Program-made: the position numbers and the translations under genes
The notes under the pieces: model-generated
Told to the model about the DNA's origin: nothing
What the model saw: only the letters and a program-made list of their open reading frames with translations
Databases searched by the model: none
Shown: one piece after another, positions 1 to 32,000 of the stretch
Layout of the letters: each line of letters starts with the position of its first letter
How positions within the stretch are numbered: position 1 is the first letter of the stretch
NCBI RefSeq assembly: GCF_000008625.1
Contig: NC_000918.1
Location: forward strand, 120,001-152,000
Source of the DNA: Aquifex aeolicus VF5
GTDB taxonomy: Bacteria; Aquificota; Aquificia; Aquificales; Aquificaceae
Direction of reading: 5' to 3'
Length of the DNA stretch: 32,000 bases

Positions 1-162
1 AGTTTAACAAACGTTCACGGAGTTTACAAGCTCAAGTTCGGAGGTGGAAGGATTTACGTAAGGAAGGAAGGGGACAGGTGGGTAGTTATCGGTATACTGG
101 ATACGGAGCAGGACAAGGAAAAAGAGCGCTACATAGAGTCTTTGAGGGATAGATTGTATTAA
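1..162 (+). CDS. 3' end (53 codons) of a gene starting upstream of the window; function unknown, with only a weak RelE/ParE/Gp49-like toxin flavour
   Basis: Frame +1 is open from base 1 to TAA at 160-162 and reads ...HGVYKLKFGGGRIYVRKEGDRWVVIGILDTEQDKEKERYIESLRDRLY*. Composition matches the neighbouring genes. It is missing from the ORF track only because it has no start codon in the window. Confidence 0.4.
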   Translation, partial: SLTNVHGVYKLKFGGGRIYVRKEGDRWVVIGILDTEQDKEKERYIESLRDRLY

Positions 163-170
163 TAGGAGTC

Positions 171-179
171 TGGTAAAAT
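171..179 (+). promoter_or_regulatory. Candidate extended -10 promoter (TGGTAAAAT) for the 228-3844 operon
   Basis: TGnTAAAAT lies 49 nt upstream of the ATG at 228. I see no good -35. The same TGGTAxAAT form is found upstream of lon at 31174-31182. Confidence 0.3.
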
Positions 180-227
180 TGATAAAGGACTTAGCAAAAA
201 CTTTGATAAAAACAAAGGAGGAAAGAC

Positions 228-1451
228 ATGGCAGAATTAAGGGAAACTCTCGAAAGACTCGCATCCTTCAGACCTCAAAATTACTACGTTTCCACCCTTT
301 ATTTGAGATTAATGCCCGAAGACAGGCAGGACAACAAGTACCTGAGGGTTTACAAGGACCTAGTGAAAAAGAAGGAAAAGGATTTAGAAAACCTGAACCT
401 GGATAAAGAGGTTCTTGATTCTATAAGGGGGGACATTAAGAACATTCAGGACTTTTTATCCGATCCTAAAAACCTTTACAACTGCAGGGGGATAGCGATA
501 TTTTCCTGCTCAAAGCTCGGACTGTTTGAGTACGTGAAACTTCCCTACGTTTACAGAAACAGGCTTATGTTCTCACCTGACCCTCTCGTGAGGGAAATAG
601 CGGCGATAGACGAGGAGTTCGGAAGGGTTGCAGTTCTGCTTCTTGACAGAAAACACATAAGGTACTTCCTCATGGACATAACGGGAATAGAAGAAAAGCT
701 GGACTTCTTAGAGCCCATGACCACGAGAGCCCACAGGTTCCACAGCGGAGGAGCGCTTCTCAAAGGTGCGGAGGGAACGTTCCAGTACAGAATGCCCGCG
801 AGGGGTGCAGCGCCAAACGTAGTTCAGCACGGAATGGGTGAGTGGCGTTTCCACATGAGATTAAGGGAAGAGTGGCACAGGATACTCAAACTCGCATCGG
901 ACGCCCTCTTTGAAGAGTGGAAGAGAATACACTTTGACAAGTTAATAATCGGGGGATTTATAGAAGAAGGTCTGAGGGAAATAGAAAACTTCCTGCACCC
1001 ATACGTTAAAGAAAAACTGGTGGGTTACATAGAGATAACGCCCGAAGAGGCAACTCCCCATCAAGTTTGGGAAAAAGCCCTTGACCTCCTTTGGCAAAAG
1101 GACAGGGAGCAGGAAAAGGAAATAATTAAGGAGCTTGAAGAATTAAAGGGCTGGGGACTCGCGGTTAACGGAACTTCGGAAGTTCTTGAAATGCTAGCCA
1201 TAGGAAACGTAAGAACGCTAATTCTTCCAGAGGACTTTGAAAAACCCGGATACCTCTGTCCGCAGAGTCACCTCGCATTCTTAAAGCCCGAGTGCCCCCT
1301 TCCCGAAGAAAAGCCCATTCCCGTAAGCGACGTGGTTGACGAGGCATTAGAAGAGGCCCTGGATCAAAGGGCAACGATAGAGGTTATAATAGATAAGGAA
1401 CTCCAGAAGAAGGTGGACGGACTTGCGGCGTTCTTAAGGTTTAAGCTATGA
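228..1451 (+). CDS. Bacterial eRF1/aRF1/Pelota-like protein (baeRF1-type), with a degenerate GGQ loop (HSGGA)
   Basis: 407-aa ORF with SD AAAGGAGG 6-7 nt upstream of the ATG. The C-terminus GLAVNGTSEVLEMLAIGNVRTLILPED...VDGLAAFLRF matches the eRF1/Pelota domain-3 pattern (..G..EV..AL..GAV..LL...GGIAAILRY). The centre, RFHSGGALLKG...WRFHMRLREEWHR, lines up with the eRF1 M-domain (RGGQSA.RF.RLR.E). Confidence 0.6.
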   Translation: MAELRETLERLASFRPQNYYVSTLYLRLMPEDRQDNKYLRVYKDLVKKKEKDLENLNLDKEVLDSIRGDIKNIQDFLSDPKNLYNCRGIAIFSCSKLGLFEYVKLPYVYRNRLMFSPDPLVREIAAIDEEFGRVAVLLLDRKHIRYFLMDITGIEEKLDFLEPMTTRAHRFHSGGALLKGAEGTFQYRMPARGAAPNVVQHGMGEWRFHMRLREEWHRILKLASDALFEEWKRIHFDKLIIGGFIEEGLREIENFLHPYVKEKLVGYIEITPEEATPHQVWEKALDLLWQKDREQEKEIIKELEELKGWGLAVNGTSEVLEMLAIGNVRTLILPEDFEKPGYLCPQSHLAFLKPECPLPEEKPIPVSDVVDEALEEALDQRATIEVIIDKELQKKVDGLAAFLRFKL

Positions 1452-2074
1452 ACGAGAGGTTAATGATATTCATCGACGGTTCTAATCTGTTTCACGGAAT
1501 ACGGTACTTGAACATAAAGGTGGATTATTCAAAACTCGTGGAGTTCTTGAGGGAGGGGCGCTACCTCGTTCGCGCTTACTTTTACACCGCCGTTCCTCAG
1601 GAAAAGGACATCAAGAAGGGAACGCCCGAGTGGGACAGTCTTCAGAGACAAAAGAGGTTCCTTGACGAACTTTCCTTTATGGGCATAAAAGTGAAGACAG
1701 CTCACTTGAGGAAACTCCCGAGCGGTGAGTACCTGGAAAAGGAAGTTGACATAATGCTTGCCACGGATATGCTCTCCCTTGCTTACAGAAACGCTTACGA
1801 TACGGCTGTTCTCGTTAGCGGGGATAGCGACTTTATACACACCGTGGAAGCGGTGCAGAGTCTGGGAAAGAGGGTGGAAAACGCAACATTCAAGAAAACG
1901 AGTTCCTACAACCTGAGAAAGGTGTGCGACAGGTTCATACTTCTGGACGACCATCTTGACAAGATACTCATGGAGGAGAAGGGTAAAGAAATAGTTCCCG
2001 TGGAAGAGGAGGAAAAAGGAACGGAAGAAAGGGAAGGCTTTTTGGAAAGGTTTAAAAAATTCTTCGGGCTATGA
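1448..2074 (+). CDS. NYN/LabA-like (PIN-fold) ribonuclease domain protein with an acidic C-terminal tail
   Basis: 208-aa ORF whose start overlaps the upstream stop (ATGA at 1448-1451). It carries the NYN motifs MIFIDGSNLFHG, EVDIMLATDM and LVSGDSDFIHTVEAVQSLGKRV. Confidence 0.75.
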   Translation: MNERLMIFIDGSNLFHGIRYLNIKVDYSKLVEFLREGRYLVRAYFYTAVPQEKDIKKGTPEWDSLQRQKRFLDELSFMGIKVKTAHLRKLPSGEYLEKEVDIMLATDMLSLAYRNAYDTAVLVSGDSDFIHTVEAVQSLGKRVENATFKKTSSYNLRKVCDRFILLDDHLDKILMEEKGKEIVPVEEEEKGTEEREGFLERFKKFFGL

Positions 2075-2679
2075 AACTGCTGGTTGCCACCACAAACGAA
2101 GGAAAGTACAGGGAGATAAAAGAAATTCTTTCCGAGTATGGTATTGAAGTATTAAAACCCGAGGAAAAACTGGAAGTAGAGGAAACGGGTTGTACATTTT
2201 TAGAAAACGCATACCTGAAGGCTAGAGCTTACTACGAAAGGTACAAAATCCCTGCGCTTGCGGACGACTCCGGTCTTATCGTTGAAGCCATAAGCCCATA
2301 TCCGGGTGTGTATTCCAGCAGGTTTTACGACATAGACTTCGGCGGCAGGGAAGAAGTAAGAACGAACAAGGACGAAGCAAACATAAGAAAACTTTTAAGG
2401 CTTTTGGAAAACACAGAAAACAGGAAGGCAAAATTTGTAGCTTTTATAGTCGTATACGGGGGAAGTTGGGGAATTTTTGCAGAAGGAGAAGTCAGGGGAG
2501 AGATAACGAAAGAGCCGAGGGGAGACAGAGGTTTTGGCTACGACCCCGTTTTCGTTCCGGAAGGTTATAACAAAACCATGGCTGAACTTTCTCCGGAAGA
2601 AAAGAACAAAATATCCCACAGGGGGAGAGCTTTAAGAAAGCTCGTACATGTACTGAAAAATTGTGAAAAAGCTTTCTGA
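2071..2679 (+). CDS. rdgB: Non-canonical purine NTP pyrophosphatase (dITP/XTP pyrophosphatase, RdgB/HAM1 family)
   Basis: 202 aa, with ATGA overlap to the NYN gene at 2071-2074. Motifs: LLVATTNEGKYREIKEIL, PALADDSGL, FGYDPVFVPEGYNKTMAEL and ISHRGRAL. Confidence 0.9.
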   Translation: MKLLVATTNEGKYREIKEILSEYGIEVLKPEEKLEVEETGCTFLENAYLKARAYYERYKIPALADDSGLIVEAISPYPGVYSSRFYDIDFGGREEVRTNKDEANIRKLLRLLENTENRKAKFVAFIVVYGGSWGIFAEGEVRGEITKEPRGDRGFGYDPVFVPEGYNKTMAELSPEEKNKISHRGRALRKLVHVLKNCEKAF

Positions 2680-3844
2680 AAAGTTAAGAGCTTACGAAGT
2701 TCTAAGGGAAGTCTTCAACGTAATTGCGGTTATCTCCCTGAACAGGTTTAAAAAAACGAGACACATAGTCTCTCAAGAGTATCCCTACTTTGAAAGGTTA
2801 AAGGAGGTTCTTGAGCATCTCTTTGCCCTTCATCCGACTCATCCGCTATTCAAACCAAGAGAGGAAAAAAGAGTTTCGGTAGTAGTGTTTACCTCAGACC
2901 TTTCCTTTACGAGAGAGCTCTGCAACAAGATTTTTAAAAGTGTCCCCGAATTTCGGGAGACGGAGTTTATAATCTTCGGAGGAAAGTGCAGGAAGAAAGA
3001 TTTATTTGAGAGACTTAAACCGAAGGTTATCTCAAACACTTTTACTAAGCTTGTAGACTACTCAAAGATTTTAAAAACTTTTGAAGAACTCTTTGAAAGG
3101 TTTGCATCAAAGGAACTGGATGCGGTCTACGTCGTAAGCGCACTTCCGTTTTTGGAAAGGGCTGAAGGAAAGGGAAAAAGGGAAACGGGAAAATCTATAA
3201 AGGAAGAGGAAGTAAAGAGGGAAATACTGTACACAAGGGGAGCGAGGTACGTAAGGGCGGTAGAACTTGGAGAGAGCGGGAGAATAGAGGTTTACGTTGA
3301 GAGGTTCTTACCTCCGAAGATAAAAGGGGTTTACAGGAAGGACTTAATCCTAAACTTTGAAGGAAATGAAGAGGAAATAATAAGAACCGTTCTCAAACTG
3401 TACACGGAGTTTCACGCAAAGTTCTTGAGTTTAGCACACTGGAATGCCTTGAACCTTCAGCGTTTCAGAACGGCAAAGAGAATTCAGGACAATTTGGAAA
3501 GGAAGATAAAGAATTTAAAGAGGCTCATAAGTAAGGAAAGGCAAGAAAAGATTAACAGAGAACTACAGGACATAGCCCTTTCACTTCTGGCTTTAGAAGA
3601 GAAGAAGTTTAAAGACATTGAACACAAAGATTATGTCCTCGAGATAGATAAAAATCTTGAAGAAAGTCTAAAGAAAAAGGTAATAGAAATACTGAAAGAA
3701 CACTTTCCCATTTTAGAAGTTAAGGAGGTGGAAGGATTGCTCGGTTTTTACTTGAGGGGAGAGGGCAAGGTATACAACGCCAGTACCCTGAAACAACTGG
3801 AACTCTTTGTAAGAGAAATTATCTTAAGGGTGGACCGATCTTGA
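2663..3844 (+). CDS. Divergent F1-ATPase gamma-subunit-like protein with a C-terminal extension of about 65 aa (orphan paralog)
   Basis: 393 aa with a GTG start at 2663, the first start after an in-frame TGA at 2654. There is no internal Met and a 17-nt overlap with rdgB. The N-terminus, ...LNRFKKTRHIVSQEYPYFERLKEVLEHL...HPLFKPREEKRVSVVVFTSDLSFTRELCNKIFK, follows the gamma pattern (AAAKLRKAQ...RPY...L..VL..L...HPLL....KKVGYIVITSDRGLCGGFN.N..K). The C-terminal helix, LNLQRFRTAKRIQDNLERKIKNLKRLISKERQEKINRELQDIALSLLAL, follows SE..ARM.AM..AT.NA..LI..L.L.YNR.RQA.IT.EL.EIV.GA.AL. Confidence 0.5.
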   Translation: MKKLSEKLRAYEVLREVFNVIAVISLNRFKKTRHIVSQEYPYFERLKEVLEHLFALHPTHPLFKPREEKRVSVVVFTSDLSFTRELCNKIFKSVPEFRETEFIIFGGKCRKKDLFERLKPKVISNTFTKLVDYSKILKTFEELFERFASKELDAVYVVSALPFLERAEGKGKRETGKSIKEEEVKREILYTRGARYVRAVELGESGRIEVYVERFLPPKIKGVYRKDLILNFEGNEEEIIRTVLKLYTEFHAKFLSLAHWNALNLQRFRTAKRIQDNLERKIKNLKRLISKERQEKINRELQDIALSLLALEEKKFKDIEHKDYVLEIDKNLEESLKKKVIEILKEHFPILEVKEVEGLLGFYLRGEGKVYNASTLKQLELFVREIILRVDRS

Positions 3845-4700
3845 CGAGACCCGTTTCCGTAATTTCCATAAAGTGGGTTTTTGTGTCGTGCCCGCAGAGT
3901 CTGCATCCGTCAATCCTGAAGAGTCGAACTATATCGCCTATCTCCTTTTTGTATATCTGTGCCTGATACTTAGTCATTATTAATTCCTTTGCAAGAACCA
4001 TCGTACAGTCAACTATGTGGCTTATGGCAAAACCGCCTGCGGCTTCCGCGGAAAGTTCTTCGTGGGAACTCCTCTTTTGGGAAACAAAGAGAGCGGTCTG
4101 ATACCACTTCTTCATGAAGTTAAAGAGTTGTCTCACTATAGTCCTTGCGAGCATTTCCTTGGCTTCGTACAACCCTGTTACAGAGTCTATTATGGTGTGC
4201 TTCACCTTGTAAGTTTTTATTACGTGTGCTAGAGTGGCGAGCAGGTTCGGGATGTTTTCCCTGAGCGTTGCGTGACTTGCGGCGTCTATGAGTATTATCT
4301 TATCCTTTATCTTGTCAAAGTCTACGCCCATTGCGGTTGCCCTTTCTCTTAGTCCCATGGTAACGAAGGGTGCAGGGCTTTCAACGGTTATAAAGGCAAC
4401 AGGTTCTCCCCTTTCCGCCTGCTTTACTGTGTACTGTTCCACCATCAAGGACTTTCCCGTATCTGAAACGCCGGTTATGTTCGTAACGGAATACCTTGGT
4501 ATACCGCCTAAAGGTACTTTTACAACTTTCCCTTCCCTGATTTCAGACTTGAAGAAGAGTTCATCCAGTCCCTCTACTCCCGTGGGAACACCTTCGAGTT
4601 TAGGAGCTTTCTTGAGGGCCTCTTCCGCTACCCATATACCCTCTTCTACGACTCTGGGTTTTTCTTGATGTTCTTCCTCGTAGTGTTTTTTGTAGTCCAT
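3819..4700 (-). CDS. Single-domain KaiC/RadA-like RecA-superfamily ATPase
   Basis: 293 aa with SD GGGAGGT 5 nt upstream of the ATG. PTGVEGLDELF...GGIPRYSVTNITGVSDTGKSLMVEQY contains the Walker A motif; HTIIDSVTGL is Walker-B-like. The 3' end overlaps the convergent 2663-3844 gene by 26 nt. Confidence 0.8.
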   Translation of the reverse strand: MDYKKHYEEEHQEKPRVVEEGIWVAEEALKKAPKLEGVPTGVEGLDELFFKSEIREGKVVKVPLGGIPRYSVTNITGVSDTGKSLMVEQYTVKQAERGEPVAFITVESPAPFVTMGLRERATAMGVDFDKIKDKIILIDAASHATLRENIPNLLATLAHVIKTYKVKHTIIDSVTGLYEAKEMLARTIVRQLFNFMKKWYQTALFVSQKRSSHEELSAEAAGGFAISHIVDCTMVLAKELIMTKYQAQIYKKEIGDIVRLFRIDGCRLCGHDTKTHFMEITETGLVKIGPPLR

Positions 4701-4742
4701 AGGTTACCTCCCGTATACGTATAACTTTCATTTTACAACCTC

Positions 4743-4756
4743 TGTAAGGACTTACA
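4743..4756. promoter_or_regulatory. Perfect 6-2-6 palindrome TGTAAG-GA-CTTACA upstream of the nirB sigma-54 promoter; candidate activator (EBP) site
   Basis: The palindrome was read directly. Its centre lies about 32 bp upstream of the -24 GG. It has a TGT...ACA frame like NifA-type UAS elements, but with N8 spacing rather than N10. Confidence 0.35.
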
Positions 4757-4779
4757 AAACATAACTACCCGGAACTTTT

Positions 4780-4795
4780 TGGCACGTTTTTTGCA
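4780..4795 (+). promoter_or_regulatory. Sigma-54 (-24/-12) promoter of the nirB-cobA-trpD-like operon
   Basis: TGGCACGTTTTTTGCA matches the consensus TGGCAC-N5-TTGCW exactly. It ends 25 nt upstream of the nirB ATG at 4821, with SD GGAGGAG in between. Confidence 0.8.
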
Positions 4796-4820
4796 AGAGT
4801 TTCCTCAGGAGGAGTGAAAG

Positions 4821-7800
4821 ATGAAAGTAGTTATCGTTGGAAACGGAATAGCCGGAACGGCTCTTGTAGAGGAAATACTACGATTAAGCAGTGGAAAAGA
4901 TATAAGAATTCAAGTCTTTGGAGATGAAAAGTTTATAGGTTACAACAGGGTTCTCATAACAGAAGTTCTGGCTGGCAGGAAAACACTCAGTGAGATATAC
5001 ATAAAGCGCTGGCAGTGGTACGAGGAAAAGGGAGTAAGGCTGGAAATCGGTAAGAAGGTGGAAAGACTATTTCCCAATAAGAAGATACTCGTAACGAAAG
5101 ACGGGGAATTTTACAGGTACGATAAAGCTATAATAGCAACGGGAAGTAAGCCCTTTATACCTCCTTCTATTAAAGGCGTAAATAAAAAAGGTGTATTCAC
5201 TTACAGGACAGCAAAGGACGTTTTTGAAATTCTGGATTACGCCAGGGTTTCAAAAAGGGCGGTGGTAATCGGGGGAGGACTCCTCGGTATAGAAGTGACT
5301 AAAGCCCTAAGGGACATAGGTCTCGAAGTTTTTCTGGTTCATATCCTTGACACCCTAATGGAACAGCAACTTGATAAAACGGCTTCTGAGCTCCTAAGAA
5401 AGGATTTAGAAGATATGGGAATAAAAGTATTGCTCAAAAAAGTTACGGAAGAAATCTTAGGGGAGAAGAAAGCCGAGGGAGTACGTTTTTCAGATGGTGA
5501 TGAACTCCTTGCTGATTTTGTAATCATCGCTACGGGAATAAGACCGAACGTTGAAGTCGGTGTAAATTCAGGTCTAAAAGTAAACAAGGGCATAGTGGTT
5601 AACGACTACTTGGAGACCTCTGCGAGTGATATCTACGCCGTTGGAGAGTGTATAGAACACAGAGGAAAAACTTATGGTCTGGTAGCCCCAATAATGGAGC
5701 AAGTCAAGGTATGCGCTCACAACGTTGTTCACGGAAATGAAAAGAAGTACACGGGATCACTTACCTACGCTATGTTAAAGGTTGCGGGTGTAAATCTGTT
5801 TTCTGCGGGGGAAATTAACGAAAAAGACGGAGACGAGGTTGTAGCTTTTCTAGATAACGGAAGGTCACTGTATAGGAAAGCGGTAATCAGAAATAACAAA
5901 ATTGTAGGAACAATTTTGTATGGAGATGTAAGGGGAAACAATTACCTCCTCGACCTAATAAAAAGCGGTAAAGATATATCGGAAGAAAGACCGTATTTTC
6001 TTATAAAACACATCCTTCCCAAGGGCACAACCGGGGTTGAAGAACTTAAGGATAATGACATAGTTTGCAACTGCAACGCAGTAACGAAAGGCGAGATAGT
6101 CAAGTGCATTAAAGAAGGGTGTAAAACTTTAGAGGAAATTCAGGAAAGAACAAAAGCTTCTACTTCATGCGGTAGTTGTATAGAACTCGTTGAAGAAATA
6201 CTGAAACACTACGTAAAAGAAAAACCAAAGCGTGTTAATAAAATTGAGGTTATAAAAAAGGAGCTTCATCCCTTTGACTTAGAGTTTAAAAAACGTTTAG
6301 AGAAGTACTTTTCCGAAGGAGAGCTTGAAAACATTCCAGAAGAGGACAGGGACGTAAGACTAAAGTGGTATGGCATCTTTTACAGAAAAGCTACTCCAGG
6401 ATACTTCATGGTCAGAATTAGGGTTCCTAACGGAAGGCTTTCCTACGAGCAGGCTAAGGTAGTTTCCCACATTTCGGAGAAGTTCTGCAGGGGAGAAGTG
6501 GAAATAACTTCCCGTCAGCAACTTCAGATTAGGTGGATAAAGTTAAAAGATTTACCTGAAATCCTTGAAGCGTTAAACAGGGTAGGCCTTTCAACACTCC
6601 AGACGGGTATGGATAACGTGAGGAATGTAACAGGTGACCCTCTTACAGGTCTCGCAGAAGATTCTCTTATAGATACCCTGAGATTGTCTCAAGAGATAAC
6701 AAATATCTTTTTAGGTAAAAAGAAGTACGCAGACCTTCCAAGAAAACTAAACGTAGCGGTTCTGGGTTCACAAACGGACTGTATAAACGCCCTGTTTAAC
6801 GACGTTTGTTTTTACCTTTCGGAGAAGGATGGAAAGCTCGGTTTTAACCTTTATCTGGGCGGAAAGATAGGTTCAGGTGGCCCTAAAAAAGCGATAGATA
6901 TGGACATGTTCGTAGAACCTTACGAAGTACCCGAGGTGTTCAAGGCAACACTTGATATTTATTCAACTTTTGGAAACAGGGAAAACAGAAGTAAAAACAG
7001 ACTGTATTTCCTTCTTCAAGAGTGGGGAGTTGAAAGGTTCAGAGAAGAACTGGAAAAGAGACTGTACAAAGCTATACCCTCAAAAGGGAAAGATTTGGTA
7101 AACAAAACGGGGGAAAGGGAGGGGATTATAAACCTCAGGAATGGAACTTACGCAGTCTGTGTTGTAGTTCCGGCAGGAAAGATAAAGGCTAAGGACTTTA
7201 GACAGATTGCAGAGCTTGCAAGGAAATACGGAAGCAGAGAGCTCAGGTTAAGTGTGTATCAAAATATATACATCCCGAACATCCCGGAAGAGAACCTGAA
7301 CCCACTTCTCGGAGAAGAAATCTTTGAAAAGTTCAGCACGGTTAGCTCTCCTTTTACAATGCATCTTATAGCCTGTGCGGGAAGTGATACCTGTTCCTTT
7401 GGTGTCATACCTAACAAGAGTGACGCTGTGAGGGTGGCCAAATACTTAAGCGAAAGACTCAAACTTGACATTCCTGTCAGGATGCACTGGTCCGCCTGTG
7501 CCAAAGGTTGCGGTCAACACGGGAGCGGAGATATAGGATTTGTAGGGACTAAAACCAAGCTAAATGGAAAAGCTGTGCTGGCTGTAGACGTATTCGTCGG
7601 AGGTTCACCCACAAAGGAAGGTTTCAAAGTAATTCAAGGGCTTCCTTTAGATAAAGTGGAGGAAGCTTCTTACCTACTGCTTAACTACTACCTTGAAAAC
7701 AGACTAGAGGGGGAGAGCTTTGCGGATTTCGCCCACAGGGTAGGAGTGGATAAACTCAAGGTGGTTCTTACAAGTCTTTTACAGGAAGGGGAATGTAAGC

Positions 7801-7829
7801 TACTGAAACCCGAGAGTATAAGCAAGTAA
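4821..7829 (+). CDS. nirB: Assimilatory NAD(P)H nitrite reductase: a NirB-type flavoprotein and BFD [2Fe-2S] module fused to a full two-lobed sirohaem/[4Fe-4S] nitrite/sulfite reductase module
   Basis: 1002 aa. The N-terminus VVIVGNGIAGTA and a second Rossmann motif VVIGGGLLGIE mark the flavoprotein. CNCNAVTKGEI...SCGSC is the BFD-like 2Fe-2S motif. DVRLKWYGIFY, CAGSDTCSFG and SACAKGCGQHG are NiR/SiR hemoprotein motifs. Confidence 0.85.
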   Translation: MKVVIVGNGIAGTALVEEILRLSSGKDIRIQVFGDEKFIGYNRVLITEVLAGRKTLSEIYIKRWQWYEEKGVRLEIGKKVERLFPNKKILVTKDGEFYRYDKAIIATGSKPFIPPSIKGVNKKGVFTYRTAKDVFEILDYARVSKRAVVIGGGLLGIEVTKALRDIGLEVFLVHILDTLMEQQLDKTASELLRKDLEDMGIKVLLKKVTEEILGEKKAEGVRFSDGDELLADFVIIATGIRPNVEVGVNSGLKVNKGIVVNDYLETSASDIYAVGECIEHRGKTYGLVAPIMEQVKVCAHNVVHGNEKKYTGSLTYAMLKVAGVNLFSAGEINEKDGDEVVAFLDNGRSLYRKAVIRNNKIVGTILYGDVRGNNYLLDLIKSGKDISEERPYFLIKHILPKGTTGVEELKDNDIVCNCNAVTKGEIVKCIKEGCKTLEEIQERTKASTSCGSCIELVEEILKHYVKEKPKRVNKIEVIKKELHPFDLEFKKRLEKYFSEGELENIPEEDRDVRLKWYGIFYRKATPGYFMVRIRVPNGRLSYEQAKVVSHISEKFCRGEVEITSRQQLQIRWIKLKDLPEILEALNRVGLSTLQTGMDNVRNVTGDPLTGLAEDSLIDTLRLSQEITNIFLGKKKYADLPRKLNVAVLGSQTDCINALFNDVCFYLSEKDGKLGFNLYLGGKIGSGGPKKAIDMDMFVEPYEVPEVFKATLDIYSTFGNRENRSKNRLYFLLQEWGVERFREELEKRLYKAIPSKGKDLVNKTGEREGIINLRNGTYAVCVVVPAGKIKAKDFRQIAELARKYGSRELRLSVYQNIYIPNIPEENLNPLLGEEIFEKFSTVSSPFTMHLIACAGSDTCSFGVIPNKSDAVRVAKYLSERLKLDIPVRMHWSACAKGCGQHGSGDIGFVGTKTKLNGKAVLAVDVFVGGSPTKEGFKVIQGLPLDKVEEASYLLLNYYLENRLEGESFADFAHRVGVDKLKVVLTSLLQEGECKLLKPESISK

Positions 7830-7844
7830 AGGAGGAAGTGGAGT

Positions 7845-8579
7845 ATGGGAAAGGTTTACCTCATAGGAGCCGGTCCTGGAGACCCTGAGCTTCTGACACT
7901 TAAAGCTTATCGTATTCTCAGGAAAGCTGACGTAGTTCTATACGATGCCTTGGTAAACAGGGAAATACTTCACTTTGCCAGACAAGACAGCCTTAAGATA
8001 TACGTGGGCAAGAGAGACGGAAAACACTCCTTGCCTCAGGAGGAGATAAATGAACTTCTTCACAGGTTTGCACTTAGCTACAAAATTGTAGTTAGACTTA
8101 AAGGCGGTGACCCTTTTGTGTTCGGAAGGGGCGGAGAAGAACTCCTTTACCTAAAAAGCAGGGGTGTGGAAGTGGAAATAGTACCGGGTATAACTTCGGC
8201 GATTTCTGCACCCTCCTCCGCTTTCATTCCCGTAACACATAGGGGAATAGCCTCGTCGTTTGCGGTTGTTACAGGCCACCCCAACAGAGAAATAAAATGG
8301 GAGGATTTAGTGAATATAGATACACTCGTTGTTCTTATGGGTGTTAAGAACAGAGAAAAGATAGCGAGAGAACTTATAGGAGCAGGACGAAACCCGGACG
8401 AACCCGTTGCCTTTATAGAGAAGGCTACAACTCCGGAGCAGAGGGAAGTTTTCAGCACATTGAAAGAAGTTGCTCAAAACCCGCCGGAGGTAAACCCGCC
8501 CGCTGTAATGGTTGTAGGAAAGGTCGTAGAAATAGGAGCAAAAGTCCTATGTGAACGTATAATCGGCGTTACACTTTAA
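7845..8579 (+). CDS. cobA: Uroporphyrinogen-III C-methyltransferase (SUMT; sirohaem synthesis)
   Basis: 244 aa with VYLIGAGPGDPELLTLKA, VVRLKGGDPFVFGRGGEE and VPGITSA. It sits immediately downstream of the sirohaem-dependent nirB. Confidence 0.85.
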   Translation: MGKVYLIGAGPGDPELLTLKAYRILRKADVVLYDALVNREILHFARQDSLKIYVGKRDGKHSLPQEEINELLHRFALSYKIVVRLKGGDPFVFGRGGEELLYLKSRGVEVEIVPGITSAISAPSSAFIPVTHRGIASSFAVVTGHPNREIKWEDLVNIDTLVVLMGVKNREKIARELIGAGRNPDEPVAFIEKATTPEQREVFSTLKEVAQNPPEVNPPAVMVVGKVVEIGAKVLCERIIGVTL

Positions 8580-8583
8580 AGGA

Positions 8584-9513
8584 ATGGACATTTTAGAAAG
8601 AACTTTCAAAAAATTAACGAGACTTAAGGATAACCTTCAGGACCTTTCTCAGGAAGAAGCCTATGAAGTATTTAGGGCTATACTTGAAGGTAAACTCTCA
8701 GATATAAAGACAACTGCCTTCCTGACAGCCATGAGGATAAAGGGGGAAACTTCTGAGGAACTCCTCGGTGTAATTAAGGCAATTAAAGAGAGAATGAATT
8801 TTCCGCAGAAGAAAGAGGACGCCTTAGACCTCGGTCTGAACTATGACGGGAAGAACAGGACCATTTATATCCTTCCCTCTGCCCTGTGGCTCTGTTCAAG
8901 ACTCGGTGTAGAGTTCACAAACCACTACGCTCTTGGAGCTCCAACGAAAGAAGGTGTTACCCTCTACGAAGTAGTTAAGGAACTTGGTGTAGATATGAAC
9001 GTATCCTTTGTAGACCAAAAGAATTACGCACCGGAGCTATACAAACTCATGCCTCTGAGAAGAGAACTCGGTTTCAGGAGCTTGATAAACACGGTAGAAA
9101 AGTTTCTAAATCCCTTTCAGACTAAAAAGATTGTCGTTTCTATCTTTCACAAGCCGTACTTTGATAAGAACGCAGAGCTTCTTGAGCTCCTCGGGATTGA
9201 AGACTACACAATTATCAAGGGGCTTGAGGGCGGGATTGAGCCTCTCCCTGATAGACCCACGCTCGTAAAGAAGAGAGGGAAGGACATAGAAAGTATAGAA
9301 CCTAAATCCCTCGGTCTTGAAATGCCCAAGGATGTTCATTCTGAAAACGTCCTGAGGGATTCGCTTGAGATAAACAGAAAGATAATTGATGGTAGAGAGA
9401 GGGGAGAGTTCTTCAACTGGGCGCTTTACACGGCGGGGGTATTGCTCTACGCGGCAGGGGAGTGCGAAAGTGTGGAAGAGGGGGTAGGAAGGGTAGAGAA
9501 AGAATCCACCTGA
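8584..9513 (+). CDS. Anthranilate phosphoribosyltransferase-like (glycosyltransferase family 3) protein with degenerate catalytic motifs
   Basis: 309 aa. The N-terminal helical domain, LSQEEAYEVFRAILEGKLSDIKTTAFLTAMRIKGETSEEL, is typical of TrpD. However, GTGGDG is replaced by GLNYDG and KHGNR by NHYAL. Confidence 0.65.
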   Translation: MDILERTFKKLTRLKDNLQDLSQEEAYEVFRAILEGKLSDIKTTAFLTAMRIKGETSEELLGVIKAIKERMNFPQKKEDALDLGLNYDGKNRTIYILPSALWLCSRLGVEFTNHYALGAPTKEGVTLYEVVKELGVDMNVSFVDQKNYAPELYKLMPLRRELGFRSLINTVEKFLNPFQTKKIVVSIFHKPYFDKNAELLELLGIEDYTIIKGLEGGIEPLPDRPTLVKKRGKDIESIEPKSLGLEMPKDVHSENVLRDSLEINRKIIDGRERGEFFNWALYTAGVLLYAAGECESVEEGVGRVEKEST

Positions 9514-9521
9514 AACAAAAA

Positions 9522-9531
9522 TGTAGCTACA
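9522..9531. promoter_or_regulatory. Palindrome TGTAGCTACA; a second palindrome CTGTTAAAACAG lies at 9579-9590. Both are upstream of the globin-operon sigma-54 promoter and are candidate EBP or architectural-protein sites
   Basis: Read directly. It shares the TGTA...TACAAAA frame with the nirB upstream palindrome. Confidence 0.3.
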
Positions 9532-9603
9532 AAATTGTACGCAAAGCGTCTCCACAATCAGAGAAAAGTTTCCAAGAACTGTTAAAACAGAACGGGGAGA
9601 ATT

Positions 9604-9619
9604 TGGCACGCTTTTTGCA
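9604..9619 (+). promoter_or_regulatory. Sigma-54 (-24/-12) promoter of the globin-cynS-PII-porter-narB operon
   Basis: TGGCACGCTTTTTGCA is an exact match to TGGCAC-N5-TTGCW. It ends 27 nt upstream of the ATG at 9647. Confidence 0.8.
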
Positions 9620-9646
9620 ATTAGTTTGAGTGAAGGAGGTGAAAAG

Positions 9647-10066
9647 ATGTTGTCCGAGGAGACTATCAGGGTCATTAAGTCAACTGTCCCTCTTCTGAAA
9701 GAGCATGGTACGGAGATAACTGCTAGGATGTACGAATTGCTGTTTTCAAAGTATCCTAAAACTAAGGAGTTATTTGCAGGGGCTTCGGAGGAACAACCAA
9801 AGAAGCTTGCAAACGCCATAATAGCCTACGCTACCTACATTGATAGGCTAGAGGAGCTTGATAACGCTATCTCAACGATAGCCAGGAGTCATGTGCGAAG
9901 AAATGTAAAGCCGGAACATTATCCGCTGGTTAAAGAATGTCTCTTACAGGCAATTGAAGAGGTTTTAAATCCTGGGGAGGAAGTTCTCAAAGCATGGGAA
10001 GAGGCGTACGATTTTCTTGCTAAAACGCTTATAACCCTAGAGAAAAAACTTTATAGCCAGCCTTAG
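9647..10066 (+). CDS. Single-domain bacterial haemoglobin (Vitreoscilla Hb / flavohaemoglobin globin-domain type; thermoglobin-like)
   Basis: 139 aa counted from the ATG at 9647, with SD GGAGGTG 5 nt upstream. Tyr-B10 lies in ITARMYELLF, Gln-E7 in EEQPKKLANAI and the proximal His in IARSHVRRNVKPEHYPLV. The TTG start at 9626 in the ORF track is less likely, because the SD would then fall inside the ORF. Confidence 0.85.
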   Translation: MLSEETIRVIKSTVPLLKEHGTEITARMYELLFSKYPKTKELFAGASEEQPKKLANAIIAYATYIDRLEELDNAISTIARSHVRRNVKPEHYPLVKECLLQAIEEVLNPGEEVLKAWEEAYDFLAKTLITLEKKLYSQP

Positions 10067-10078
10067 GGAGGTCTAATT

Positions 10079-10528
10079 ATGAGGAGCGATATAGGAAGGC
10101 TCTCTAAGTACTTAATTGAAAGGAAAAAGAATCTTGGTCTTACGTGGGAAGATGTAAGCAGAAAGCTTGGGAAAAGCCCCGTTTATTGTGCAATGCTCTT
10201 CTATGGATACGCTCAGGCCGACGATGAAGAGGTTAAAGCTGTAGCTGAGCTTTTGAATCTGGAAGAGAAGGAGCTCGCGGAGCTGAAAGATGCCCCATAC
10301 AGAGAACCTCAGCAACCCGTCCCGCCTACGGATCCCTTCGTTTACAGGCTCTATGAAGTTGTTATTCTCTACGGACCGGCTTTAAAAGATGTAGCCCACG
10401 AAATGTTCGGGGACGGGATAATGAGTGCTATAGATATGAGCGTTGAGCTTGAAAAAGTTGAGCAGGAGGGGGCTGAGCGTATGGTTTTAACCTTTAATGG
10501 CAAATGGCTGAAGTACAGGAAGTTTTAA
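10079..10528 (+). CDS. cynS: Cyanate hydratase (cyanase)
   Basis: 149 aa with SD GGGAGGT. The sequence LGLTWEDVSRKLGKSPVYCAMLFYG...DPFVYRLYEVVILYGPALKDVAHEMFGDGIMSAIDM...FNGKWLKYRKF is a full-length cyanase pattern. Confidence 0.9.
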   Translation: MRSDIGRLSKYLIERKKNLGLTWEDVSRKLGKSPVYCAMLFYGYAQADDEEVKAVAELLNLEEKELAELKDAPYREPQQPVPPTDPFVYRLYEVVILYGPALKDVAHEMFGDGIMSAIDMSVELEKVEQEGAERMVLTFNGKWLKYRKF

Positions 10529-10543
10529 AGGGAGGATTTAGAA

Positions 10544-11161
10544 ATGGAAGAGCTCTTGGCAATTGTCAGGAAGGAAAAGTCTTACGATGTGATGAAATCC
10601 TTATCTGAGGCTGAGATACCTTACGTTTCCTGGACTGTGAAGGGGAGGGGGAAGGAGGGGGGACTCAGATATAAAGGTCTTATTAAAGAAAAGGTCCTCA
10701 TGCCTTTCCTGCCAAAAAGGGCTTTCTTGGTCTTTCCCGAGGAGGGCAAAGTAAATGAGGCTGTGAACCTTATCGTTGAAAGTGCTCACACGGGTGCTTA
10801 CGGAGATGGGAAGGTCTTTTTGATAAACCAGGAGGTAGGCGTTATGAAACTTGTAAAGGCTGTTATAAGACCTGAGAAAGTCTACGAAGTAATTAAGGCT
10901 CTCGAGAGCGAAGGATTTAAAGCTATGACCATGTGGGATGTGGTAGGAAGAGGAAAGGAGGGGGGGATCTTGGTGGGAGGGACTCCTTACGACGAGCTCG
11001 CTAAGACGCTCATCATGGTCGCGGTAAAGGATGAGGACGTTGACAAGGTTATACAGAGCATAACGAAAGCTGCGCACACGGGTGCTTACGGAGATGGGAA
11101 GGTGTTCGTTTGCAGCATTTCAAAAGTTTGGACCATAAGGACTAAGGAGGAGGAGCTATGA
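10544..11161 (+). CDS. glnB: Tandem-domain PII (GlnB/GlnK-like) signal-transduction protein: two PII domains in one polypeptide
   Basis: 205 aa. Each half carries RGKEGG (T-loop base) and HTGAYGDGKVF (the PII TG..GDGKIF motif). An internal SD GGAGGT (10831-10836) lies 7 nt upstream of the in-frame ATG at 10844 that opens domain 2. The stop overlaps the porter start (ATGA). Confidence 0.8.
   Translation: MEELLAIVRKEKSYDVMKSLSEAEIPYVSWTVKGRGKEGGLRYKGLIKEKVLMPFLPKRAFLVFPEEGKVNEAVNLIVESAHTGAYGDGKVFLINQEVGVMKLVKAVIRPEKVYEVIKALESEGFKAMTMWDVVGRGKEGGILVGGTPYDELAKTLIMVAVKDEDVDKVIQSITKAAHTGAYGDGKVFVCSISKVWTIRTKEEEL
10787..10815 (+). repeat. Copy 1 of a 29-nt perfect direct repeat inside the tandem PII gene
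   Basis: CACACGGGTGCTTACGGAGATGGGAAGGT is identical to 11075-11103 and encodes HTGAYGDGKV in both domains. Confidence 0.9.
11075..11103 (+). repeat. Copy 2 of the 29-nt perfect direct repeat inside the tandem PII gene
   Basis: Identical to 10787-10815. The copies are offset by 288 nt (96 codons). Confidence 0.9.
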
Positions 11162-12585
11162 ATTTCCTGAAGGAGATAATTGAAGCAATTAAGAAGGGAA
11201 ATCCAAAAGCTCTGTTTGCCAGTTTTATATACTTTGACCATTCATTCAGTATATGGCTACTCTTAGGAGCTCTTGGACCTTTTATAGCTGAGTCCTTCGG
11301 ACTCTCAGGAGCCCAAAAAGGTTTTATGGTTGCAATTCCCGTAATAGCCGCAGCCATATTCAGACTCAACTTCGGACATATGTTCCAGTATATAGACGGG
11401 AAGTACATAGCGATAATGGGCATAATCCTTTCCTCTATCCCTCACCTTTACATGATACTCAGCGGATATCGTGTAACCTACGATGACCTTCTCTGGATGG
11501 GGGTTTTTCTCGGTATCGCAGGAGCAAGCTTTGCGATAGCCCTCCCTATGGCGGGAAGTAACTACCCGAAAGAGGTTCAAGGACTCGTACTTGGACTTGC
11601 CGCGGCGGGAAACATAGGAGCTGTTTTAGACGGTATACTCTTTCCTCCTATTGCAAGGTCCATCGGTTGGGAAAATACCTTCGTTCTTTCGGGAATACTC
11701 CTTCTTATAGCCCTGTTTTTTGTCGTTATCTGGGCGCGGGACCTTACCAAGAAGAACGAAGGGAATAGGTTTTATCCCGTATTTGCATTCTTTGCCACTA
11801 TAGCTTTTATGGTAATACTGGCTCTCGGTTTTCAAAAGGGATGGTTCGGTATAACCGGAAACGCTGGAAAACTCCTCATACCGGTACTTGGTTCTGTATT
11901 TGCTATACTCCTTATGCCTCTTGCCTTTAAAAAGGTGTTCCTGGAAAGGGACACGTGGGTACTTATGCTCGCTTACTCCATAACTTTCGGCGGTTTTGTA
12001 GGAATGTCCTCGTACGTGGCTATGCTCCTTAGGGACATATACGGTATATCCAAAGTGGAGGCAGGAGCTCTTATGTCCCTTTTTGCCTTTACGGGTGCGA
12101 TGATAAGACCTCTGGGGGGACATATCGCGGATAAAATAAGCGGAGCTACAGCACTTCTCTTTTTCCTCGCGGGCATAGCGGGAGTTAACTTCATATTTTC
12201 CCTCGTAACACCGCCTCTGGCGGTAGGTATAGTTTTATTCCTTGCACTCTACTCCTTCTATGGACTTGGAAACGGTGCTGTATTTCAGCTCGTTCCTCAC
12301 AGGTGGCCATATCAAACTGGACTTATGACGGGAATAATCGGAGCTGCCGGAGGTATCGGTGGTTTTTACCTGCCCGTTGTAAACGGAATAGTCTTTGAGT
12401 CCACGGGAGCTTACAACCTGGCGTTTGCACTCTTCGGAGGAATAGCCCTGCTGTGTCTCCTTATAGTTAAGCTTCTTCATGCTCGCTGGATGGAATGGGC
12501 CTACGTTCGCTACGACTACGAAAAAGAAACGTTGGTTGGTATTGATCCTAAGAGTGGAAGGGTAATTATGGAGTTGGCAAGATGA
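11158..12585 (+). CDS. narK: MFS nitrate/nitrite porter (NNP family, NarK/NasA/NrtP type)
   Basis: 475 aa and highly hydrophobic, with about 12 predicted TM segments. It has glycine-rich NNP-like motifs (AGAAGGIGGFYLP, GLGNGAVFQLVP). ATGA overlaps occur at both ends. Confidence 0.8.
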   Translation: MNFLKEIIEAIKKGNPKALFASFIYFDHSFSIWLLLGALGPFIAESFGLSGAQKGFMVAIPVIAAAIFRLNFGHMFQYIDGKYIAIMGIILSSIPHLYMILSGYRVTYDDLLWMGVFLGIAGASFAIALPMAGSNYPKEVQGLVLGLAAAGNIGAVLDGILFPPIARSIGWENTFVLSGILLLIALFFVVIWARDLTKKNEGNRFYPVFAFFATIAFMVILALGFQKGWFGITGNAGKLLIPVLGSVFAILLMPLAFKKVFLERDTWVLMLAYSITFGGFVGMSSYVAMLLRDIYGISKVEAGALMSLFAFTGAMIRPLGGHIADKISGATALLFFLAGIAGVNFIFSLVTPPLAVGIVLFLALYSFYGLGNGAVFQLVPHRWPYQTGLMTGIIGAAGGIGGFYLPVVNGIVFESTGAYNLAFALFGGIALLCLLIVKLLHARWMEWAYVRYDYEKETLVGIDPKSGRVIMELAR

Positions 12586-14582
12586 AGAGGTTTCAATGTC
12601 CTTACTGCGGTGTAGGATGCGGTCTTTACATAAACGAGAAGGGTAAGGTGAAAGGGGATTTTGAACATCCCGCTAATCTCGGGGACATCTGTAAGAAGCC
12701 CTTGTATTTACCGAAGGTACTGAATAGGGGAAGGATAGCGAAGCCCATGTACAGGGAAAATAAGAGTCACAGCTTCAGGGAAATAAGTTGGGAGGAAGCT
12801 TACGAGATACTAAAAGAGAAGCTCATCTCCTTTTCTCCCGACGAAACTTACTTTTATCTTTCGGGACAACTTTTAACGGAGGATATATACGTAGCAAACA
12901 AGTTCGTTAAAGGTTTTCTCAGAACCAATAACGTTGACGCAAACTCAAGACTTTGTATGGCTTCTGCAGTTACCGCTTACAAACTCGCTTTTGGTTCCGA
13001 CGGTGTTCCCTGTACGTACGAGGACGTGGACGATGCGGATGCCTTCCTTTTTATAGGTTCTAACGCTGCCGTAGCTCATCCTGTTCTTTTTAAAAGGGTT
13101 CTGAAGAGGAGGAAGGAAGAAGAAAAAGTAATTATAGTAACCGTAGATCCGCTGGAAACGGAAACCGCCAAAAGGAGCGATGTTTTCATTCAAATAAAAG
13201 CTGGAACGGATACGGTTTTCCTCAACTCCGTTTTATACGTTCTGCATAAGGAGGGGTGGATAGATTACCGCTTTATTTACAACTACACGGAGGGATTTGA
13301 AGAGGCTCTGGAAGTTGCCATGAAATTCCCTCCAGATGTGGCCGCCAGCATTTGTAGCGTCAAACCGGAAGACGTATACCTCGTAGCGGAGCTCTTTGCC
13401 CACAGTAAAAAACTTATCTCCTTCTGGTGTCAAGGGTTAAATCAGTCCTTAAATGGGACTATGAAAAATCTGGCTTTGATAAACCTCCACTTGGCCACCG
13501 GAAGGCTCAACGAAAAGGGATGTCCCTTTTCCTTAACCGGTCAACCGAACGCCATGGGAGGTAGAGAAGTAGGTTATCTCACAAACGGTCTTCCCGGATA
13601 CAGAGATGTCAGGAATAAGGCGGACAGAGCATTTATGGAGAAATTCTGGGGCGTTAAAGGTATAAAGAAAGAGCCGGGACCCACAATTACGGAAGCGATA
13701 GACATGATTCTAAAAGACAGAATAAAGTTTCTCTGGGTGGTATGCACAAATCCCGCGGTGTCTTTACCCAACTTAGAAAAAGTTAAAAGGGCTCTTGAGA
13801 AGGTTTTCTTAGTAGTTCAGGACGCTTACTGGAATGACACCTGCGAGTTTGCAAATTTAATACTGCCCGCCGCACAACTGGGAGAAAAAGAAGGAGTTAT
13901 GACTGGTTCCGATAGAACTGTTACATTTTGTGAGCGTTTTTCCGAGCCTTTTGGTGAATCAAAGCCAGACTGGCTCATATTTACTGAGCTTGCAAGAAAG
14001 ATGGGAGCCGAAGAGCTTTTCCCTTACTCTTCTCCAAAGGAAATATTTGAGGAATTTAAAGCCTCAACCAAGGGGAGATTGTGCGACATGAGTAATTTAT
14101 CCTACGAAAACCTTCCCGCAAGGTGGGGCAAAAGATGGCTCTATGAAGACCTAAAATTCCCAACGGAAAGCGGAAAAGCAAGATTTCACCCCGCACGGGT
14201 AGATGTGGCAGCTGAAGAAGGGATGTTTATACTTCTGACGGGAAGATTAAAGAACAACTGGCACACTATGACGAGAACTGGAAAGAGCCCGGAACTGTTG
14301 AAAGGTGAAATTCCACCTTTTGTGATAATGAATCCCAGAGACGCGGAGGAACTGGGAATAGAGGAAGGAGAGGAAGTGATACTGAGTGCAAAGGGAAAAG
14401 AAATAACCAGAGTTGTCAGGTTCGGAAACGTAAAAAGAGGACACATATTCGCACCTTTCGGTTATCCTTCCGAATACGGAGAGCCTACTAATTTGTTAAC
14501 GTCCGACAGAACGGATCCTTACTCAAAGGAGCCGGATCTTAAGTACTCAGGGGTAGATGTGTTTGTAAAAGTAAATAGGTGA
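12582..14582 (+). CDS. narB: Assimilatory nitrate reductase catalytic subunit (molybdopterin oxidoreductase, NarB/NasA type)
   Basis: 666 aa. The N-terminal [4Fe-4S] motif is CPYCGVGCG...C. The body is MGD-enzyme-like (GSNAAVAHPV, LTGQPNAMGGREVG, VVCTNPAVSLPN). It has no signal peptide. Confidence 0.85.
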   Translation: MKRFQCPYCGVGCGLYINEKGKVKGDFEHPANLGDICKKPLYLPKVLNRGRIAKPMYRENKSHSFREISWEEAYEILKEKLISFSPDETYFYLSGQLLTEDIYVANKFVKGFLRTNNVDANSRLCMASAVTAYKLAFGSDGVPCTYEDVDDADAFLFIGSNAAVAHPVLFKRVLKRRKEEEKVIIVTVDPLETETAKRSDVFIQIKAGTDTVFLNSVLYVLHKEGWIDYRFIYNYTEGFEEALEVAMKFPPDVAASICSVKPEDVYLVAELFAHSKKLISFWCQGLNQSLNGTMKNLALINLHLATGRLNEKGCPFSLTGQPNAMGGREVGYLTNGLPGYRDVRNKADRAFMEKFWGVKGIKKEPGPTITEAIDMILKDRIKFLWVVCTNPAVSLPNLEKVKRALEKVFLVVQDAYWNDTCEFANLILPAAQLGEKEGVMTGSDRTVTFCERFSEPFGESKPDWLIFTELARKMGAEELFPYSSPKEIFEEFKASTKGRLCDMSNLSYENLPARWGKRWLYEDLKFPTESGKARFHPARVDVAAEEGMFILLTGRLKNNWHTMTRTGKSPELLKGEIPPFVIMNPRDAEELGIEEGEEVILSAKGKEITRVVRFGNVKRGHIFAPFGYPSEYGEPTNLLTSDRTDPYSKEPDLKYSGVDVFVKVNR

Positions 14583-14584
14583 AT

Positions 14585-16105
<1,521 letters not shown>

Positions 16106-16121
16106 CTAATAAAAAATTTAA

Positions 16122-16574
16122 TTACTTGGTTCCCGTGCTCCCAAATCCTCCCTCTCCCCTTTGGGTTTGACTCACTTCCTCCACCTCCACGACTTCCACC
16201 CTCTGAACTGGTGCGATAACGAGCTGGGCTATCCTCTCCCCTCTCTCTATCACCACCTCTTCATTTCCCAAGTTTACAAGTATCACCTTTACCTCCCCCC
16301 TGTAGTCCGCGTCTATAGTTCCCGGAGCGTTTAAAACTGTAAGTCCCTTTTTCCAGGCCAGACCACTCCTTGGCCTCACCTGTCCCTCATAACCTTCGGG
16401 GATTTCCAATATTAAACCCGTGGGTATCAATACCCTTTCAAAGGGCTTTATTTTTAGGGGTTTTTCAATTGCAGCCCTCAGGTCGAGTCCCGAAGAGTGG
16501 GGAGTTGCGTACGAAGGAAGAGGTAGGTCTTGAGCGTGGGGAAGGCGTTTTATTTTGAGTATTACTTTAGACAT
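16122..16574 (-). CDS. dut: dUTP pyrophosphatase
   Basis: 150 aa with [24 protein letters not shown] and a C-terminal [10 protein letters not shown]. The start overlaps the end of pnp by 8 nt. Confidence 0.92.
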
Positions 16575-18900
16575 CGTCCGTGAACTTGGGTCTTCCCTGT
16601 TCGTCTATTTCAACAACTTTGACTTTTACTACGTCTCCTACCTTGTACTTTTGCCTTGCATCCTTTACCCTTTCCTTCATCTTTGAAACATGCAAGAGTC
16701 CCACCTTTCCGGGGGCGTACTCTATGAAGGCACCGTATGGCTCTACTCTAACAACTTTACCTTCGTATACATCTCCTACTTTAGGTTTTACCTCCTTCTT
16801 TTCGGTACCTACGTCTTCTATCCCTATTGTTGTAAACCTCGGTCTTCCAAGTTCGTCGAGGTCTAGAACCTTAACTATTATTTCCTCTCCTACTTTGTAC
16901 TTTTCGGTTGCGCTCCTTACGGGTTCTGCCATCTTGGAAACGTGGAGGAGTCCTATCTTTCCTGGCCAGAGTTCAACGAACACTCCGTACGGTTCTACCC
17001 TCGTTATGGTTCCCTTGTAAACGGCACCTACCTCAACTTCCCTTACTATGTCCTGAATCATTTGTTTGGCTTTTTCCACGTCACCGCCGGGAAATACAAA
17101 AAGGTAAACCTTTCCTTGTTCACCTACCCATACCTTAACGCCCGTCTCGTCGTAAATCTTCTTAACGGTTGAACCGCCCGGCCCTATTATGAGGGGAGCT
17201 TTTTCTTCGGGAACGTCTACAACTTCAACCTTCGGCGTGTAGGGGTGAGGCTCTTTTCTCGGCTCGGGTATAGCTTCGTACATCTTCTCAAGTATGTAGA
17301 GCCTTCCTTCCCTTGCCTGTTTAAGAGCGTCGAGCATTATCTCTTTTGTAATTCCCTTTACCTTTATGTCCATTTGAACGGAAGTAATTCCGTCTTTAGT
17401 TCCCGCAACCTTGAAGTCCATATCGCCGAGGTGGTCCTCGTCCCCCAGTATGTCAGAGAGTATAACGTATCTGTCCTTTTCAAGGATAAGTCCCATGGCT
17501 ATGCCGGCCACATGTTTGTTGTCCTTCATGGGAACGCCGGCGTCAAAGAGAGCCAAGGATGCACCACAAACCGTGGCCATGGAAGTGGAGCCGTTAGACT
17601 CGAGTATGTCGGACACAACCCTTATTATGAAGGGGTACTCCTCTTCGGGAGGAAGTAATGGTTCTATTGCCCTCTCCGCAAGGGCTCCGTGTCCGATTTC
17701 CCTTCTCCTCGGAGGACCCCAGGGTTTTGCCTCACCAACGGAAAAGGGAGGCATACTGTAGTGGAGCATGAATCTCTTGAAGACTTCCCCTTCCGCTATG
17801 GTTTCTATTATCAGGGCTTCGTCCGGTGTTCCGAGGGTTACCGTAACGTAAGCCTGCGTCTGTCCTCTTGTAAATATGGCATTTCCGTGGGGTCTTTCGA
17901 AGGGATGTACCTCTATCCATATAGGTCTTATCTCGTTGGGTTTCCTTCCGTCTATCCTTACGCCTTCTTTTAGAACCTTTTCACGCATTAACCTGCTTTC
18001 GAGTTTCTTGTAGAAGTACTTAACCGCAAAGTGAAGTTCTTCGGGGATTTGGTGAGCTTCTATAAATTCCTCAACTATCTTGTCTAAGGTTGAATACCTT
18101 TCTTTTTTATCTTTTATGTTAAAGGCCTCAAGGATTTTTGGAGTACACTCTTCTTCAAGGGCCTTGAGTATATCTTCGGGAAGTTCAACCTTCTGATACT
18201 CAAACTTGGGTTTCCCTACCTTTTCCCTCAGTCTTTCCTGAGCTTCTATAACCTCCTTTATTGCGTCAAGTCCGAAGAACAGGGCGTCTGCGAGAACCTC
18301 TTCTGGTATCTCCTTTCCTCCGCCTTCCACCATTACGATGGCGTCTTTTGTTCCCGCCATTACTATGTCGAGATCCGCTTCCTTCCTCTGTTCGTAGGTG
18401 GGGTTAGCCACGAACTCCCCGTTTACCCTACAGACTCTGACTCCCGCGATGGGACCTTCGAAGGGAATTCTGGATATGTGGAGGGCTGCGGAAGCACCGG
18501 TTATTGCAAGAACGTCCGGGTCGTACTTATCATCCGCGGATAAAGTGAGGGCGGTTATTATAACATCGTGGAAAAATCCTTCGGGAAAGAGAGGTCTTAT
18601 TGGTCTGTCTATTACTCTGGAGACCAATATCTCCCTGTCGGTGGGTTTTCCTTCCCTCTTTGTGAAGCCTCCGGGTATCCTACCGTACGCAGAAGCCCTT
18701 TCCCTGTAGTCTACCGCCAGGGGGGTAAAGTCAACGTCCGTTATGGGCTCGTCCGACATAACCGCGGTCACGAGAACCGCGGTACCGCCCTGCCTGACTA
18801 CTACGGAACCGTCGGTGAGTTTTGCGTACTTTCCAGTCTCTATAATAATAGGCTCTTCGGAGTTTCCTATCCTCGCTTTTTCCTCCACACTCATGTTCAC
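16567..18900 (-). CDS. pnp: Polynucleotide phosphorylase with two tandem C-terminal S1 domains
   Basis: 777 aa comprising two RNase PH domains, one KH domain ([11 protein letters not shown]) and two S1 repeats. The GTG at 18900 overlaps the rpsO stop (GTGA); the ATG two codons downstream (18894) is an alternative start. Confidence 0.92.
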
Positions 18901-19169
18901 TTAACCTTGAGGTTTAGTTTTTGAACTACTTCCAGATACTTTGCGTAATCGGTTTCCCTCAAGTACTCAAGAAGCTTCCTTCTTTTGTTTACCATAGCAA
19001 TCAATCCCCTTCTGGAGTGTATGTCTTTTTTATGCTTCTTCATGTGTTCTGTGAGCCTGTTTATACGCTCCGTTAGTATGGCTATCTGAACTTCGGGAGA
19101 ACCTGTATCTTGCTCGTGTCTCTGGAACTGTCTTATCAAGTCCCACTTAACGTCCTTGGGCAGAACCAT
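18897..19169 (-). CDS. rpsO: 30S ribosomal protein S15
   Basis: 90 aa. The sequence [50 protein letters not shown] is a canonical S15 pattern. SD GGAGGT lies upstream. Confidence 0.95.
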
Positions 19170-19213
19170 CTTCCCATATACCTCCGTCTTTTCTTAGAAT
19201 TGAGCAAATAAAT

Positions 19214-19244
19214 ATTATAAGGAATTTTTAAGTAGTTTTGTAAA
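19214..19244 (-). promoter_or_regulatory. Possible sigma-70-type promoter of rpsO-pnp-dut (TTTACA-N19-TATAAT)
   Basis: On the minus strand, TATAAT is at 19219-19214 and TTTACA at 19244-19239. The 19-nt spacer is longer than optimal. Confidence 0.3.
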
Positions 19245-21315
19245 AAGGAAGCTCGTTTACCTTAATGCCGTAGCCCCAGAATAGTGCATTTGCCACCGCA
19301 GGTGCTATGGGCGGAAGTCCCGGTTCTCCCACACCTCCCATGTGGGCATCGCTGTTCAGTATGTGCACTTCTATTTCTTCGGGAGCCTCATCCATTCTCA
19401 GAATGGGATAAGTGTCGAAGTTGTCGTTTACGGGCTTTCCGTCTCTGAACCTAACCCCTTCCTTTAAAAAGGCACTGAGTCCCATAATTATCGCGCTTTC
19501 CATCTGGGCTCTTATGAGCTCAGGATTTACGGTTACGGGACCTATGTCTATAGTGCAAACTACCTTGTGTACCTTTATCTTGTCCTCTTCGTAAGAGACT
19601 TCCGCAACTTGTGCCACATGACTTCCGAAAGAGTAGTGGTAAGCAAAACCCATCGCTTTTCCGTATTTCGGCTCTTTGCCCCAGCCAGCTTTTTCGGCGG
19701 TGTACTCAACAACTCTCTGTGCTCTCGGGTTTGTTTCCAAGAGTTCTAATCTCATCTCTACCGGGTCTCTGTTTGCGAGTTTTGCAAGTCTATCTATGAA
19801 GGTTTCCAGGGTAAATGCGTTGTGAGTGCTTCCCACGGAGCGCCAGAAGAACACCGGAACGGGAAGGTCTACCTTTACCCACTCCACGTGGACGTTAGGG
19901 ATTTCGTAAAACATGTTGTGAACTCCTTCAACGGCGGCTGGGTCTATAATCACCTTTCTTCCTGCCCATTCAAAAACGGAGGGTACGGCTATTTTAAAGA
20001 AGAGGGCGTTTACTTTACCATTTTCGTCCACACTCCCTGCCATTTTTGTCGCGTTCATGGGTCTGTACCATCCCGACTTTACGTCGTCCTCCCTTGTGTA
20101 TATCAATTTCACGGGTCTTTTTATCGCCTTTGATACTTCAAGGGCTTCCCTTATAAATTCAACGTTTGCCTTTCGGCCAAAACCACCACCGAGGTAAGTG
20201 GTAATCACCTTTATCTTCTCCTCCGGAAGCCCTGTTATTTCCTTCGCCACGTTCAGTGTGGCAGTCTGGGCTTGAGTGGGTGCGAATATTAAACACTCGT
20301 CTTCTTTAACGTGCACGGTACAGTTCATAGGTTCCATGGTGGCGTGGTAGAGGTAAGGAAGGACGTAGGTTTCCTCAATCTTTTTCTTTGAATTCTTGAG
20401 AACTTCTTCCGGCTTCCCGTCTTTTCTGGCAACTATTCCCTTTTCTTGGAGCTTTTTCAAGTAATATTCCTTAAACTTCTCATCGTCCCAGCCATCTATG
20501 GGTGATTCTTCCCACTCAACCTGAATCTTCTCCCTAGCCTCCAGGCAGTCTTCTAAACTTTCACCGCAAATAGCAAGACCCGTTGATATGGGAACGAGTT
20601 TTACGTTATTGACCTCTCCCTTATATCCTTTCAACTTAGCTCCGAAGGGTGCCCTCTCCACAACAGCGTAAACCATACCTTCCATAAAGGTGTCTATTCC
20701 GAACTTCGCCCTCCCGTTTACTTTTTCGGGAACGTCTATTCTGGGGACACTTTTTCCTATGTATATGAACTCCTCTTTTGTCTTTAGTCTCGGATTGGTT
20801 GGTATCCTTTCCCTGAAGGCTTTTTCCGCAAAAGCACCATAAGGGTATTTTTCTCCTGTTTTCAGGTTTTCAATAAATCCCTGCTTAGCCCTTAAATACT
20901 TCTTCTCCACTCCGAGTTCTTTTGATGCTGCGGAAAGGAGCATTTCCTTCATAGACGCTCCTACGAACCTCAAAAAGTCGTACATGTGTCTTACGCTCGT
21001 ACTTCCTCCCGTGAGCTGCACTCCCCACTTTGGATCTACGTACTTTTTACCCGCGGGTGCGGGTTCTACCTTTACCCTTTCCCAAGGAAAGTCAAGTTCA
21101 TCAGCGAGTATTTGGGGAAGTCCCGTGTAAACTCCCTGTCCCATTTCAGATTTATTGACGAGAACGGTCAGGTAGTTGTCCTCCGAGAGTTTTATCCAGA
21201 GTTCCGGAGCGTAATTTGGCAGCACTTCATCTGCTTTCAAAAGCCTGTAGCCGTCAGAGGTGAGCACTACGGCAAGAGCCAGACCGCCTTTTATAAAATC
21301 TCTCCTGCTTATCAT
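19228..21315 (-). CDS. Molybdopterin-binding large subunit of an aldehyde oxidase/xanthine dehydrogenase-family hydroxylase (IorB-like), TAT-exported
   Basis: The likely start is the ATG at 21315 ([17 protein letters not shown], a twin-arginine signal), which overlaps the small-subunit stop as ATGA. The 25 extra N-terminal codons in the ORF track lie inside the small-subunit gene. The body has IorB/CoxL-like segments (GGGFGRK, GVGEPGLPP). Confidence 0.8.
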   Translation of the reverse strand: MISRRDFIKGGLALAVVLTSDGYRLLKADEVLPNYAPELWIKLSEDNYLTVLVNKSEMGQGVYTGLPQILADELDFPWERVKVEPAPAGKKYVDPKWGVQLTGGSTSVRHMYDFLRFVGASMKEMLLSAASKELGVEKKYLRAKQGFIENLKTGEKYPYGAFAEKAFRERIPTNPRLKTKEEFIYIGKSVPRIDVPEKVNGRAKFGIDTFMEGMVYAVVERAPFGAKLKGYKGEVNNVKLVPISTGLAICGESLEDCLEAREKIQVEWEESPIDGWDDEKFKEYYLKKLQEKGIVARKDGKPEEVLKNSKKKIEETYVLPYLYHATMEPMNCTVHVKEDECLIFAPTQAQTATLNVAKEITGLPEEKIKVITTYLGGGFGRKANVEFIREALEVSKAIKRPVKLIYTREDDVKSGWYRPMNATKMAGSVDENGKVNALFFKIAVPSVFEWAGRKVIIDPAAVEGVHNMFYEIPNVHVEWVKVDLPVPVFFWRSVGSTHNAFTLETFIDRLAKLANRDPVEMRLELLETNPRAQRVVEYTAEKAGWGKEPKYGKAMGFAYHYSFGSHVAQVAEVSYEEDKIKVHKVVCTIDIGPVTVNPELIRAQMESAIIMGLSAFLKEGVRFRDGKPVNDNFDTYPILRMDEAPEEIEVHILNSDAHMGGVGEPGLPPIAPAVANALFWGYGIKVNELPFYKTT

Positions 21316-21770
21316 ACTTTTACCTCCCTCATCATCTGGGCAGCCCTCTGAACAGCCCTTACAATCCTCAGGTAAGTCCCGCACCTGCACAGGTGTGAAG
21401 ACATGACACTTACTATTTCCTCTTTTGAAGGGTTCGGATTTTTACTCAGAAGTGCATAGGCTTCCACTATTTGTCCGGGCTGGCAGTATCCGCACTGGGG
21501 AACCTGAAGTTCAATCCATGCCCTTTTAACAGGGTGTTCTTCGGGAATTCCCTCGATGGTTATTATTTCTTTTCATTCCGCTTCCTTGACTGGGTACTGA
21601 CAGCTCCTCACAGGATTTCCGTCTATTAAAACGGTGCAGGAACCGCATATTCCCTTACCGCATCCGAACTTCGTCCCGGTAAGTCTCAACCTCTCCCTTA
21701 TTACCCAGAGGAGAGGCGTATCAGGACTTACATTTACTTCGTACATTTTTCCGTTTACTTTTAAAAGCAT
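21312..21770 (-). CDS. [2Fe-2S] small subunit of the Mo-hydroxylase (IorA/CoxS-like), interrupted by an in-frame TGA at 21573-21575
   Basis: N-terminal half: [12 protein letters not shown]...[22 protein letters not shown] (plant-type 2Fe-2S). After the TGA the same frame continues as [42 protein letters not shown]...[15 protein letters not shown]...KV*, which carries the second 2Fe-2S motif. The likely start is the ATG at 21770, just after GGAGGT; the track start is 21782. Confidence 0.6.
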
Positions 21771-21803
21771 TCCTACCTCCATAAGTTTTAAATTTAATTG
21801 ATA

Positions 21804-23150
21804 ATGATTCTTTTGGTTGAAGATGACGACAACTTAAGGGAACTCCTTAAGAAAAAACTCGAAGAACACTTCGTGGTAGAAACTGCAAAAGACGGAAAGA
21901 CGGCAAGGGAGAAGTTAAGTAAAAATAACTACGACGTTGTTCTCCTCGATATAAGACTTCCCGACGTAGACGGAACAGAACTTTTGAAAGAGTTTTCAAC
22001 GAGCGGGGTTAAGTTCATAGTGATTACCGGCTACGGAGACGTAAAAACGGCCGTCCAATGTGTAAAACTGGGAGCCTACGACTTTATCCAAAAACCTTTT
22101 AACTTTGAACTACTGGAAGTAACTATAAGAAGGGCACTTAAAGAGAAAAGACTGGAGGAGGAAAACAGGACGTTAAAGAGCTTCCTCTTTAAGGAAAAGG
22201 AAGAAGATTACCTGCTGGAAACCAGAAGTCCAAAGTTCAGGGAAGTTTTAGAAATAGCGAGGAGGATTGCAAATACAGACCTTCCCGTGCTCATACGCGG
22301 AGAGACGGGAGTGGGGAAGGAAGTTCTTGCTAAATATATACACACTATTTCAAATAGGAAGGACAAACCTTTCGTGGTAGTGGATTGCACCTCTATACCC
22401 GAGCACCTCTTTGAGAGCGAACTCTTTGGATACGAAAAGGGAGCCTTTACGGGGGCAAATACTAGAAAACTAGGACTTGTTGAACTCGCAAATGGCGGAA
22501 CGCTCTTTTTTGACGAAATAGGAGAAATGCCTCTCTCAATTCAAGCAAAGCTCCTGAGATTTATAGAAACTAGAAAGTTTAGAAGGGTAGGAGGTTTAAA
22601 GGATCTAGAAGTAGATGTCAAAATAATTTGCGCTACGAATAAGGATTTATACGAGAAGTCAAAGAGAGGAGAGTTCAGAGAAGACCTCTATTTTCGTATA
22701 AACACAGTGGAAATCGAAATCCCTCCTCTCAGGGAAAGAAAGGAAGACATACCCCTCCTCGTGGAGTTTTTCCTGAAGAAATATGGGAAGAAGATCAAAA
22801 AAGAAACCTTAAACGAGCTTATAAATTACCCCTGGGAGGGAAACGTAAGGGAACTTAAGAACGTAATAGAGAGGGCATGCATACTCTCAACGGGTGAGTA
22901 TATTGACGAGGCGATATGTCTCAGTAAGAAAAGCGTGAGCTGTGTGGAAAAAATGATGGAAAAACTCCCAAGTCTTGAAGAGCTTGAAGGGATGTACCTC
23001 AAGTTTCTTTACGAAAAACTGGAAGGTGATGTGGACAAAATTGCCGTTATTCTCGGCTGTAGCAGGAGAACCGTCTTCAGAAAGTTAAAGAAGTTAAGAG
23101 AGGGGAAGGTGCACTTCAAAAATGCTTCCCTTTCCGGGGGCACTCCTTAA
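21804..23150 (+). CDS. NtrC-family sigma-54-dependent response regulator (REC + AAA+ + HTH)
   Basis: The receiver domain has [13 protein letters not shown]. The AAA+ domain has [14 protein letters not shown] and FREDLYFRI. The HTH reads [19 protein letters not shown]. Start is the ATG at 21804, or the TTG at 21798 as in the track. No SD is visible. Confidence 0.9.
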
Positions 23151-24113
23151 GTTTATTTTTCCCCCGTAGCTCTTTACAATGTCGTTCACTATGGCAAGTC
23201 CCAGTCCACTCCCTTCCCTCTTGTCTTTCCCGTGATAAAAGGGCAGGAATATCTTGTCCACTTCTTCGGGAGGTATGCCTTTCCCTTCATCCTCTACAAT
23301 TAAAATCAACTCCTCACCTTCTTTTTTCAGGAAAACTCTCACTTTCTTCCCCCTGTCTGATGCCTGAATTGCGTTCAGAACCAAGTTTAGAACCACGTGT
23401 CTTATGTCCGTTTCGTTTCCAAACATGTAAACGCTTTCAAGTTCTTTTTCTATAATTACTCCTCTCTCTTTTGCGTAAACTCTTAAAAGTTCAAGTACGT
23501 CTTCCACAGCCTTTTTAGTATCCACTAAATCCTTGTTGTTATCCTTCCTCGCAAAAAGCAGTAGCTTGTCAACGGTGTTTTTACAGCTAATGAGTGCATT
23601 TTTTATAACCTCTATCTCTTCACAACTTCCGCACTTTTTTTCCAGCTCCTCAAGTGCAAGGCTTATGGTCGCGAGAGGTGTGTTTAGTTGATGGGCAACT
23701 CCGAGGGCAAGGTACCCCACAGAACTGAGCTTTTGAGAAAGGCTGAAGAGGTAAAACTTTTCCTTGTCGTTCTTTATGTTTTTTATGAACTGAATTATTT
23801 TCCTGCCCTCTTCTATTGGGAAAGCACAGATTTCTACGTGAACTTCCTTGTTATCGTGGGTGTAGTGGGTATGAACCACACTGACAGCTCCTTTCCTTTT
23901 CTGGATCTCTTTTAAGGGACAGGGATGACACTCACCGTCGCAGGGCTCGTCCCTCTTGTGAGAAACAAGATAGCAAGGCTTCCCCACGACCTCCTCTTTA
24001 CTTCTGTACCCGTTTTCCTTCACGTAAGACTCGTTGGCGTAAACTATTTTGTAATCTTTGTCTATCACCACAACCTGTTCTTTAAACTTTTCAAATACCT
24101 CAAACTCCCCCAT
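23094..24113 (-). CDS. Soluble sensor histidine kinase: Cys-rich PAS-like domain + HisKA + HATPase_c
   Basis: 339 aa with no hydrophobic TM segment. The PAS-like N-terminus carries C47-x10-C58-x3-C62-x2-C65. The H-box is GVAHQLNTPLATI. The ATPase has N, G1 and G2 boxes (VLNLVLNAIQA, DEGKGI, GSGLGLAIV). The 3' end overlaps the convergent regulator gene by 57 nt. Confidence 0.85.
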   Translation of the reverse strand: MGEFEVFEKFKEQVVVIDKDYKIVYANESYVKENGYRSKEEVVGKPCYLVSHKRDEPCDGECHPCPLKEIQKRKGAVSVVHTHYTHDNKEVHVEICAFPIEEGRKIIQFIKNIKNDKEKFYLFSLSQKLSSVGYLALGVAHQLNTPLATISLALEELEKKCGSCEEIEVIKNALISCKNTVDKLLLFARKDNNKDLVDTKKAVEDVLELLRVYAKERGVIIEKELESVYMFGNETDIRHVVLNLVLNAIQASDRGKKVRVFLKKEGEELILIVEDEGKGIPPEEVDKIFLPFYHGKDKREGSGLGLAIVNDIVKSYGGKINLRSAPGKGSIFEVHLPLS

Positions 24114-24147
24114 GGGAAAAATTTCTTTCCACCGTAAGAATTTTTAA

Positions 24148-24183
24148 GTGTCAAGTTTGTCACTAAGGTGTCATTTTTGACAC
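24148..24183. promoter_or_regulatory. Two tandem 16-bp GTG-N10-CAC sites (GTGTCAAGTTTGTCAC and GTGTCATTTTTGACAC), centres 20 bp apart; candidate upstream activator sequence
   Basis: Read directly. The second site sits inside the perfect 7-4-7 palindrome GGTGTCA-TTTT-TGACACC (24167-24184). TGTCA/TGACA half-sites start at 24149, 24158, 24169 and 24178. The sites lie 45-80 bp upstream of the sigma-54 promoter. Confidence 0.5.
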
Positions 24184-24225
24184 CTGATTCTTTTCAAGTT
24201 CCTTAGAATTTCAGTGTCCAGAAAT

Positions 24226-24241
24226 TGGCACGAAAATTGCA
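24226..24241 (+). promoter_or_regulatory. Sigma-54 (-24/-12) promoter of the fccB-Rieske-fccB operon
   Basis: TGGCACGAAAATTGCA is an exact match to TGGCAC-N5-TTGCW. It ends 33 nt upstream of the ATG at 24275 (SD GGAGGT). Confidence 0.8.
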
Positions 24242-24274
24242 ATAAATACAACGAACAAAAATGGAGGTAAGAGT

Positions 24275-25585
24275 ATGGGTGTAAATAGGAGAGACGTTTT
24301 TAAACTGGCGGGTTTGGGGGTAGCTCTGGGAGCACTTCAATTACCCTCTATTGCATGTGCTGCGAAAACGTCAAATAGCTTGCTCTCTCCTTCTAAGGGA
24401 AAGAGGATAGTAATCGTGGGAGGAGGATGGGCCGGTGTTACGGCGGCAAAATATATAAGGAAGGAAATCCCCGACGCGGAAGTGGTTCTCATAGAACAGA
24501 GAAAGATGTTTATGTCCTGTCCGATAAGTAACGTATGGCTGGGTGGGCTGGTAGACCTGGAATTCCTTATACACGACTTCTTAACACCCGCTGCAAAGTA
24601 CGGTTACACTTTCATTAACGCAACCGTAACGGATATAGACAGGGATAAAAGAAGGGTATACACGGAAGACGGATACGTTGAGTACGACTACCTCATACTC
24701 GCACCAGGAATAAGGTACAACTACGACGCATGGTTTAACGGAGATAAGGACATGGCAAGGTACGCTCAGACACACTACCCATCCGCTTTCATTCCCGGCT
24801 CTGAGCACTTGAGGCTGAAGAAGAAAGTGGAAAACTTCGAAGAAGGGACGTTTGTACTGGTTGTTCCTCCACCTCCACACAGATGTCCTCCCGCACCTTA
24901 CGAGAGGGCAGCTATGATAGCGCACGTTTTCAGGCAAAACGAAGCCAAGGCAAAATTGATAATCCTTGATCCAAAAGAAAAGATAGCTCCAAAGGGTCCC
25001 GGTTTCAGAATGGCTTACGAGCAGCTGTATCTTGACATAATAGAGTACGTTCCCAACGCAAAGATAAAGGAAGTTGACCCCGTTAAAAAGGTTATAAAGA
25101 CTACCGCAGGGGACTTTAAGTTTGACGACGCTAACCTGAACCCTCCCCATCAAGCGGCGGACATTGCCTGGAAAGCCGGACTCGTCAATCCAAAAACGGG
25201 CTGGTGTGATGTAGACCCTATAACGCTTCAGTCTAAGGTGGACAAGAGGATATTCATCCCCGGAGACGCAAACTCCGTAAAAGGTTTTCCAAAGAGCGGT
25301 GATATGGCGAACAACCAGACCAAGTTTATGCTCGTGAAAGCTATAAAGGCGATGATAGAAGGAAAGGATCCCCTTGAATACGTAAAGGCTCCTACAAACA
25401 CCTGTTACTCTATGGTAAACGGAGACCCGAAAGAAGCGATAGTCATTAACGTTGTTTACGACATAGACAAACAAAAGCGTATGCCCGTTAAGAAGAAGGT
25501 TAACGTAGAAAACGAGCGTTCTCAAAGACTCGCAAGGGCTACATTTGAATGGGCTAAAGCCATGTACAGGGATATGTTCTCGTGA
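24275..25585 (+). CDS. fccB: Flavocytochrome c sulfide dehydrogenase flavoprotein-like (FccB/SoxF-type) FAD oxidoreductase, TAT signal
   Basis: 436 aa. NRRDVFKLAGLGVALGA is a twin-arginine signal and IVIVGGGWAGVTAAKY is the FAD Rossmann motif. The FCSD redox-Cys contexts are MSCPISN, HRCPPAPYERA and NTCYSMVNG. Confidence 0.8.
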   Translation: MGVNRRDVFKLAGLGVALGALQLPSIACAAKTSNSLLSPSKGKRIVIVGGGWAGVTAAKYIRKEIPDAEVVLIEQRKMFMSCPISNVWLGGLVDLEFLIHDFLTPAAKYGYTFINATVTDIDRDKRRVYTEDGYVEYDYLILAPGIRYNYDAWFNGDKDMARYAQTHYPSAFIPGSEHLRLKKKVENFEEGTFVLVVPPPPHRCPPAPYERAAMIAHVFRQNEAKAKLIILDPKEKIAPKGPGFRMAYEQLYLDIIEYVPNAKIKEVDPVKKVIKTTAGDFKFDDANLNPPHQAADIAWKAGLVNPKTGWCDVDPITLQSKVDKRIFIPGDANSVKGFPKSGDMANNQTKFMLVKAIKAMIEGKDPLEYVKAPTNTCYSMVNGDPKEAIVINVVYDIDKQKRMPVKKKVNVENERSQRLARATFEWAKAMYRDMFS

Positions 25586-25594
25586 GGTAAGGAA

Positions 25595-26311
25595 ATGGAC
25601 AGAAGAACCTTCGTAAAAGCCTGCGGGTCAGTTGCCACACTTTCCCTTATCTCTTCCTCCTTTTTTACTCAAACCTTAAGAGCACAAACCAACGAGTTCA
25701 AAAAGTACAAAAAGGCTATTCTGCTGAACAAAGATGGAAATCCGATAAAGCCGGAGGAGATAGAAGTCGGAAAGCAGTACTTGTTTTTCTACCCTTACCG
25801 CTCAACGCCTGCCTTTTTGCTCAACCTCGGAAAGGAAGTAAAGCCTGTGGAAGTAAAGCTCTTAGACGGGAGTTCCTACCTCTGGCCCGGAGGCGTAGGT
25901 CCTCAAAAAAGCATTATCGCTTTCTGTGCTATATGTCCACATCAACTCAGTTATCCGACTCCCGATTATTCTTTCATTAATTACTATCCGCCCGACAAGC
26001 CCTCAAAAGCGGCAAAAAAAGGAAACGTCATTCAGTGCTGTGCCCACATGTCCATCTTTGACCCCGAAAAGGGAGGAGTTGTACTGGACGGTCCCGCGGA
26101 ATACCCCTTACTTACGATAGTCCTTTCATACGAGGATGGAAAACTTTACGCGGTCGGGACGCTCGGTGTGGAGAAGTTTTCAGATTTCTTTGATGCCTAC
26201 CGCTCTGAGCTTAAGAAAATGTACAAATCCTTCAGAAAGGCAAAGAAGAAGGTGGATAAATCTGTTGTTATGAGGGTGGAGGAGTACGTAAATGAAGTCA
26301 TTTACTGTTGA
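25595..26311 (+). CDS. TAT-exported Rieske-type [2Fe-2S] protein
   Basis: 238 aa. MDRRTFVKACGSVA is a twin-arginine signal. The Rieske ligand motifs are C114-P-H116 and C148-C-A-H151, with 31 residues between them, plus an extra Cys111. Confidence 0.7.
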   Translation: MDRRTFVKACGSVATLSLISSSFFTQTLRAQTNEFKKYKKAILLNKDGNPIKPEEIEVGKQYLFFYPYRSTPAFLLNLGKEVKPVEVKLLDGSSYLWPGGVGPQKSIIAFCAICPHQLSYPTPDYSFINYYPPDKPSKAAKKGNVIQCCAHMSIFDPEKGGVVLDGPAEYPLLTIVLSYEDGKLYAVGTLGVEKFSDFFDAYRSELKKMYKSFRKAKKKVDKSVVMRVEEYVNEVIYC

Positions 26312-27545
26312 CAGAAGGAATTTACTGCTTGCAGGTGGAATTGGACTTTTGGGTGTTTACGTTTCAAAGAGTCTTGTCTTTGGAGAGACTAAGGGAAACA
26401 GGGTTGTGGTTCTCGGGGGAGGGTACGGGGGTGTTACAACTGCAAAGTACGTAAAGAAACTTTACCCCGATGCGGAAGTTGTTCTGGTAGAAAAGAACCC
26501 AATGTTCGTGTCCTGTCCTCTGAGCAACCTCTACCTGGTTGGTTTAGTTCCTTACGAACAGCTCTGCTATCCATATAACAACCTAGTGACAAAGTACGGT
26601 GTGAACTTCGTAAACGACGAGGTTATAGGAATTGAGCTTGATAAGAGAGAAGTAATTCTCGGAAACGGAAGACTGAAGTACGACTACCTAGTGATTTCAC
26701 TCGGCATAGAGTACGATTACGAAGAAAATCCGGCGTTGAAGGAAGTTTACTGGAGTTATCCTCCCGCATTCAGACAGGGAAGCGAACACCTTTACCTGAA
26801 GAGGATGCTCGAAGGCTTTGAAGGGGAGAGTATATTAATCAGCGTCCCGAAGATGCCATACCGCTGTCCTTCCGCACCTTACGAGAGAGCCGCACTTATA
26901 CTCTCCTACGCCAAAAAGGAAGGACTTAAAGTTCACCTTTACTTCGTAGATGAGAACGAAAGACCTCCCGTACTTACAAAAGGATTTTTGAAAGCTTACC
27001 AAGACTTTTACAAAGACGACGCCACTTACCTTACCTCAACAAAAGTTCTGGAAGTTGACCCCGTCAAAAAAGTGGCAAGAACCACGAAAGGCGACATAAA
27101 GTTCAGTATGGCAAACTTCATACCCCCCATGAGGGCTCCAAAGCTTCTGGAAAAGGCAGGACTTTTGAAGAAAGGGGAAAAGTGGGTAAAAGTGGATCCC
27201 ATGACTTTTGAAACCTCAGTAAAAAACGTTTTCGTTATAGGGGACAGTGCCTTTACCTATCTGCCAAAGAGCGGTTACGCTGCTCACTCACAGGGTAAAG
27301 TAGTCGCAAAGGTTATAGCTTCAAGACTCAGGAAAAAGCCCTGGGAGGGAGAGCTTATACAGCAAGCGGTTTGCTACGCCATGGTAAACCTCAAGCAGGC
27401 GATAATGATGAACGTGGAGTACAAGTACAACCTAAAGACAAAAGAGATAAAGAAGGAGATTTACGAGGACGATACCTGGAAGGTTTCAACAGCAAAGAGG
27501 TATATAGAGTGGGCGAGGGGACTGTGGAGGGACATGTTTACGTGA
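26292..27545 (+). CDS. fccB: Second FccB/SoxF-type sulfide dehydrogenase flavoprotein paralog, TAT-like signal
   Basis: 417 aa with DRRNLLLAGGIGLLG and VVVLGGGYGGVTTAKY. The same Cys contexts recur: VSCPLSN, YRCPSAPYERA and AVCYAMVN. SD GGTGGAGGAG lies upstream. It overlaps the Rieske gene by 20 nt. Confidence 0.8.
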   Translation: MKSFTVDRRNLLLAGGIGLLGVYVSKSLVFGETKGNRVVVLGGGYGGVTTAKYVKKLYPDAEVVLVEKNPMFVSCPLSNLYLVGLVPYEQLCYPYNNLVTKYGVNFVNDEVIGIELDKREVILGNGRLKYDYLVISLGIEYDYEENPALKEVYWSYPPAFRQGSEHLYLKRMLEGFEGESILISVPKMPYRCPSAPYERAALILSYAKKEGLKVHLYFVDENERPPVLTKGFLKAYQDFYKDDATYLTSTKVLEVDPVKKVARTTKGDIKFSMANFIPPMRAPKLLEKAGLLKKGEKWVKVDPMTFETSVKNVFVIGDSAFTYLPKSGYAAHSQGKVVAKVIASRLRKKPWEGELIQQAVCYAMVNLKQAIMMNVEYKYNLKTKEIKKEIYEDDTWKVSTAKRYIEWARGLWRDMFT

Positions 27546-29078
27546 TTACTCCCACTCTATGGTAGAAGGGGGTTTTGAGGATATGTCGTAAACAACCCTG
27601 TTCACCCCTTCCACTTCGTTTATTATCCTTCTCATAACCCTGTCCAGGAAGTCGTAGGGAAGTCTCGCCCAATCCGCTGTCATACCGTCCACACTCTCAA
27701 CAGCCCTGAGGGCTACGACTTTCTCGTAAGTTCTAACATCTCCCATAACACCCACGGATTTCACGGGAAGTAGAACAGCGAAAGCCTGCCAGACTCTGTC
27801 GTAAAGCCCTTCCTTTTTTAGTTCCTGTATGAATATGTAATCCGCCTTCCTCAGGATTTCTAAGTCCTTTTTATTCACCTCACCGATAATCCTTATGGCG
27901 AGTCCGGGACCTGGGAAGGGATGTCTCCTGAGGATTTCCTCGGGAACGCCGAGAAGTTTCCCGATTTTTCTCACCTCGTCTTTAAAGAGTTCCCTGAAAG
28001 GTTCAAGTAGTTTTAAGTTCATTCGCTCGGGAAGCCCGCCCACGTTGTGGTGAGTCTTTATCTTAGCACTTCCCTTTATTCCGGCACTTTCCACAACGTC
28101 AGGGTAAAGGGTTCCCTGAAGTAAGAACTCCGCACCCTCTATCTTTTTAGCCTCCCTCTCAAAGACTTCTATAAAGGTTCTCCCTATTATCTTTCTCTTT
28201 TCTTCTGGATCCTCAACGCCTTTTAATTTTTCGAGGAACTCTTCCGAGGCGTCCACGACCGTGAGAGGAAGGCCCAAGGACCTTAAGTTCTTCTCAACTT
28301 CTTCCCTCTCTTTGTACCTCAAGAGTCCGTGGTCTATAAAGAAGCAGTGAAGTTTATCTCCTATAGCCCTGTGGGTTAAAACCGCGGCTACCGTAGAATC
28401 CACCCCCCCTGAGAGCGCGGCTATCACCTTAGCGTCTCCCACGGTCTTCCTTATCTCCTCTATTTTCTCATGGATGAAGTCACCCATTTCCCAGTTCTTT
28501 TCCGCCTTGCATACGCCGTATATAAAGTTTGCGAGCATCTCCTTTCCGAAGACTGTGTGCGTGACCTCAGGGTGGAATTGAAAGCCGTAAATTTTCTTCT
28601 CCCTGTTTGCTATAACCGCGTAGGGGGAGTTTTCGGATACCGCCAGAACCTCAAAGCCCTCTGGAAGCTCTACAACCTTGTCCGCGTGGGACATCCACAC
28701 ATCACTCTCCTTCGGTATACCCTCAAATATCACATCTTCCTTAATAATCCTGAGTCTCGCCCTTCCGTACTCCTGCTTTTCAGAGCGAACTACTTTACCG
28801 CCAAGCTGGTGTGTAATCACTTGAAGCCCGTAACAAATCCCAAGTATGGGAACACCGAGCTCGTAAATCCTTTTGTCGGGTAGGGGAGCACCCTCGGCGT
28901 AAACGGATGCGGGACCTCCCGAGAATATAATCCCGTAGGGATTTTTCTTCTTAATTTCTTCCACAGGGGTGTCCCAGTGGACAATTTCACTGTAAACACC
29001 AAGCTCCCTTACCCTTCTTGCGATGAGCTGAACGTATTGAGAACCGAAATTAACGACGAGTATAGGTCTTCTCTGCAT
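27546..29078 (-). CDS. guaA: GMP synthase (glutamine-hydrolysing)
   Basis: 510 aa. The GATase domain has GICYGLQ and FHPE. The ATP-PPase P-loop is SGGVDSTV. The canonical C-terminus is KPPSTIEWE. Its stop codon directly abuts the stop of the convergent fccB paralog. Confidence 0.95.
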
Positions 29079-29123
29079 AAGGATAAATAATATATAGATG
29101 GATGAATAAAGGGAGGTGAAACC

Positions 29124-29639
29124 ATGAAAAAGTTAAGTGGTGTTTTAGCGGGAAGCCTTTTACTCATTTCCGCTTCCTTTTCTCAGGACCTGAAAGCTCA
29201 CGCGGAGCTTATAAATACAGAGGGAGAGGTCATAGGAAAGGCTGAGCTCATAGAAACTAACTCCGGAGTTCTTATAAAGCTAAATGCAAAAGGTCTACCA
29301 CCTAATGCGGAGCTTGCTTTCCACATACATGAAAGGGGAGAGTGCAAACCGCCGACTTTCAAAAGTGCGAAGGGACACTTTAACCCTTATGGAAAGAAAC
29401 ACGGCCTTTTAAACCCTGAAGGTCCCCACGCTGGAGACATGCCCAATATTTACACCGATGACAAGGGAAACGTAAGGGTTCAGGTTTTAAATCCCTTCGT
29501 AACATTGAAGAAAGGGGAGAAAAACAGTTTATTTAAAGAGGGAGGAACGGCACTCGTAATTCACAGCGGACCCGATGATTATAAATCGGATCCTGCGGGG
29601 AACGCGGGTAAAAGAATAGCCTGCGGGGTGATAAGGTAA
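29124..29639 (+). CDS. sodC: Periplasmic Cu/Zn superoxide dismutase with signal peptide
   Basis: 171 aa with a hydrophobic leader [20 protein letters not shown]. Metal-ligand contexts are [14 protein letters not shown] and HAGDMPN, followed by [11 protein letters not shown] and RIACGVI. Confidence 0.9.
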
Positions 29640-29719
29640 TTTCCTTTCCTCTTTATCTTTTAAACTTTTGTATGACCCAAATTCTCAAACTTCTTTTCCC
29701 GAAAATTTAAAATTTTCCT

Positions 29720-30274
29720 ATGGCTATCGATAAGGAAAAGATCAAGCAGGCTGTAAGACTGTTTTTGGAAGGAATAGGAGAAGATCCCGACAGGGAAGGA
29801 CTGAAAGAGACCCCCGAACGCGTTGCGAGAATGTGGGAAGAGTTTGAGAGGATGAGAAACTTTGACATGAAGTTATTTGAGGAGTTCGGGGGATACAACG
29901 AAATGGTTCTCGTAAAAGACATAAAGTTTTACAGTCTATGTGAGCACCATCTTTTACCTTTCTTCGGTAAAGTTCACATAGCGTACATTCCCGATAAAAA
30001 AATCTCCGGACTTTCCAAACTCGTGAGAACGGTGAGAGCTTTTGCCCTGAGACCGCAGGTTCAAGAGAGGCTAACCGAAGAGATAGCGGACTTTCTGGAA
30101 AAGGAACTAGAACCCAAAGGTGTGGGAGTAGTTATAGAGGCAGAACACCTCTGTATGTCCATGAGAGGGGTTATGTCTCCCGGACACCTCACGGTCACCT
30201 CAGCCCTGAGGGGTGTGTTTTTAAAGGACATAAAAACGAGGGAAGAGTTTTTAAAGCTCGTTAAAGGCGTTTAA
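29720..30274 (+). CDS. folE: GTP cyclohydrolase I
   Basis: 184 aa with [40 protein letters not shown] and LQVQERLT-like [13 protein letters not shown]. Confidence 0.92.
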
Positions 30275-31173
30275 GGTATTGGAACCCTGCTTATGACTTC
30301 CTTTAAGACCGCTTCCGCCTTCACTCCTTCCCTTACCTTTATCCTGTGGGGAATTACGTACTTAAGTAAGTCCAGAACGTCTTCCGGGACGACAAAGTCC
30401 CTTTCCCTGAAGTAAGCCAGAGCCCTTGAGGCGTTCGCAAGGTGTATAAGACCCCTCGTGGAAACACCCAGAATAACCGAAGGGTGATTCCTGACCTCGT
30501 TTCCTATGTTTACAATAAACCTTGCGACTTCCGGGGAAACGTATATTTCCTTTACTTCGTTTACAGTCCTTATAACTTCTTCGGGGGAACTTAAAACATT
30601 TAGAGAACTTACCTTTTCCATGGGGTTTATCCCCTGAACTATCTGAACTTCGTCCTCTTCCGAAGGGTATCCCATACTGATTTTCATAGTAAACCTGTCG
30701 AGCTGAGCTTCGGGAAGGGGGTAAGTACCGTAATACTCAATCGGGTTCTGAGTAGCTATGACGAAGAAGGGTTCGGGGAGTTTGTAAGTATTTCCGTCCA
30801 CGCTCACCTGTTTTTCCGCCATAGCCTCAAGGAGGGCACTCTGAACCTTCGGCGTTCCCCTGTTTATCTCATCAGCCAGAACTACGTTACTGAAAATAGG
30901 CCCCTTTTTGAACTCGAATTCCCTTGTTTTCTGATTGAACACGCTGACTCCGGTTATGTCCGAGGGAAGGAGATCACTCGTGAACTGTATCCTGCTGAAC
31001 GAAAGTCCAAGAACCCTTGCCAGAGCCAGAGCTAATGTTGTCTTACCCGTTCCGGGAACGTCCTCTATAAGGAGGTGTCCGCCCGATAGGAGACAGACGA
31101 GAGAGTTTTTTATAACTTCTTCCTTCCCCTTTATTACTTTCGAGACCTCAGAAATTATGAGGTTTATGTCCAT
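30271..31173 (-). CDS. moxR: MoxR-family AAA+ ATPase
   Basis: 300 aa with Walker [18 protein letters not shown] and Walker [32 protein letters not shown] is the MoxR signature. Confidence 0.88.
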
Positions 31174-31182
31174 TGGTATAAT
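31174..31182 (+). promoter_or_regulatory. Extended -10 promoter (TGGTATAAT) for lon
   Basis: TGnTATAAT lies 24 nt upstream of the GTG at 31206, and the SD GGAGGAG (31194-31200) sits between them. It is located in the 32-nt moxR/lon divergent gap. Confidence 0.5.
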
Positions 31183-31205
31183 TTTAAAAACAAGGAGGAG
31201 AAAAG

Positions 31206-32000
31206 GTGAACGAACTATTTCAAACCCCTCAGGTAGAAGCGGGAATTAAAGAATACCCCTTAATGCCTTTAAGGGACATAGTTATCTTCCCCACAATGGT
31301 TCAGCCTCTCTTTGTAGGAAGGCGTTTCTCAATAAGAGCTATTGAGGAGGCGAACAAAAAGGACAAACTTATATTCTTAGTTCTTCAAAAGGACAAAGAT
31401 GTAGAAGAACCTAAGGAAGAGGACATATACAAAGTCGGTGTGGTTGCCTACATATTAAGAACAGTTCCCATAGAGGACGCAAGAGTAAAGGTTCTCGTTC
31501 AGGGATTAAAGAGAGGGGTTATAAAGAAGCTCGAGTGGAAAGAAGACCACTACGTAGCCCAGGTAGACGTTATAGAGGAAAGGGACATCCCGCCCGAAAG
31601 CCAAACGATAGAGGACAAAGCCCTCATAAAGGCCGTAAAGGAATCCATAGACAAACTCGTCAGCCTTGGAAAACAGATAATTCCCGACCTCGTAGTTCTC
31701 ATAAAGGAACTCGAAGAACCCGGAAAGCTCGCGGATATGGTAGCCTCCATCCTTGATATAAAATCCTCACAGGCTCAGGAGATACTGGAAACTTTCGACC
31801 CCAGAGAAAGACTTAAGAAGGTTTACAAATTCCTACAGGACGAAATAGGACTCCTAGAAGTAAAACAAAGGATAAGCGAGATAGCAAGGGAGAGAATGGA
31901 AAAGGAACAGAGGGAGTACTACCTCAGACAGCAACTCAAAGCCATACAGGAGGAACTCGGAGAAGCAGGCGGAATAAAGGCTGAAATAGAGGAGTACACA
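31206..32000 (+). CDS. lon: ATP-dependent Lon protease, N-terminal 265 codons (continues past the window end)
   Basis: GTG start 5 nt after GGAGGAG, and the frame is open to base 32000. YPLMPLRDIVIFPTMVQPLFVGRRFSIRAIEEA marks the Lon N-domain, followed by YYLRQQLKAIQEELGE. It is missing from the ORF track because it has no stop codon in the window. Confidence 0.9.
   Translation, partial: MNELFQTPQVEAGIKEYPLMPLRDIVIFPTMVQPLFVGRRFSIRAIEEANKKDKLIFLVLQKDKDVEEPKEEDIYKVGVVAYILRTVPIEDARVKVLVQGLKRGVIKKLEWKEDHYVAQVDVIEERDIPPESQTIEDKALIKAVKESIDKLVSLGKQIIPDLVVLIKELEEPGKLADMVASILDIKSSQAQEILETFDPRERLKKVYKFLQDEIGLLEVKQRISEIARERMEKEQREYYLRQQLKAIQEELGEAGGIKAEIEEYT

Follow-up and report, generated by a model that had tools for sequence, protein, structure and literature searches.

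The locus and its features

We analysed a stretch of 32,000 nucleotides of Aquifex aeolicus VF5 DNA (the window), near the start of which lie two overlapping genes: aq_199, predicted to encode a protein of the aeRF1 fold, and a gene for an NYN RNase. Both open reading frames of the original prediction, 228-1451 (407 aa) and 1448-2074 (208 aa), were recovered on the + strand, and the ATGA at 1448-1451, in which the start of the second gene overlaps the stop of the first, was confirmed. The features of the locus, of which the Shine-Dalgarno sequence and the ATGA overlap were read directly from the sequence, are the following:

1-162, + strand: 3' end of the upstream gene u400 (last 53 codons and stop, frame 1; the remainder of the gene lies beyond the window)
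214-221, + strand: strong Shine-Dalgarno sequence AAAGGAGG, 6 nt 5' of the aq_199 ATG
228-1451, + strand: aq_199 (UniProt O66578), 407 aa; baeRF-1 clade, family 12/10, predicted three-domain aeRF1 fold, Balon-like, without GGQ and without NIKS
726-842, + strand: extended loop of aq_199, residues 167-205, in the place taken by the GGQ loop of eRF1 or the lasso loop of Balon
1248-1298, + strand: beta-hairpin insertion in domain 3 of aq_199, residues 341-357, with the invariant cysteines C344 and C356
1448-1451, + strand: ATGA start/stop overlap of aq_199 and NYN, the same in 44 of the 49 GTDB loci with the pair
1448-2074, + strand: predicted NYN (LabA-type, PF01936) endoribonuclease (UniProt O66579), 208 aa
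2033-2071, + strand: C-terminal amphipathic helix of NYN, EGFLERFKKFFGL, conserved in orthologues as [SG]FW[ED][RK]I..[LF][WF]K
2071-2679, + strand: rdgB/HAM1 ITPase, ATGA-coupled to NYN (2071-2074) and co-transcribed here, outside the conserved core

Scans of the window for tRNAs and Rfam families came out empty and no convincing internal terminator was detected between 228 and 3844. No RaiA/HPF gene was found in either the window or the 7 kb of annotated upstream flank, and no gene for a dedicated GTPase or ABCE1-like partner near aq_199.

Fold and family of aq_199

The database annotation of A. aeolicus aq_199 is 'eukaryotic peptide chain release factor subunit 1'. In Pfam searches baeRF_family12 (PF18856) passed its gathering cut-off on the central RNase-H-fold (eRF1 M-like) domain (E 1.1e-18, 68.5 bits against 27.7), baeRF_family10 (PF18854) passed as well (E 8e-11, 42.8 bits against 27.1), and eRF1_3 fell slightly short of the Pfam cut-off (E 2.5e-5); PF18856 was present in 120 of the 120 listed homologues and PF18854 in nearly all of them. 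The AF2 model (pLDDT 84.5, pTM 0.79) had an N-M-C three-domain architecture, and a Foldseek search with its full length returned Balon, aRF1, eRF1 and Pelota (E 1e-19 to 1e-8). The best matches were Balon proteins, with E-values from 1e-19 to 1e-14 and TM scores up to 0.70: Msmeg1130 (8v9j_z; E 1.4e-19, TM 0.64/0.70) ranked first, P. urativorans Balon (8rd8_B; E 3e-17) stood ahead of aRF1, eRF1 and Pelota, and 8v9l_z was another of the top matches. A profile search of the PDB also found aRF1 and Pelota, the Pelota match covering part of the M domain only. The claim that 228-1451 encodes a protein of the eRF1/Pelota fold is thus borne out by the Pfam family 12 and Foldseek matches, and the model shows aq_199 to be an aeRF1-fold protein structurally closest to Balon.

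With Balon aq_199 shares a bacterial three-domain aeRF1 fold without GGQ and NIKS (no NIKS occurs in its N domain), a flexible extended loop at the GGQ position and a beta-hairpin insertion in domain 3. In sequence, however, the two are only 11-16% identical, and the NCBIfam hibernation-factor models AOC03_06830, MSMEG_1130 and Rv2629 scored 56.4, 30.3 and 17.0 bits on aq_199, far under their cut-offs of 330, 480 and 320. The HP motif in the N domain of Balon contacts A1492/A1913 (PMC10901736), whereas no conserved His-Pro was found among the invariant N-domain columns of the aq_199 family, a statement about column conservation only; the conserved N-domain motif of this family is KLPYVYRNRL. 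The original prediction had described the bacterial eRF1-like families as lacking biochemical characterisation, which is outdated, since cryo-EM structures of Balon and, from mycobacteria, of its homologues Msmeg1130 (M. smegmatis) and Rv2629 (M. tuberculosis), all in the ribosomal A site with EF-Tu, appeared in 2024 (PMC10901736).

Two other assignments were considered and discarded. An active class-1 release factor was ruled out, given the missing GGQ and NIKS and the score of the aRF1 model TIGR03676 (40.5 bits, far under its cut-off of 234.7). Nor does aq_199 appear to be a Dom34/Pelota protein: the Pelota matches (E no better than 1e-8, TM at most 0.36) were weaker than those of Balon and aRF1 and ranked under Balon, aRF1 and eRF1. 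As to more distant members of the family, the long family-10 relatives carry an N-terminal zf-HC2 domain, and no baeRF-NYN fusion protein was found among them. A protein search with a diverse baeRF alignment was dominated by Gemmatimonadales family-10 proteins and little was gained from it.

The hairpin in domain 3 (strands E341-344 and E349-351 in the AF2 model) occupies the same site as the zinc ribbon of aRF1 and the EF-Tu-binding hairpin of Balon (PMC6514570, PMC10901736). The extended loop is predicted to be disordered (residues 167-202, pLDDT <50 in AF2) and is the most conserved segment within Aquificota, with 15 of its 39 positions invariant as compared with 63 of 407 over the whole protein; its consensus is TRAHxFHSGG..LKGA.G...P.R..PN..QHG.GE. 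Its sequence, highly conserved and lineage-specific, differs from that of the Balon loop, and the wider relatives, which lack this conserved loop, have in common only G-x-G-E-[HYW]-x-[FY]-H. The site had been read as a GGQ degraded to GGA. HSGGA does occur at 741-755, but the GGA reading depends on the register chosen: residue 176 varies (A/S/G/D/T/R) next to an invariant G174-G175, and the alignment of wider relatives puts the GGQ equivalent at the invariant H201-G-x-G204-E205, before a long helix. As judged from these alignments, no GGQ is present under either register (GG174-175 or HG.GE).

In principle, aq_199 could still be an active peptidyl-tRNA hydrolase or rescue factor of a non-GGQ type, working on nuclease-made non-stop complexes as an Aquificae alternative to tmRNA, with Q200/H201 or G204-E205 as candidate loop residues for peptide release. 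The conservation of the loop, in which Q200 is near-invariant and H201, G204 and E205 are invariant, would suit such an activity, as would the match of aq_199 to family 10, notable among the few baeRF-1 families that keep the Gln and may be catalytic, and the absence of ArfB from Aquificae (PMC6514570). However, Q200 is replaced by Arg in two family members, the GGQ context is missing, the wider relatives do not have the conserved loop, and the nearest structures are those of non-hydrolytic Balon proteins. We regard the hydrolase activity as quite improbable.

The putative nuclease genes and their linkage to aq_199

The product of the second gene matched PF01936 with E 8.9e-35 and 120.8 bits (gathering cut-off 24.2), and its model (pLDDT 84.4) gave Foldseek TM scores of 0.83 to 2qip and 0.64-0.71 to the MARF1 NYN domain (target-normalised). 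These matches, together with the motifs FIDGSN, EVDIMLATD and SGDSDF, agree with the proposal of an intact NYN nuclease at 1448-2074. The acidic positions D10, E99, D101, D107, D126 and D128 are all present and are invariant in 19 orthologues, i.e., the alignment shows that the predicted nuclease keeps every catalytic acidic residue. The fold and the acidic active-site pattern are the same as in LabA/VPA0982 (2qip) and in the NYN domain of MARF1, a proven endoribonuclease (PMC6294520), from which the Aquificota protein differs in identity (15-22%) and in having an acidic linker followed by an amphipathic C-terminal helix. In the model the helix (198-206; hydrophobic moment 0.47-0.80) comes after the disordered linker (179-197), and it is possibly a membrane- or partner-binding tail. 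The protein has no RNA-binding accessory domain. Its orthologues, 59-89% identical, occur in all the Aquificota lineages sampled, including those where the eRF1-like gene is not adjacent, and it is a conserved, probably membrane-associated predicted RNase of Aquificota.

The fold is also that of Rae1 (YacP), another small PIN/NYN-fold RNase, although no Rae1 match for the A. aeolicus protein was obtained in Pfam/profile and Foldseek searches. Its family is the YacP-like NYN family rather than PF01936, and it is not known to have an eRF1-like partner gene. In B. subtilis, mRNA cleavage by Rae1 needs translating or stalled ribosomes (PMC12407103, PMC10351889).

In 38 Aquificaceae loci of GTDB the gene directly 5' of the eRF1-like gene is u400, which in VF5 encodes 400 aa (whole gene at L077:5733-6935, same genome). 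From hydropathy, composition and profiles, its product has four TM-like segments and a coiled coil of ~200 aa, and ends in a RelE-like domain whose beta-sheet core (YKLKFGGGRIY...WVVIGIL...EQDKEKERY) is the part encoded within the window. Pfam and NCBIfam gave no match to the u400 protein. The PHROG profile phrog_1213, 'RelE-like toxin', matched it with E 2.5e-6 over 75 of 88 profile positions and was the top match for 8 of 10 orthologues; the top 4 matches of a PDB hmmsearch were all E. coli RelE (E ~0.02), and hhalign against RelE gave E 4.7e-4 with a probability of 32%. These profile comparisons assign the putative C-terminal domain to the RelE/ParE fold, and it is a second A-site-type nuclease fold at the locus. 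E. coli RelE is a ribosome-dependent A-site mRNA endonuclease. Where RelE has K52, K54, R61 and Y87, residues with catalytic roles, the u400 protein has retained K, K/R, R and Y in the alignment; it differs from E. coli RelE in that the equivalent of R81 was not matched, in its fusion to a 4-TM anchor and the long coiled coil, and in that an antitoxin gene is not evident.

With two nuclease folds beside it, aq_199 might act as a shield, guarding the A site and decoding centre from the RelE-like domain and NYN during stress. Protection of the active centres of ribosomes against nucleases is a known function of hibernation factors (PMC10901736); the fold assignments would put RelE-type domains in competition with aeRF1-type factors for one A site, and translational coupling would set the ratio of shield to nuclease. 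However, there are natural genotypes with NYN and without aq_199 (see below), so the nuclease is tolerated without a shield, and we think such a protective role unlikely.

NYN lies directly 3' of the eRF1-like gene in 49 of the 56 informative species-level Aquificota loci, with the ATGA in 44, and this pairing holds even though the eRF1-like protein falls to 54% identity. The flanks vary while the pair stays: the 3' neighbour is rdgB or ribF (ribF taking the place of rdgB in Hydrogenobacter/Thermocrinis-type loci) and the 5' neighbour is u400, an EpmA-like gene or acetyl-CoA synthetase. In a divergent lineage, whose eRF1-like and NYN proteins are 42% and 65% identical, the pair persists in unrelated surroundings, its genes overlapping by 13 nt. 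The conserved ATGA thus shows aq_199 and NYN to be translationally coupled, as far as gene arrangement can tell. There is, however, a second ATGA between NYN and rdgB, and in so compact a genome the overlap alone is weak evidence of linkage; operons of A. aeolicus mix unrelated genes.

The linkage had been expected in other genomes as well, and it extends across Aquificota but was not seen in the relatives sampled outside the group. NYN was not found beside the eRF1-like gene in 7 non-Aquificota contexts (P0241, P0243, P0247, P0246 and L059-L061; for P0246 the contig is short, and the following gene on it does not resemble NYN), nor was a baeRF gene found near 45 NYN relatives of 35-48% identity. 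There are exceptions within Aquificota too. In one lineage the genes are unlinked, the eRF1-like gene being beside coaD or beside a ferritin-like gene and gltB, and NYN beside yidC. In Thermocrinis-like metagenome populations NYN is intact and the eRF1-like gene is either an in-frame remnant of 90-100 aa (L088, L089, L098 and L100) or replaced by another ORF (L093 and L094). Since NYN persists with the eRF1-like gene deleted, replaced or unlinked, the two are not obligate partners: the partnership would be facultative, with a further function of NYN apart from it.

The same observations bear on whether the two genes are functionally related at all. NYN could be a general Aquificota RNase of RNA processing or decay and aq_199 a stand-alone Balon-type factor, co-located but independent and sharing a transcript for co-regulation or compaction. 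The occurrence of NYN in every lineage sampled, also away from the eRF1-like gene, its survival after loss or replacement of that gene, its ATGA coupling to rdgB or ribF too, and the lack of such a pair outside the group are all compatible with independence. Against it, 44 species-level genomes retain both the adjacency and the exact ATGA with all other neighbours changing around them, the pair was maintained after relocation in the divergent lineage, and NYN has no RNA-targeting domain of its own. We hold independence to be somewhat doubtful.

A possible role at stalled ribosomes

The original prediction had offered, as an alternative, an abortive-infection effector. A toxin-antitoxin or abortive-infection module, halting translation when phages attack, would be in line with the domain-level matches of NYN to the PADLOC models HEC-09 (E 1.3e-18) and NYN (1.2e-13), with the RelE-like domain encoded upstream, and with the connection of baeRF-1 to biological conflicts drawn by Burroughs and Aravind (PMC6514570). 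But PADLOC had no match for aq_199, rdgB, the ATP-synthase-gamma-like gene or the KaiC-like gene; no phage homologue was found, and there was a single weak match on a large plasmid. In addition, inheritance is vertical, with divergence that tracks the lineages, the genes around are of the housekeeping kind and the 32 kb contain no mobile elements, and the putative 'antitoxin' aq_199 has been lost in genotypes that keep NYN, i.e., its loss is tolerated. On these grounds defence was rejected as very improbable; it is more likely that the operon serves to silence ribosomes and clear mRNA than that it defends the cell.

Our preferred reading, to which we give a rough probability of 0.4, is that a housekeeping operon of Aquificaceae, with aq_199 and NYN as its conserved core, acts on ribosomes under stall or stress. 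Balon binds ribosomes still holding mRNA and peptidyl-tRNA (PMC10901736), baeRF-1 proteins have been predicted to be mostly non-catalytic A-site inhibitors (PMC6514570, Burroughs and Aravind 2019), and Rae1, an RNase of NYN type, cuts mRNA where ribosomes have stalled (PMC12407103). By comparison with these systems, aq_199 would act in the fashion of Balon, entering the A site of 70S ribosomes that are idle or stalled and blocking it without hydrolysis, and its conserved 39-residue loop may reach toward the peptidyl-transferase centre. NYN, made together with it, and the RelE-like domain where present would then cut mRNA on or beside the blocked ribosomes, so that translation would be off, the message cleared and the ribosome preserved. 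The TM anchor of u400, the amphipathic tail of NYN and the adjacency of NYN and yidC in the sister lineage suggest that this action may take place near the membrane.

Several results argue against the stalled-ribosome operon: the hibernation-factor models scored far under their cut-offs (56 bits against 330), no conserved His-Pro like that of Balon was seen in the columns of the N domain that are invariant, the ATGA coupling of NYN to rdgB is just as close, and there are the unlinked lineage, the NYN-only Thermocrinis-like populations and the lack of pairing outside Aquificota. The surroundings also differ from those of known relatives. Balon gene neighbours include RaiA, Hsp20 and the RNA ligase RtcB (PMC10901736), whereas aq_199 is flanked by NYN and by u400 with its RelE-like membrane product; likewise, the main text of PMC6514570 links the baeRF-1 clade, of which aq_199 passes family 12 and matches family 10 (PF18856/PF18854), with HPF and not with NYN or RelE-like genes. 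No published report of aq_199/O66578, or of an NYN protein with Balon or baeRF, as a pair was found in the literature, and the pair is a new operon variant of the known baeRF/Balon-type family.

The idea of recognition of a stalled ribosome plus mRNA cleavage, which had been put forward by analogy with Dom34, is plausible, and it is strengthened by the RelE-like gene upstream. Dom34/Pelota-Hbs1 no-go decay works with a separate endonuclease, Cue2/NONU-1 in eukaryotes and SmrB in E. coli. The locus would follow the same logic, with a GGQ-less aeRF1-fold A-site factor and a separate mRNA endonuclease; unlike in that system, the nuclease is of the NYN and not the SMR type, and no GTPase or ABCE1-like gene is nearby. 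A fuller version would make u400, aq_199 and NYN a bacterial no-go-decay and ribosome-rescue pathway of A-site cut, peptide release or splitting, and mRNA destruction: the RelE-like head would cut A-site mRNA on membrane-proximal stalled ribosomes, aq_199 would next enter the emptied A site and by its non-GGQ loop release the peptide or split the ribosome, and NYN would destroy the mRNA, the pathway replacing back-up factors of the ArfA/ArfB type, which Aquificae lack. We consider this complete pathway improbable.

If the two proteins are independent, aq_199 is still assigned to a Balon-like class and a conserved Aquificota NYN RNase is still defined. The proteins of A. aeolicus should suit biochemistry and cryo-EM, possibly with Thermus or Aquifex ribosomes, and the natural deletion variants already point to the dispensable component. 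Balon established that bacterial proteins of the eRF1 fold silence ribosomes that possibly still carry mRNA and a nascent chain. The operon of these deep-branching thermophiles ties such an A-site factor to one nuclease, usually two, and thereby offers a testable link between A-site occupation and mRNA cleavage that parallels Dom34-dependent no-go decay in eukaryotes.

Layout and housekeeping surroundings of the locus

The features of the locus, on the Aquifex aeolicus VF5 chromosome and in window coordinates, were the following.

1-162, + strand: 3' end (last 53 codons) of u400, the conserved gene upstream of aq_199; the full gene (400 aa) is at L077:5733-6935, L077 being the same genome with its flanks
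214-221, + strand: strong Shine-Dalgarno sequence ahead of aq_199
228-1451, + strand: eRF1-like gene aq_199; 407-aa product identical to AAC06549.1/WP_010880076.1 (UniProt O66578)
1448-2074, + strand: NYN gene; 208-aa product identical to AAC06550.1 (O66579), annotated 'NYN domain-containing protein'
2033-2071, + strand: amphipathic C-terminal helix of NYN (residues 196-208), [SG]FW[ED][RK]I..[LF][WF]K in A3, the alignment of NYN orthologues
2071-2074, + strand: ATGA coupling NYN to rdgB

Both ORFs were as originally predicted, and so were their ATGA overlap (1448-1451), the codons for HSGGA (741-755) and all three motifs of NYN. The gene order in L077 was trpD, u400, a 65-nt gap, aq_199, NYN, rdgB and a divergent ATP-synthase-gamma-like gene, and no convincing + strand terminator was found between positions 228 and 3844. 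Housekeeping genes fill the 32-kb window and its 7-kb upstream flank (trpD, nitrate and nitrite assimilation, cyanase, P-II, PNPase, dUTPase, guaA and sodC), with no mobile-element, tRNA or Rfam features. The abortive-infection alternative offered earlier fails on these surroundings and on the searches: PADLOC gave no match for aq_199 and only domain-level matches for NYN, and no phage homologue of aq_199 was found; one weak match was on a large plasmid. Toxin-antitoxin or abortive-infection defence is thus very improbable.

The gamma-like gene (2663-3844, + strand) encodes a fast-evolving 393-aa paralogue with a C-terminal extension, 31-47% identical among Aquifex-type loci; its Pfam E value was 1e-23, yet it scored far under every NCBIfam atpG cut-off. 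Its 5' end overlaps the rdgB stop and its 3' end a convergent gene (3819-4700, - strand) for a single-domain KaiC-family ATPase (PF06745, E 4.5e-61), 82-93% identical among the same loci. In a nitrogen-assimilation cluster (4821-14582, + strand) a NirB-type flavoprotein is fused to a sirohaem nitrite/sulfite reductase (1002 aa in all). Also in this cluster are genes for a SUMT-type methylase, a TrpD-like glycosyltransferase-family-3 protein, a globin, cyanase, a protein of 205 aa that has two P-II stretches, an MFS transporter and a molybdopterin nitrate-reductase-like enzyme.

Folds and active-site motifs of the two proteins

Pfam placed aq_199, annotated in databases as 'eukaryotic peptide chain release factor subunit 1', in baeRF_family12 (E 1.1e-18, over the gathering score), with family 10 as second match and eRF1_3 near threshold; the NCBIfam matches, to three Balon-type 'ribosome hibernation factor' models and aRF1, were all sub-threshold. 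The AF2 model (23 homologues; pLDDT 84.5, pTM 0.79) was confident except at residues 167-202, and in a Foldseek search of the PDB ribosome-bound Balon proteins ranked first (Msmeg1130, E 1.4e-19, TM 0.64/0.70; P. urativorans Balon, E 3e-17), followed by aRF1, eRF1 and then Pelota. The eRF1/Pelota-type fold proposed for this gene was therefore right, and Balon hibernation factors are its nearest characterised relatives. The family was defined by Burroughs and Aravind, who predicted most baeRF-1 proteins to be non-catalytic A-site inhibitors linked to HPF (PMC6514570), and the binding of Balon to the A site with EF-Tu was solved in 2024 (PMC10901736), so that the statement that bacterial eRF1-like families lack biochemical characterisation is outdated. 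In three long family-10 relatives from the representative library (P0343, P0353 and P0295; 459-481 aa) the eRF1-like body is fused at its N-terminal side to a zinc finger of the zf-HC2 anti-sigma type.

Neither GGQ nor NIKS is present in aq_199. The loop at residues 167-205 is its most conserved part within Aquificota (15 of 39 positions invariant versus 63 of 407 overall); G174-G175 are invariant there and the following residue varies (A/S/G/D/T/R). Most of this loop is missing in wider relatives, which share only G-x-G-E-[HYW]-x-[FY]-H directly before the long M-domain helix, where eRF1 has GGQ-SALRF. Reading the motif as GGQ degraded to GGA with a 25-aa insertion thus held as to the loss of GGQ, and its register is just one of two possible; in the other, the insertion would come first, then HG.GE. 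GGQ occurs in neither. Since Q200 was kept in 21 of 23 sequences and replaced by Arg in the other two, a non-canonical catalytic role would be conceivable, one that we do not favour, and it is quite unlikely that aq_199 is a non-GGQ hydrolytic rescue factor.

The downstream protein matched Pfam NYN at E 8.9e-35. Its AF2 model (pLDDT 84.4) resembled 2qip (TM 0.83, normalised to target), its only sequence relative in the PDB, and MARF1 NYN domains; the acidic active-site positions were all invariant across 19 orthologues, bearing out the prediction of a catalytically intact nuclease. The orthologues are 59-89% identical, more conserved than their eRF1-like partners, and have in common an acidic disordered linker and the C-terminal helix, which we take to resemble membrane-targeting helices such as that of MinD. 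No accessory RNA-binding domain was found in the protein.

Conservation and limits of the pairing

When one genome per GTDB species was scanned with the profile of the family, 58 Aquificota loci and three distant ones were recovered. Among the 56 Aquificota loci with downstream sequence, NYN immediately followed the eRF1-like gene in 49, with the identical 4-nt ATGA overlap in 44, a 10-nt gap in three and a longer gap in two; the linkage expected in other genomes is thus present. It was kept down to 54% identity of the eRF1-like protein, while the flanks change: upstream neighbours vary, and 3' of NYN the loci of Aquifex/Hydrogenivirga type have rdgB, those of Hydrogenobacter/Thermocrinis type ribF. 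In the more divergent P0242 lineage (eRF1-like 42% and NYN 65% identical) the two genes overlap by 13 nt in an unrelated neighbourhood. A pair linked in function would be expected to show this pattern.

NYN was missing downstream in seven loci. Six of these belong to one deeper Aquificota lineage (eRF1-like 50-55% identical), where the eRF1-like gene adjoins coaD, or a ferritin-like gene and gltB, and the NYN orthologue lies elsewhere, adjoining yidC (L062, L102, L108 and L110). Two related contigs, joined through 92%-identical gltB fragments, suggest the order eRF1-like, ferritin, gltB, NYN, with the two genes ~5.5 kb apart. The seventh contig is probably chimeric. Note that L024 (Sulfurihydrogenibium yellowstonense SS-5, 3793 nt) looks chimeric, a Thermocrinis-like eRF1-like gene being followed by AT-rich non-coding DNA, and that several Aquificaceae-type proteins (P0092, P0095, P0120, P0183 and P0234) are labelled with sources that are implausible (Pyrobaculum, Acidobacteria, Acinetobacter baumannii, Desulfurococcaceae, Gammaproteobacteria); contamination or mis-binning is the probable cause.

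Metagenome loci were grouped by NYN identity. At 71% or more (64% over a fragment in L138) the eRF1-like gene was upstream in 17 loci; in four contigs of two sequence types (L088, L089, L098 and L100) all that was left of it was an in-frame remnant of 90-100 aa, with residues 1-69 running straight into 351/370-405 and the gene end still abutting NYN, and in two (L093 and L094) an unrelated ORF took its place. NYN and the downstream ribF were intact in all six contigs, which come from Thermocrinis-like populations. Natural populations can do without the eRF1-like gene, and NYN is neither dependent on it nor lethal in its absence. Independent functions on a shared transcript are for us a somewhat unlikely account of the pair, and a protective relationship, a shield against the nuclease, is unlikely. 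The eRF1-like neighbour was absent from loci with NYN 56-69% identical and from all 45 at 35-48%, and none of seven non-Aquificota relatives of the eRF1-like protein had a NYN neighbour; the pairing is therefore an Aquificaceae-centred innovation. One non-Aquificaceae family-10/12 relative without NYN (P0241; L065:2523-4559) is followed by acylphosphatase and then by bL12, possibly by coincidence; bL12 is the stalk protein that touches EF-Tu when Balon is bound to the ribosome.

A RelE-like upstream gene and the proposed action

In 38 GTDB Aquificaceae loci the eRF1-like gene is preceded, at a distance of 2-65 nt, by u400. The first 105 residues of the u400 product contain four hydrophobic, TM-like segments; the composition of the 195-residue stretch that follows (74% E/K/R/D/Q/L, 1% P+G) fits a coiled coil, and the C-terminal domain is conserved. 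Pfam and NCBIfam gave no match to the product; the C-terminal domain matched phrog_1213 'RelE-like toxin' (E 2.5e-6 for the VF5 protein; best match in 8 of 10 orthologues, 9 of 21 in another run). All four PDB profile matches at E <=0.03 were E. coli RelE (hhalign E 4.7e-4, probability 32%). RelE K52, K54 and R61 are aligned with invariant K, K/R and R, and close to RelE Y87 there is a Tyr that is almost invariant; we take these RelE residues to have catalytic roles. R81 is unmatched. By the positive-inside rule, the four TM segments would leave this RelE-like head on the cytoplasmic side. Thermocrinis-type loci instead carry a 308-aa class II aminoacyl-tRNA-synthetase core (PF00152, E 1e-33; L022:2941-3867, L025 and L026) whose gene overlaps the start of the eRF1-like gene by 4 nt. 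This enzyme is probably of the EpmA/PoxA type, which modifies EF-P, and so another link to translation stalling.

Our preferred reading, with a probability of about 0.4 for the whole, is that aq_199 would bind, in the manner of Balon, to the A site of 70S ribosomes that are idle or stalled, and that the NYN RNase, which the shared transcript would supply in a fixed proportion, and the RelE-like domain where present, would cut mRNA at or near those ribosomes, leaving them silenced and preserved. The membrane anchor of u400, the NYN tail and the NYN-yidC adjacency hint that this may happen near the membrane. The eRF1-like annotation in A. aeolicus is not new, nor is the family or the way in which it generally acts; neither the conserved coupling to a NYN RNase nor the RelE-like membrane protein upstream was found reported in the searchable literature, exclusive of the supplementary neighbourhood tables of PMC6514570 and PMC10901736. 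With Balon known and the defence idea failing, the finding is less of a surprise than it first seemed; the pair is still a concrete link, open to testing, between bacterial factors of the A site and the cleavage of mRNA.

Follow-up and report, generated by a model that had tools for sequence, protein, structure and literature searches.

An Aquificota family of F1 gamma subunit paralogs with a C-terminal domain related to the delta/OSCP subunit

The aq_203 gene of Aquifex aeolicus encodes an accessory paralog of the F1 central-stalk gamma subunit that is separate from the housekeeping atpG, and residues ∼324 to 393 of its product are homologous to the C-terminal domain (CTD) of the delta/OSCP subunit, a new finding. 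The resulting two-module architecture, a gamma module followed by a delta-CTD-like domain, is very probable, and to date the gamma-delta fusion is known from Aquificota alone. The gamma subunit of F-type ATP synthases is part of the rotor and delta is part of the stator, and the enzyme can function only if they move relative to one another, so a conserved fusion of a complete gamma to a delta CTD is unexpected. To our knowledge, no such rotor-stator fusion has been described so far. The features of the gene and its neighbors are listed in Table 1; the term “window” refers to the whole 32,000-nt stretch of the A. aeolicus genome that was analyzed.

Table 1. Features of aq_203 and adjacent genes, in window coordinates
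Feature	Position	Strand	Basis or remarks
baeRF family 10/12	228-1451	+	Upstream, co-oriented with aq_203, stops/starts overlapping
NYN nuclease	1448-2074	+	Upstream, co-oriented with aq_203, stops/starts overlapping
Ham1/RdgB	2071-2679	+	Upstream, co-oriented with aq_203, stops/starts overlapping
aq_203, whole gene	2663..3844	+	Gamma paralog, very probably fused to a delta-CTD-like domain; GTG start, 393 aa
Gamma N-terminal helix, aa 2-56	2666..2830	+	AF2 secondary structure; aligns to PDB gamma N terminus
Gamma globular alpha/beta (Rossmann-like) domain, aa 57-235	2831..3367	+	AF2, Foldseek, alignment
Family-specific insertion inside globular domain, aa 164-206	3152..3280	+	AF2, family alignment
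Gamma C-terminal helix, aa 236-314	3368..3604	+	AF2, alignment with canonical gammas
Motif R293-Q294-x-x-I297-x-x-E300	3539..3562	+	Equivalent to aq_2041 R270-Q271..I274..E277
Linker, aa 315-323	3605..3631	+	AF2; low confidence, pLDDT <50 for aa 312-320
Delta/OSCP CTD-like module, aa 324-393	3632..3841	+	Family Pfam OSCP matches, profile, hhalign, AF2/Foldseek
KaiC-like single-domain ATPase (TIGR03878)	3819..4700	-	Convergent; overlaps aq_203 3' end by 26 nt

A divergent gamma module distinct from the housekeeping subunit

The gamma module of aq_203 is a genuine F1 gamma homolog, albeit a divergent one, as the initial annotation had proposed from the pattern of its terminal helices. Pfam family PF00231 matches aq_203 with an E value of 9.9e-24 and a score of 85 bits (cutoff, 39.9), aligning residues 1 to 307 with profile positions 2 to 281 of 285; it also matches all members of the aq_203 family, and the profile of that family matches gamma chains in the PDB (E value of 1.6e-17). 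The AF2 model (pLDDT of 76.9) consists of helices 2-56 and 236-314 packed around an alpha/beta domain, and Foldseek matches it to F1 gamma chains such as 6q45_G (target-normalized TM score of 0.83, rmsd of 3.0 Å), which bears out the antiparallel N- and C-terminal helices and Rossmann-like domain expected for this gene. In family membership, in this combination of a coiled coil with an alpha/beta domain, and in the length of the gamma module, aq_203 resembles the canonical AtpG (PF00231, TIGR01146), represented in A. aeolicus by aq_2041.

The C-terminal helix retains positions that are conserved in canonical gammas. Positions R267, R293, Q294, I297, and E300, which belong to the R...RQxxIxxE set facing alpha3beta3 in the gamma family, are invariant or at least 94% conserved both in the fusion family and in 121 canonical gammas, and the invariant aq_2041 residues G121, R244, R270, Q271, I274, and E277 correspond to G106, R267, R293, Q294, I297, and E300 of aq_203. 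Among the 52 alignment columns that are at least 70% conserved in the 121 canonical gammas, 24, including these invariant positions, show an unchanged majority residue in the fusion family, and aq_203 keeps the foot motifs LP and xE. Since aq_203 E300 aligns with aq_2041 E277, located 14 residues before the C terminus of that protein, the C-terminal helix stops where canonical gamma ends, and a short linker comes next.

In contrast to these shared positions, the overall identity of aq_203 to canonical A. aeolicus gamma is only 25 to 28%, and its scores fall far under every cutoff of the NCBIfam gamma equivalogs, including TIGR01146 (41.5 versus 194.45) and the best-scoring one, NF010708 (60.3 versus 445). 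The canonical KITxAM motif of the N-terminal helix is replaced, and the DRGLCGxxN motif is degenerate in the Aquifex clade of the family (SDLSFTRELCN), while basal family members retain more of the canonical motifs in both modules (TSDRGYVGDF and LIGGF..LD.SV). The globular domain carries an insertion of ∼40 aa (residues 164 to 206), missing from canonical gamma in the alignment, that consists of a charged stretch (pLDDT of <50 for residues 167 to 187) and then a short helix; a further ∼80 aa are added at the C terminus. Among canonical gammas, the one closest to the family profile is P0026, which is of the Aquificota type.

The aq_203 ORF is identical (100%, full length) to the NCBI protein “F0F1 ATP synthase subunit gamma [Aquifex aeolicus]”; plain annotation of this kind is likely a misannotation of the family genes, which the present assignment would correct. 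Both the complete delta and the canonical gamma are encoded elsewhere in the genome. The canonical gamma is present in purified and recombinant A. aeolicus F1Fo, a point against a role of aq_203 in that enzyme. Literature searches for aq_203 and aq_2041 by name returned nothing usable. The possibility that aq_203 is the sole atpG of the genome was rejected: the canonical copy is aq_2041 (291 aa), which adjoins atpD (aq_2038), while the gene at the locus studied here is named aq_203 (PMC4154653, Table S1 and Dataset S1). The same 2014 paper had already recorded a gamma duplicate with an “80 aa C-terminal extension” (PMC4154653).

No alpha, beta, delta, epsilon, or Fo gene was found among the 26 main ORFs scanned in the window, and, in contrast to canonical atpG, aq_203 is not located beside atpD. 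Its description as an orphan gamma carries little weight, because the atp genes of A. aeolicus are scattered around the genome (OA-X-OC; OB'-OB-ID; IA; IE; IG; IG-IB [PMC4154653]), with atpA and atpC being solitary as well.

The delta/OSCP-like C-terminal domain

The initial annotation had pointed to an extra domain following the gamma module. This extension is conserved across the family, has a beta-alpha-beta-beta-beta-alpha fold, and is a homolog of the delta/OSCP CTD. The Pfam OSCP model (PF00213) matches family member P0014 with 26.9 bits (cutoff, 22.3), aligning residues 346 to 389 of that protein with profile positions 126 to 171 of 172, and member P0015 with an E value of 9e-4; when the C-terminal domains were isolated, 7 of the 18 matched it (best E value, 6.3e-7). 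The sequence of aq_203 has diverged too far to match this model directly, either as the full protein or in the isolated domain set. The family profile of the C-terminal domain matches the delta subunit of Bacillus PS3 (6n2y_I; E value of 5.7e-5), as well as the chloroplast and Pseudomonas aeruginosa delta subunits, and an hhalign comparison of the domain with the A. aeolicus delta, aq_1588, gives an E value of 2e-4. When the domain was modeled by itself with AF2 (pLDDT of 78.9), 19 of the 20 top Foldseek matches in the PDB are delta/OSCP chains, with probabilities of 0.80 to 1.00 (at least 0.94 for ranks 1 to 15).

In contrast to genuine delta/OSCP subunits (AtpH, PF00213), aq_203 has this module joined to gamma and is devoid of the N-terminal helical bundle that binds the alpha N termini: the match covers profile positions ∼126 to 171 of 172, and gamma accounts for the remainder of the protein. 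The part that is present corresponds to the region of delta that binds the b C terminus, whereas the N-terminal domain of delta binds alpha atop F1 (PMC6131620). The gamma-delta junction of the fusion falls at the very point of closest approach between these subunits in the assembled enzyme.

Gene neighborhood and distribution of the family

The baeRF, NYN, and Ham1/RdgB genes (positions 228..2679) probably form one operon with aq_203, the 5' end of which overlaps the Ham1 gene by 17 nt. The GTG start is supported by the homologs, which begin at the same position; the only Met residue of the protein is the one at the start codon, in agreement with the earlier reading of the sequence. No clear Shine-Dalgarno sequence is present directly upstream of the GTG, which fits translational coupling to Ham1. 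A scan for promoters and terminators revealed nothing specific to aq_203, and no tRNA or Rfam elements were found in the window. A defense system at this locus was considered and rejected: PADLOC had no match for the gamma-like, KaiC-like, baeRF, or Ham1 proteins and matched only the NYN protein, through generic NYN models.

The aq_203 family is small, and every named member comes from Aquificota. Word-indexed homolog searches, even those with profiles, recovered only 9 to 12 proteins, and an exhaustive representative search was needed to reach the wider family. The locus scan used the pattern [ELI]RQERIN[RSN]E, which misses members such as A. aeolicus aq_203 itself (RQEKIN), so the distribution in GTDB is incomplete. 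The baeRF-NYN-Ham1 block is kept beside the gene in L001, L002, L013, and L016, and L009 retains part of it. The baeRF-NYN pair is seen in nearly all loci that extend past baeRF (25 of 31 metagenome loci), but among the metagenome loci with this pair, only L020 carries the gamma-like gene. The pair is thus widespread without the gamma-like gene and independent of it, which leaves a functional link between aq_203 and baeRF-NYN unsupported; the baeRF paper by Burroughs and Aravind makes no mention of an association with NYN, Ham1, KaiC, or gamma.

Potential roles of the fusion protein

The delta-like domain and the canonical gamma residues retained by aq_203, among them the Arg-Gln pair, point to F1Fo and not to the new hexameric partner that had been suggested initially. 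Association of the aq_203 protein with the alpha3beta3 hexamer of F1 can be put forward tentatively, its likelihood being somewhat below even; a locking or assembly role is a more doubtful proposal. We infer an accessory locking or assembly variant, rather than a rotor for a different hexamer. The gamma module would still insert into the alpha3beta3 hexamer. In F1, the gamma C terminus exits axially through the top of the crown, just below delta, so a delta-like domain tethered to it would lie on the crown. There it could engage the usual partners of the delta CTD, namely, the b/b' C termini and an alpha N terminus, and so bridge rotor and stator. The outcome could be a parked, nonrotating or assembly-state F1(Fo), or the exclusion of normal delta binding; an isoform that turns freely is less likely than either. 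The complete picture, a gamma shaft through the F1 hexamer that carries the b-binding domain of delta on the crown, so that the ATP synthase locks itself (is “parked”) or F1 is held in place by its shaft, should be regarded as possible but doubtful. Loss of the N-terminal-helix motif and of DRGLCGxxN in the Aquifex clade, the lack of a Pfam OSCP match for aq_203 itself, and the signs of relaxed constraint described below argue against this reading.

A tether between rotor and stator is mechanically odd, and any benefit from it is speculative. Should aq_203 assemble into F1, it would offer a thermostable tool for studying how rotation is blocked and how the crown and the peripheral stalk are assembled, and it would test whether bacteria silence ATP hydrolysis with alternative central stalks. 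If the self-locking reading is true, it would represent a previously undescribed mode of regulation or assembly of a rotary ATPase in hyperthermophilic Aquificota.

A rival explanation, likewise rather doubtful, is that the fusion arose once in Aquificota and has since been drifting as a relaxed, dispensable paralog with little or no ATP synthase function, or else has an ATPase-unrelated role in the baeRF-NYN-Ham1 operon, for example, in RNA or ribosome quality control or in stress. The gamma-like gene is the fastest-evolving one of its block (31 to 48% identity versus 56 to 92% for baeRF, NYN, Ham1, and KaiC in the same loci), it is cleanly missing from its place between Ham1 and KaiC in L017, a close relative, and hence dispensable there, and several family members are truncated or frameshifted (P0009, P0022, and P0023), observations that together suggest relaxed constraint; the loss of the canonical gamma motifs favors the same explanation. 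However, most members are intact and full length across divergence down to 25 to 30% identity, and the residues invariant in the family cluster in two places, the C-terminal helix of gamma and the hairpin of the delta-like domain. As for the ATPase-unrelated role, the gene is co-oriented and overlaps with baeRF-NYN-Ham1 in five sublineages, but the pair occurs independently of it, as described above, and in four lineages the gene lies in unrelated surroundings. If aq_203 does not assemble into F1, it would provide a clean case of core-subunit drift after duplication and domain capture.

It appears unlikely that aq_203 is a working alternative rotor, i.e., a gamma isoform used in a rotating ATP synthase under particular conditions, with the delta-like cap turning freely or stabilizing the crown bearing at very high temperature. 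The complete gamma fold, the five key C-terminal-helix residues, and the foot motifs would all suit such a function, but an axial cap would collide with the delta N-terminal domain on the crown in the established structures (PMC6131620), a core role fits poorly with the rapid evolution of the gene and its loss from the close relative L017, and no paired alternative delta or b gene lies in the neighborhood.

Finally, the idea from the initial annotation that aq_203 acts as a gamma-like shaft in another hexameric ATPase, particularly the adjacent KaiC-like protein, is highly improbable: KaiC-family proteins do form hexameric rings, and the convergent 26-nt 3' overlap in the window is an arrangement kept in L001-L003, L008, and L016, but the two genes are not cotranscribed, and the added domain and conserved residues of aq_203 belong to F1Fo subunits. 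The KaiC adjacency is limited to the Aquifex-like part of the family and is absent in Hydrogenobacter and four other lineages (L004, L006/L011, L007/L010, L009, and L015), while in L017, which lacks the gamma-like gene, KaiC is in place at 86% identity. In the same loci, KaiC is 83 to 92% conserved and the gamma-like protein is 36 to 48% conserved, which gives no sign of coevolution. On the strength of the family-wide gene context, the L017 locus, and the unequal evolutionary rates, the partnership was rejected, and the KaiC-like protein is probably a neighbor, not a partner.

Two known systems offer partial parallels to aq_203. Divergent extra gammas in genomes with a canonical enzyme are also found in the N-type F1Fo ATPases (TIGR03323) and mycoplasma F1-like ATPases, but those belong to complete alternative operons that include dedicated alpha and beta genes, and no alternative alpha or beta gene is near aq_203; the match of TIGR03323 to aq_203 is weak (E value of 0.015; 14.7 bits versus a cutoff of 282), and the N-ATPase operons are without delta (PMC4154653). 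The b-delta fusion of mycobacteria (chain d of 8jr0, 7jg8, and 7njl) is likewise a natural delta fusion within an F-type ATP synthase, but it unites two subunits of the stator that are binding partners anyway, whereas aq_203 places a stator domain on a rotor subunit.

A gamma paralogue with a delta-like C-terminal module

The aq_203 product of Aquifex aeolicus VF5 is a true gamma homologue that is distinct from the housekeeping copy. As the initial annotation had claimed from the sequence alone, it is a divergent F1-gamma-like protein: aa 1-307 align with positions 2-281 of the 285-position Pfam PF00231 profile (85 bits, cut-off 39.9), a search with a profile of its close family matches solved gamma chains at E 1.6e-17, and the AlphaFold2 model (pLDDT 76.9) has long terminal helices (2-56 and 236-314) flanking an alpha/beta domain, superposing on solved F1 gammas with a target-normalised TM of at most 0.83 and an rmsd of 3.0 Å. 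The protein falls far below the cut-off of all NCBIfam gamma equivalogs. Its start position is shared with homologues, and the gene overlaps the Ham1 gene by 17 nt at the 5' end and the convergent KaiC-like gene by 26 nt at the 3' end. The GTG start and the lack of internal methionine are also as first described; methionines are present in homologues, so their lack is not a family feature.

These observations are correct yet already present in the literature and annotation. The NCBI entry "F0F1 ATP synthase subunit gamma [Aquifex aeolicus]" is aq_203 (100% identity, full length), and Koumandou and Kossida (PMC4154653) report two ATPF1G genes, the canonical atpG aq_2041 (291 aa), which adjoins atpD (aq_2038), and the solitary aq_203 (393 aa), "a very divergent sequence" with "a 80aa C-terminal extension". 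The two proteins are 25-28% identical, with the aq_2041 sequence taken from Dataset S1 of that paper. Pfam annotation of 26 ORFs detected no other atp genes in the window, in agreement with the reported absence of alpha, beta, delta and epsilon. The gene is thus solitary, but the label "orphan" carries little weight: A. aeolicus atp genes are spread over six loci (table in PMC4154653), so that little can be read into a position apart from the rest.

In an alignment of 18 fusion proteins (aq_203 and relatives) with 121 canonical gammas, 24 of the 52 columns that are at least 70% conserved in canonical gammas have the identical majority residue in the fusion family. All strictly invariant positions (G121, R244, R270, Q271, I274, and E277 of aq_2041) are kept, as G106, R267, R293, Q294, I297, and E300, respectively, in aq_203. 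In F1, the Arg-Gln pair of gamma contributes to the "catch" contact with beta. The Aquifex clade of the family has lost both the N-terminal KITxAM motif and DRGLCGxxN; basal members retain TSDRGYVGDF.

The C-terminal helix of aq_203 ends exactly where canonical gammas end, and the extra domain noted initially is delta C-terminal-domain-like. In more basal members, the extension (for example, ...RRRLIGGFKLLLPGKALDLSVIGSLGSLKERV) carries the signature of the delta/OSCP C-terminus, with A. aeolicus delta ending in ...DPSLIGGFVFKTQAFVLDTSVKTQLEKLARV. PF00213 (OSCP) is detected in family members P0014 (26.9 bits, cut-off 22.3; aa 346-389, profile positions 126-171 of 172) and P0015 (E 9e-4), and OSCP matches were found in 7 of 18 isolated extensions (best E 6.3e-7). 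The extension profile matches Bacillus PS3 delta at E 5.7e-5, followed by chloroplast and P. aeruginosa delta, and aligns with A. aeolicus delta in hhalign at E 2e-4. Modelled by itself with AlphaFold2 (pLDDT 78.9), the extension is beta-alpha-beta-beta-beta-alpha, and 19 of the model's 20 top PDB Foldseek matches are delta/OSCP chains (from PS3, Polytomella, bovine, E. coli, chloroplast, and mycobacterial enzymes). The aq_203 sequence has diverged too far to match Pfam OSCP directly, so that its assignment is based on family and fold; it lacks the N-terminal helical-bundle domain found in delta.

Distribution and gene context

The family is narrowly distributed. Word-indexed searches retrieved only nine Aquifex-like homologues of aq_203, and exhaustive HMMER searching of 1.84 billion representatives yielded 19 family proteins at E <1e-30, most of them 358-404 aa long and matching the whole profile, extension included; canonical gammas appeared only from E 3.8e-23. 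All fusion proteins with a source name are from Aquificota, and in a scan of GTDB genomes members turned up in Hydrogenobacter sp. RSW1 as well as in MAGs of Aquificaceae and Aquificota. The best canonical match, P0026, is a gamma of Aquificota type and shares 54% identity with aq_2041, which fits an origin of the fusion gene by duplication inside the phylum. Some members look damaged, namely P0009 (N-terminally truncated), P0022 (internal deletion of ~60 aa), and P0023 (frameshifted C-terminus), through either gene decay or faulty assembly.

The A. aeolicus fusion gene, like that of several relatives, closes a run of four overlapping genes on one strand (baeRF family 10/12, NYN nuclease, Ham1, fusion), followed by the convergent KaiC-like gene (TIGR03878). 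Elsewhere the order is NYN-Ham1-fusion without KaiC (L009), TyrRS-fusion-YmdB (Hydrogenobacter, L007 and L010), or trpC and yjeF on either side (the P0014 clade, L006, L011, and L012); the neighbours of P0021 (L015) and P0024 (L004) are unrelated. In the same loci, identity to A. aeolicus is 71-87% for baeRF, 76-81% for NYN, 56-68% for Ham1, 83-92% for the KaiC-like protein, and 31-48% for the gamma-delta fusion, by far the fastest-evolving gene of the block. Given the high neighbour identities, the synteny reflects fairly close genomes.

The baeRF-NYN pair is almost universal: of 31 metagenome loci found with the baeRF protein, 25 carry it, the other 6 mostly ending before or just past baeRF. 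Only in a few of the 31 is the pair followed by Ham1 and the fusion gene. In the close relative L017 (baeRF 84% and KaiC 86% identical to A. aeolicus), the fusion gene is missing at this locus, a clean presence/absence difference that leaves KaiC untouched: the convergent Ham1 and KaiC-like genes overlap by 26 nt, just as the fusion and KaiC-like genes do in A. aeolicus.

Possible role of the fusion protein

F1 itself is a plausible, if tentative, partner of aq_203, because what it retains are the residues that all gammas retain and because the captured domain comes from the crown subunit above the exit of the gamma C-terminus. In published F1 and F1Fo structures, delta is the one crown subunit lying straight above the site at which this C-terminus exits. 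Its C-terminal region binds the b C-terminus, and its N-terminal domain binds the alpha N-termini (PMC6131620). With the gamma module seated in alpha3beta3, the short linker would keep the delta-like module on the crown, where it would either be a competitor of delta or attach to b/b' or an alpha N-terminus. Rotor and stator would be tethered in both cases, which favours an accessory role without rotation (locking, "parking", or assembly), with locking or assembly a possible but rather doubtful form of it.

The main rival, itself doubtful, is that the paralogue is drifting and dispensable and does little, or that it has some unrelated function within its operon. The fusion gene shows signs of relaxed constraint, and PADLOC gave no defence-system match for it. 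An alternative rotating gamma isoform is unlikely. The initially suggested gamma-like shaft for a hexamer of the adjacent KaiC-like ATPase is very improbable, contradicted by the differing gene contexts of the family, the intact KaiC in L017, and the lack of co-evolution.

The gene, its gamma annotation, and the existence of the extension were known (NCBI annotation; PMC4154653). The recognition that the extension is a delta/OSCP C-terminal domain, the definition of an Aquificota-restricted gamma-delta fusion family, and its context and loss data appear to be new; literature searches found nothing on them. A rotor-stator fusion would be unexpected to ATP-synthase specialists; the role of aq_203 is a prediction.

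Other genes

The KaiC-like gene always overlaps the 3' end of the gene converging on it. Among the 31 baeRF loci (L017-L047), NYN identity is 64-87% even at baeRF identities of only 52-60%. An A-site factor combined with a nuclease suggests a module for ribosome rescue or mRNA cleavage; the pairing goes unmentioned in the baeRF paper (PMC6514570). The A. aeolicus window begins too late to cover the position of a gene found before baeRF in three related loci, which is listed with the other features in the table.

Coordinates of the features (window positions unless a locus or aa numbering is given)
Feature	Position	Strand	Remarks
aq_203	2663-3844	+	GTG start; 393-aa ORF
aq_203 gamma part	aa 1-314		
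aq_203 linker	between gamma and delta-like parts		~9 residues; predicted, low confidence
aq_203 delta C-terminal-domain-like module	aa 324-393		
Segment holding the fusion gene	2637-3815		1,179 nt; replaced by L017 7395-7432 (38 nt)
KaiC-like single-domain ATPase	3819-4700	-	TIGR03878 "thermo_KaiC_2", 476 bits
baeRF (bacterial eRF1-like, families 10/12) and NYN nuclease	228-2074		tight overlapping pair
380-399-aa protein 5' of baeRF	L001 4361-5548; L002 4344-5543; L013 1407-2549	same as baeRF	no Pfam match
238-aa ORF	25595-26311		no Pfam match at E ≤1e-5
Flavocytochrome-c-sulfide-dehydrogenase-like flavoprotein genes	24275-25585; 26292-27545		flank the 238-aa ORF
Tandem P-II fusion	10544-11161		205 aa; two P-II (PF00543) stretches
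Nitrogen-assimilation island	4821-16105		NAD(P)H-flavoprotein + sirohaem nitrite/sulfite reductase fusion (1002 aa); uroporphyrin methylase; TrpD-like glycosyltransferase-3 paralogue; globin; cyanase; MFS transporter; molybdopterin (nitrate-reductase-like) enzyme; divergent GAF-sigma54 activator

Follow-up and report, generated by a model that had tools for sequence, protein, structure and literature searches.

An in-frame TGA in the [2Fe-2S] small-subunit gene of a predicted molybdenum hydroxylase of Aquifex aeolicus VF5 is probably a recent nonsense mutation

The gene for the [2Fe-2S] small subunit of a predicted molybdenum hydroxylase of Aquifex aeolicus VF5 is interrupted at codon 66 by an in-frame TGA (21573..21575, minus strand; the next base is A, giving TGA-A), and the probable explanation is a recent, lineage-specific GGA-to-TGA nonsense mutation by which the enzyme has been inactivated or strongly reduced. 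All positions refer to the window, the whole stretch of 32,000 nucleotides that was analyzed. A single base change separates the nonsense lesion from the sense codon of the orthologues, and independent data confirm that the lesion is real. The original prediction had placed four explanations side by side, namely a sequence error, a nonsense mutation of very recent date, read-through, and recoding; the recent nonsense mutation fits all of the data, whereas error is excluded and recoding is unsupported, and basal read-through may occur but nothing indicates that it is programmed.

On the minus strand, the small-subunit frame reads MLLKVNGK...CQYPVKEAE up to the TGA at 21575-21573, resumes as KEIITIEG...QCGYCQPG...CRCGTY...REVKV, and remains open until its final stop, TGA 21314-21312, which forms an ATGA overlap (21312-21315) with the ATG of the large subunit (21315-21313). 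The frame and its Pfam matches thus bear out the earlier view of an otherwise intact Mo-hydroxylase small subunit that is split by a TGA and continues without stops to the ATGA overlap. Codons 1-65 (21576..21770, minus strand) represent the plant-ferredoxin-like Fer2 part with the four Cys of cluster I, whereas codons 67-152 and the stop (21312..21572, minus strand) contain EIITIEG, the last β-strand of domain I, and the entire Fer2_2 domain with the cluster II ligands, C-x2-C...C-x-C. When the two parts are fused, Pfam recognizes Fer2 at residues 4-65 (6.7e-10) and Fer2_2 at residues 71-141 (4.6e-28). All eight cluster Cys are retained and are invariant across the alignment (C37, C42, C45, C57, C93, C96, C128, and C130), the last four completing the second 2Fe-2S motif as had been claimed. 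A Shine-Dalgarno sequence, GGAGGT (21775..21780, minus strand), ends 4 nt before an ATG at 21770-21768 (minus strand), and this start also agrees with the N termini of homologues; the total of 156 residues given originally is therefore to be replaced by a read-through product of 152. The N-terminal fragment of 65-69 residues stands, with 65 residues from ATG 21770 and 69 in the RefSeq version, which begins at an alternative upstream ATG (21782, minus strand); Logan and RefSeq gene calls of 65 and 69 residues cover this part of the gene.

The large subunit, aq_227 (19228..21315, minus strand; 695 residues), is predicted from Pfam matches to MoCoBD_1, MoCoBD_2, and TAT_signal to be a molybdopterin-binding protein with a TAT signal; it has a Shine-Dalgarno sequence of its own, GGGAGGT (21328-21322, minus strand), and its protein matches WP_164930573.1 and O66595 exactly. 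The protein is K07303/IorB-like. No NCBIfam equivalog cut-off was reached. The locus encodes what appears to be a two-subunit, TAT-exported molybdenum hydroxylase of the IorA/IorB-like kind. The small subunit has the same arrangement as those of the xanthine oxidase family (8gy3_B, the closest, as well as CoxS/CutS, PaoA, QorS, and the IorA/membrane-bound aldehyde dehydrogenase type): Fer2 followed by Fer2_2, eight Cys, and about 150 residues, with the gene for a Moco large subunit following directly and overlapping by ATGA. These are the features expected of a Mo-hydroxylase small subunit, except that the single uninterrupted frame of about 150 residues is not found, because the A. aeolicus frame is broken at codon 66, where the family carries Gly. 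A literature search for aq_227 gave no match.

The residue that occupies the TGA position in other proteins is predominantly Gly. Both of the nearest orthologues (L086 and L087; 78% amino acid identity) have GGA (Gly) at codon 66, and in the 120 nearest proteins the column contains Gly in 108, Lys in 4, Asn and Asp in 3 each, and Thr and Glu in 1 each, with Cys in none; among the matches listed from metagenomes, the 121 homologues have Gly (111), Arg (8), Lys (1), or Asp (1), and Cys or TGA is found at 0 of these 121 loci. Gly is also present at this position in 8gy3_B, the closest solved structure. In addition, when the entire JGI metagenome collection was scanned for TGN (TGA, TGY, or TGG) in front of the conserved motif that follows the site, nothing matched, whereas the same scan with this codon left free gave at least 120 matches. 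The stop is therefore not conserved, being replaced by GGA or other sense codons in orthologues, and the ancestral codon was probably GGA. In an AlphaFold2 model of an orthologue (P0001; pLDDT 90.8), residue 66 falls in coil between helix 61-64 and strand 68-70, which places codon 66, according to the model, in a surface turn before the last β-strand of the first ferredoxin-like domain and away from the cluster ligands. The earlier remarks that the TGA occupies a non-critical site, and that a catalytic selenocysteine is not to be anticipated there, hold good.

A relative of the operon with more than 80% identity, with which the mutation could be dated, was not found. A profile search of genome contigs with the family alignment gave no Aquificota genomes among the matches listed, but distant proteobacterial homologues instead, and genomes with a PNPase of at least 90% identity lack the operon beside rpsO and therefore provide no closer orthologue. 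Among columns with a conservation of at least 90%, the small subunit has 0 deviations in 28 in its N-terminal part and 0 in 38 in its C-terminal part, in agreement with the first description of both halves as conserved; the large subunit has 3 in 66, which is normal for the family, whose mean is 2.45. The relative-rate tests were symmetric, and neither these tests nor the conserved columns revealed relaxed constraint downstream of the stop. Between A. aeolicus and the nearest orthologue, dN is 0.27 for the N-terminal and 0.11 for the C-terminal half of the small subunit, for which dS is saturated or undefined, and dN/dS is about 0.07 for the large subunit. The lack of deviations and the symmetric rates leave only two possibilities, a recent event or a function that has been retained, and, since there is no decay, the mutation appears to be evolutionarily recent. 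As an argument against a dead gene, the A. aeolicus genome is compact, and persistence of dead genes in it is not expected. No further lesions are present over about 2.5 kb; it should be noted that their absence is equally to be expected if read-through keeps the operon under selection.

In the nonsense-mutation model, a single G-to-T transversion would have converted the ancestral Gly codon GGA to TGA, and ribosomes would be expected to stop at the UGA, as they do at other TGA-A terminators of the genome, to yield a 65-residue fragment without the last β-strand and without the second [2Fe-2S] domain. Because the fragment lacks both of these elements, the enzyme would have little or no activity. 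Full-length protein would in all likelihood arise only by low-level read-through of the UGA by a near-cognate tRNA, with Trp the residue most likely to be inserted, and this would probably be tolerated at a variable position. Termination at codon 66, the functional loss, and the extent of any read-through and the residue that it inserts are inferred. If correct, a working holoenzyme containing aq_227 is not to be expected in strain VF5, which matters for metabolic reconstructions and for expression work, and changing the TGA to GGA should restore the enzyme. In the literature on A. aeolicus pseudogenes and proteomics, nothing specific to the small-subunit gene was found.

An unlikely, although not negligible, alternative is that the stop is leaky and maintained by selection, as in a “pseudo-pseudogene”: a near-cognate tRNA, likely tRNA-Trp, would read through the UGA in a few percent of passages and supply enough of the 152-residue subunit. 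The intact downstream part (0 of 38 conserved columns changed) and the undecayed large subunit would be accounted for by this model, the site accepts Lys, Asn, Asp, Thr, Glu, and Arg in homologues, and the large subunit has a strong Shine-Dalgarno sequence of its own. Furthermore, in-frame stops under purifying selection have been reported to be widespread in bacteria (PMC7918605), and, according to Engelberg-Kulka (1981) as cited in PMC9122581, a UGA followed by A is the classical context in which tRNA-Trp leaks through the stop in E. coli. However, TGA ends 12 of the 27 genes in the window and is followed by A in 8 of these 12; TGA-A is therefore the commonest genuine terminator there (8 of 27 genes), and the context is not special in A. 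aeolicus. There is also no stimulatory RNA structure downstream, and no orthologue or homologue conserves the stop, as programmed read-through would lead one to expect. Because the stop is unconserved, no evolutionary signal separates a leaky stop from a recent mutation. Like the pseudo-pseudogenes described by Feng et al. (2022, PMC9122581) and Belinky et al. (2021, PMC7918605), the gene is conserved and intact but for one nonsense substitution, and low-level read-through is plausible; it differs in that its stop comes from a single strain. The further suggestion is that the UGA functions as a leaky stop at a tolerant turn position and yields a small, perhaps condition-dependent, quantity of the full-length subunit, so that the amount of a periplasmic molybdenum hydroxylase would be governed by how often translation errs at high temperature; this is doubtful and, if anything, a shade less probable. 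Should read-through prove substantial, the gene would offer a convenient natural means of reporting how leaky UGA is in a hyperthermophile.

It is very improbable that the two halves are produced separately, with the 65-residue fragment and an independently initiated C-terminal piece assembling noncovalently. For re-initiation, ATA, ATA, ATC, and ATT lie in frame 2-9 codons past the stop, and the TGA is overlapped by an ATG in another frame (AATGAAAAG), from which a +1 slip on A-AAA-A is conceivable. The frame of that ATG ends after 16 codons, however, and there is neither a canonical start nor a properly spaced Shine-Dalgarno sequence: no in-frame ATG, GTG, or TTG occurs from the TGA to the CGYC motif, in agreement with the original observation, the earliest being the GTG at 21467, which is past the motif. 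The break would also, as modeled, sever the last β-strand of domain I as opposed to falling at a domain boundary, and a split of this kind is absent from all homologues examined.

Decoding of the UGA as selenocysteine by SelB and tRNA-Sec, which would make the small subunit a new selenoprotein, can be given scarcely any credence. It has in its favor a frame that is open and conserved beyond the UGA and a host with the appropriate machinery: A. aeolicus has SelB and the Sec machinery, and at least two of its genes, those for FdhA and SelD, have a UGA-Sec codon (PMC1242214; PMC4605307). The small-subunit gene shares with such bacterial selenoprotein genes an in-frame UGA in a gene for a redox enzyme, in a genome with SelA, SelB, SelD, and tRNA-Sec (PMC1242214; PMC4605307), but it differs from FdhA and SelD in having no SECIS, no homologues with Cys or Sec, an unconserved UGA, and a site that is Gly and predicted to be non-catalytic. 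Bacterial SECIS elements have a stem of 6-8 bp with a G in the loop, some 20 nt past the UGA (PMC4605307). The original prediction had proposed a SECIS search downstream of the UGA; folding of this RNA revealed no hairpin of the SECIS type (fold z-scores of −0.46 and −1.22 relative to shuffled sequences) and no stem of at least 6 bp. The first 16 nt past the UGA are A/U-rich, the RNA is predicted to be unfolded at 85 and 95 °C (minimum free energy 0), and Rfam searches, whether at the gathering or at a permissive threshold, yielded nothing beyond chance matches of a snoRNA-like kind. The absence of Cys or TGA at the site in the 120 proteins, the 121 listed metagenome loci, and the JGI scan, and the predicted location of this Gly in a surface turn remote from the cluster ligands, also argue against selenocysteine, as does the fact that Chaudhuri and Yeates, who predicted selenoproteins for A. 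aeolicus, did not list the gene (PMC1242214). The 32-kb window contains no selA, selB, selC, or selD and no tRNA. Selenocysteine or other programmed recoding thus finds no support.

An error of sequencing or assembly in the 1998 reference genome, the true codon being GGA, has in its favor that one base separates TGA from the orthologous codon and the gene is perfect apart from the TGA, but it is scarcely credible, and this part of the original prediction has to be abandoned. The Logan assemblies (L001-L005) include four that are readable at the locus, all assembled de novo (ERR15087784, SRR22575694, SRR22575695, and SRR29904085); these are 100% identical to the window across 4.8-6.2 kb, and the 41-mer around the TGA is present unchanged in each of them. 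In a fifth run, SRR29904083, the 65-residue gene call is identical. The four assemblies are of public runs from at least three accession series. Because four independent assemblies and the gene call of the fifth run agree, sequence error is excluded and the TGA is genuine. It should be recognized that, as all of the assemblies are 100% identical, they are probably all from strain VF5, so that an origin of the mutation in culture, as opposed to nature, is conceivable. An alternative genetic code, in which UGA would stand for Gly (code 25) or Trp (code 4), has next to no probability and was rejected: although about 90% of homologues have Gly where the TGA aligns, 12 of the 27 window genes terminate at TGA, where full-length Pfam domains allow, and all other long open reading frames of the window are free of internal TGA.

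The lesion is reflected in two different ways in the existing annotations, both of which should become one disrupted small-subunit gene. The RefSeq re-annotation retains a truncated, 69-residue product from ATG 21782 (WP_243694496.1, “2Fe-2S iron-sulfur cluster-binding protein”), which is itself at odds with an error in the reference, whereas in the original GenBank record aq_227 is too long, at 720 residues, because it takes in the orphaned half downstream of the stop.

On the minus strand, direct reading of the sequence gives a frame that begins MLLKVNGK, reaches TGA at 21575-21573 (codon 66), and stays open beyond it to end in REVKV at a terminal TGA (21314-21312), which overlaps the ATG (21315-21313) of the gene for the molybdopterin-binding large subunit. 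With the stop masked, domain searches of the 152-residue product placed Fer2 at residues 4-65 and Fer2_2 at residues 71-141, and all eight cluster cysteines that are invariant in the family are present; the original prediction of a [2Fe-2S] small subunit with an in-frame TGA followed by an open frame was therefore accurate. Its total of 156 residues is corrected to 152, because translation is placed from ATG 21770, which has GGAGGT upstream and agrees with the N termini of homologues. In an AlphaFold2 model of an intact nearest orthologue, P0001 (pLDDT 90.8), residue 66 is in coil, with helix 61-64 before it and strand 68-70 after it. Being placed ahead of that strand, the stop would take away the last strand of domain I and the whole of domain II, and in the model the break falls outside any clean domain boundary.

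That the 1998 genome was missequenced or misassembled, one of the options first considered, is excluded by Logan, a set of de novo assemblies of public sequencing runs, in which contigs were sought by exact match to the large-subunit protein and to the 65-residue fragment. Five assemblies matched (ERR15087784, SRR22575694, SRR22575695, SRR29904083, and SRR29904085). The four that were read as DNA match the window at 100% identity across 4.8-6.2 kb, and all four contain the identical 41-mer around the TGA, and the fifth has an identical 65-residue gene call. Given this identity, all of these runs probably descend from strain VF5, and they do not distinguish a natural origin of the mutation from one in culture.

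The nearest orthologues, P0001 and P0002 (78% identity), have GGA (Gly) at this position, a single G-to-T change from the A. aeolicus codon, and Gly is also present in the closest solved structure, the small subunit of an aldehyde dehydrogenase (8gy3_B). In the column for this residue, the 120 most similar proteins have G 108 times, K 4, N 3, D 3, T 1, and E 1, so that the site accepts several residues, as expected for the noncritical position that had been proposed. The genes bear no marks of decay. Across alignment columns conserved at 90% or more in 120 homologues, the A. aeolicus small subunit has no departures, neither at the 28 columns before the stop nor at the 38 after it, where the rest of the family averages 0.8 per part. 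This bears out the view that both halves are fully conserved, and Tajima-type relative-rate counts show neither half to be enriched in changes specific to A. aeolicus. In the large subunit 3 of 66 such columns are altered (family mean 2.45; nearest relatives 3), with symmetric relative-rate counts (e.g. 58 versus 55 and 44 versus 45). It should be noted that dS is saturated against the nearest orthologue and that dN/dS is blind to the recent period. Everything observed is consistent with a real GGA-to-TGA nonsense mutation that is specific to this lineage and, as judged by these comparisons, recent in evolutionary terms, and the gene is an ordinary nonsense-mutated member of a known family. 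Termination would be expected at codon 66, with the holoenzyme lost or strongly reduced. Ordinary near-cognate read-through of UGA, at which Trp is usually inserted, would probably yield a trace of full-length protein.

That such a trace matters to the operon, so that selection keeps a leaky stop, is an improbable alternative. One source describes UGA-A as leaky in E. coli (PMC9122581), and continued selection has been proposed for many bacterial in-frame stops (PMC7918605), but the relatives are too distant to share or date the stop, and a leaky stop would look the same in sequence. Sequencing error, selenocysteine, a split subunit, and code reassignment are, even taken together, very unlikely, and the exotic readings of a real observation are not supported. 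A. aeolicus does use selenocysteine, but a genome-wide screen gave only FdhA and SelD for this organism (PMC1242214). The applied SECIS criterion was a loop G on a 6-8-bp stem some 20 nt beyond the UGA (PMC4605307). The proposed checks of the downstream sequence and of orthologues gave neither a stem of at least 6 bp after the UGA nor a Cys or TGA codon in the orthologues. Folding of the 70 nt that follow the UGA is not superior to that of shuffled controls (z -0.46; first 46 nt, z -1.22), the MFE predicted for both 85 and 95 °C is 0, and Rfam had no match either at its gathering threshold or with E relaxed to 10. Cys occupies the column in 0 of the 120 proteins, and a scan of the whole JGI metagenome collection for TGN ahead of K-x-I-x-T-[IV]-E-G-x-P-x-x-H-P-x-K-x-A-W had zero matches; the motif without TGN, as positive control, had at least 120, and among the matches listed, 111 of 121 had a Gly codon just before the motif, 8 an Arg codon, and 1 each a Lys and an Asp codon. 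These results agree with the earlier expectation that a catalytic selenocysteine is absent. Separate synthesis of the downstream half is opposed by the lack, correctly foreseen, of any in-frame ATG, GTG, or TTG from the TGA up to the CGYC motif; the earliest is GTG at 21467. An alternative code is excluded, since TGA terminates 12 of 27 window genes, and the TGA-A tetranucleotide of codon 66, found at 8 of those 12 ends, is an ordinary context in A. aeolicus. ATGA start/stop overlaps are very frequent in the window (1448-1451, 2071-2074, 11158-11161, and 12582-12585) and partly account for TGA-A being the terminator context seen most often here.

The chief use of the nonsense-mutation reading is in correcting the annotation and in urging caution in work on the large subunit, which by exact protein match is aq_227 of A. 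aeolicus VF5 (O66595/WP_164930573.1), with ribosomal protein S15 (O66594) and PNPase (aq_221) as neighbors. It has 695 residues, with a TAT signal and MoCoBD_1 and MoCoBD_2 domains. RefSeq represents the small subunit solely by a 69-residue N-terminal fragment (WP_243694496.1), and the original GenBank aq_227 (AAC06554.1) has 720 amino acids from GTG 21390, spanning the orphaned downstream half in a different frame (21316-21390, minus strand). The RefSeq start, ATG 21315, looks correct, because the twin-arginine signal begins exactly there and the start is preceded by a Shine-Dalgarno sequence of its own, GGGAGGT (21328-21322), from which large-subunit translation could go on despite the upstream stop.

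The operon has no conserved genomic location (loci compared: 19228-21782 in the window, 7724-10331 in L090, for the PNPase surroundings, and 5001-7543 in L086, the P0001 locus), so that relocation or acquisition of the A. aeolicus copy is possible. In Aquifex-like genomes with PNPase at least 90% identical, an inositol monophosphatase gene adjoins rpsO in its place, and the closest orthologous operon, whose two subunits are 78 and 69% identical, adjoins alcohol dehydrogenase and old-yellow-enzyme genes. Within 21798-24113, a sigma-54-dependent response regulator gene (21798-23150, plus strand) diverges from the small-subunit gene with only about 40 nt between starts, and a PAS histidine kinase gene on the minus strand is convergent with the regulator; the 3' ends of these two ORFs share 57 nt (23094-23150). 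Wherever the Mo-hydroxylase operon has its promoter, it must be inside the regulator gene. A segment of about 56 nt recurs in inverted orientation at 15290-15345 and 22393-22448 (86% identity), within this regulator and another sigma-54 activator gene (14585-16105, minus strand), and probably encodes the AAA+ motif conserved in the two paralogues. Position 22448 is the exact end of several Logan contigs, and the other copy is close to where the full 7159-nt contig would end. Farther along the plus strand are two genes for flavocytochrome-c sulfide dehydrogenase-like flavoproteins (24275-25585 and 26292-27545), and the 238-amino acid protein encoded between them (25595-26311) has no Pfam match at E up to 1e-5 and sub-threshold Rieske-type similarity in NCBIfam (SoxL2 and arsenite oxidase small subunit).

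Follow-up and report, generated by a model that had tools for sequence, protein, structure and literature searches.

Positions 24275-27545 of the window, by which we mean the whole 32-kb stretch of DNA analysed here, are the dhsU operon of Aquifex aeolicus VF5, in which the gene of a Rieske protein lies between the genes of two flavoproteins that belong to the family of flavocytochrome c sulfide dehydrogenase (FCSD). The reading that we favour, with a probability of roughly 0.6, is that electrons would travel from FAD to the Rieske cluster and from there to a c-type cytochrome encoded elsewhere, with FlavA and the Rieske protein as the core pair and FlavB as a second, translationally coupled partner. 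Association of the proteins, the path and direction of the electrons and the nature of the substrate are what we infer here. The Rieske protein most likely takes the electrons of the flavoproteins instead of the usual cytochrome c subunit, and the pairing is conserved in many sulfur oxidisers of hot springs and vents. The arrangement itself is already known, from the dhsU locus of A. aeolicus and from a drawing of the same gene order published in 2012 (PMC3504083), and judged by its sequences the module is plausibly a variant of a known enzyme rather than a new discovery.

Results

The dhsU operon encodes two FCSD-family flavoproteins

The operon consists of three genes:

24275..25585, + strand: FlavA, which is DhsU, an FCSD-family flavoprotein with TAT signal, 436 aa (Pfam and PDB matches)
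25595..26311, + strand: AioB/SoxF-type Rieske [2Fe-2S] protein with TAT signal, 238 aa (Pfam, NCBIfam, PDB, AF2 and Foldseek)
26292..27545, + strand: FlavB, a second FCSD-family flavoprotein with TAT signal, 417 aa (Pfam and PDB matches)

When the open reading frames were re-checked, their boundaries matched those of a preliminary description of this DNA exactly, including the 20-nt overlap between the Rieske and FlavB genes; a 9-nt gap separates the FlavA gene from the Rieske gene. The TAT-type signals claimed in that description are borne out by the twin-arginine motifs NRRDVFK (FlavA), DRRTFVK (Rieske) and DRRNLLL (FlavB), and the RR pair is retained by nearly all full-length Rieske-linked flavoprotein ORFs. 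Taken with the gene spacing and the single sigma-54 promoter described below, these motifs predict a common compartment and a common transcript for all three proteins. As an observation, the flavoprotein-Rieske-flavoprotein gene set thus stands as first described, and the interpretation that went with it is partly supported.

Domain content and structural matches agree that both flanking genes encode FCSD-family flavoproteins, as had been proposed. FlavA scored above the Pfam cut-offs for Pyr_redox_2, FCSD_central (3e-28) and FCSD-flav_bind. FlavB passed those for Pyr_redox_2 and FCSD_central (1.1e-17), with FCSD-flav_bind just below its cut-off (23.8 bits, cut-off 26). The top PDB matches of both were FCSD flavoproteins (5n1t, 6.7e-68, and 1fcd, 2.5e-55, for FlavA; 1fcd, 1.4e-47, for FlavB). 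The hallmark cysteine contexts are present in FlavA as SCPISN (C82), RCPPAPYERA (C204) and TCYSMVN (C377), and in FlavB as SCPLSN (C75), RCPSAPYERA (C192) and VCYAMVN (C361). The PDB alignments place these residues, in the same order, on Cys42, Cys161 and Cys337 of the Allochromatium FCSD 1FCD. Cys42 carries the 8-alpha-S-cysteinyl FAD thioether and Cys161 and Cys337 form the redox-active disulfide pair; the position of the first cysteine predicts covalently bound FAD in FlavA and FlavB.

The two flavoproteins are paralogues of about 38-40% identity. FlavB-type copies form a single clade, and in Aquificaceae and Hydrogenothermaceae their genes always lie directly downstream of the Rieske gene and overlap it. 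We read FlavB as an Aquificota-specific second flavoprotein. Thermocrinis and many other Aquificaceae lack FlavB and have only a FlavA-type gene and the Rieske gene. FlavB is therefore dispensable, and an obligate heterotrimer, one of the subunit compositions considered previously, is unlikely.

The middle gene encodes a Rieske protein of the AioB/SoxF kind

Several lines of evidence identify the product of the middle gene as a real Rieske protein, exported by TAT and of the AioB/SoxF kind, as the preliminary description had it. Its score against Pfam Rieske PF00355 was 22.1 bits (cut-off 20.3). The AF2 model (pLDDT 89.5, pTM 0.82) found its best structural matches by Foldseek in AioB and SoxF 1jm1 (E about 5e-9; TM over AioB 0.77-0.84 among the best matches, and 0.75-0.84 for E about 5e-9 to 3e-8), and the Foldseek probability was 1.00 to AioB, SoxF and the Rieske subunits of bc1/b6f. 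The residues C111, C114, H116, C148, C149 and H151 had been numbered correctly. H116 and H151 are the only two histidines of the protein and both lie within CxH...CxxH, so that the predicted ligands are C114-P-H116 and C148-C-A-H151; it is from these motifs and the fold that the cluster is predicted. C114, H116 and C148 are invariant, and every FCSD-linked member retains H151. Membership in AioB proper was rejected, as the protein reached 47.7 bits against NCBIfam TIGR02694 (cut-off 95.65) and its neighbours are FCSD flavoproteins.

The cysteines beyond the ligands had been described as unusually placed. Of these, C149 is conserved and C111 is not, being lineage-specific; the hallmark of the family is C149 together with C238, the last residue of the protein, which is extended at its C-terminus by a helical region of about 45 aa. 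The canonical disulfide of high-potential Rieske proteins (CxHxGC...CxCH) was not found in the A. aeolicus protein, in which box I reads CPHQLS and box II CCAH, and the positions of the SoxF 1jm1 disulfide cysteines align with Ser119 and Ala150. Nearly all CC-type members end in a cysteine. This terminal Cys is missing in all 17 loci with a residue other than Cys at position 149 and likewise in four of four non-Cys cluster representatives, counts behind which stand very few independent loss events; it is absent altogether from the FCSD-linked Rieske proteins of Campylobacterota. In the AF2 model the C-terminus comes out ordered and packed, with a pLDDT of about 95 and a short final strand. Most likely, C149 and C238 form a disulfide that would replace the canonical one and anchor the C-terminal extension at the cluster-binding loop.

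Flavoprotein-Rieske linkage is widespread and tracks the second histidine ligand

We surveyed 80 species-level Rieske loci, counting as linked those with an FCSD gene within 2.5 kb on the same strand. The fccB-Rieske linkage, whose distribution the preliminary description had proposed to check, proved real and wide: an FCSD gene stands beside the Rieske gene in 45 of the 80 loci, which belong to Aquificota, Campylobacterota, one alphaproteobacterium and MAGs labelled 'Entotheonella', and hence to at least three phyla. The linked flavoproteins fall on several separate branches of a rough neighbour-joining tree. His151 is kept at every linked locus (45/45) and replaced by Glu or Asp at every unlinked locus with a complete contig (34/34), a perfect correlation between linkage and the second His ligand at the level of species loci. 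Genes of the His151 type always abut an FCSD gene, often with overlapping codons. The 34 loci without an FCSD neighbour indicate that the Rieske fold is not tied exclusively to FCSD; the stand-alone Glu/Asp subfamily occurs in Burkholderiales and Gammaproteobacteria. No fusion to a flavoprotein or a cytochrome was found among the Rieske family genes. In databases the homologues are at present named 'Rieske protein', '(2Fe-2S)-binding protein' or 'secreted protein'.

Related loci carry cytochrome c and sox genes near the module

The preliminary description had a Rieske centre used instead of a cytochrome c subunit. The local part of this claim holds, as no CxxCH ORF of at least 50 aa, and with it no FccA-type cytochrome gene, is present on either strand of the whole 32 kb. 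Replacement itself goes further than this absence, and relatives encode cytochrome c nearby. Acceptors encoded nearby, where there are any, are c-type haem proteins with genes beside the Rieske gene: directly 3' of it, 13 loci of Campylobacterota encode a CxxCH protein about 140 aa long. Hydrogenothermaceae have a monohaem cytochrome c gene ahead of the upstream flavoprotein gene, and their cluster continues with a second cytochrome c gene followed by the genes of SoxY, SoxZ and SoxA. Given these neighbours, the Rieske protein looks like a link to cytochrome c and not necessarily like its replacement.

Sox genes also occur within the module of other lineages. In a Sulfurovum locus (L075) the flavoprotein and Rieske genes are separated by genes of SoxY (Pfam 3e-30) and SoxZ (Pfam 4e-23), a SoxY-family gene takes the same place in a Sulfuricurvum locus (L063), and SoxYZ genes immediately precede the Rieske gene at locus L079. 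The gene map of the 32-kb window holds no sox gene. SoxYZ genes inside related clusters would count against settling on sulfide as the true substrate. An arsenite-like substrate, which had also been considered, is without support, as no molybdopterin AioA-type gene adjoins the Rieske gene and it is SoxYZ that recur in related clusters.

The only molybdoenzyme encoded nearby (19228-21390, other strand) belongs to the xanthine-dehydrogenase family.

The operon is preceded by a sigma-54 promoter and a two-component system

Upstream of the operon we identified the following features:

21798..23150, + strand: NtrC-type sigma-54-dependent response regulator with receiver, AAA+ sigma-54 interaction and HTH_8 domains (Pfam)
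23094..24113, - strand: PAS-domain histidine kinase, divergent from the operon (Pfam PAS_9, HisKA, HATPase_c)
24148..24183, no strand assigned: a tandem pair of imperfect palindromes, GTGTCAAGTTTGTCAC and GTGTCATTTTTGACAC, with a spacing of 20 nt (repeat search)
24226..24240, + strand: sigma-54 -24/-12 promoter of dhsU, TGGCAC-N5-TTGC (motif and match to a published oligonucleotide)

The promoter motif, TGGCACGAAAATTGC, lies 35 nt 5' of the FlavA ATG. The bare pattern GG-N10-GC is not rarer in the window than chance would have it (8 found, 7.1 expected). The 36-mer at 24218-24253 has exactly the sequence of dhsU36, the dhsU promoter oligonucleotide published for A. aeolicus (PMC10083551). Fragments of this promoter bind sigma-N holoenzyme, and a fragment of the same sequence from -60 to +30 supported activator-dependent run-off transcription in vitro (PMC10083551). 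The claim of one sigma-54 promoter ahead of the three genes is thus upheld by the consensus and by a sequence that is active in vitro.

The regulator matched Response_reg, Sigma54_activat (1.8e-69) and HTH_8, and regulators of the same family are found upstream of the module in 11 related loci. It is likely the activator of the dhsU promoter. The PAS region of the kinase is cysteine-rich (KPCYLVSHKRDEPCDGECHPCP), and the kinase is kept beside the regulator in loci of the Aquifex clade (L008-L010). The palindromes lie 43-78 nt upstream of the -24 element and may serve the adjacent activator as an enhancer (UAS). The dhsU operon would accordingly be expressed from the sigma-54 promoter, probably driven by the PAS kinase and the NtrC-type regulator beside it.

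Discussion

We propose that the dhsU operon would act as a periplasmic module for the oxidation of reduced sulfur. One or both of the flavoproteins would oxidise sulfide or a closely related sulfane-sulfur substrate at the Cys-Cys/FAD site and hand on the electrons, one at a time, to a Rieske [2Fe-2S] protein of the AioB/SoxF kind that is dedicated to them, exported separately and stands in for an FccA cytochrome subunit. The Rieske protein would in turn reduce a c-type cytochrome whose gene lies elsewhere in the genome, thereby feeding the terminal oxidase. FlavB probably acts as an alternative partner of that Rieske protein and not as part of an obligate heterotrimer. A TAT signal on each protein suits separate export, and the partners may therefore meet transiently, without forming a stable complex.

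The same individual signals would also suit a Rieske protein that diffuses freely in the periplasm like cytochrome c or HiPIP, accepts electrons from several donors such as Sox and other dehydrogenases, and is merely co-expressed with the flavoproteins. The lack of fusions, the 34 of 80 loci in which the family occurs alone and the sox genes in or beside the cluster of several lineages are in line with such a carrier. We nevertheless consider it unlikely. The stand-alone proteins are a distinct Glu/Asp subfamily that says little about proteins with canonical ligands, and the invariable proximity of His151-type genes to an FCSD gene argues for a dedicated partner.

Sox genes bear on the substrate as well. 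The flavoproteins might be monomeric SoxF-type enzymes acting on protein-bound sulfane sulfur (SoxY-persulfide or polysulfide) instead of free sulfide, with the Rieske protein connecting a Sox-associated reaction with the respiratory chain. Among SoxF proteins of the FCSD family, monomers are known (cited in PMC3504083), and SoxYZ or SoxY genes at the three loci named above, together with those of SoxY, SoxZ and SoxA in Hydrogenothermaceae, fit this view. It is improbable in our judgement, since the window is devoid of sox genes and the only relative measured was sulfide-specific and showed no activity with sulfur, sulfite or thiosulfate (PMC3504083). The terminal cysteine of nearly all CC-type Rieske proteins could further be taken for a sulfur-carrying arm, comparable to the C-terminal GGCGG of SoxY, that receives a persulfide from the flavoprotein and makes the Rieske protein a carrier of both sulfur and electrons. 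This is highly improbable: the C-terminus is modelled as ordered rather than flexible, its Cys co-varies with C149 as a disulfide would, and FCSD-linked Campylobacterota do without it.

Aquificota and sulfur-oxidising Campylobacterota are dominant primary producers of hot springs and hydrothermal vents. Should the Rieske protein prove to be the flavoproteins' dedicated acceptor, the textbook 'flavocytochrome c' architecture gains a widespread iron-sulfur alternative, and annotation would change across hundreds of genomes. The flavoprotein would become a third type of partner for AioB/SoxF-like Rieske proteins, beside the molybdoenzyme and cytochrome b, which bears on the reuse of an ancient Rieske electron-transfer module. 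Taken further, FCSD flavoproteins and a C-terminally extended AioB-like Rieske protein might constitute a distinct 'flavo-Rieske' sulfide dehydrogenase, a third wiring of sulfide oxidation into respiration beside SQR and flavocytochrome c. It might then serve Aquificota and many vent and hot-spring Campylobacterota as their main periplasmic sulfide dehydrogenase, with the stand-alone Glu/Asp proteins as a sister subfamily that would have a differently ligated cluster and perhaps another partner. We regard this wider proposal as possible, if on balance doubtful. The claim of a dedicated Rieske acceptor is directly testable, as proteins of A. aeolicus can be purified easily and the dhsU promoter is already a laboratory tool.

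Comparison with known systems

With FccAB (Allochromatium vinosum 1FCD, Thermochromatium 3VRD, Thioalkalivibrio 5N1T) the A. aeolicus flavoproteins share the domain set, the TAT signal, the FAD-thioether cysteine and the redox-active Cys pair (E-values 1e-46 to 7e-68 for FlavA and FlavB). FccAB is likewise periplasmic and its electrons end on c-type cytochromes. The A. aeolicus operon differs in having a Rieske gene where the FccA haem subunit would be, and two paralogous flavoproteins.

In structure the Rieske protein comes closest to AioB, the small subunit of arsenite oxidase AioAB (1G8K, 4AAY, 8ED4; Foldseek E about 5e-9 to 3e-8), and both are exported by TAT. In Aio the AioB Rieske is the electron exit to soluble cytochrome c, and PDB 8ed4 is a complex with cytochrome c552. 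The partner in A. aeolicus is a flavoprotein, whereas that of AioB is a molybdopterin/3Fe-4S subunit. The A. aeolicus protein moreover adds an N-terminal strand region and the extension of about 45 aa ending in Cys, and its extra cysteines are at positions other than those of the A. faecalis AioB disulfide. By sequence, Sulfolobus SoxF (1JM1) is the best PDB match (1.3e-09), AioB is matched as well, and Sulfolobus SoxL2 (TIGR03171) the best NCBIfam model (97 bits, far under the cut-off of 582). The ligand motifs and the Ser after box II (S153) are shared with these proteins. In contrast, SoxF and SoxL2 have the canonical disulfide and are membrane-anchored in quinol-oxidising cytochrome b complexes, and the A. 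aeolicus Rieske gene has no cytochrome b neighbour.

A further parallel is the dhsU1-Rieske-dhsU2 cluster of an uncultured Sulfurihydrogenibium-like 'large sausage-shaped bacterium', which has the same flavoprotein-Rieske-flavoprotein order (Tamazawa et al., PMC3504083). Recombinant DhsU1, from the upstream position, showed sulfide dehydrogenase activity and was active in vitro as a monomer without the Rieske protein, which that study did not discuss as a partner of the flavoproteins (PMC3504083). In related Sulfurihydrogenibium/Hydrogenothermaceae loci of the same gene order (L024-L028) the downstream copy is an orthologue of FlavB (about 50% identity). DhsU1, like the upstream flavoprotein of those loci, belongs to another clade than FlavA (about 38% identity), and the Sulfurihydrogenibium-like cluster is flanked by a cytochrome c gene upstream, next to dhsU1, and by sox genes downstream.

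Two FCSD-type flavoproteins flank a Rieske protein in the dhsU operon

The preliminary description had proposed that two flavoproteins of the FCSD (flavocytochrome c sulfide dehydrogenase) family and a Rieske protein are encoded together, the latter standing in for the cytochrome c subunit FccA. Open reading frames, Pfam and PDB matches confirmed this gene trio, including the 20-nt overlap.

Features of the locus (window coordinates, strand where assigned, description)
21798-23150, NtrC-type sigma-54 activator, upstream of the operon
23094-24113, minus, PAS histidine kinase, upstream and divergent
24148-24183, two tandem palindromes, candidate enhancer
24226-24240, plus, sigma-54 promoter of dhsU, TGGCACGAAAATTGC
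24275-25585, plus, FlavA, ORF of 436 aa
25595-26311, plus, Rieske protein, ORF of 238 aa, 9-nt gap after the FlavA gene
26292-27545, plus, FlavB, ORF of 417 aa, 20-nt overlap with the Rieske gene

The next gene 3' of the operon is guaA, on the opposite strand and convergent. FlavA and FlavB are ~38-40% identical and both carry an N-terminal twin-arginine motif. Pfam detected Pyr_redox_2 and FCSD_central in both; FCSD-flav_bind was present in FlavA and reached 23.8 bits in FlavB, just below the cut-off of 26. The closest solved structures are FCSD flavin subunits: 5n1t (E = 6.7e-68 for FlavA, 6.7e-46 for FlavB), 1fcd (2.5e-55, 1.4e-47) and 3vrd (5.3e-53, 1.5e-45). As had been claimed, both proteins keep the FCSD cysteines, C82/C204/C377 of FlavA and C75/C192/C361 of FlavB aligning with the cysteine of the FAD thioether and the two active-site cysteines of the Allochromatium structure 1FCD. 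The described lack of a nearby cytochrome gene also held, since no ORF of at least 50 aa in the whole 32-kb window contains a CxxCH haem motif.

The 36-mer oligonucleotide 'dhsU36', which served cryo-EM of the sigma-N holoenzyme, is found unchanged at window positions 24218-24253, and the published -60..+30 dhsU fragment, which was transcribed in vitro only with activator present, has the same sequence as the window (PMC10083551). FlavA is therefore DhsU of Aquifex aeolicus VF5, and the sigma-54 promoter recognised previously from the sequence is the already characterised dhsU promoter. We take the three genes to be those named dhsU, soxF (Rieske-I) and fccB' in the 1998 genome annotation.

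The two upstream palindromes plausibly form an enhancer for the adjacent NtrC-type regulator; a stem-loop at 24166-24185 was rejected as a terminator because it is one of them. The PAS domain of the kinase holds a cysteine-rich stretch, KPCYLVSHKRDEPCDGECHPCP, which might be a metal, cluster or sulfide/redox sensing site. Near-identical -24/-12 motifs (TGGCACG-N4-TTGC) occur three times in the window: at the dhsU promoter and at 4780-4794 and 9604-9618, upstream of ORFs 4821-7829 and 9626-10066. Judging by its N-terminal sequence, the 506-aa product of ORF 14585-16105 (minus strand) may be a second, NifA-like sigma-54 activator, in which case several sigma-54 units would lie in this region. 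On the minus strand at 19228-21390 lies a xanthine-dehydrogenase-family molybdopterin-binding subunit with a TAT motif. A GTG start listed 25 codons earlier would add a stretch with CKGCSEGC, and no ORF for a small 2Fe-2S/FAD subunit was seen adjacent to this gene.

The Rieske protein has canonical ligands and a displaced cysteine pair

The Rieske protein narrowly clears the Pfam Rieske model (22.1 bits, cut-off 20.3), and the SoxL2 and arsenite-oxidase small subunit models both match below their curated cut-offs. Its top PDB sequence matches are Sulfolobus SoxF (1jm1, 1.3e-09) and AioB, the Rieske subunit of arsenite oxidase. In an AlphaFold2 model (71 homologues, pLDDT 89.5, pTM 0.82) residues 1-31 are disordered, consistent with a signal peptide. 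Foldseek with this model also ranked AioB and SoxF best (E ~5e-9), with a TM of 0.77-0.84 over AioB. The ligand set is the canonical CxH...CxxH (C114-P-H116 and C148-C-A-H151), and H116 and H151 are the sole histidines of the protein. S153 equals the cluster-hydrogen-bonding serine of bc1 Rieske proteins and F155 stands for the tyrosine. Because just one of these two hydrogen-bond donors, which raise the potential of bc1 Rieske proteins, is kept, an intermediate positive potential of the cluster, about +100 to +300 mV, would be expected.

One genome per species was scanned for relatives of the protein; of at least 501 relatives found, the best 80 loci were analysed. An exhaustive profile search gave 145 clusters (50% identity) at E <=1e-30. 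The earlier remark that the extra cysteines are placed unlike the canonical disulfide was correct, as alignment to SoxF puts Ser119 and Ala150 at the disulfide positions. Its inclusion of C111 did not stand: this residue is restricted to close relatives, and the extra cysteines common to the whole family are C149 and C238, the final residue. Among the best 80 of at least 501 loci, C149 is replaced by Ser, Met or Thr in 17, and all 17 proteins end in Tyr, Leu or Ala; likewise, all four representatives of 50%-identity clusters that have another residue at 149 lack the terminal cysteine. The ~45-aa C-terminal extension is ordered in the model. This co-variation, behind which stand few independent loss events, together with the ordered extension, suggests that C149 and C238 form a disulfide replacing the canonical one.

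A further cysteine, Cys10 (window 25622-25624), lies inside the presumably cleaved signal peptide, five residues past the twin-arginine motif (RRxFxKxC). It is ~90% conserved in the family and in Campylobacterota mostly lost along with C149 and the C-terminal cysteine. We rejected it as a lipoprotein cysteine because it lies so close to the RR motif and lacks a lipobox.

Canonical Rieske genes adjoin flavoprotein genes across genomes

The proposed linkage of fccB-type and Rieske genes was borne out by more than half of the loci.

Linkage in the best 80 of at least 501 loci (neighbourhood; loci; residue 151)
FCSD-family gene within 2.5 kb, same strand; 45 of 80; His in 45/45
No FCSD gene found, contig complete; 34 of 80; Glu or Asp in 34/34
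No FCSD gene found, contig ends at Rieske gene start (L026); 1 of 80; His

Within this set, canonical-ligand (His151) Rieske genes thus always adjoin an FCSD flavoprotein gene, save where the L026 contig ends. Linked loci comprise every complete Aquificota locus, Sulfurimonas, Sulfurovum, Sulfuricurvum and further Campylobacterota, plus Thermopetrobacter and two 'Entotheonella'-labelled MAGs. Those without the linkage belong to Burkholderiales and several Gammaproteobacteria, where the Rieske gene sits amid unrelated housekeeping genes. The split at residue 151 sets the stand-alone proteins apart as a subfamily of their own; an FCSD neighbour was found at 0 of its 34 loci with complete contigs.

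Members of this subfamily (L037-L087; e.g. L005-L007, L041, L045, L067) have Glu or Asp for the second His ligand and retain C114, H116, C148, C149 and the C-terminal cysteine. Their Box II, aligned to residues 148-153, reads CC[SA][ED]x, x being His only in Burkholderiales. Neighbours of the Burkholderiales and gammaproteobacterial genes vary (NUDIX, aat/ate, others), with none common to most loci.

In a rough neighbour-joining tree the linked flavoproteins split into several distinct clades: that of FlavA, that of FlavB, a Hydrogenothermaceae upstream clade and at least two from Campylobacterota. Hence either the partnership is old, or it came about repeatedly. FlavB genes always lie directly 3' of the Rieske gene and overlap it, in Aquificaceae and Hydrogenothermaceae alike. 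Ten unusually long family matches contained no fusion to an FCSD or cytochrome domain (Pfam) and look like run-ons of gene calling into unrelated genes.

Many Aquificaceae, e.g. Thermocrinis albus, have only FlavA-type and Rieske genes. FlavB is therefore dispensable, and the heterotrimer that had been considered is unlikely as an obligate form. In three Hydrogenobacter-like loci, L003, L004 (5952) and L017 (9941), a TGGCAC-N5-TTGC motif lies 49-60 nt 5' of the Rieske gene, within the flavoprotein-Rieske gap. The Hydrogenothermaceae loci L024/L025 (9743/3044) have a weaker TGGTAT variant ~260 nt 5' of the Rieske gene. These motifs suggest that in such loci Rieske-FlavB can be transcribed from sigma-54 as a unit of its own. 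Read by eye, downstream neighbours in the Aquifex clade resemble housekeeping genes (lumazine-synthase-like, NusB-like, OmpA-like), and we rejected them as further conserved partners. The FlavB orthologue of an Aquifex MAG (L008) is broken into two ORFs (9153-10062), pointing either to a frameshift/pseudogene or to faulty assembly.

Electrons may leave the flavoproteins through the Rieske cluster

In 13 Campylobacterota loci (L030, L034, L035, L044, L046, L048, L050, L052, L057, L061, L063, L065, L075) a Sec-signal protein of 134-146 aa is encoded directly after the Rieske gene. It has a single CxxCH near its C-terminus (QCTSCHIRIRNW) and no Pfam match, making it a candidate novel small cytochrome c and acceptor of the Rieske protein. 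Hydrogenothermaceae carry a monohaem cytochrome c gene 5' of the upstream flavoprotein, and their cluster continues with another cytochrome c gene, after which come SoxY, SoxZ and SoxA genes. Flavoproteins from six Campylobacterota loci (L030, L033-L035, L057, L065) have a cysteine directly after the TAT signal, in lipobox-like contexts (VTGC, MSGC, GGCA); unlike the Aquifex ones, they may be membrane-anchored TAT lipoproteins.

We propose that the Cys/FAD site of FlavA and/or FlavB would oxidise sulfide or a related sulfane-sulfur donor in the periplasm, that single electrons would exit through the Rieske cluster, in the role of FccA, and that they would then reach a c-type cytochrome encoded elsewhere, in A. 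aeolicus presumably cytochrome c555. We give this mechanism as a whole a probability of about 0.6. The arsenite-like substrate raised earlier as one option was rejected, since an AioA-type gene is absent, the match to the AioB model stays below its cut-off and the genes around the operon are sulfur-related.

It seems unlikely that the Rieske protein shuttles freely instead of being a subunit. In a Sulfurovum locus (L075) the flavoprotein and Rieske genes enclose SoxY and SoxZ genes, in a Sulfuricurvum locus (L063) a SoxY-family gene occupies that place, and SoxYZ genes immediately precede the Rieske gene in L079. That the flavoproteins are SoxF-like enzymes working on SoxY-bound sulfur we consider somewhat less likely than the free shuttle. 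Very improbable is a role of the Rieske C-terminal cysteine as a sulfur-carrying arm, because the C-terminus is ordered in the model and FCSD-linked Campylobacterota proteins lack this cysteine. Transfer from flavoprotein through the Rieske cluster to a cytochrome c stays our preferred reading, and a Rieske protein in place of the cytochrome c subunit is a reasonable, if unproven, interpretation that comparative genomics strengthens.

A full-text literature search returned no paper proposing or testing an FCSD-Rieske complex or a Rieske protein as FCSD partner. A dhsU1-Rieske-dhsU2 cluster was drawn for an uncultured Sulfurihydrogenibium-like bacterium, and its recombinant DhsU1, a flavoprotein, was monomeric and had dehydrogenase activity specific for sulfide (Km 16.5 µM); the Rieske protein was not considered as its partner (Tamazawa et al., 2012; PMC3504083). 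In related Sulfurihydrogenibium/Hydrogenothermaceae loci of like gene order, the upstream flavoprotein belongs to another clade than FlavA. As the locus had been annotated and drawn in a relative before, the arrangement itself is not new, and the dhsU system fits best as an uncharacterised form of an enzyme type already known. The proposed Rieske route would mirror that of arsenite oxidase, in which AioB passes electrons to cytochrome c (8ed4).
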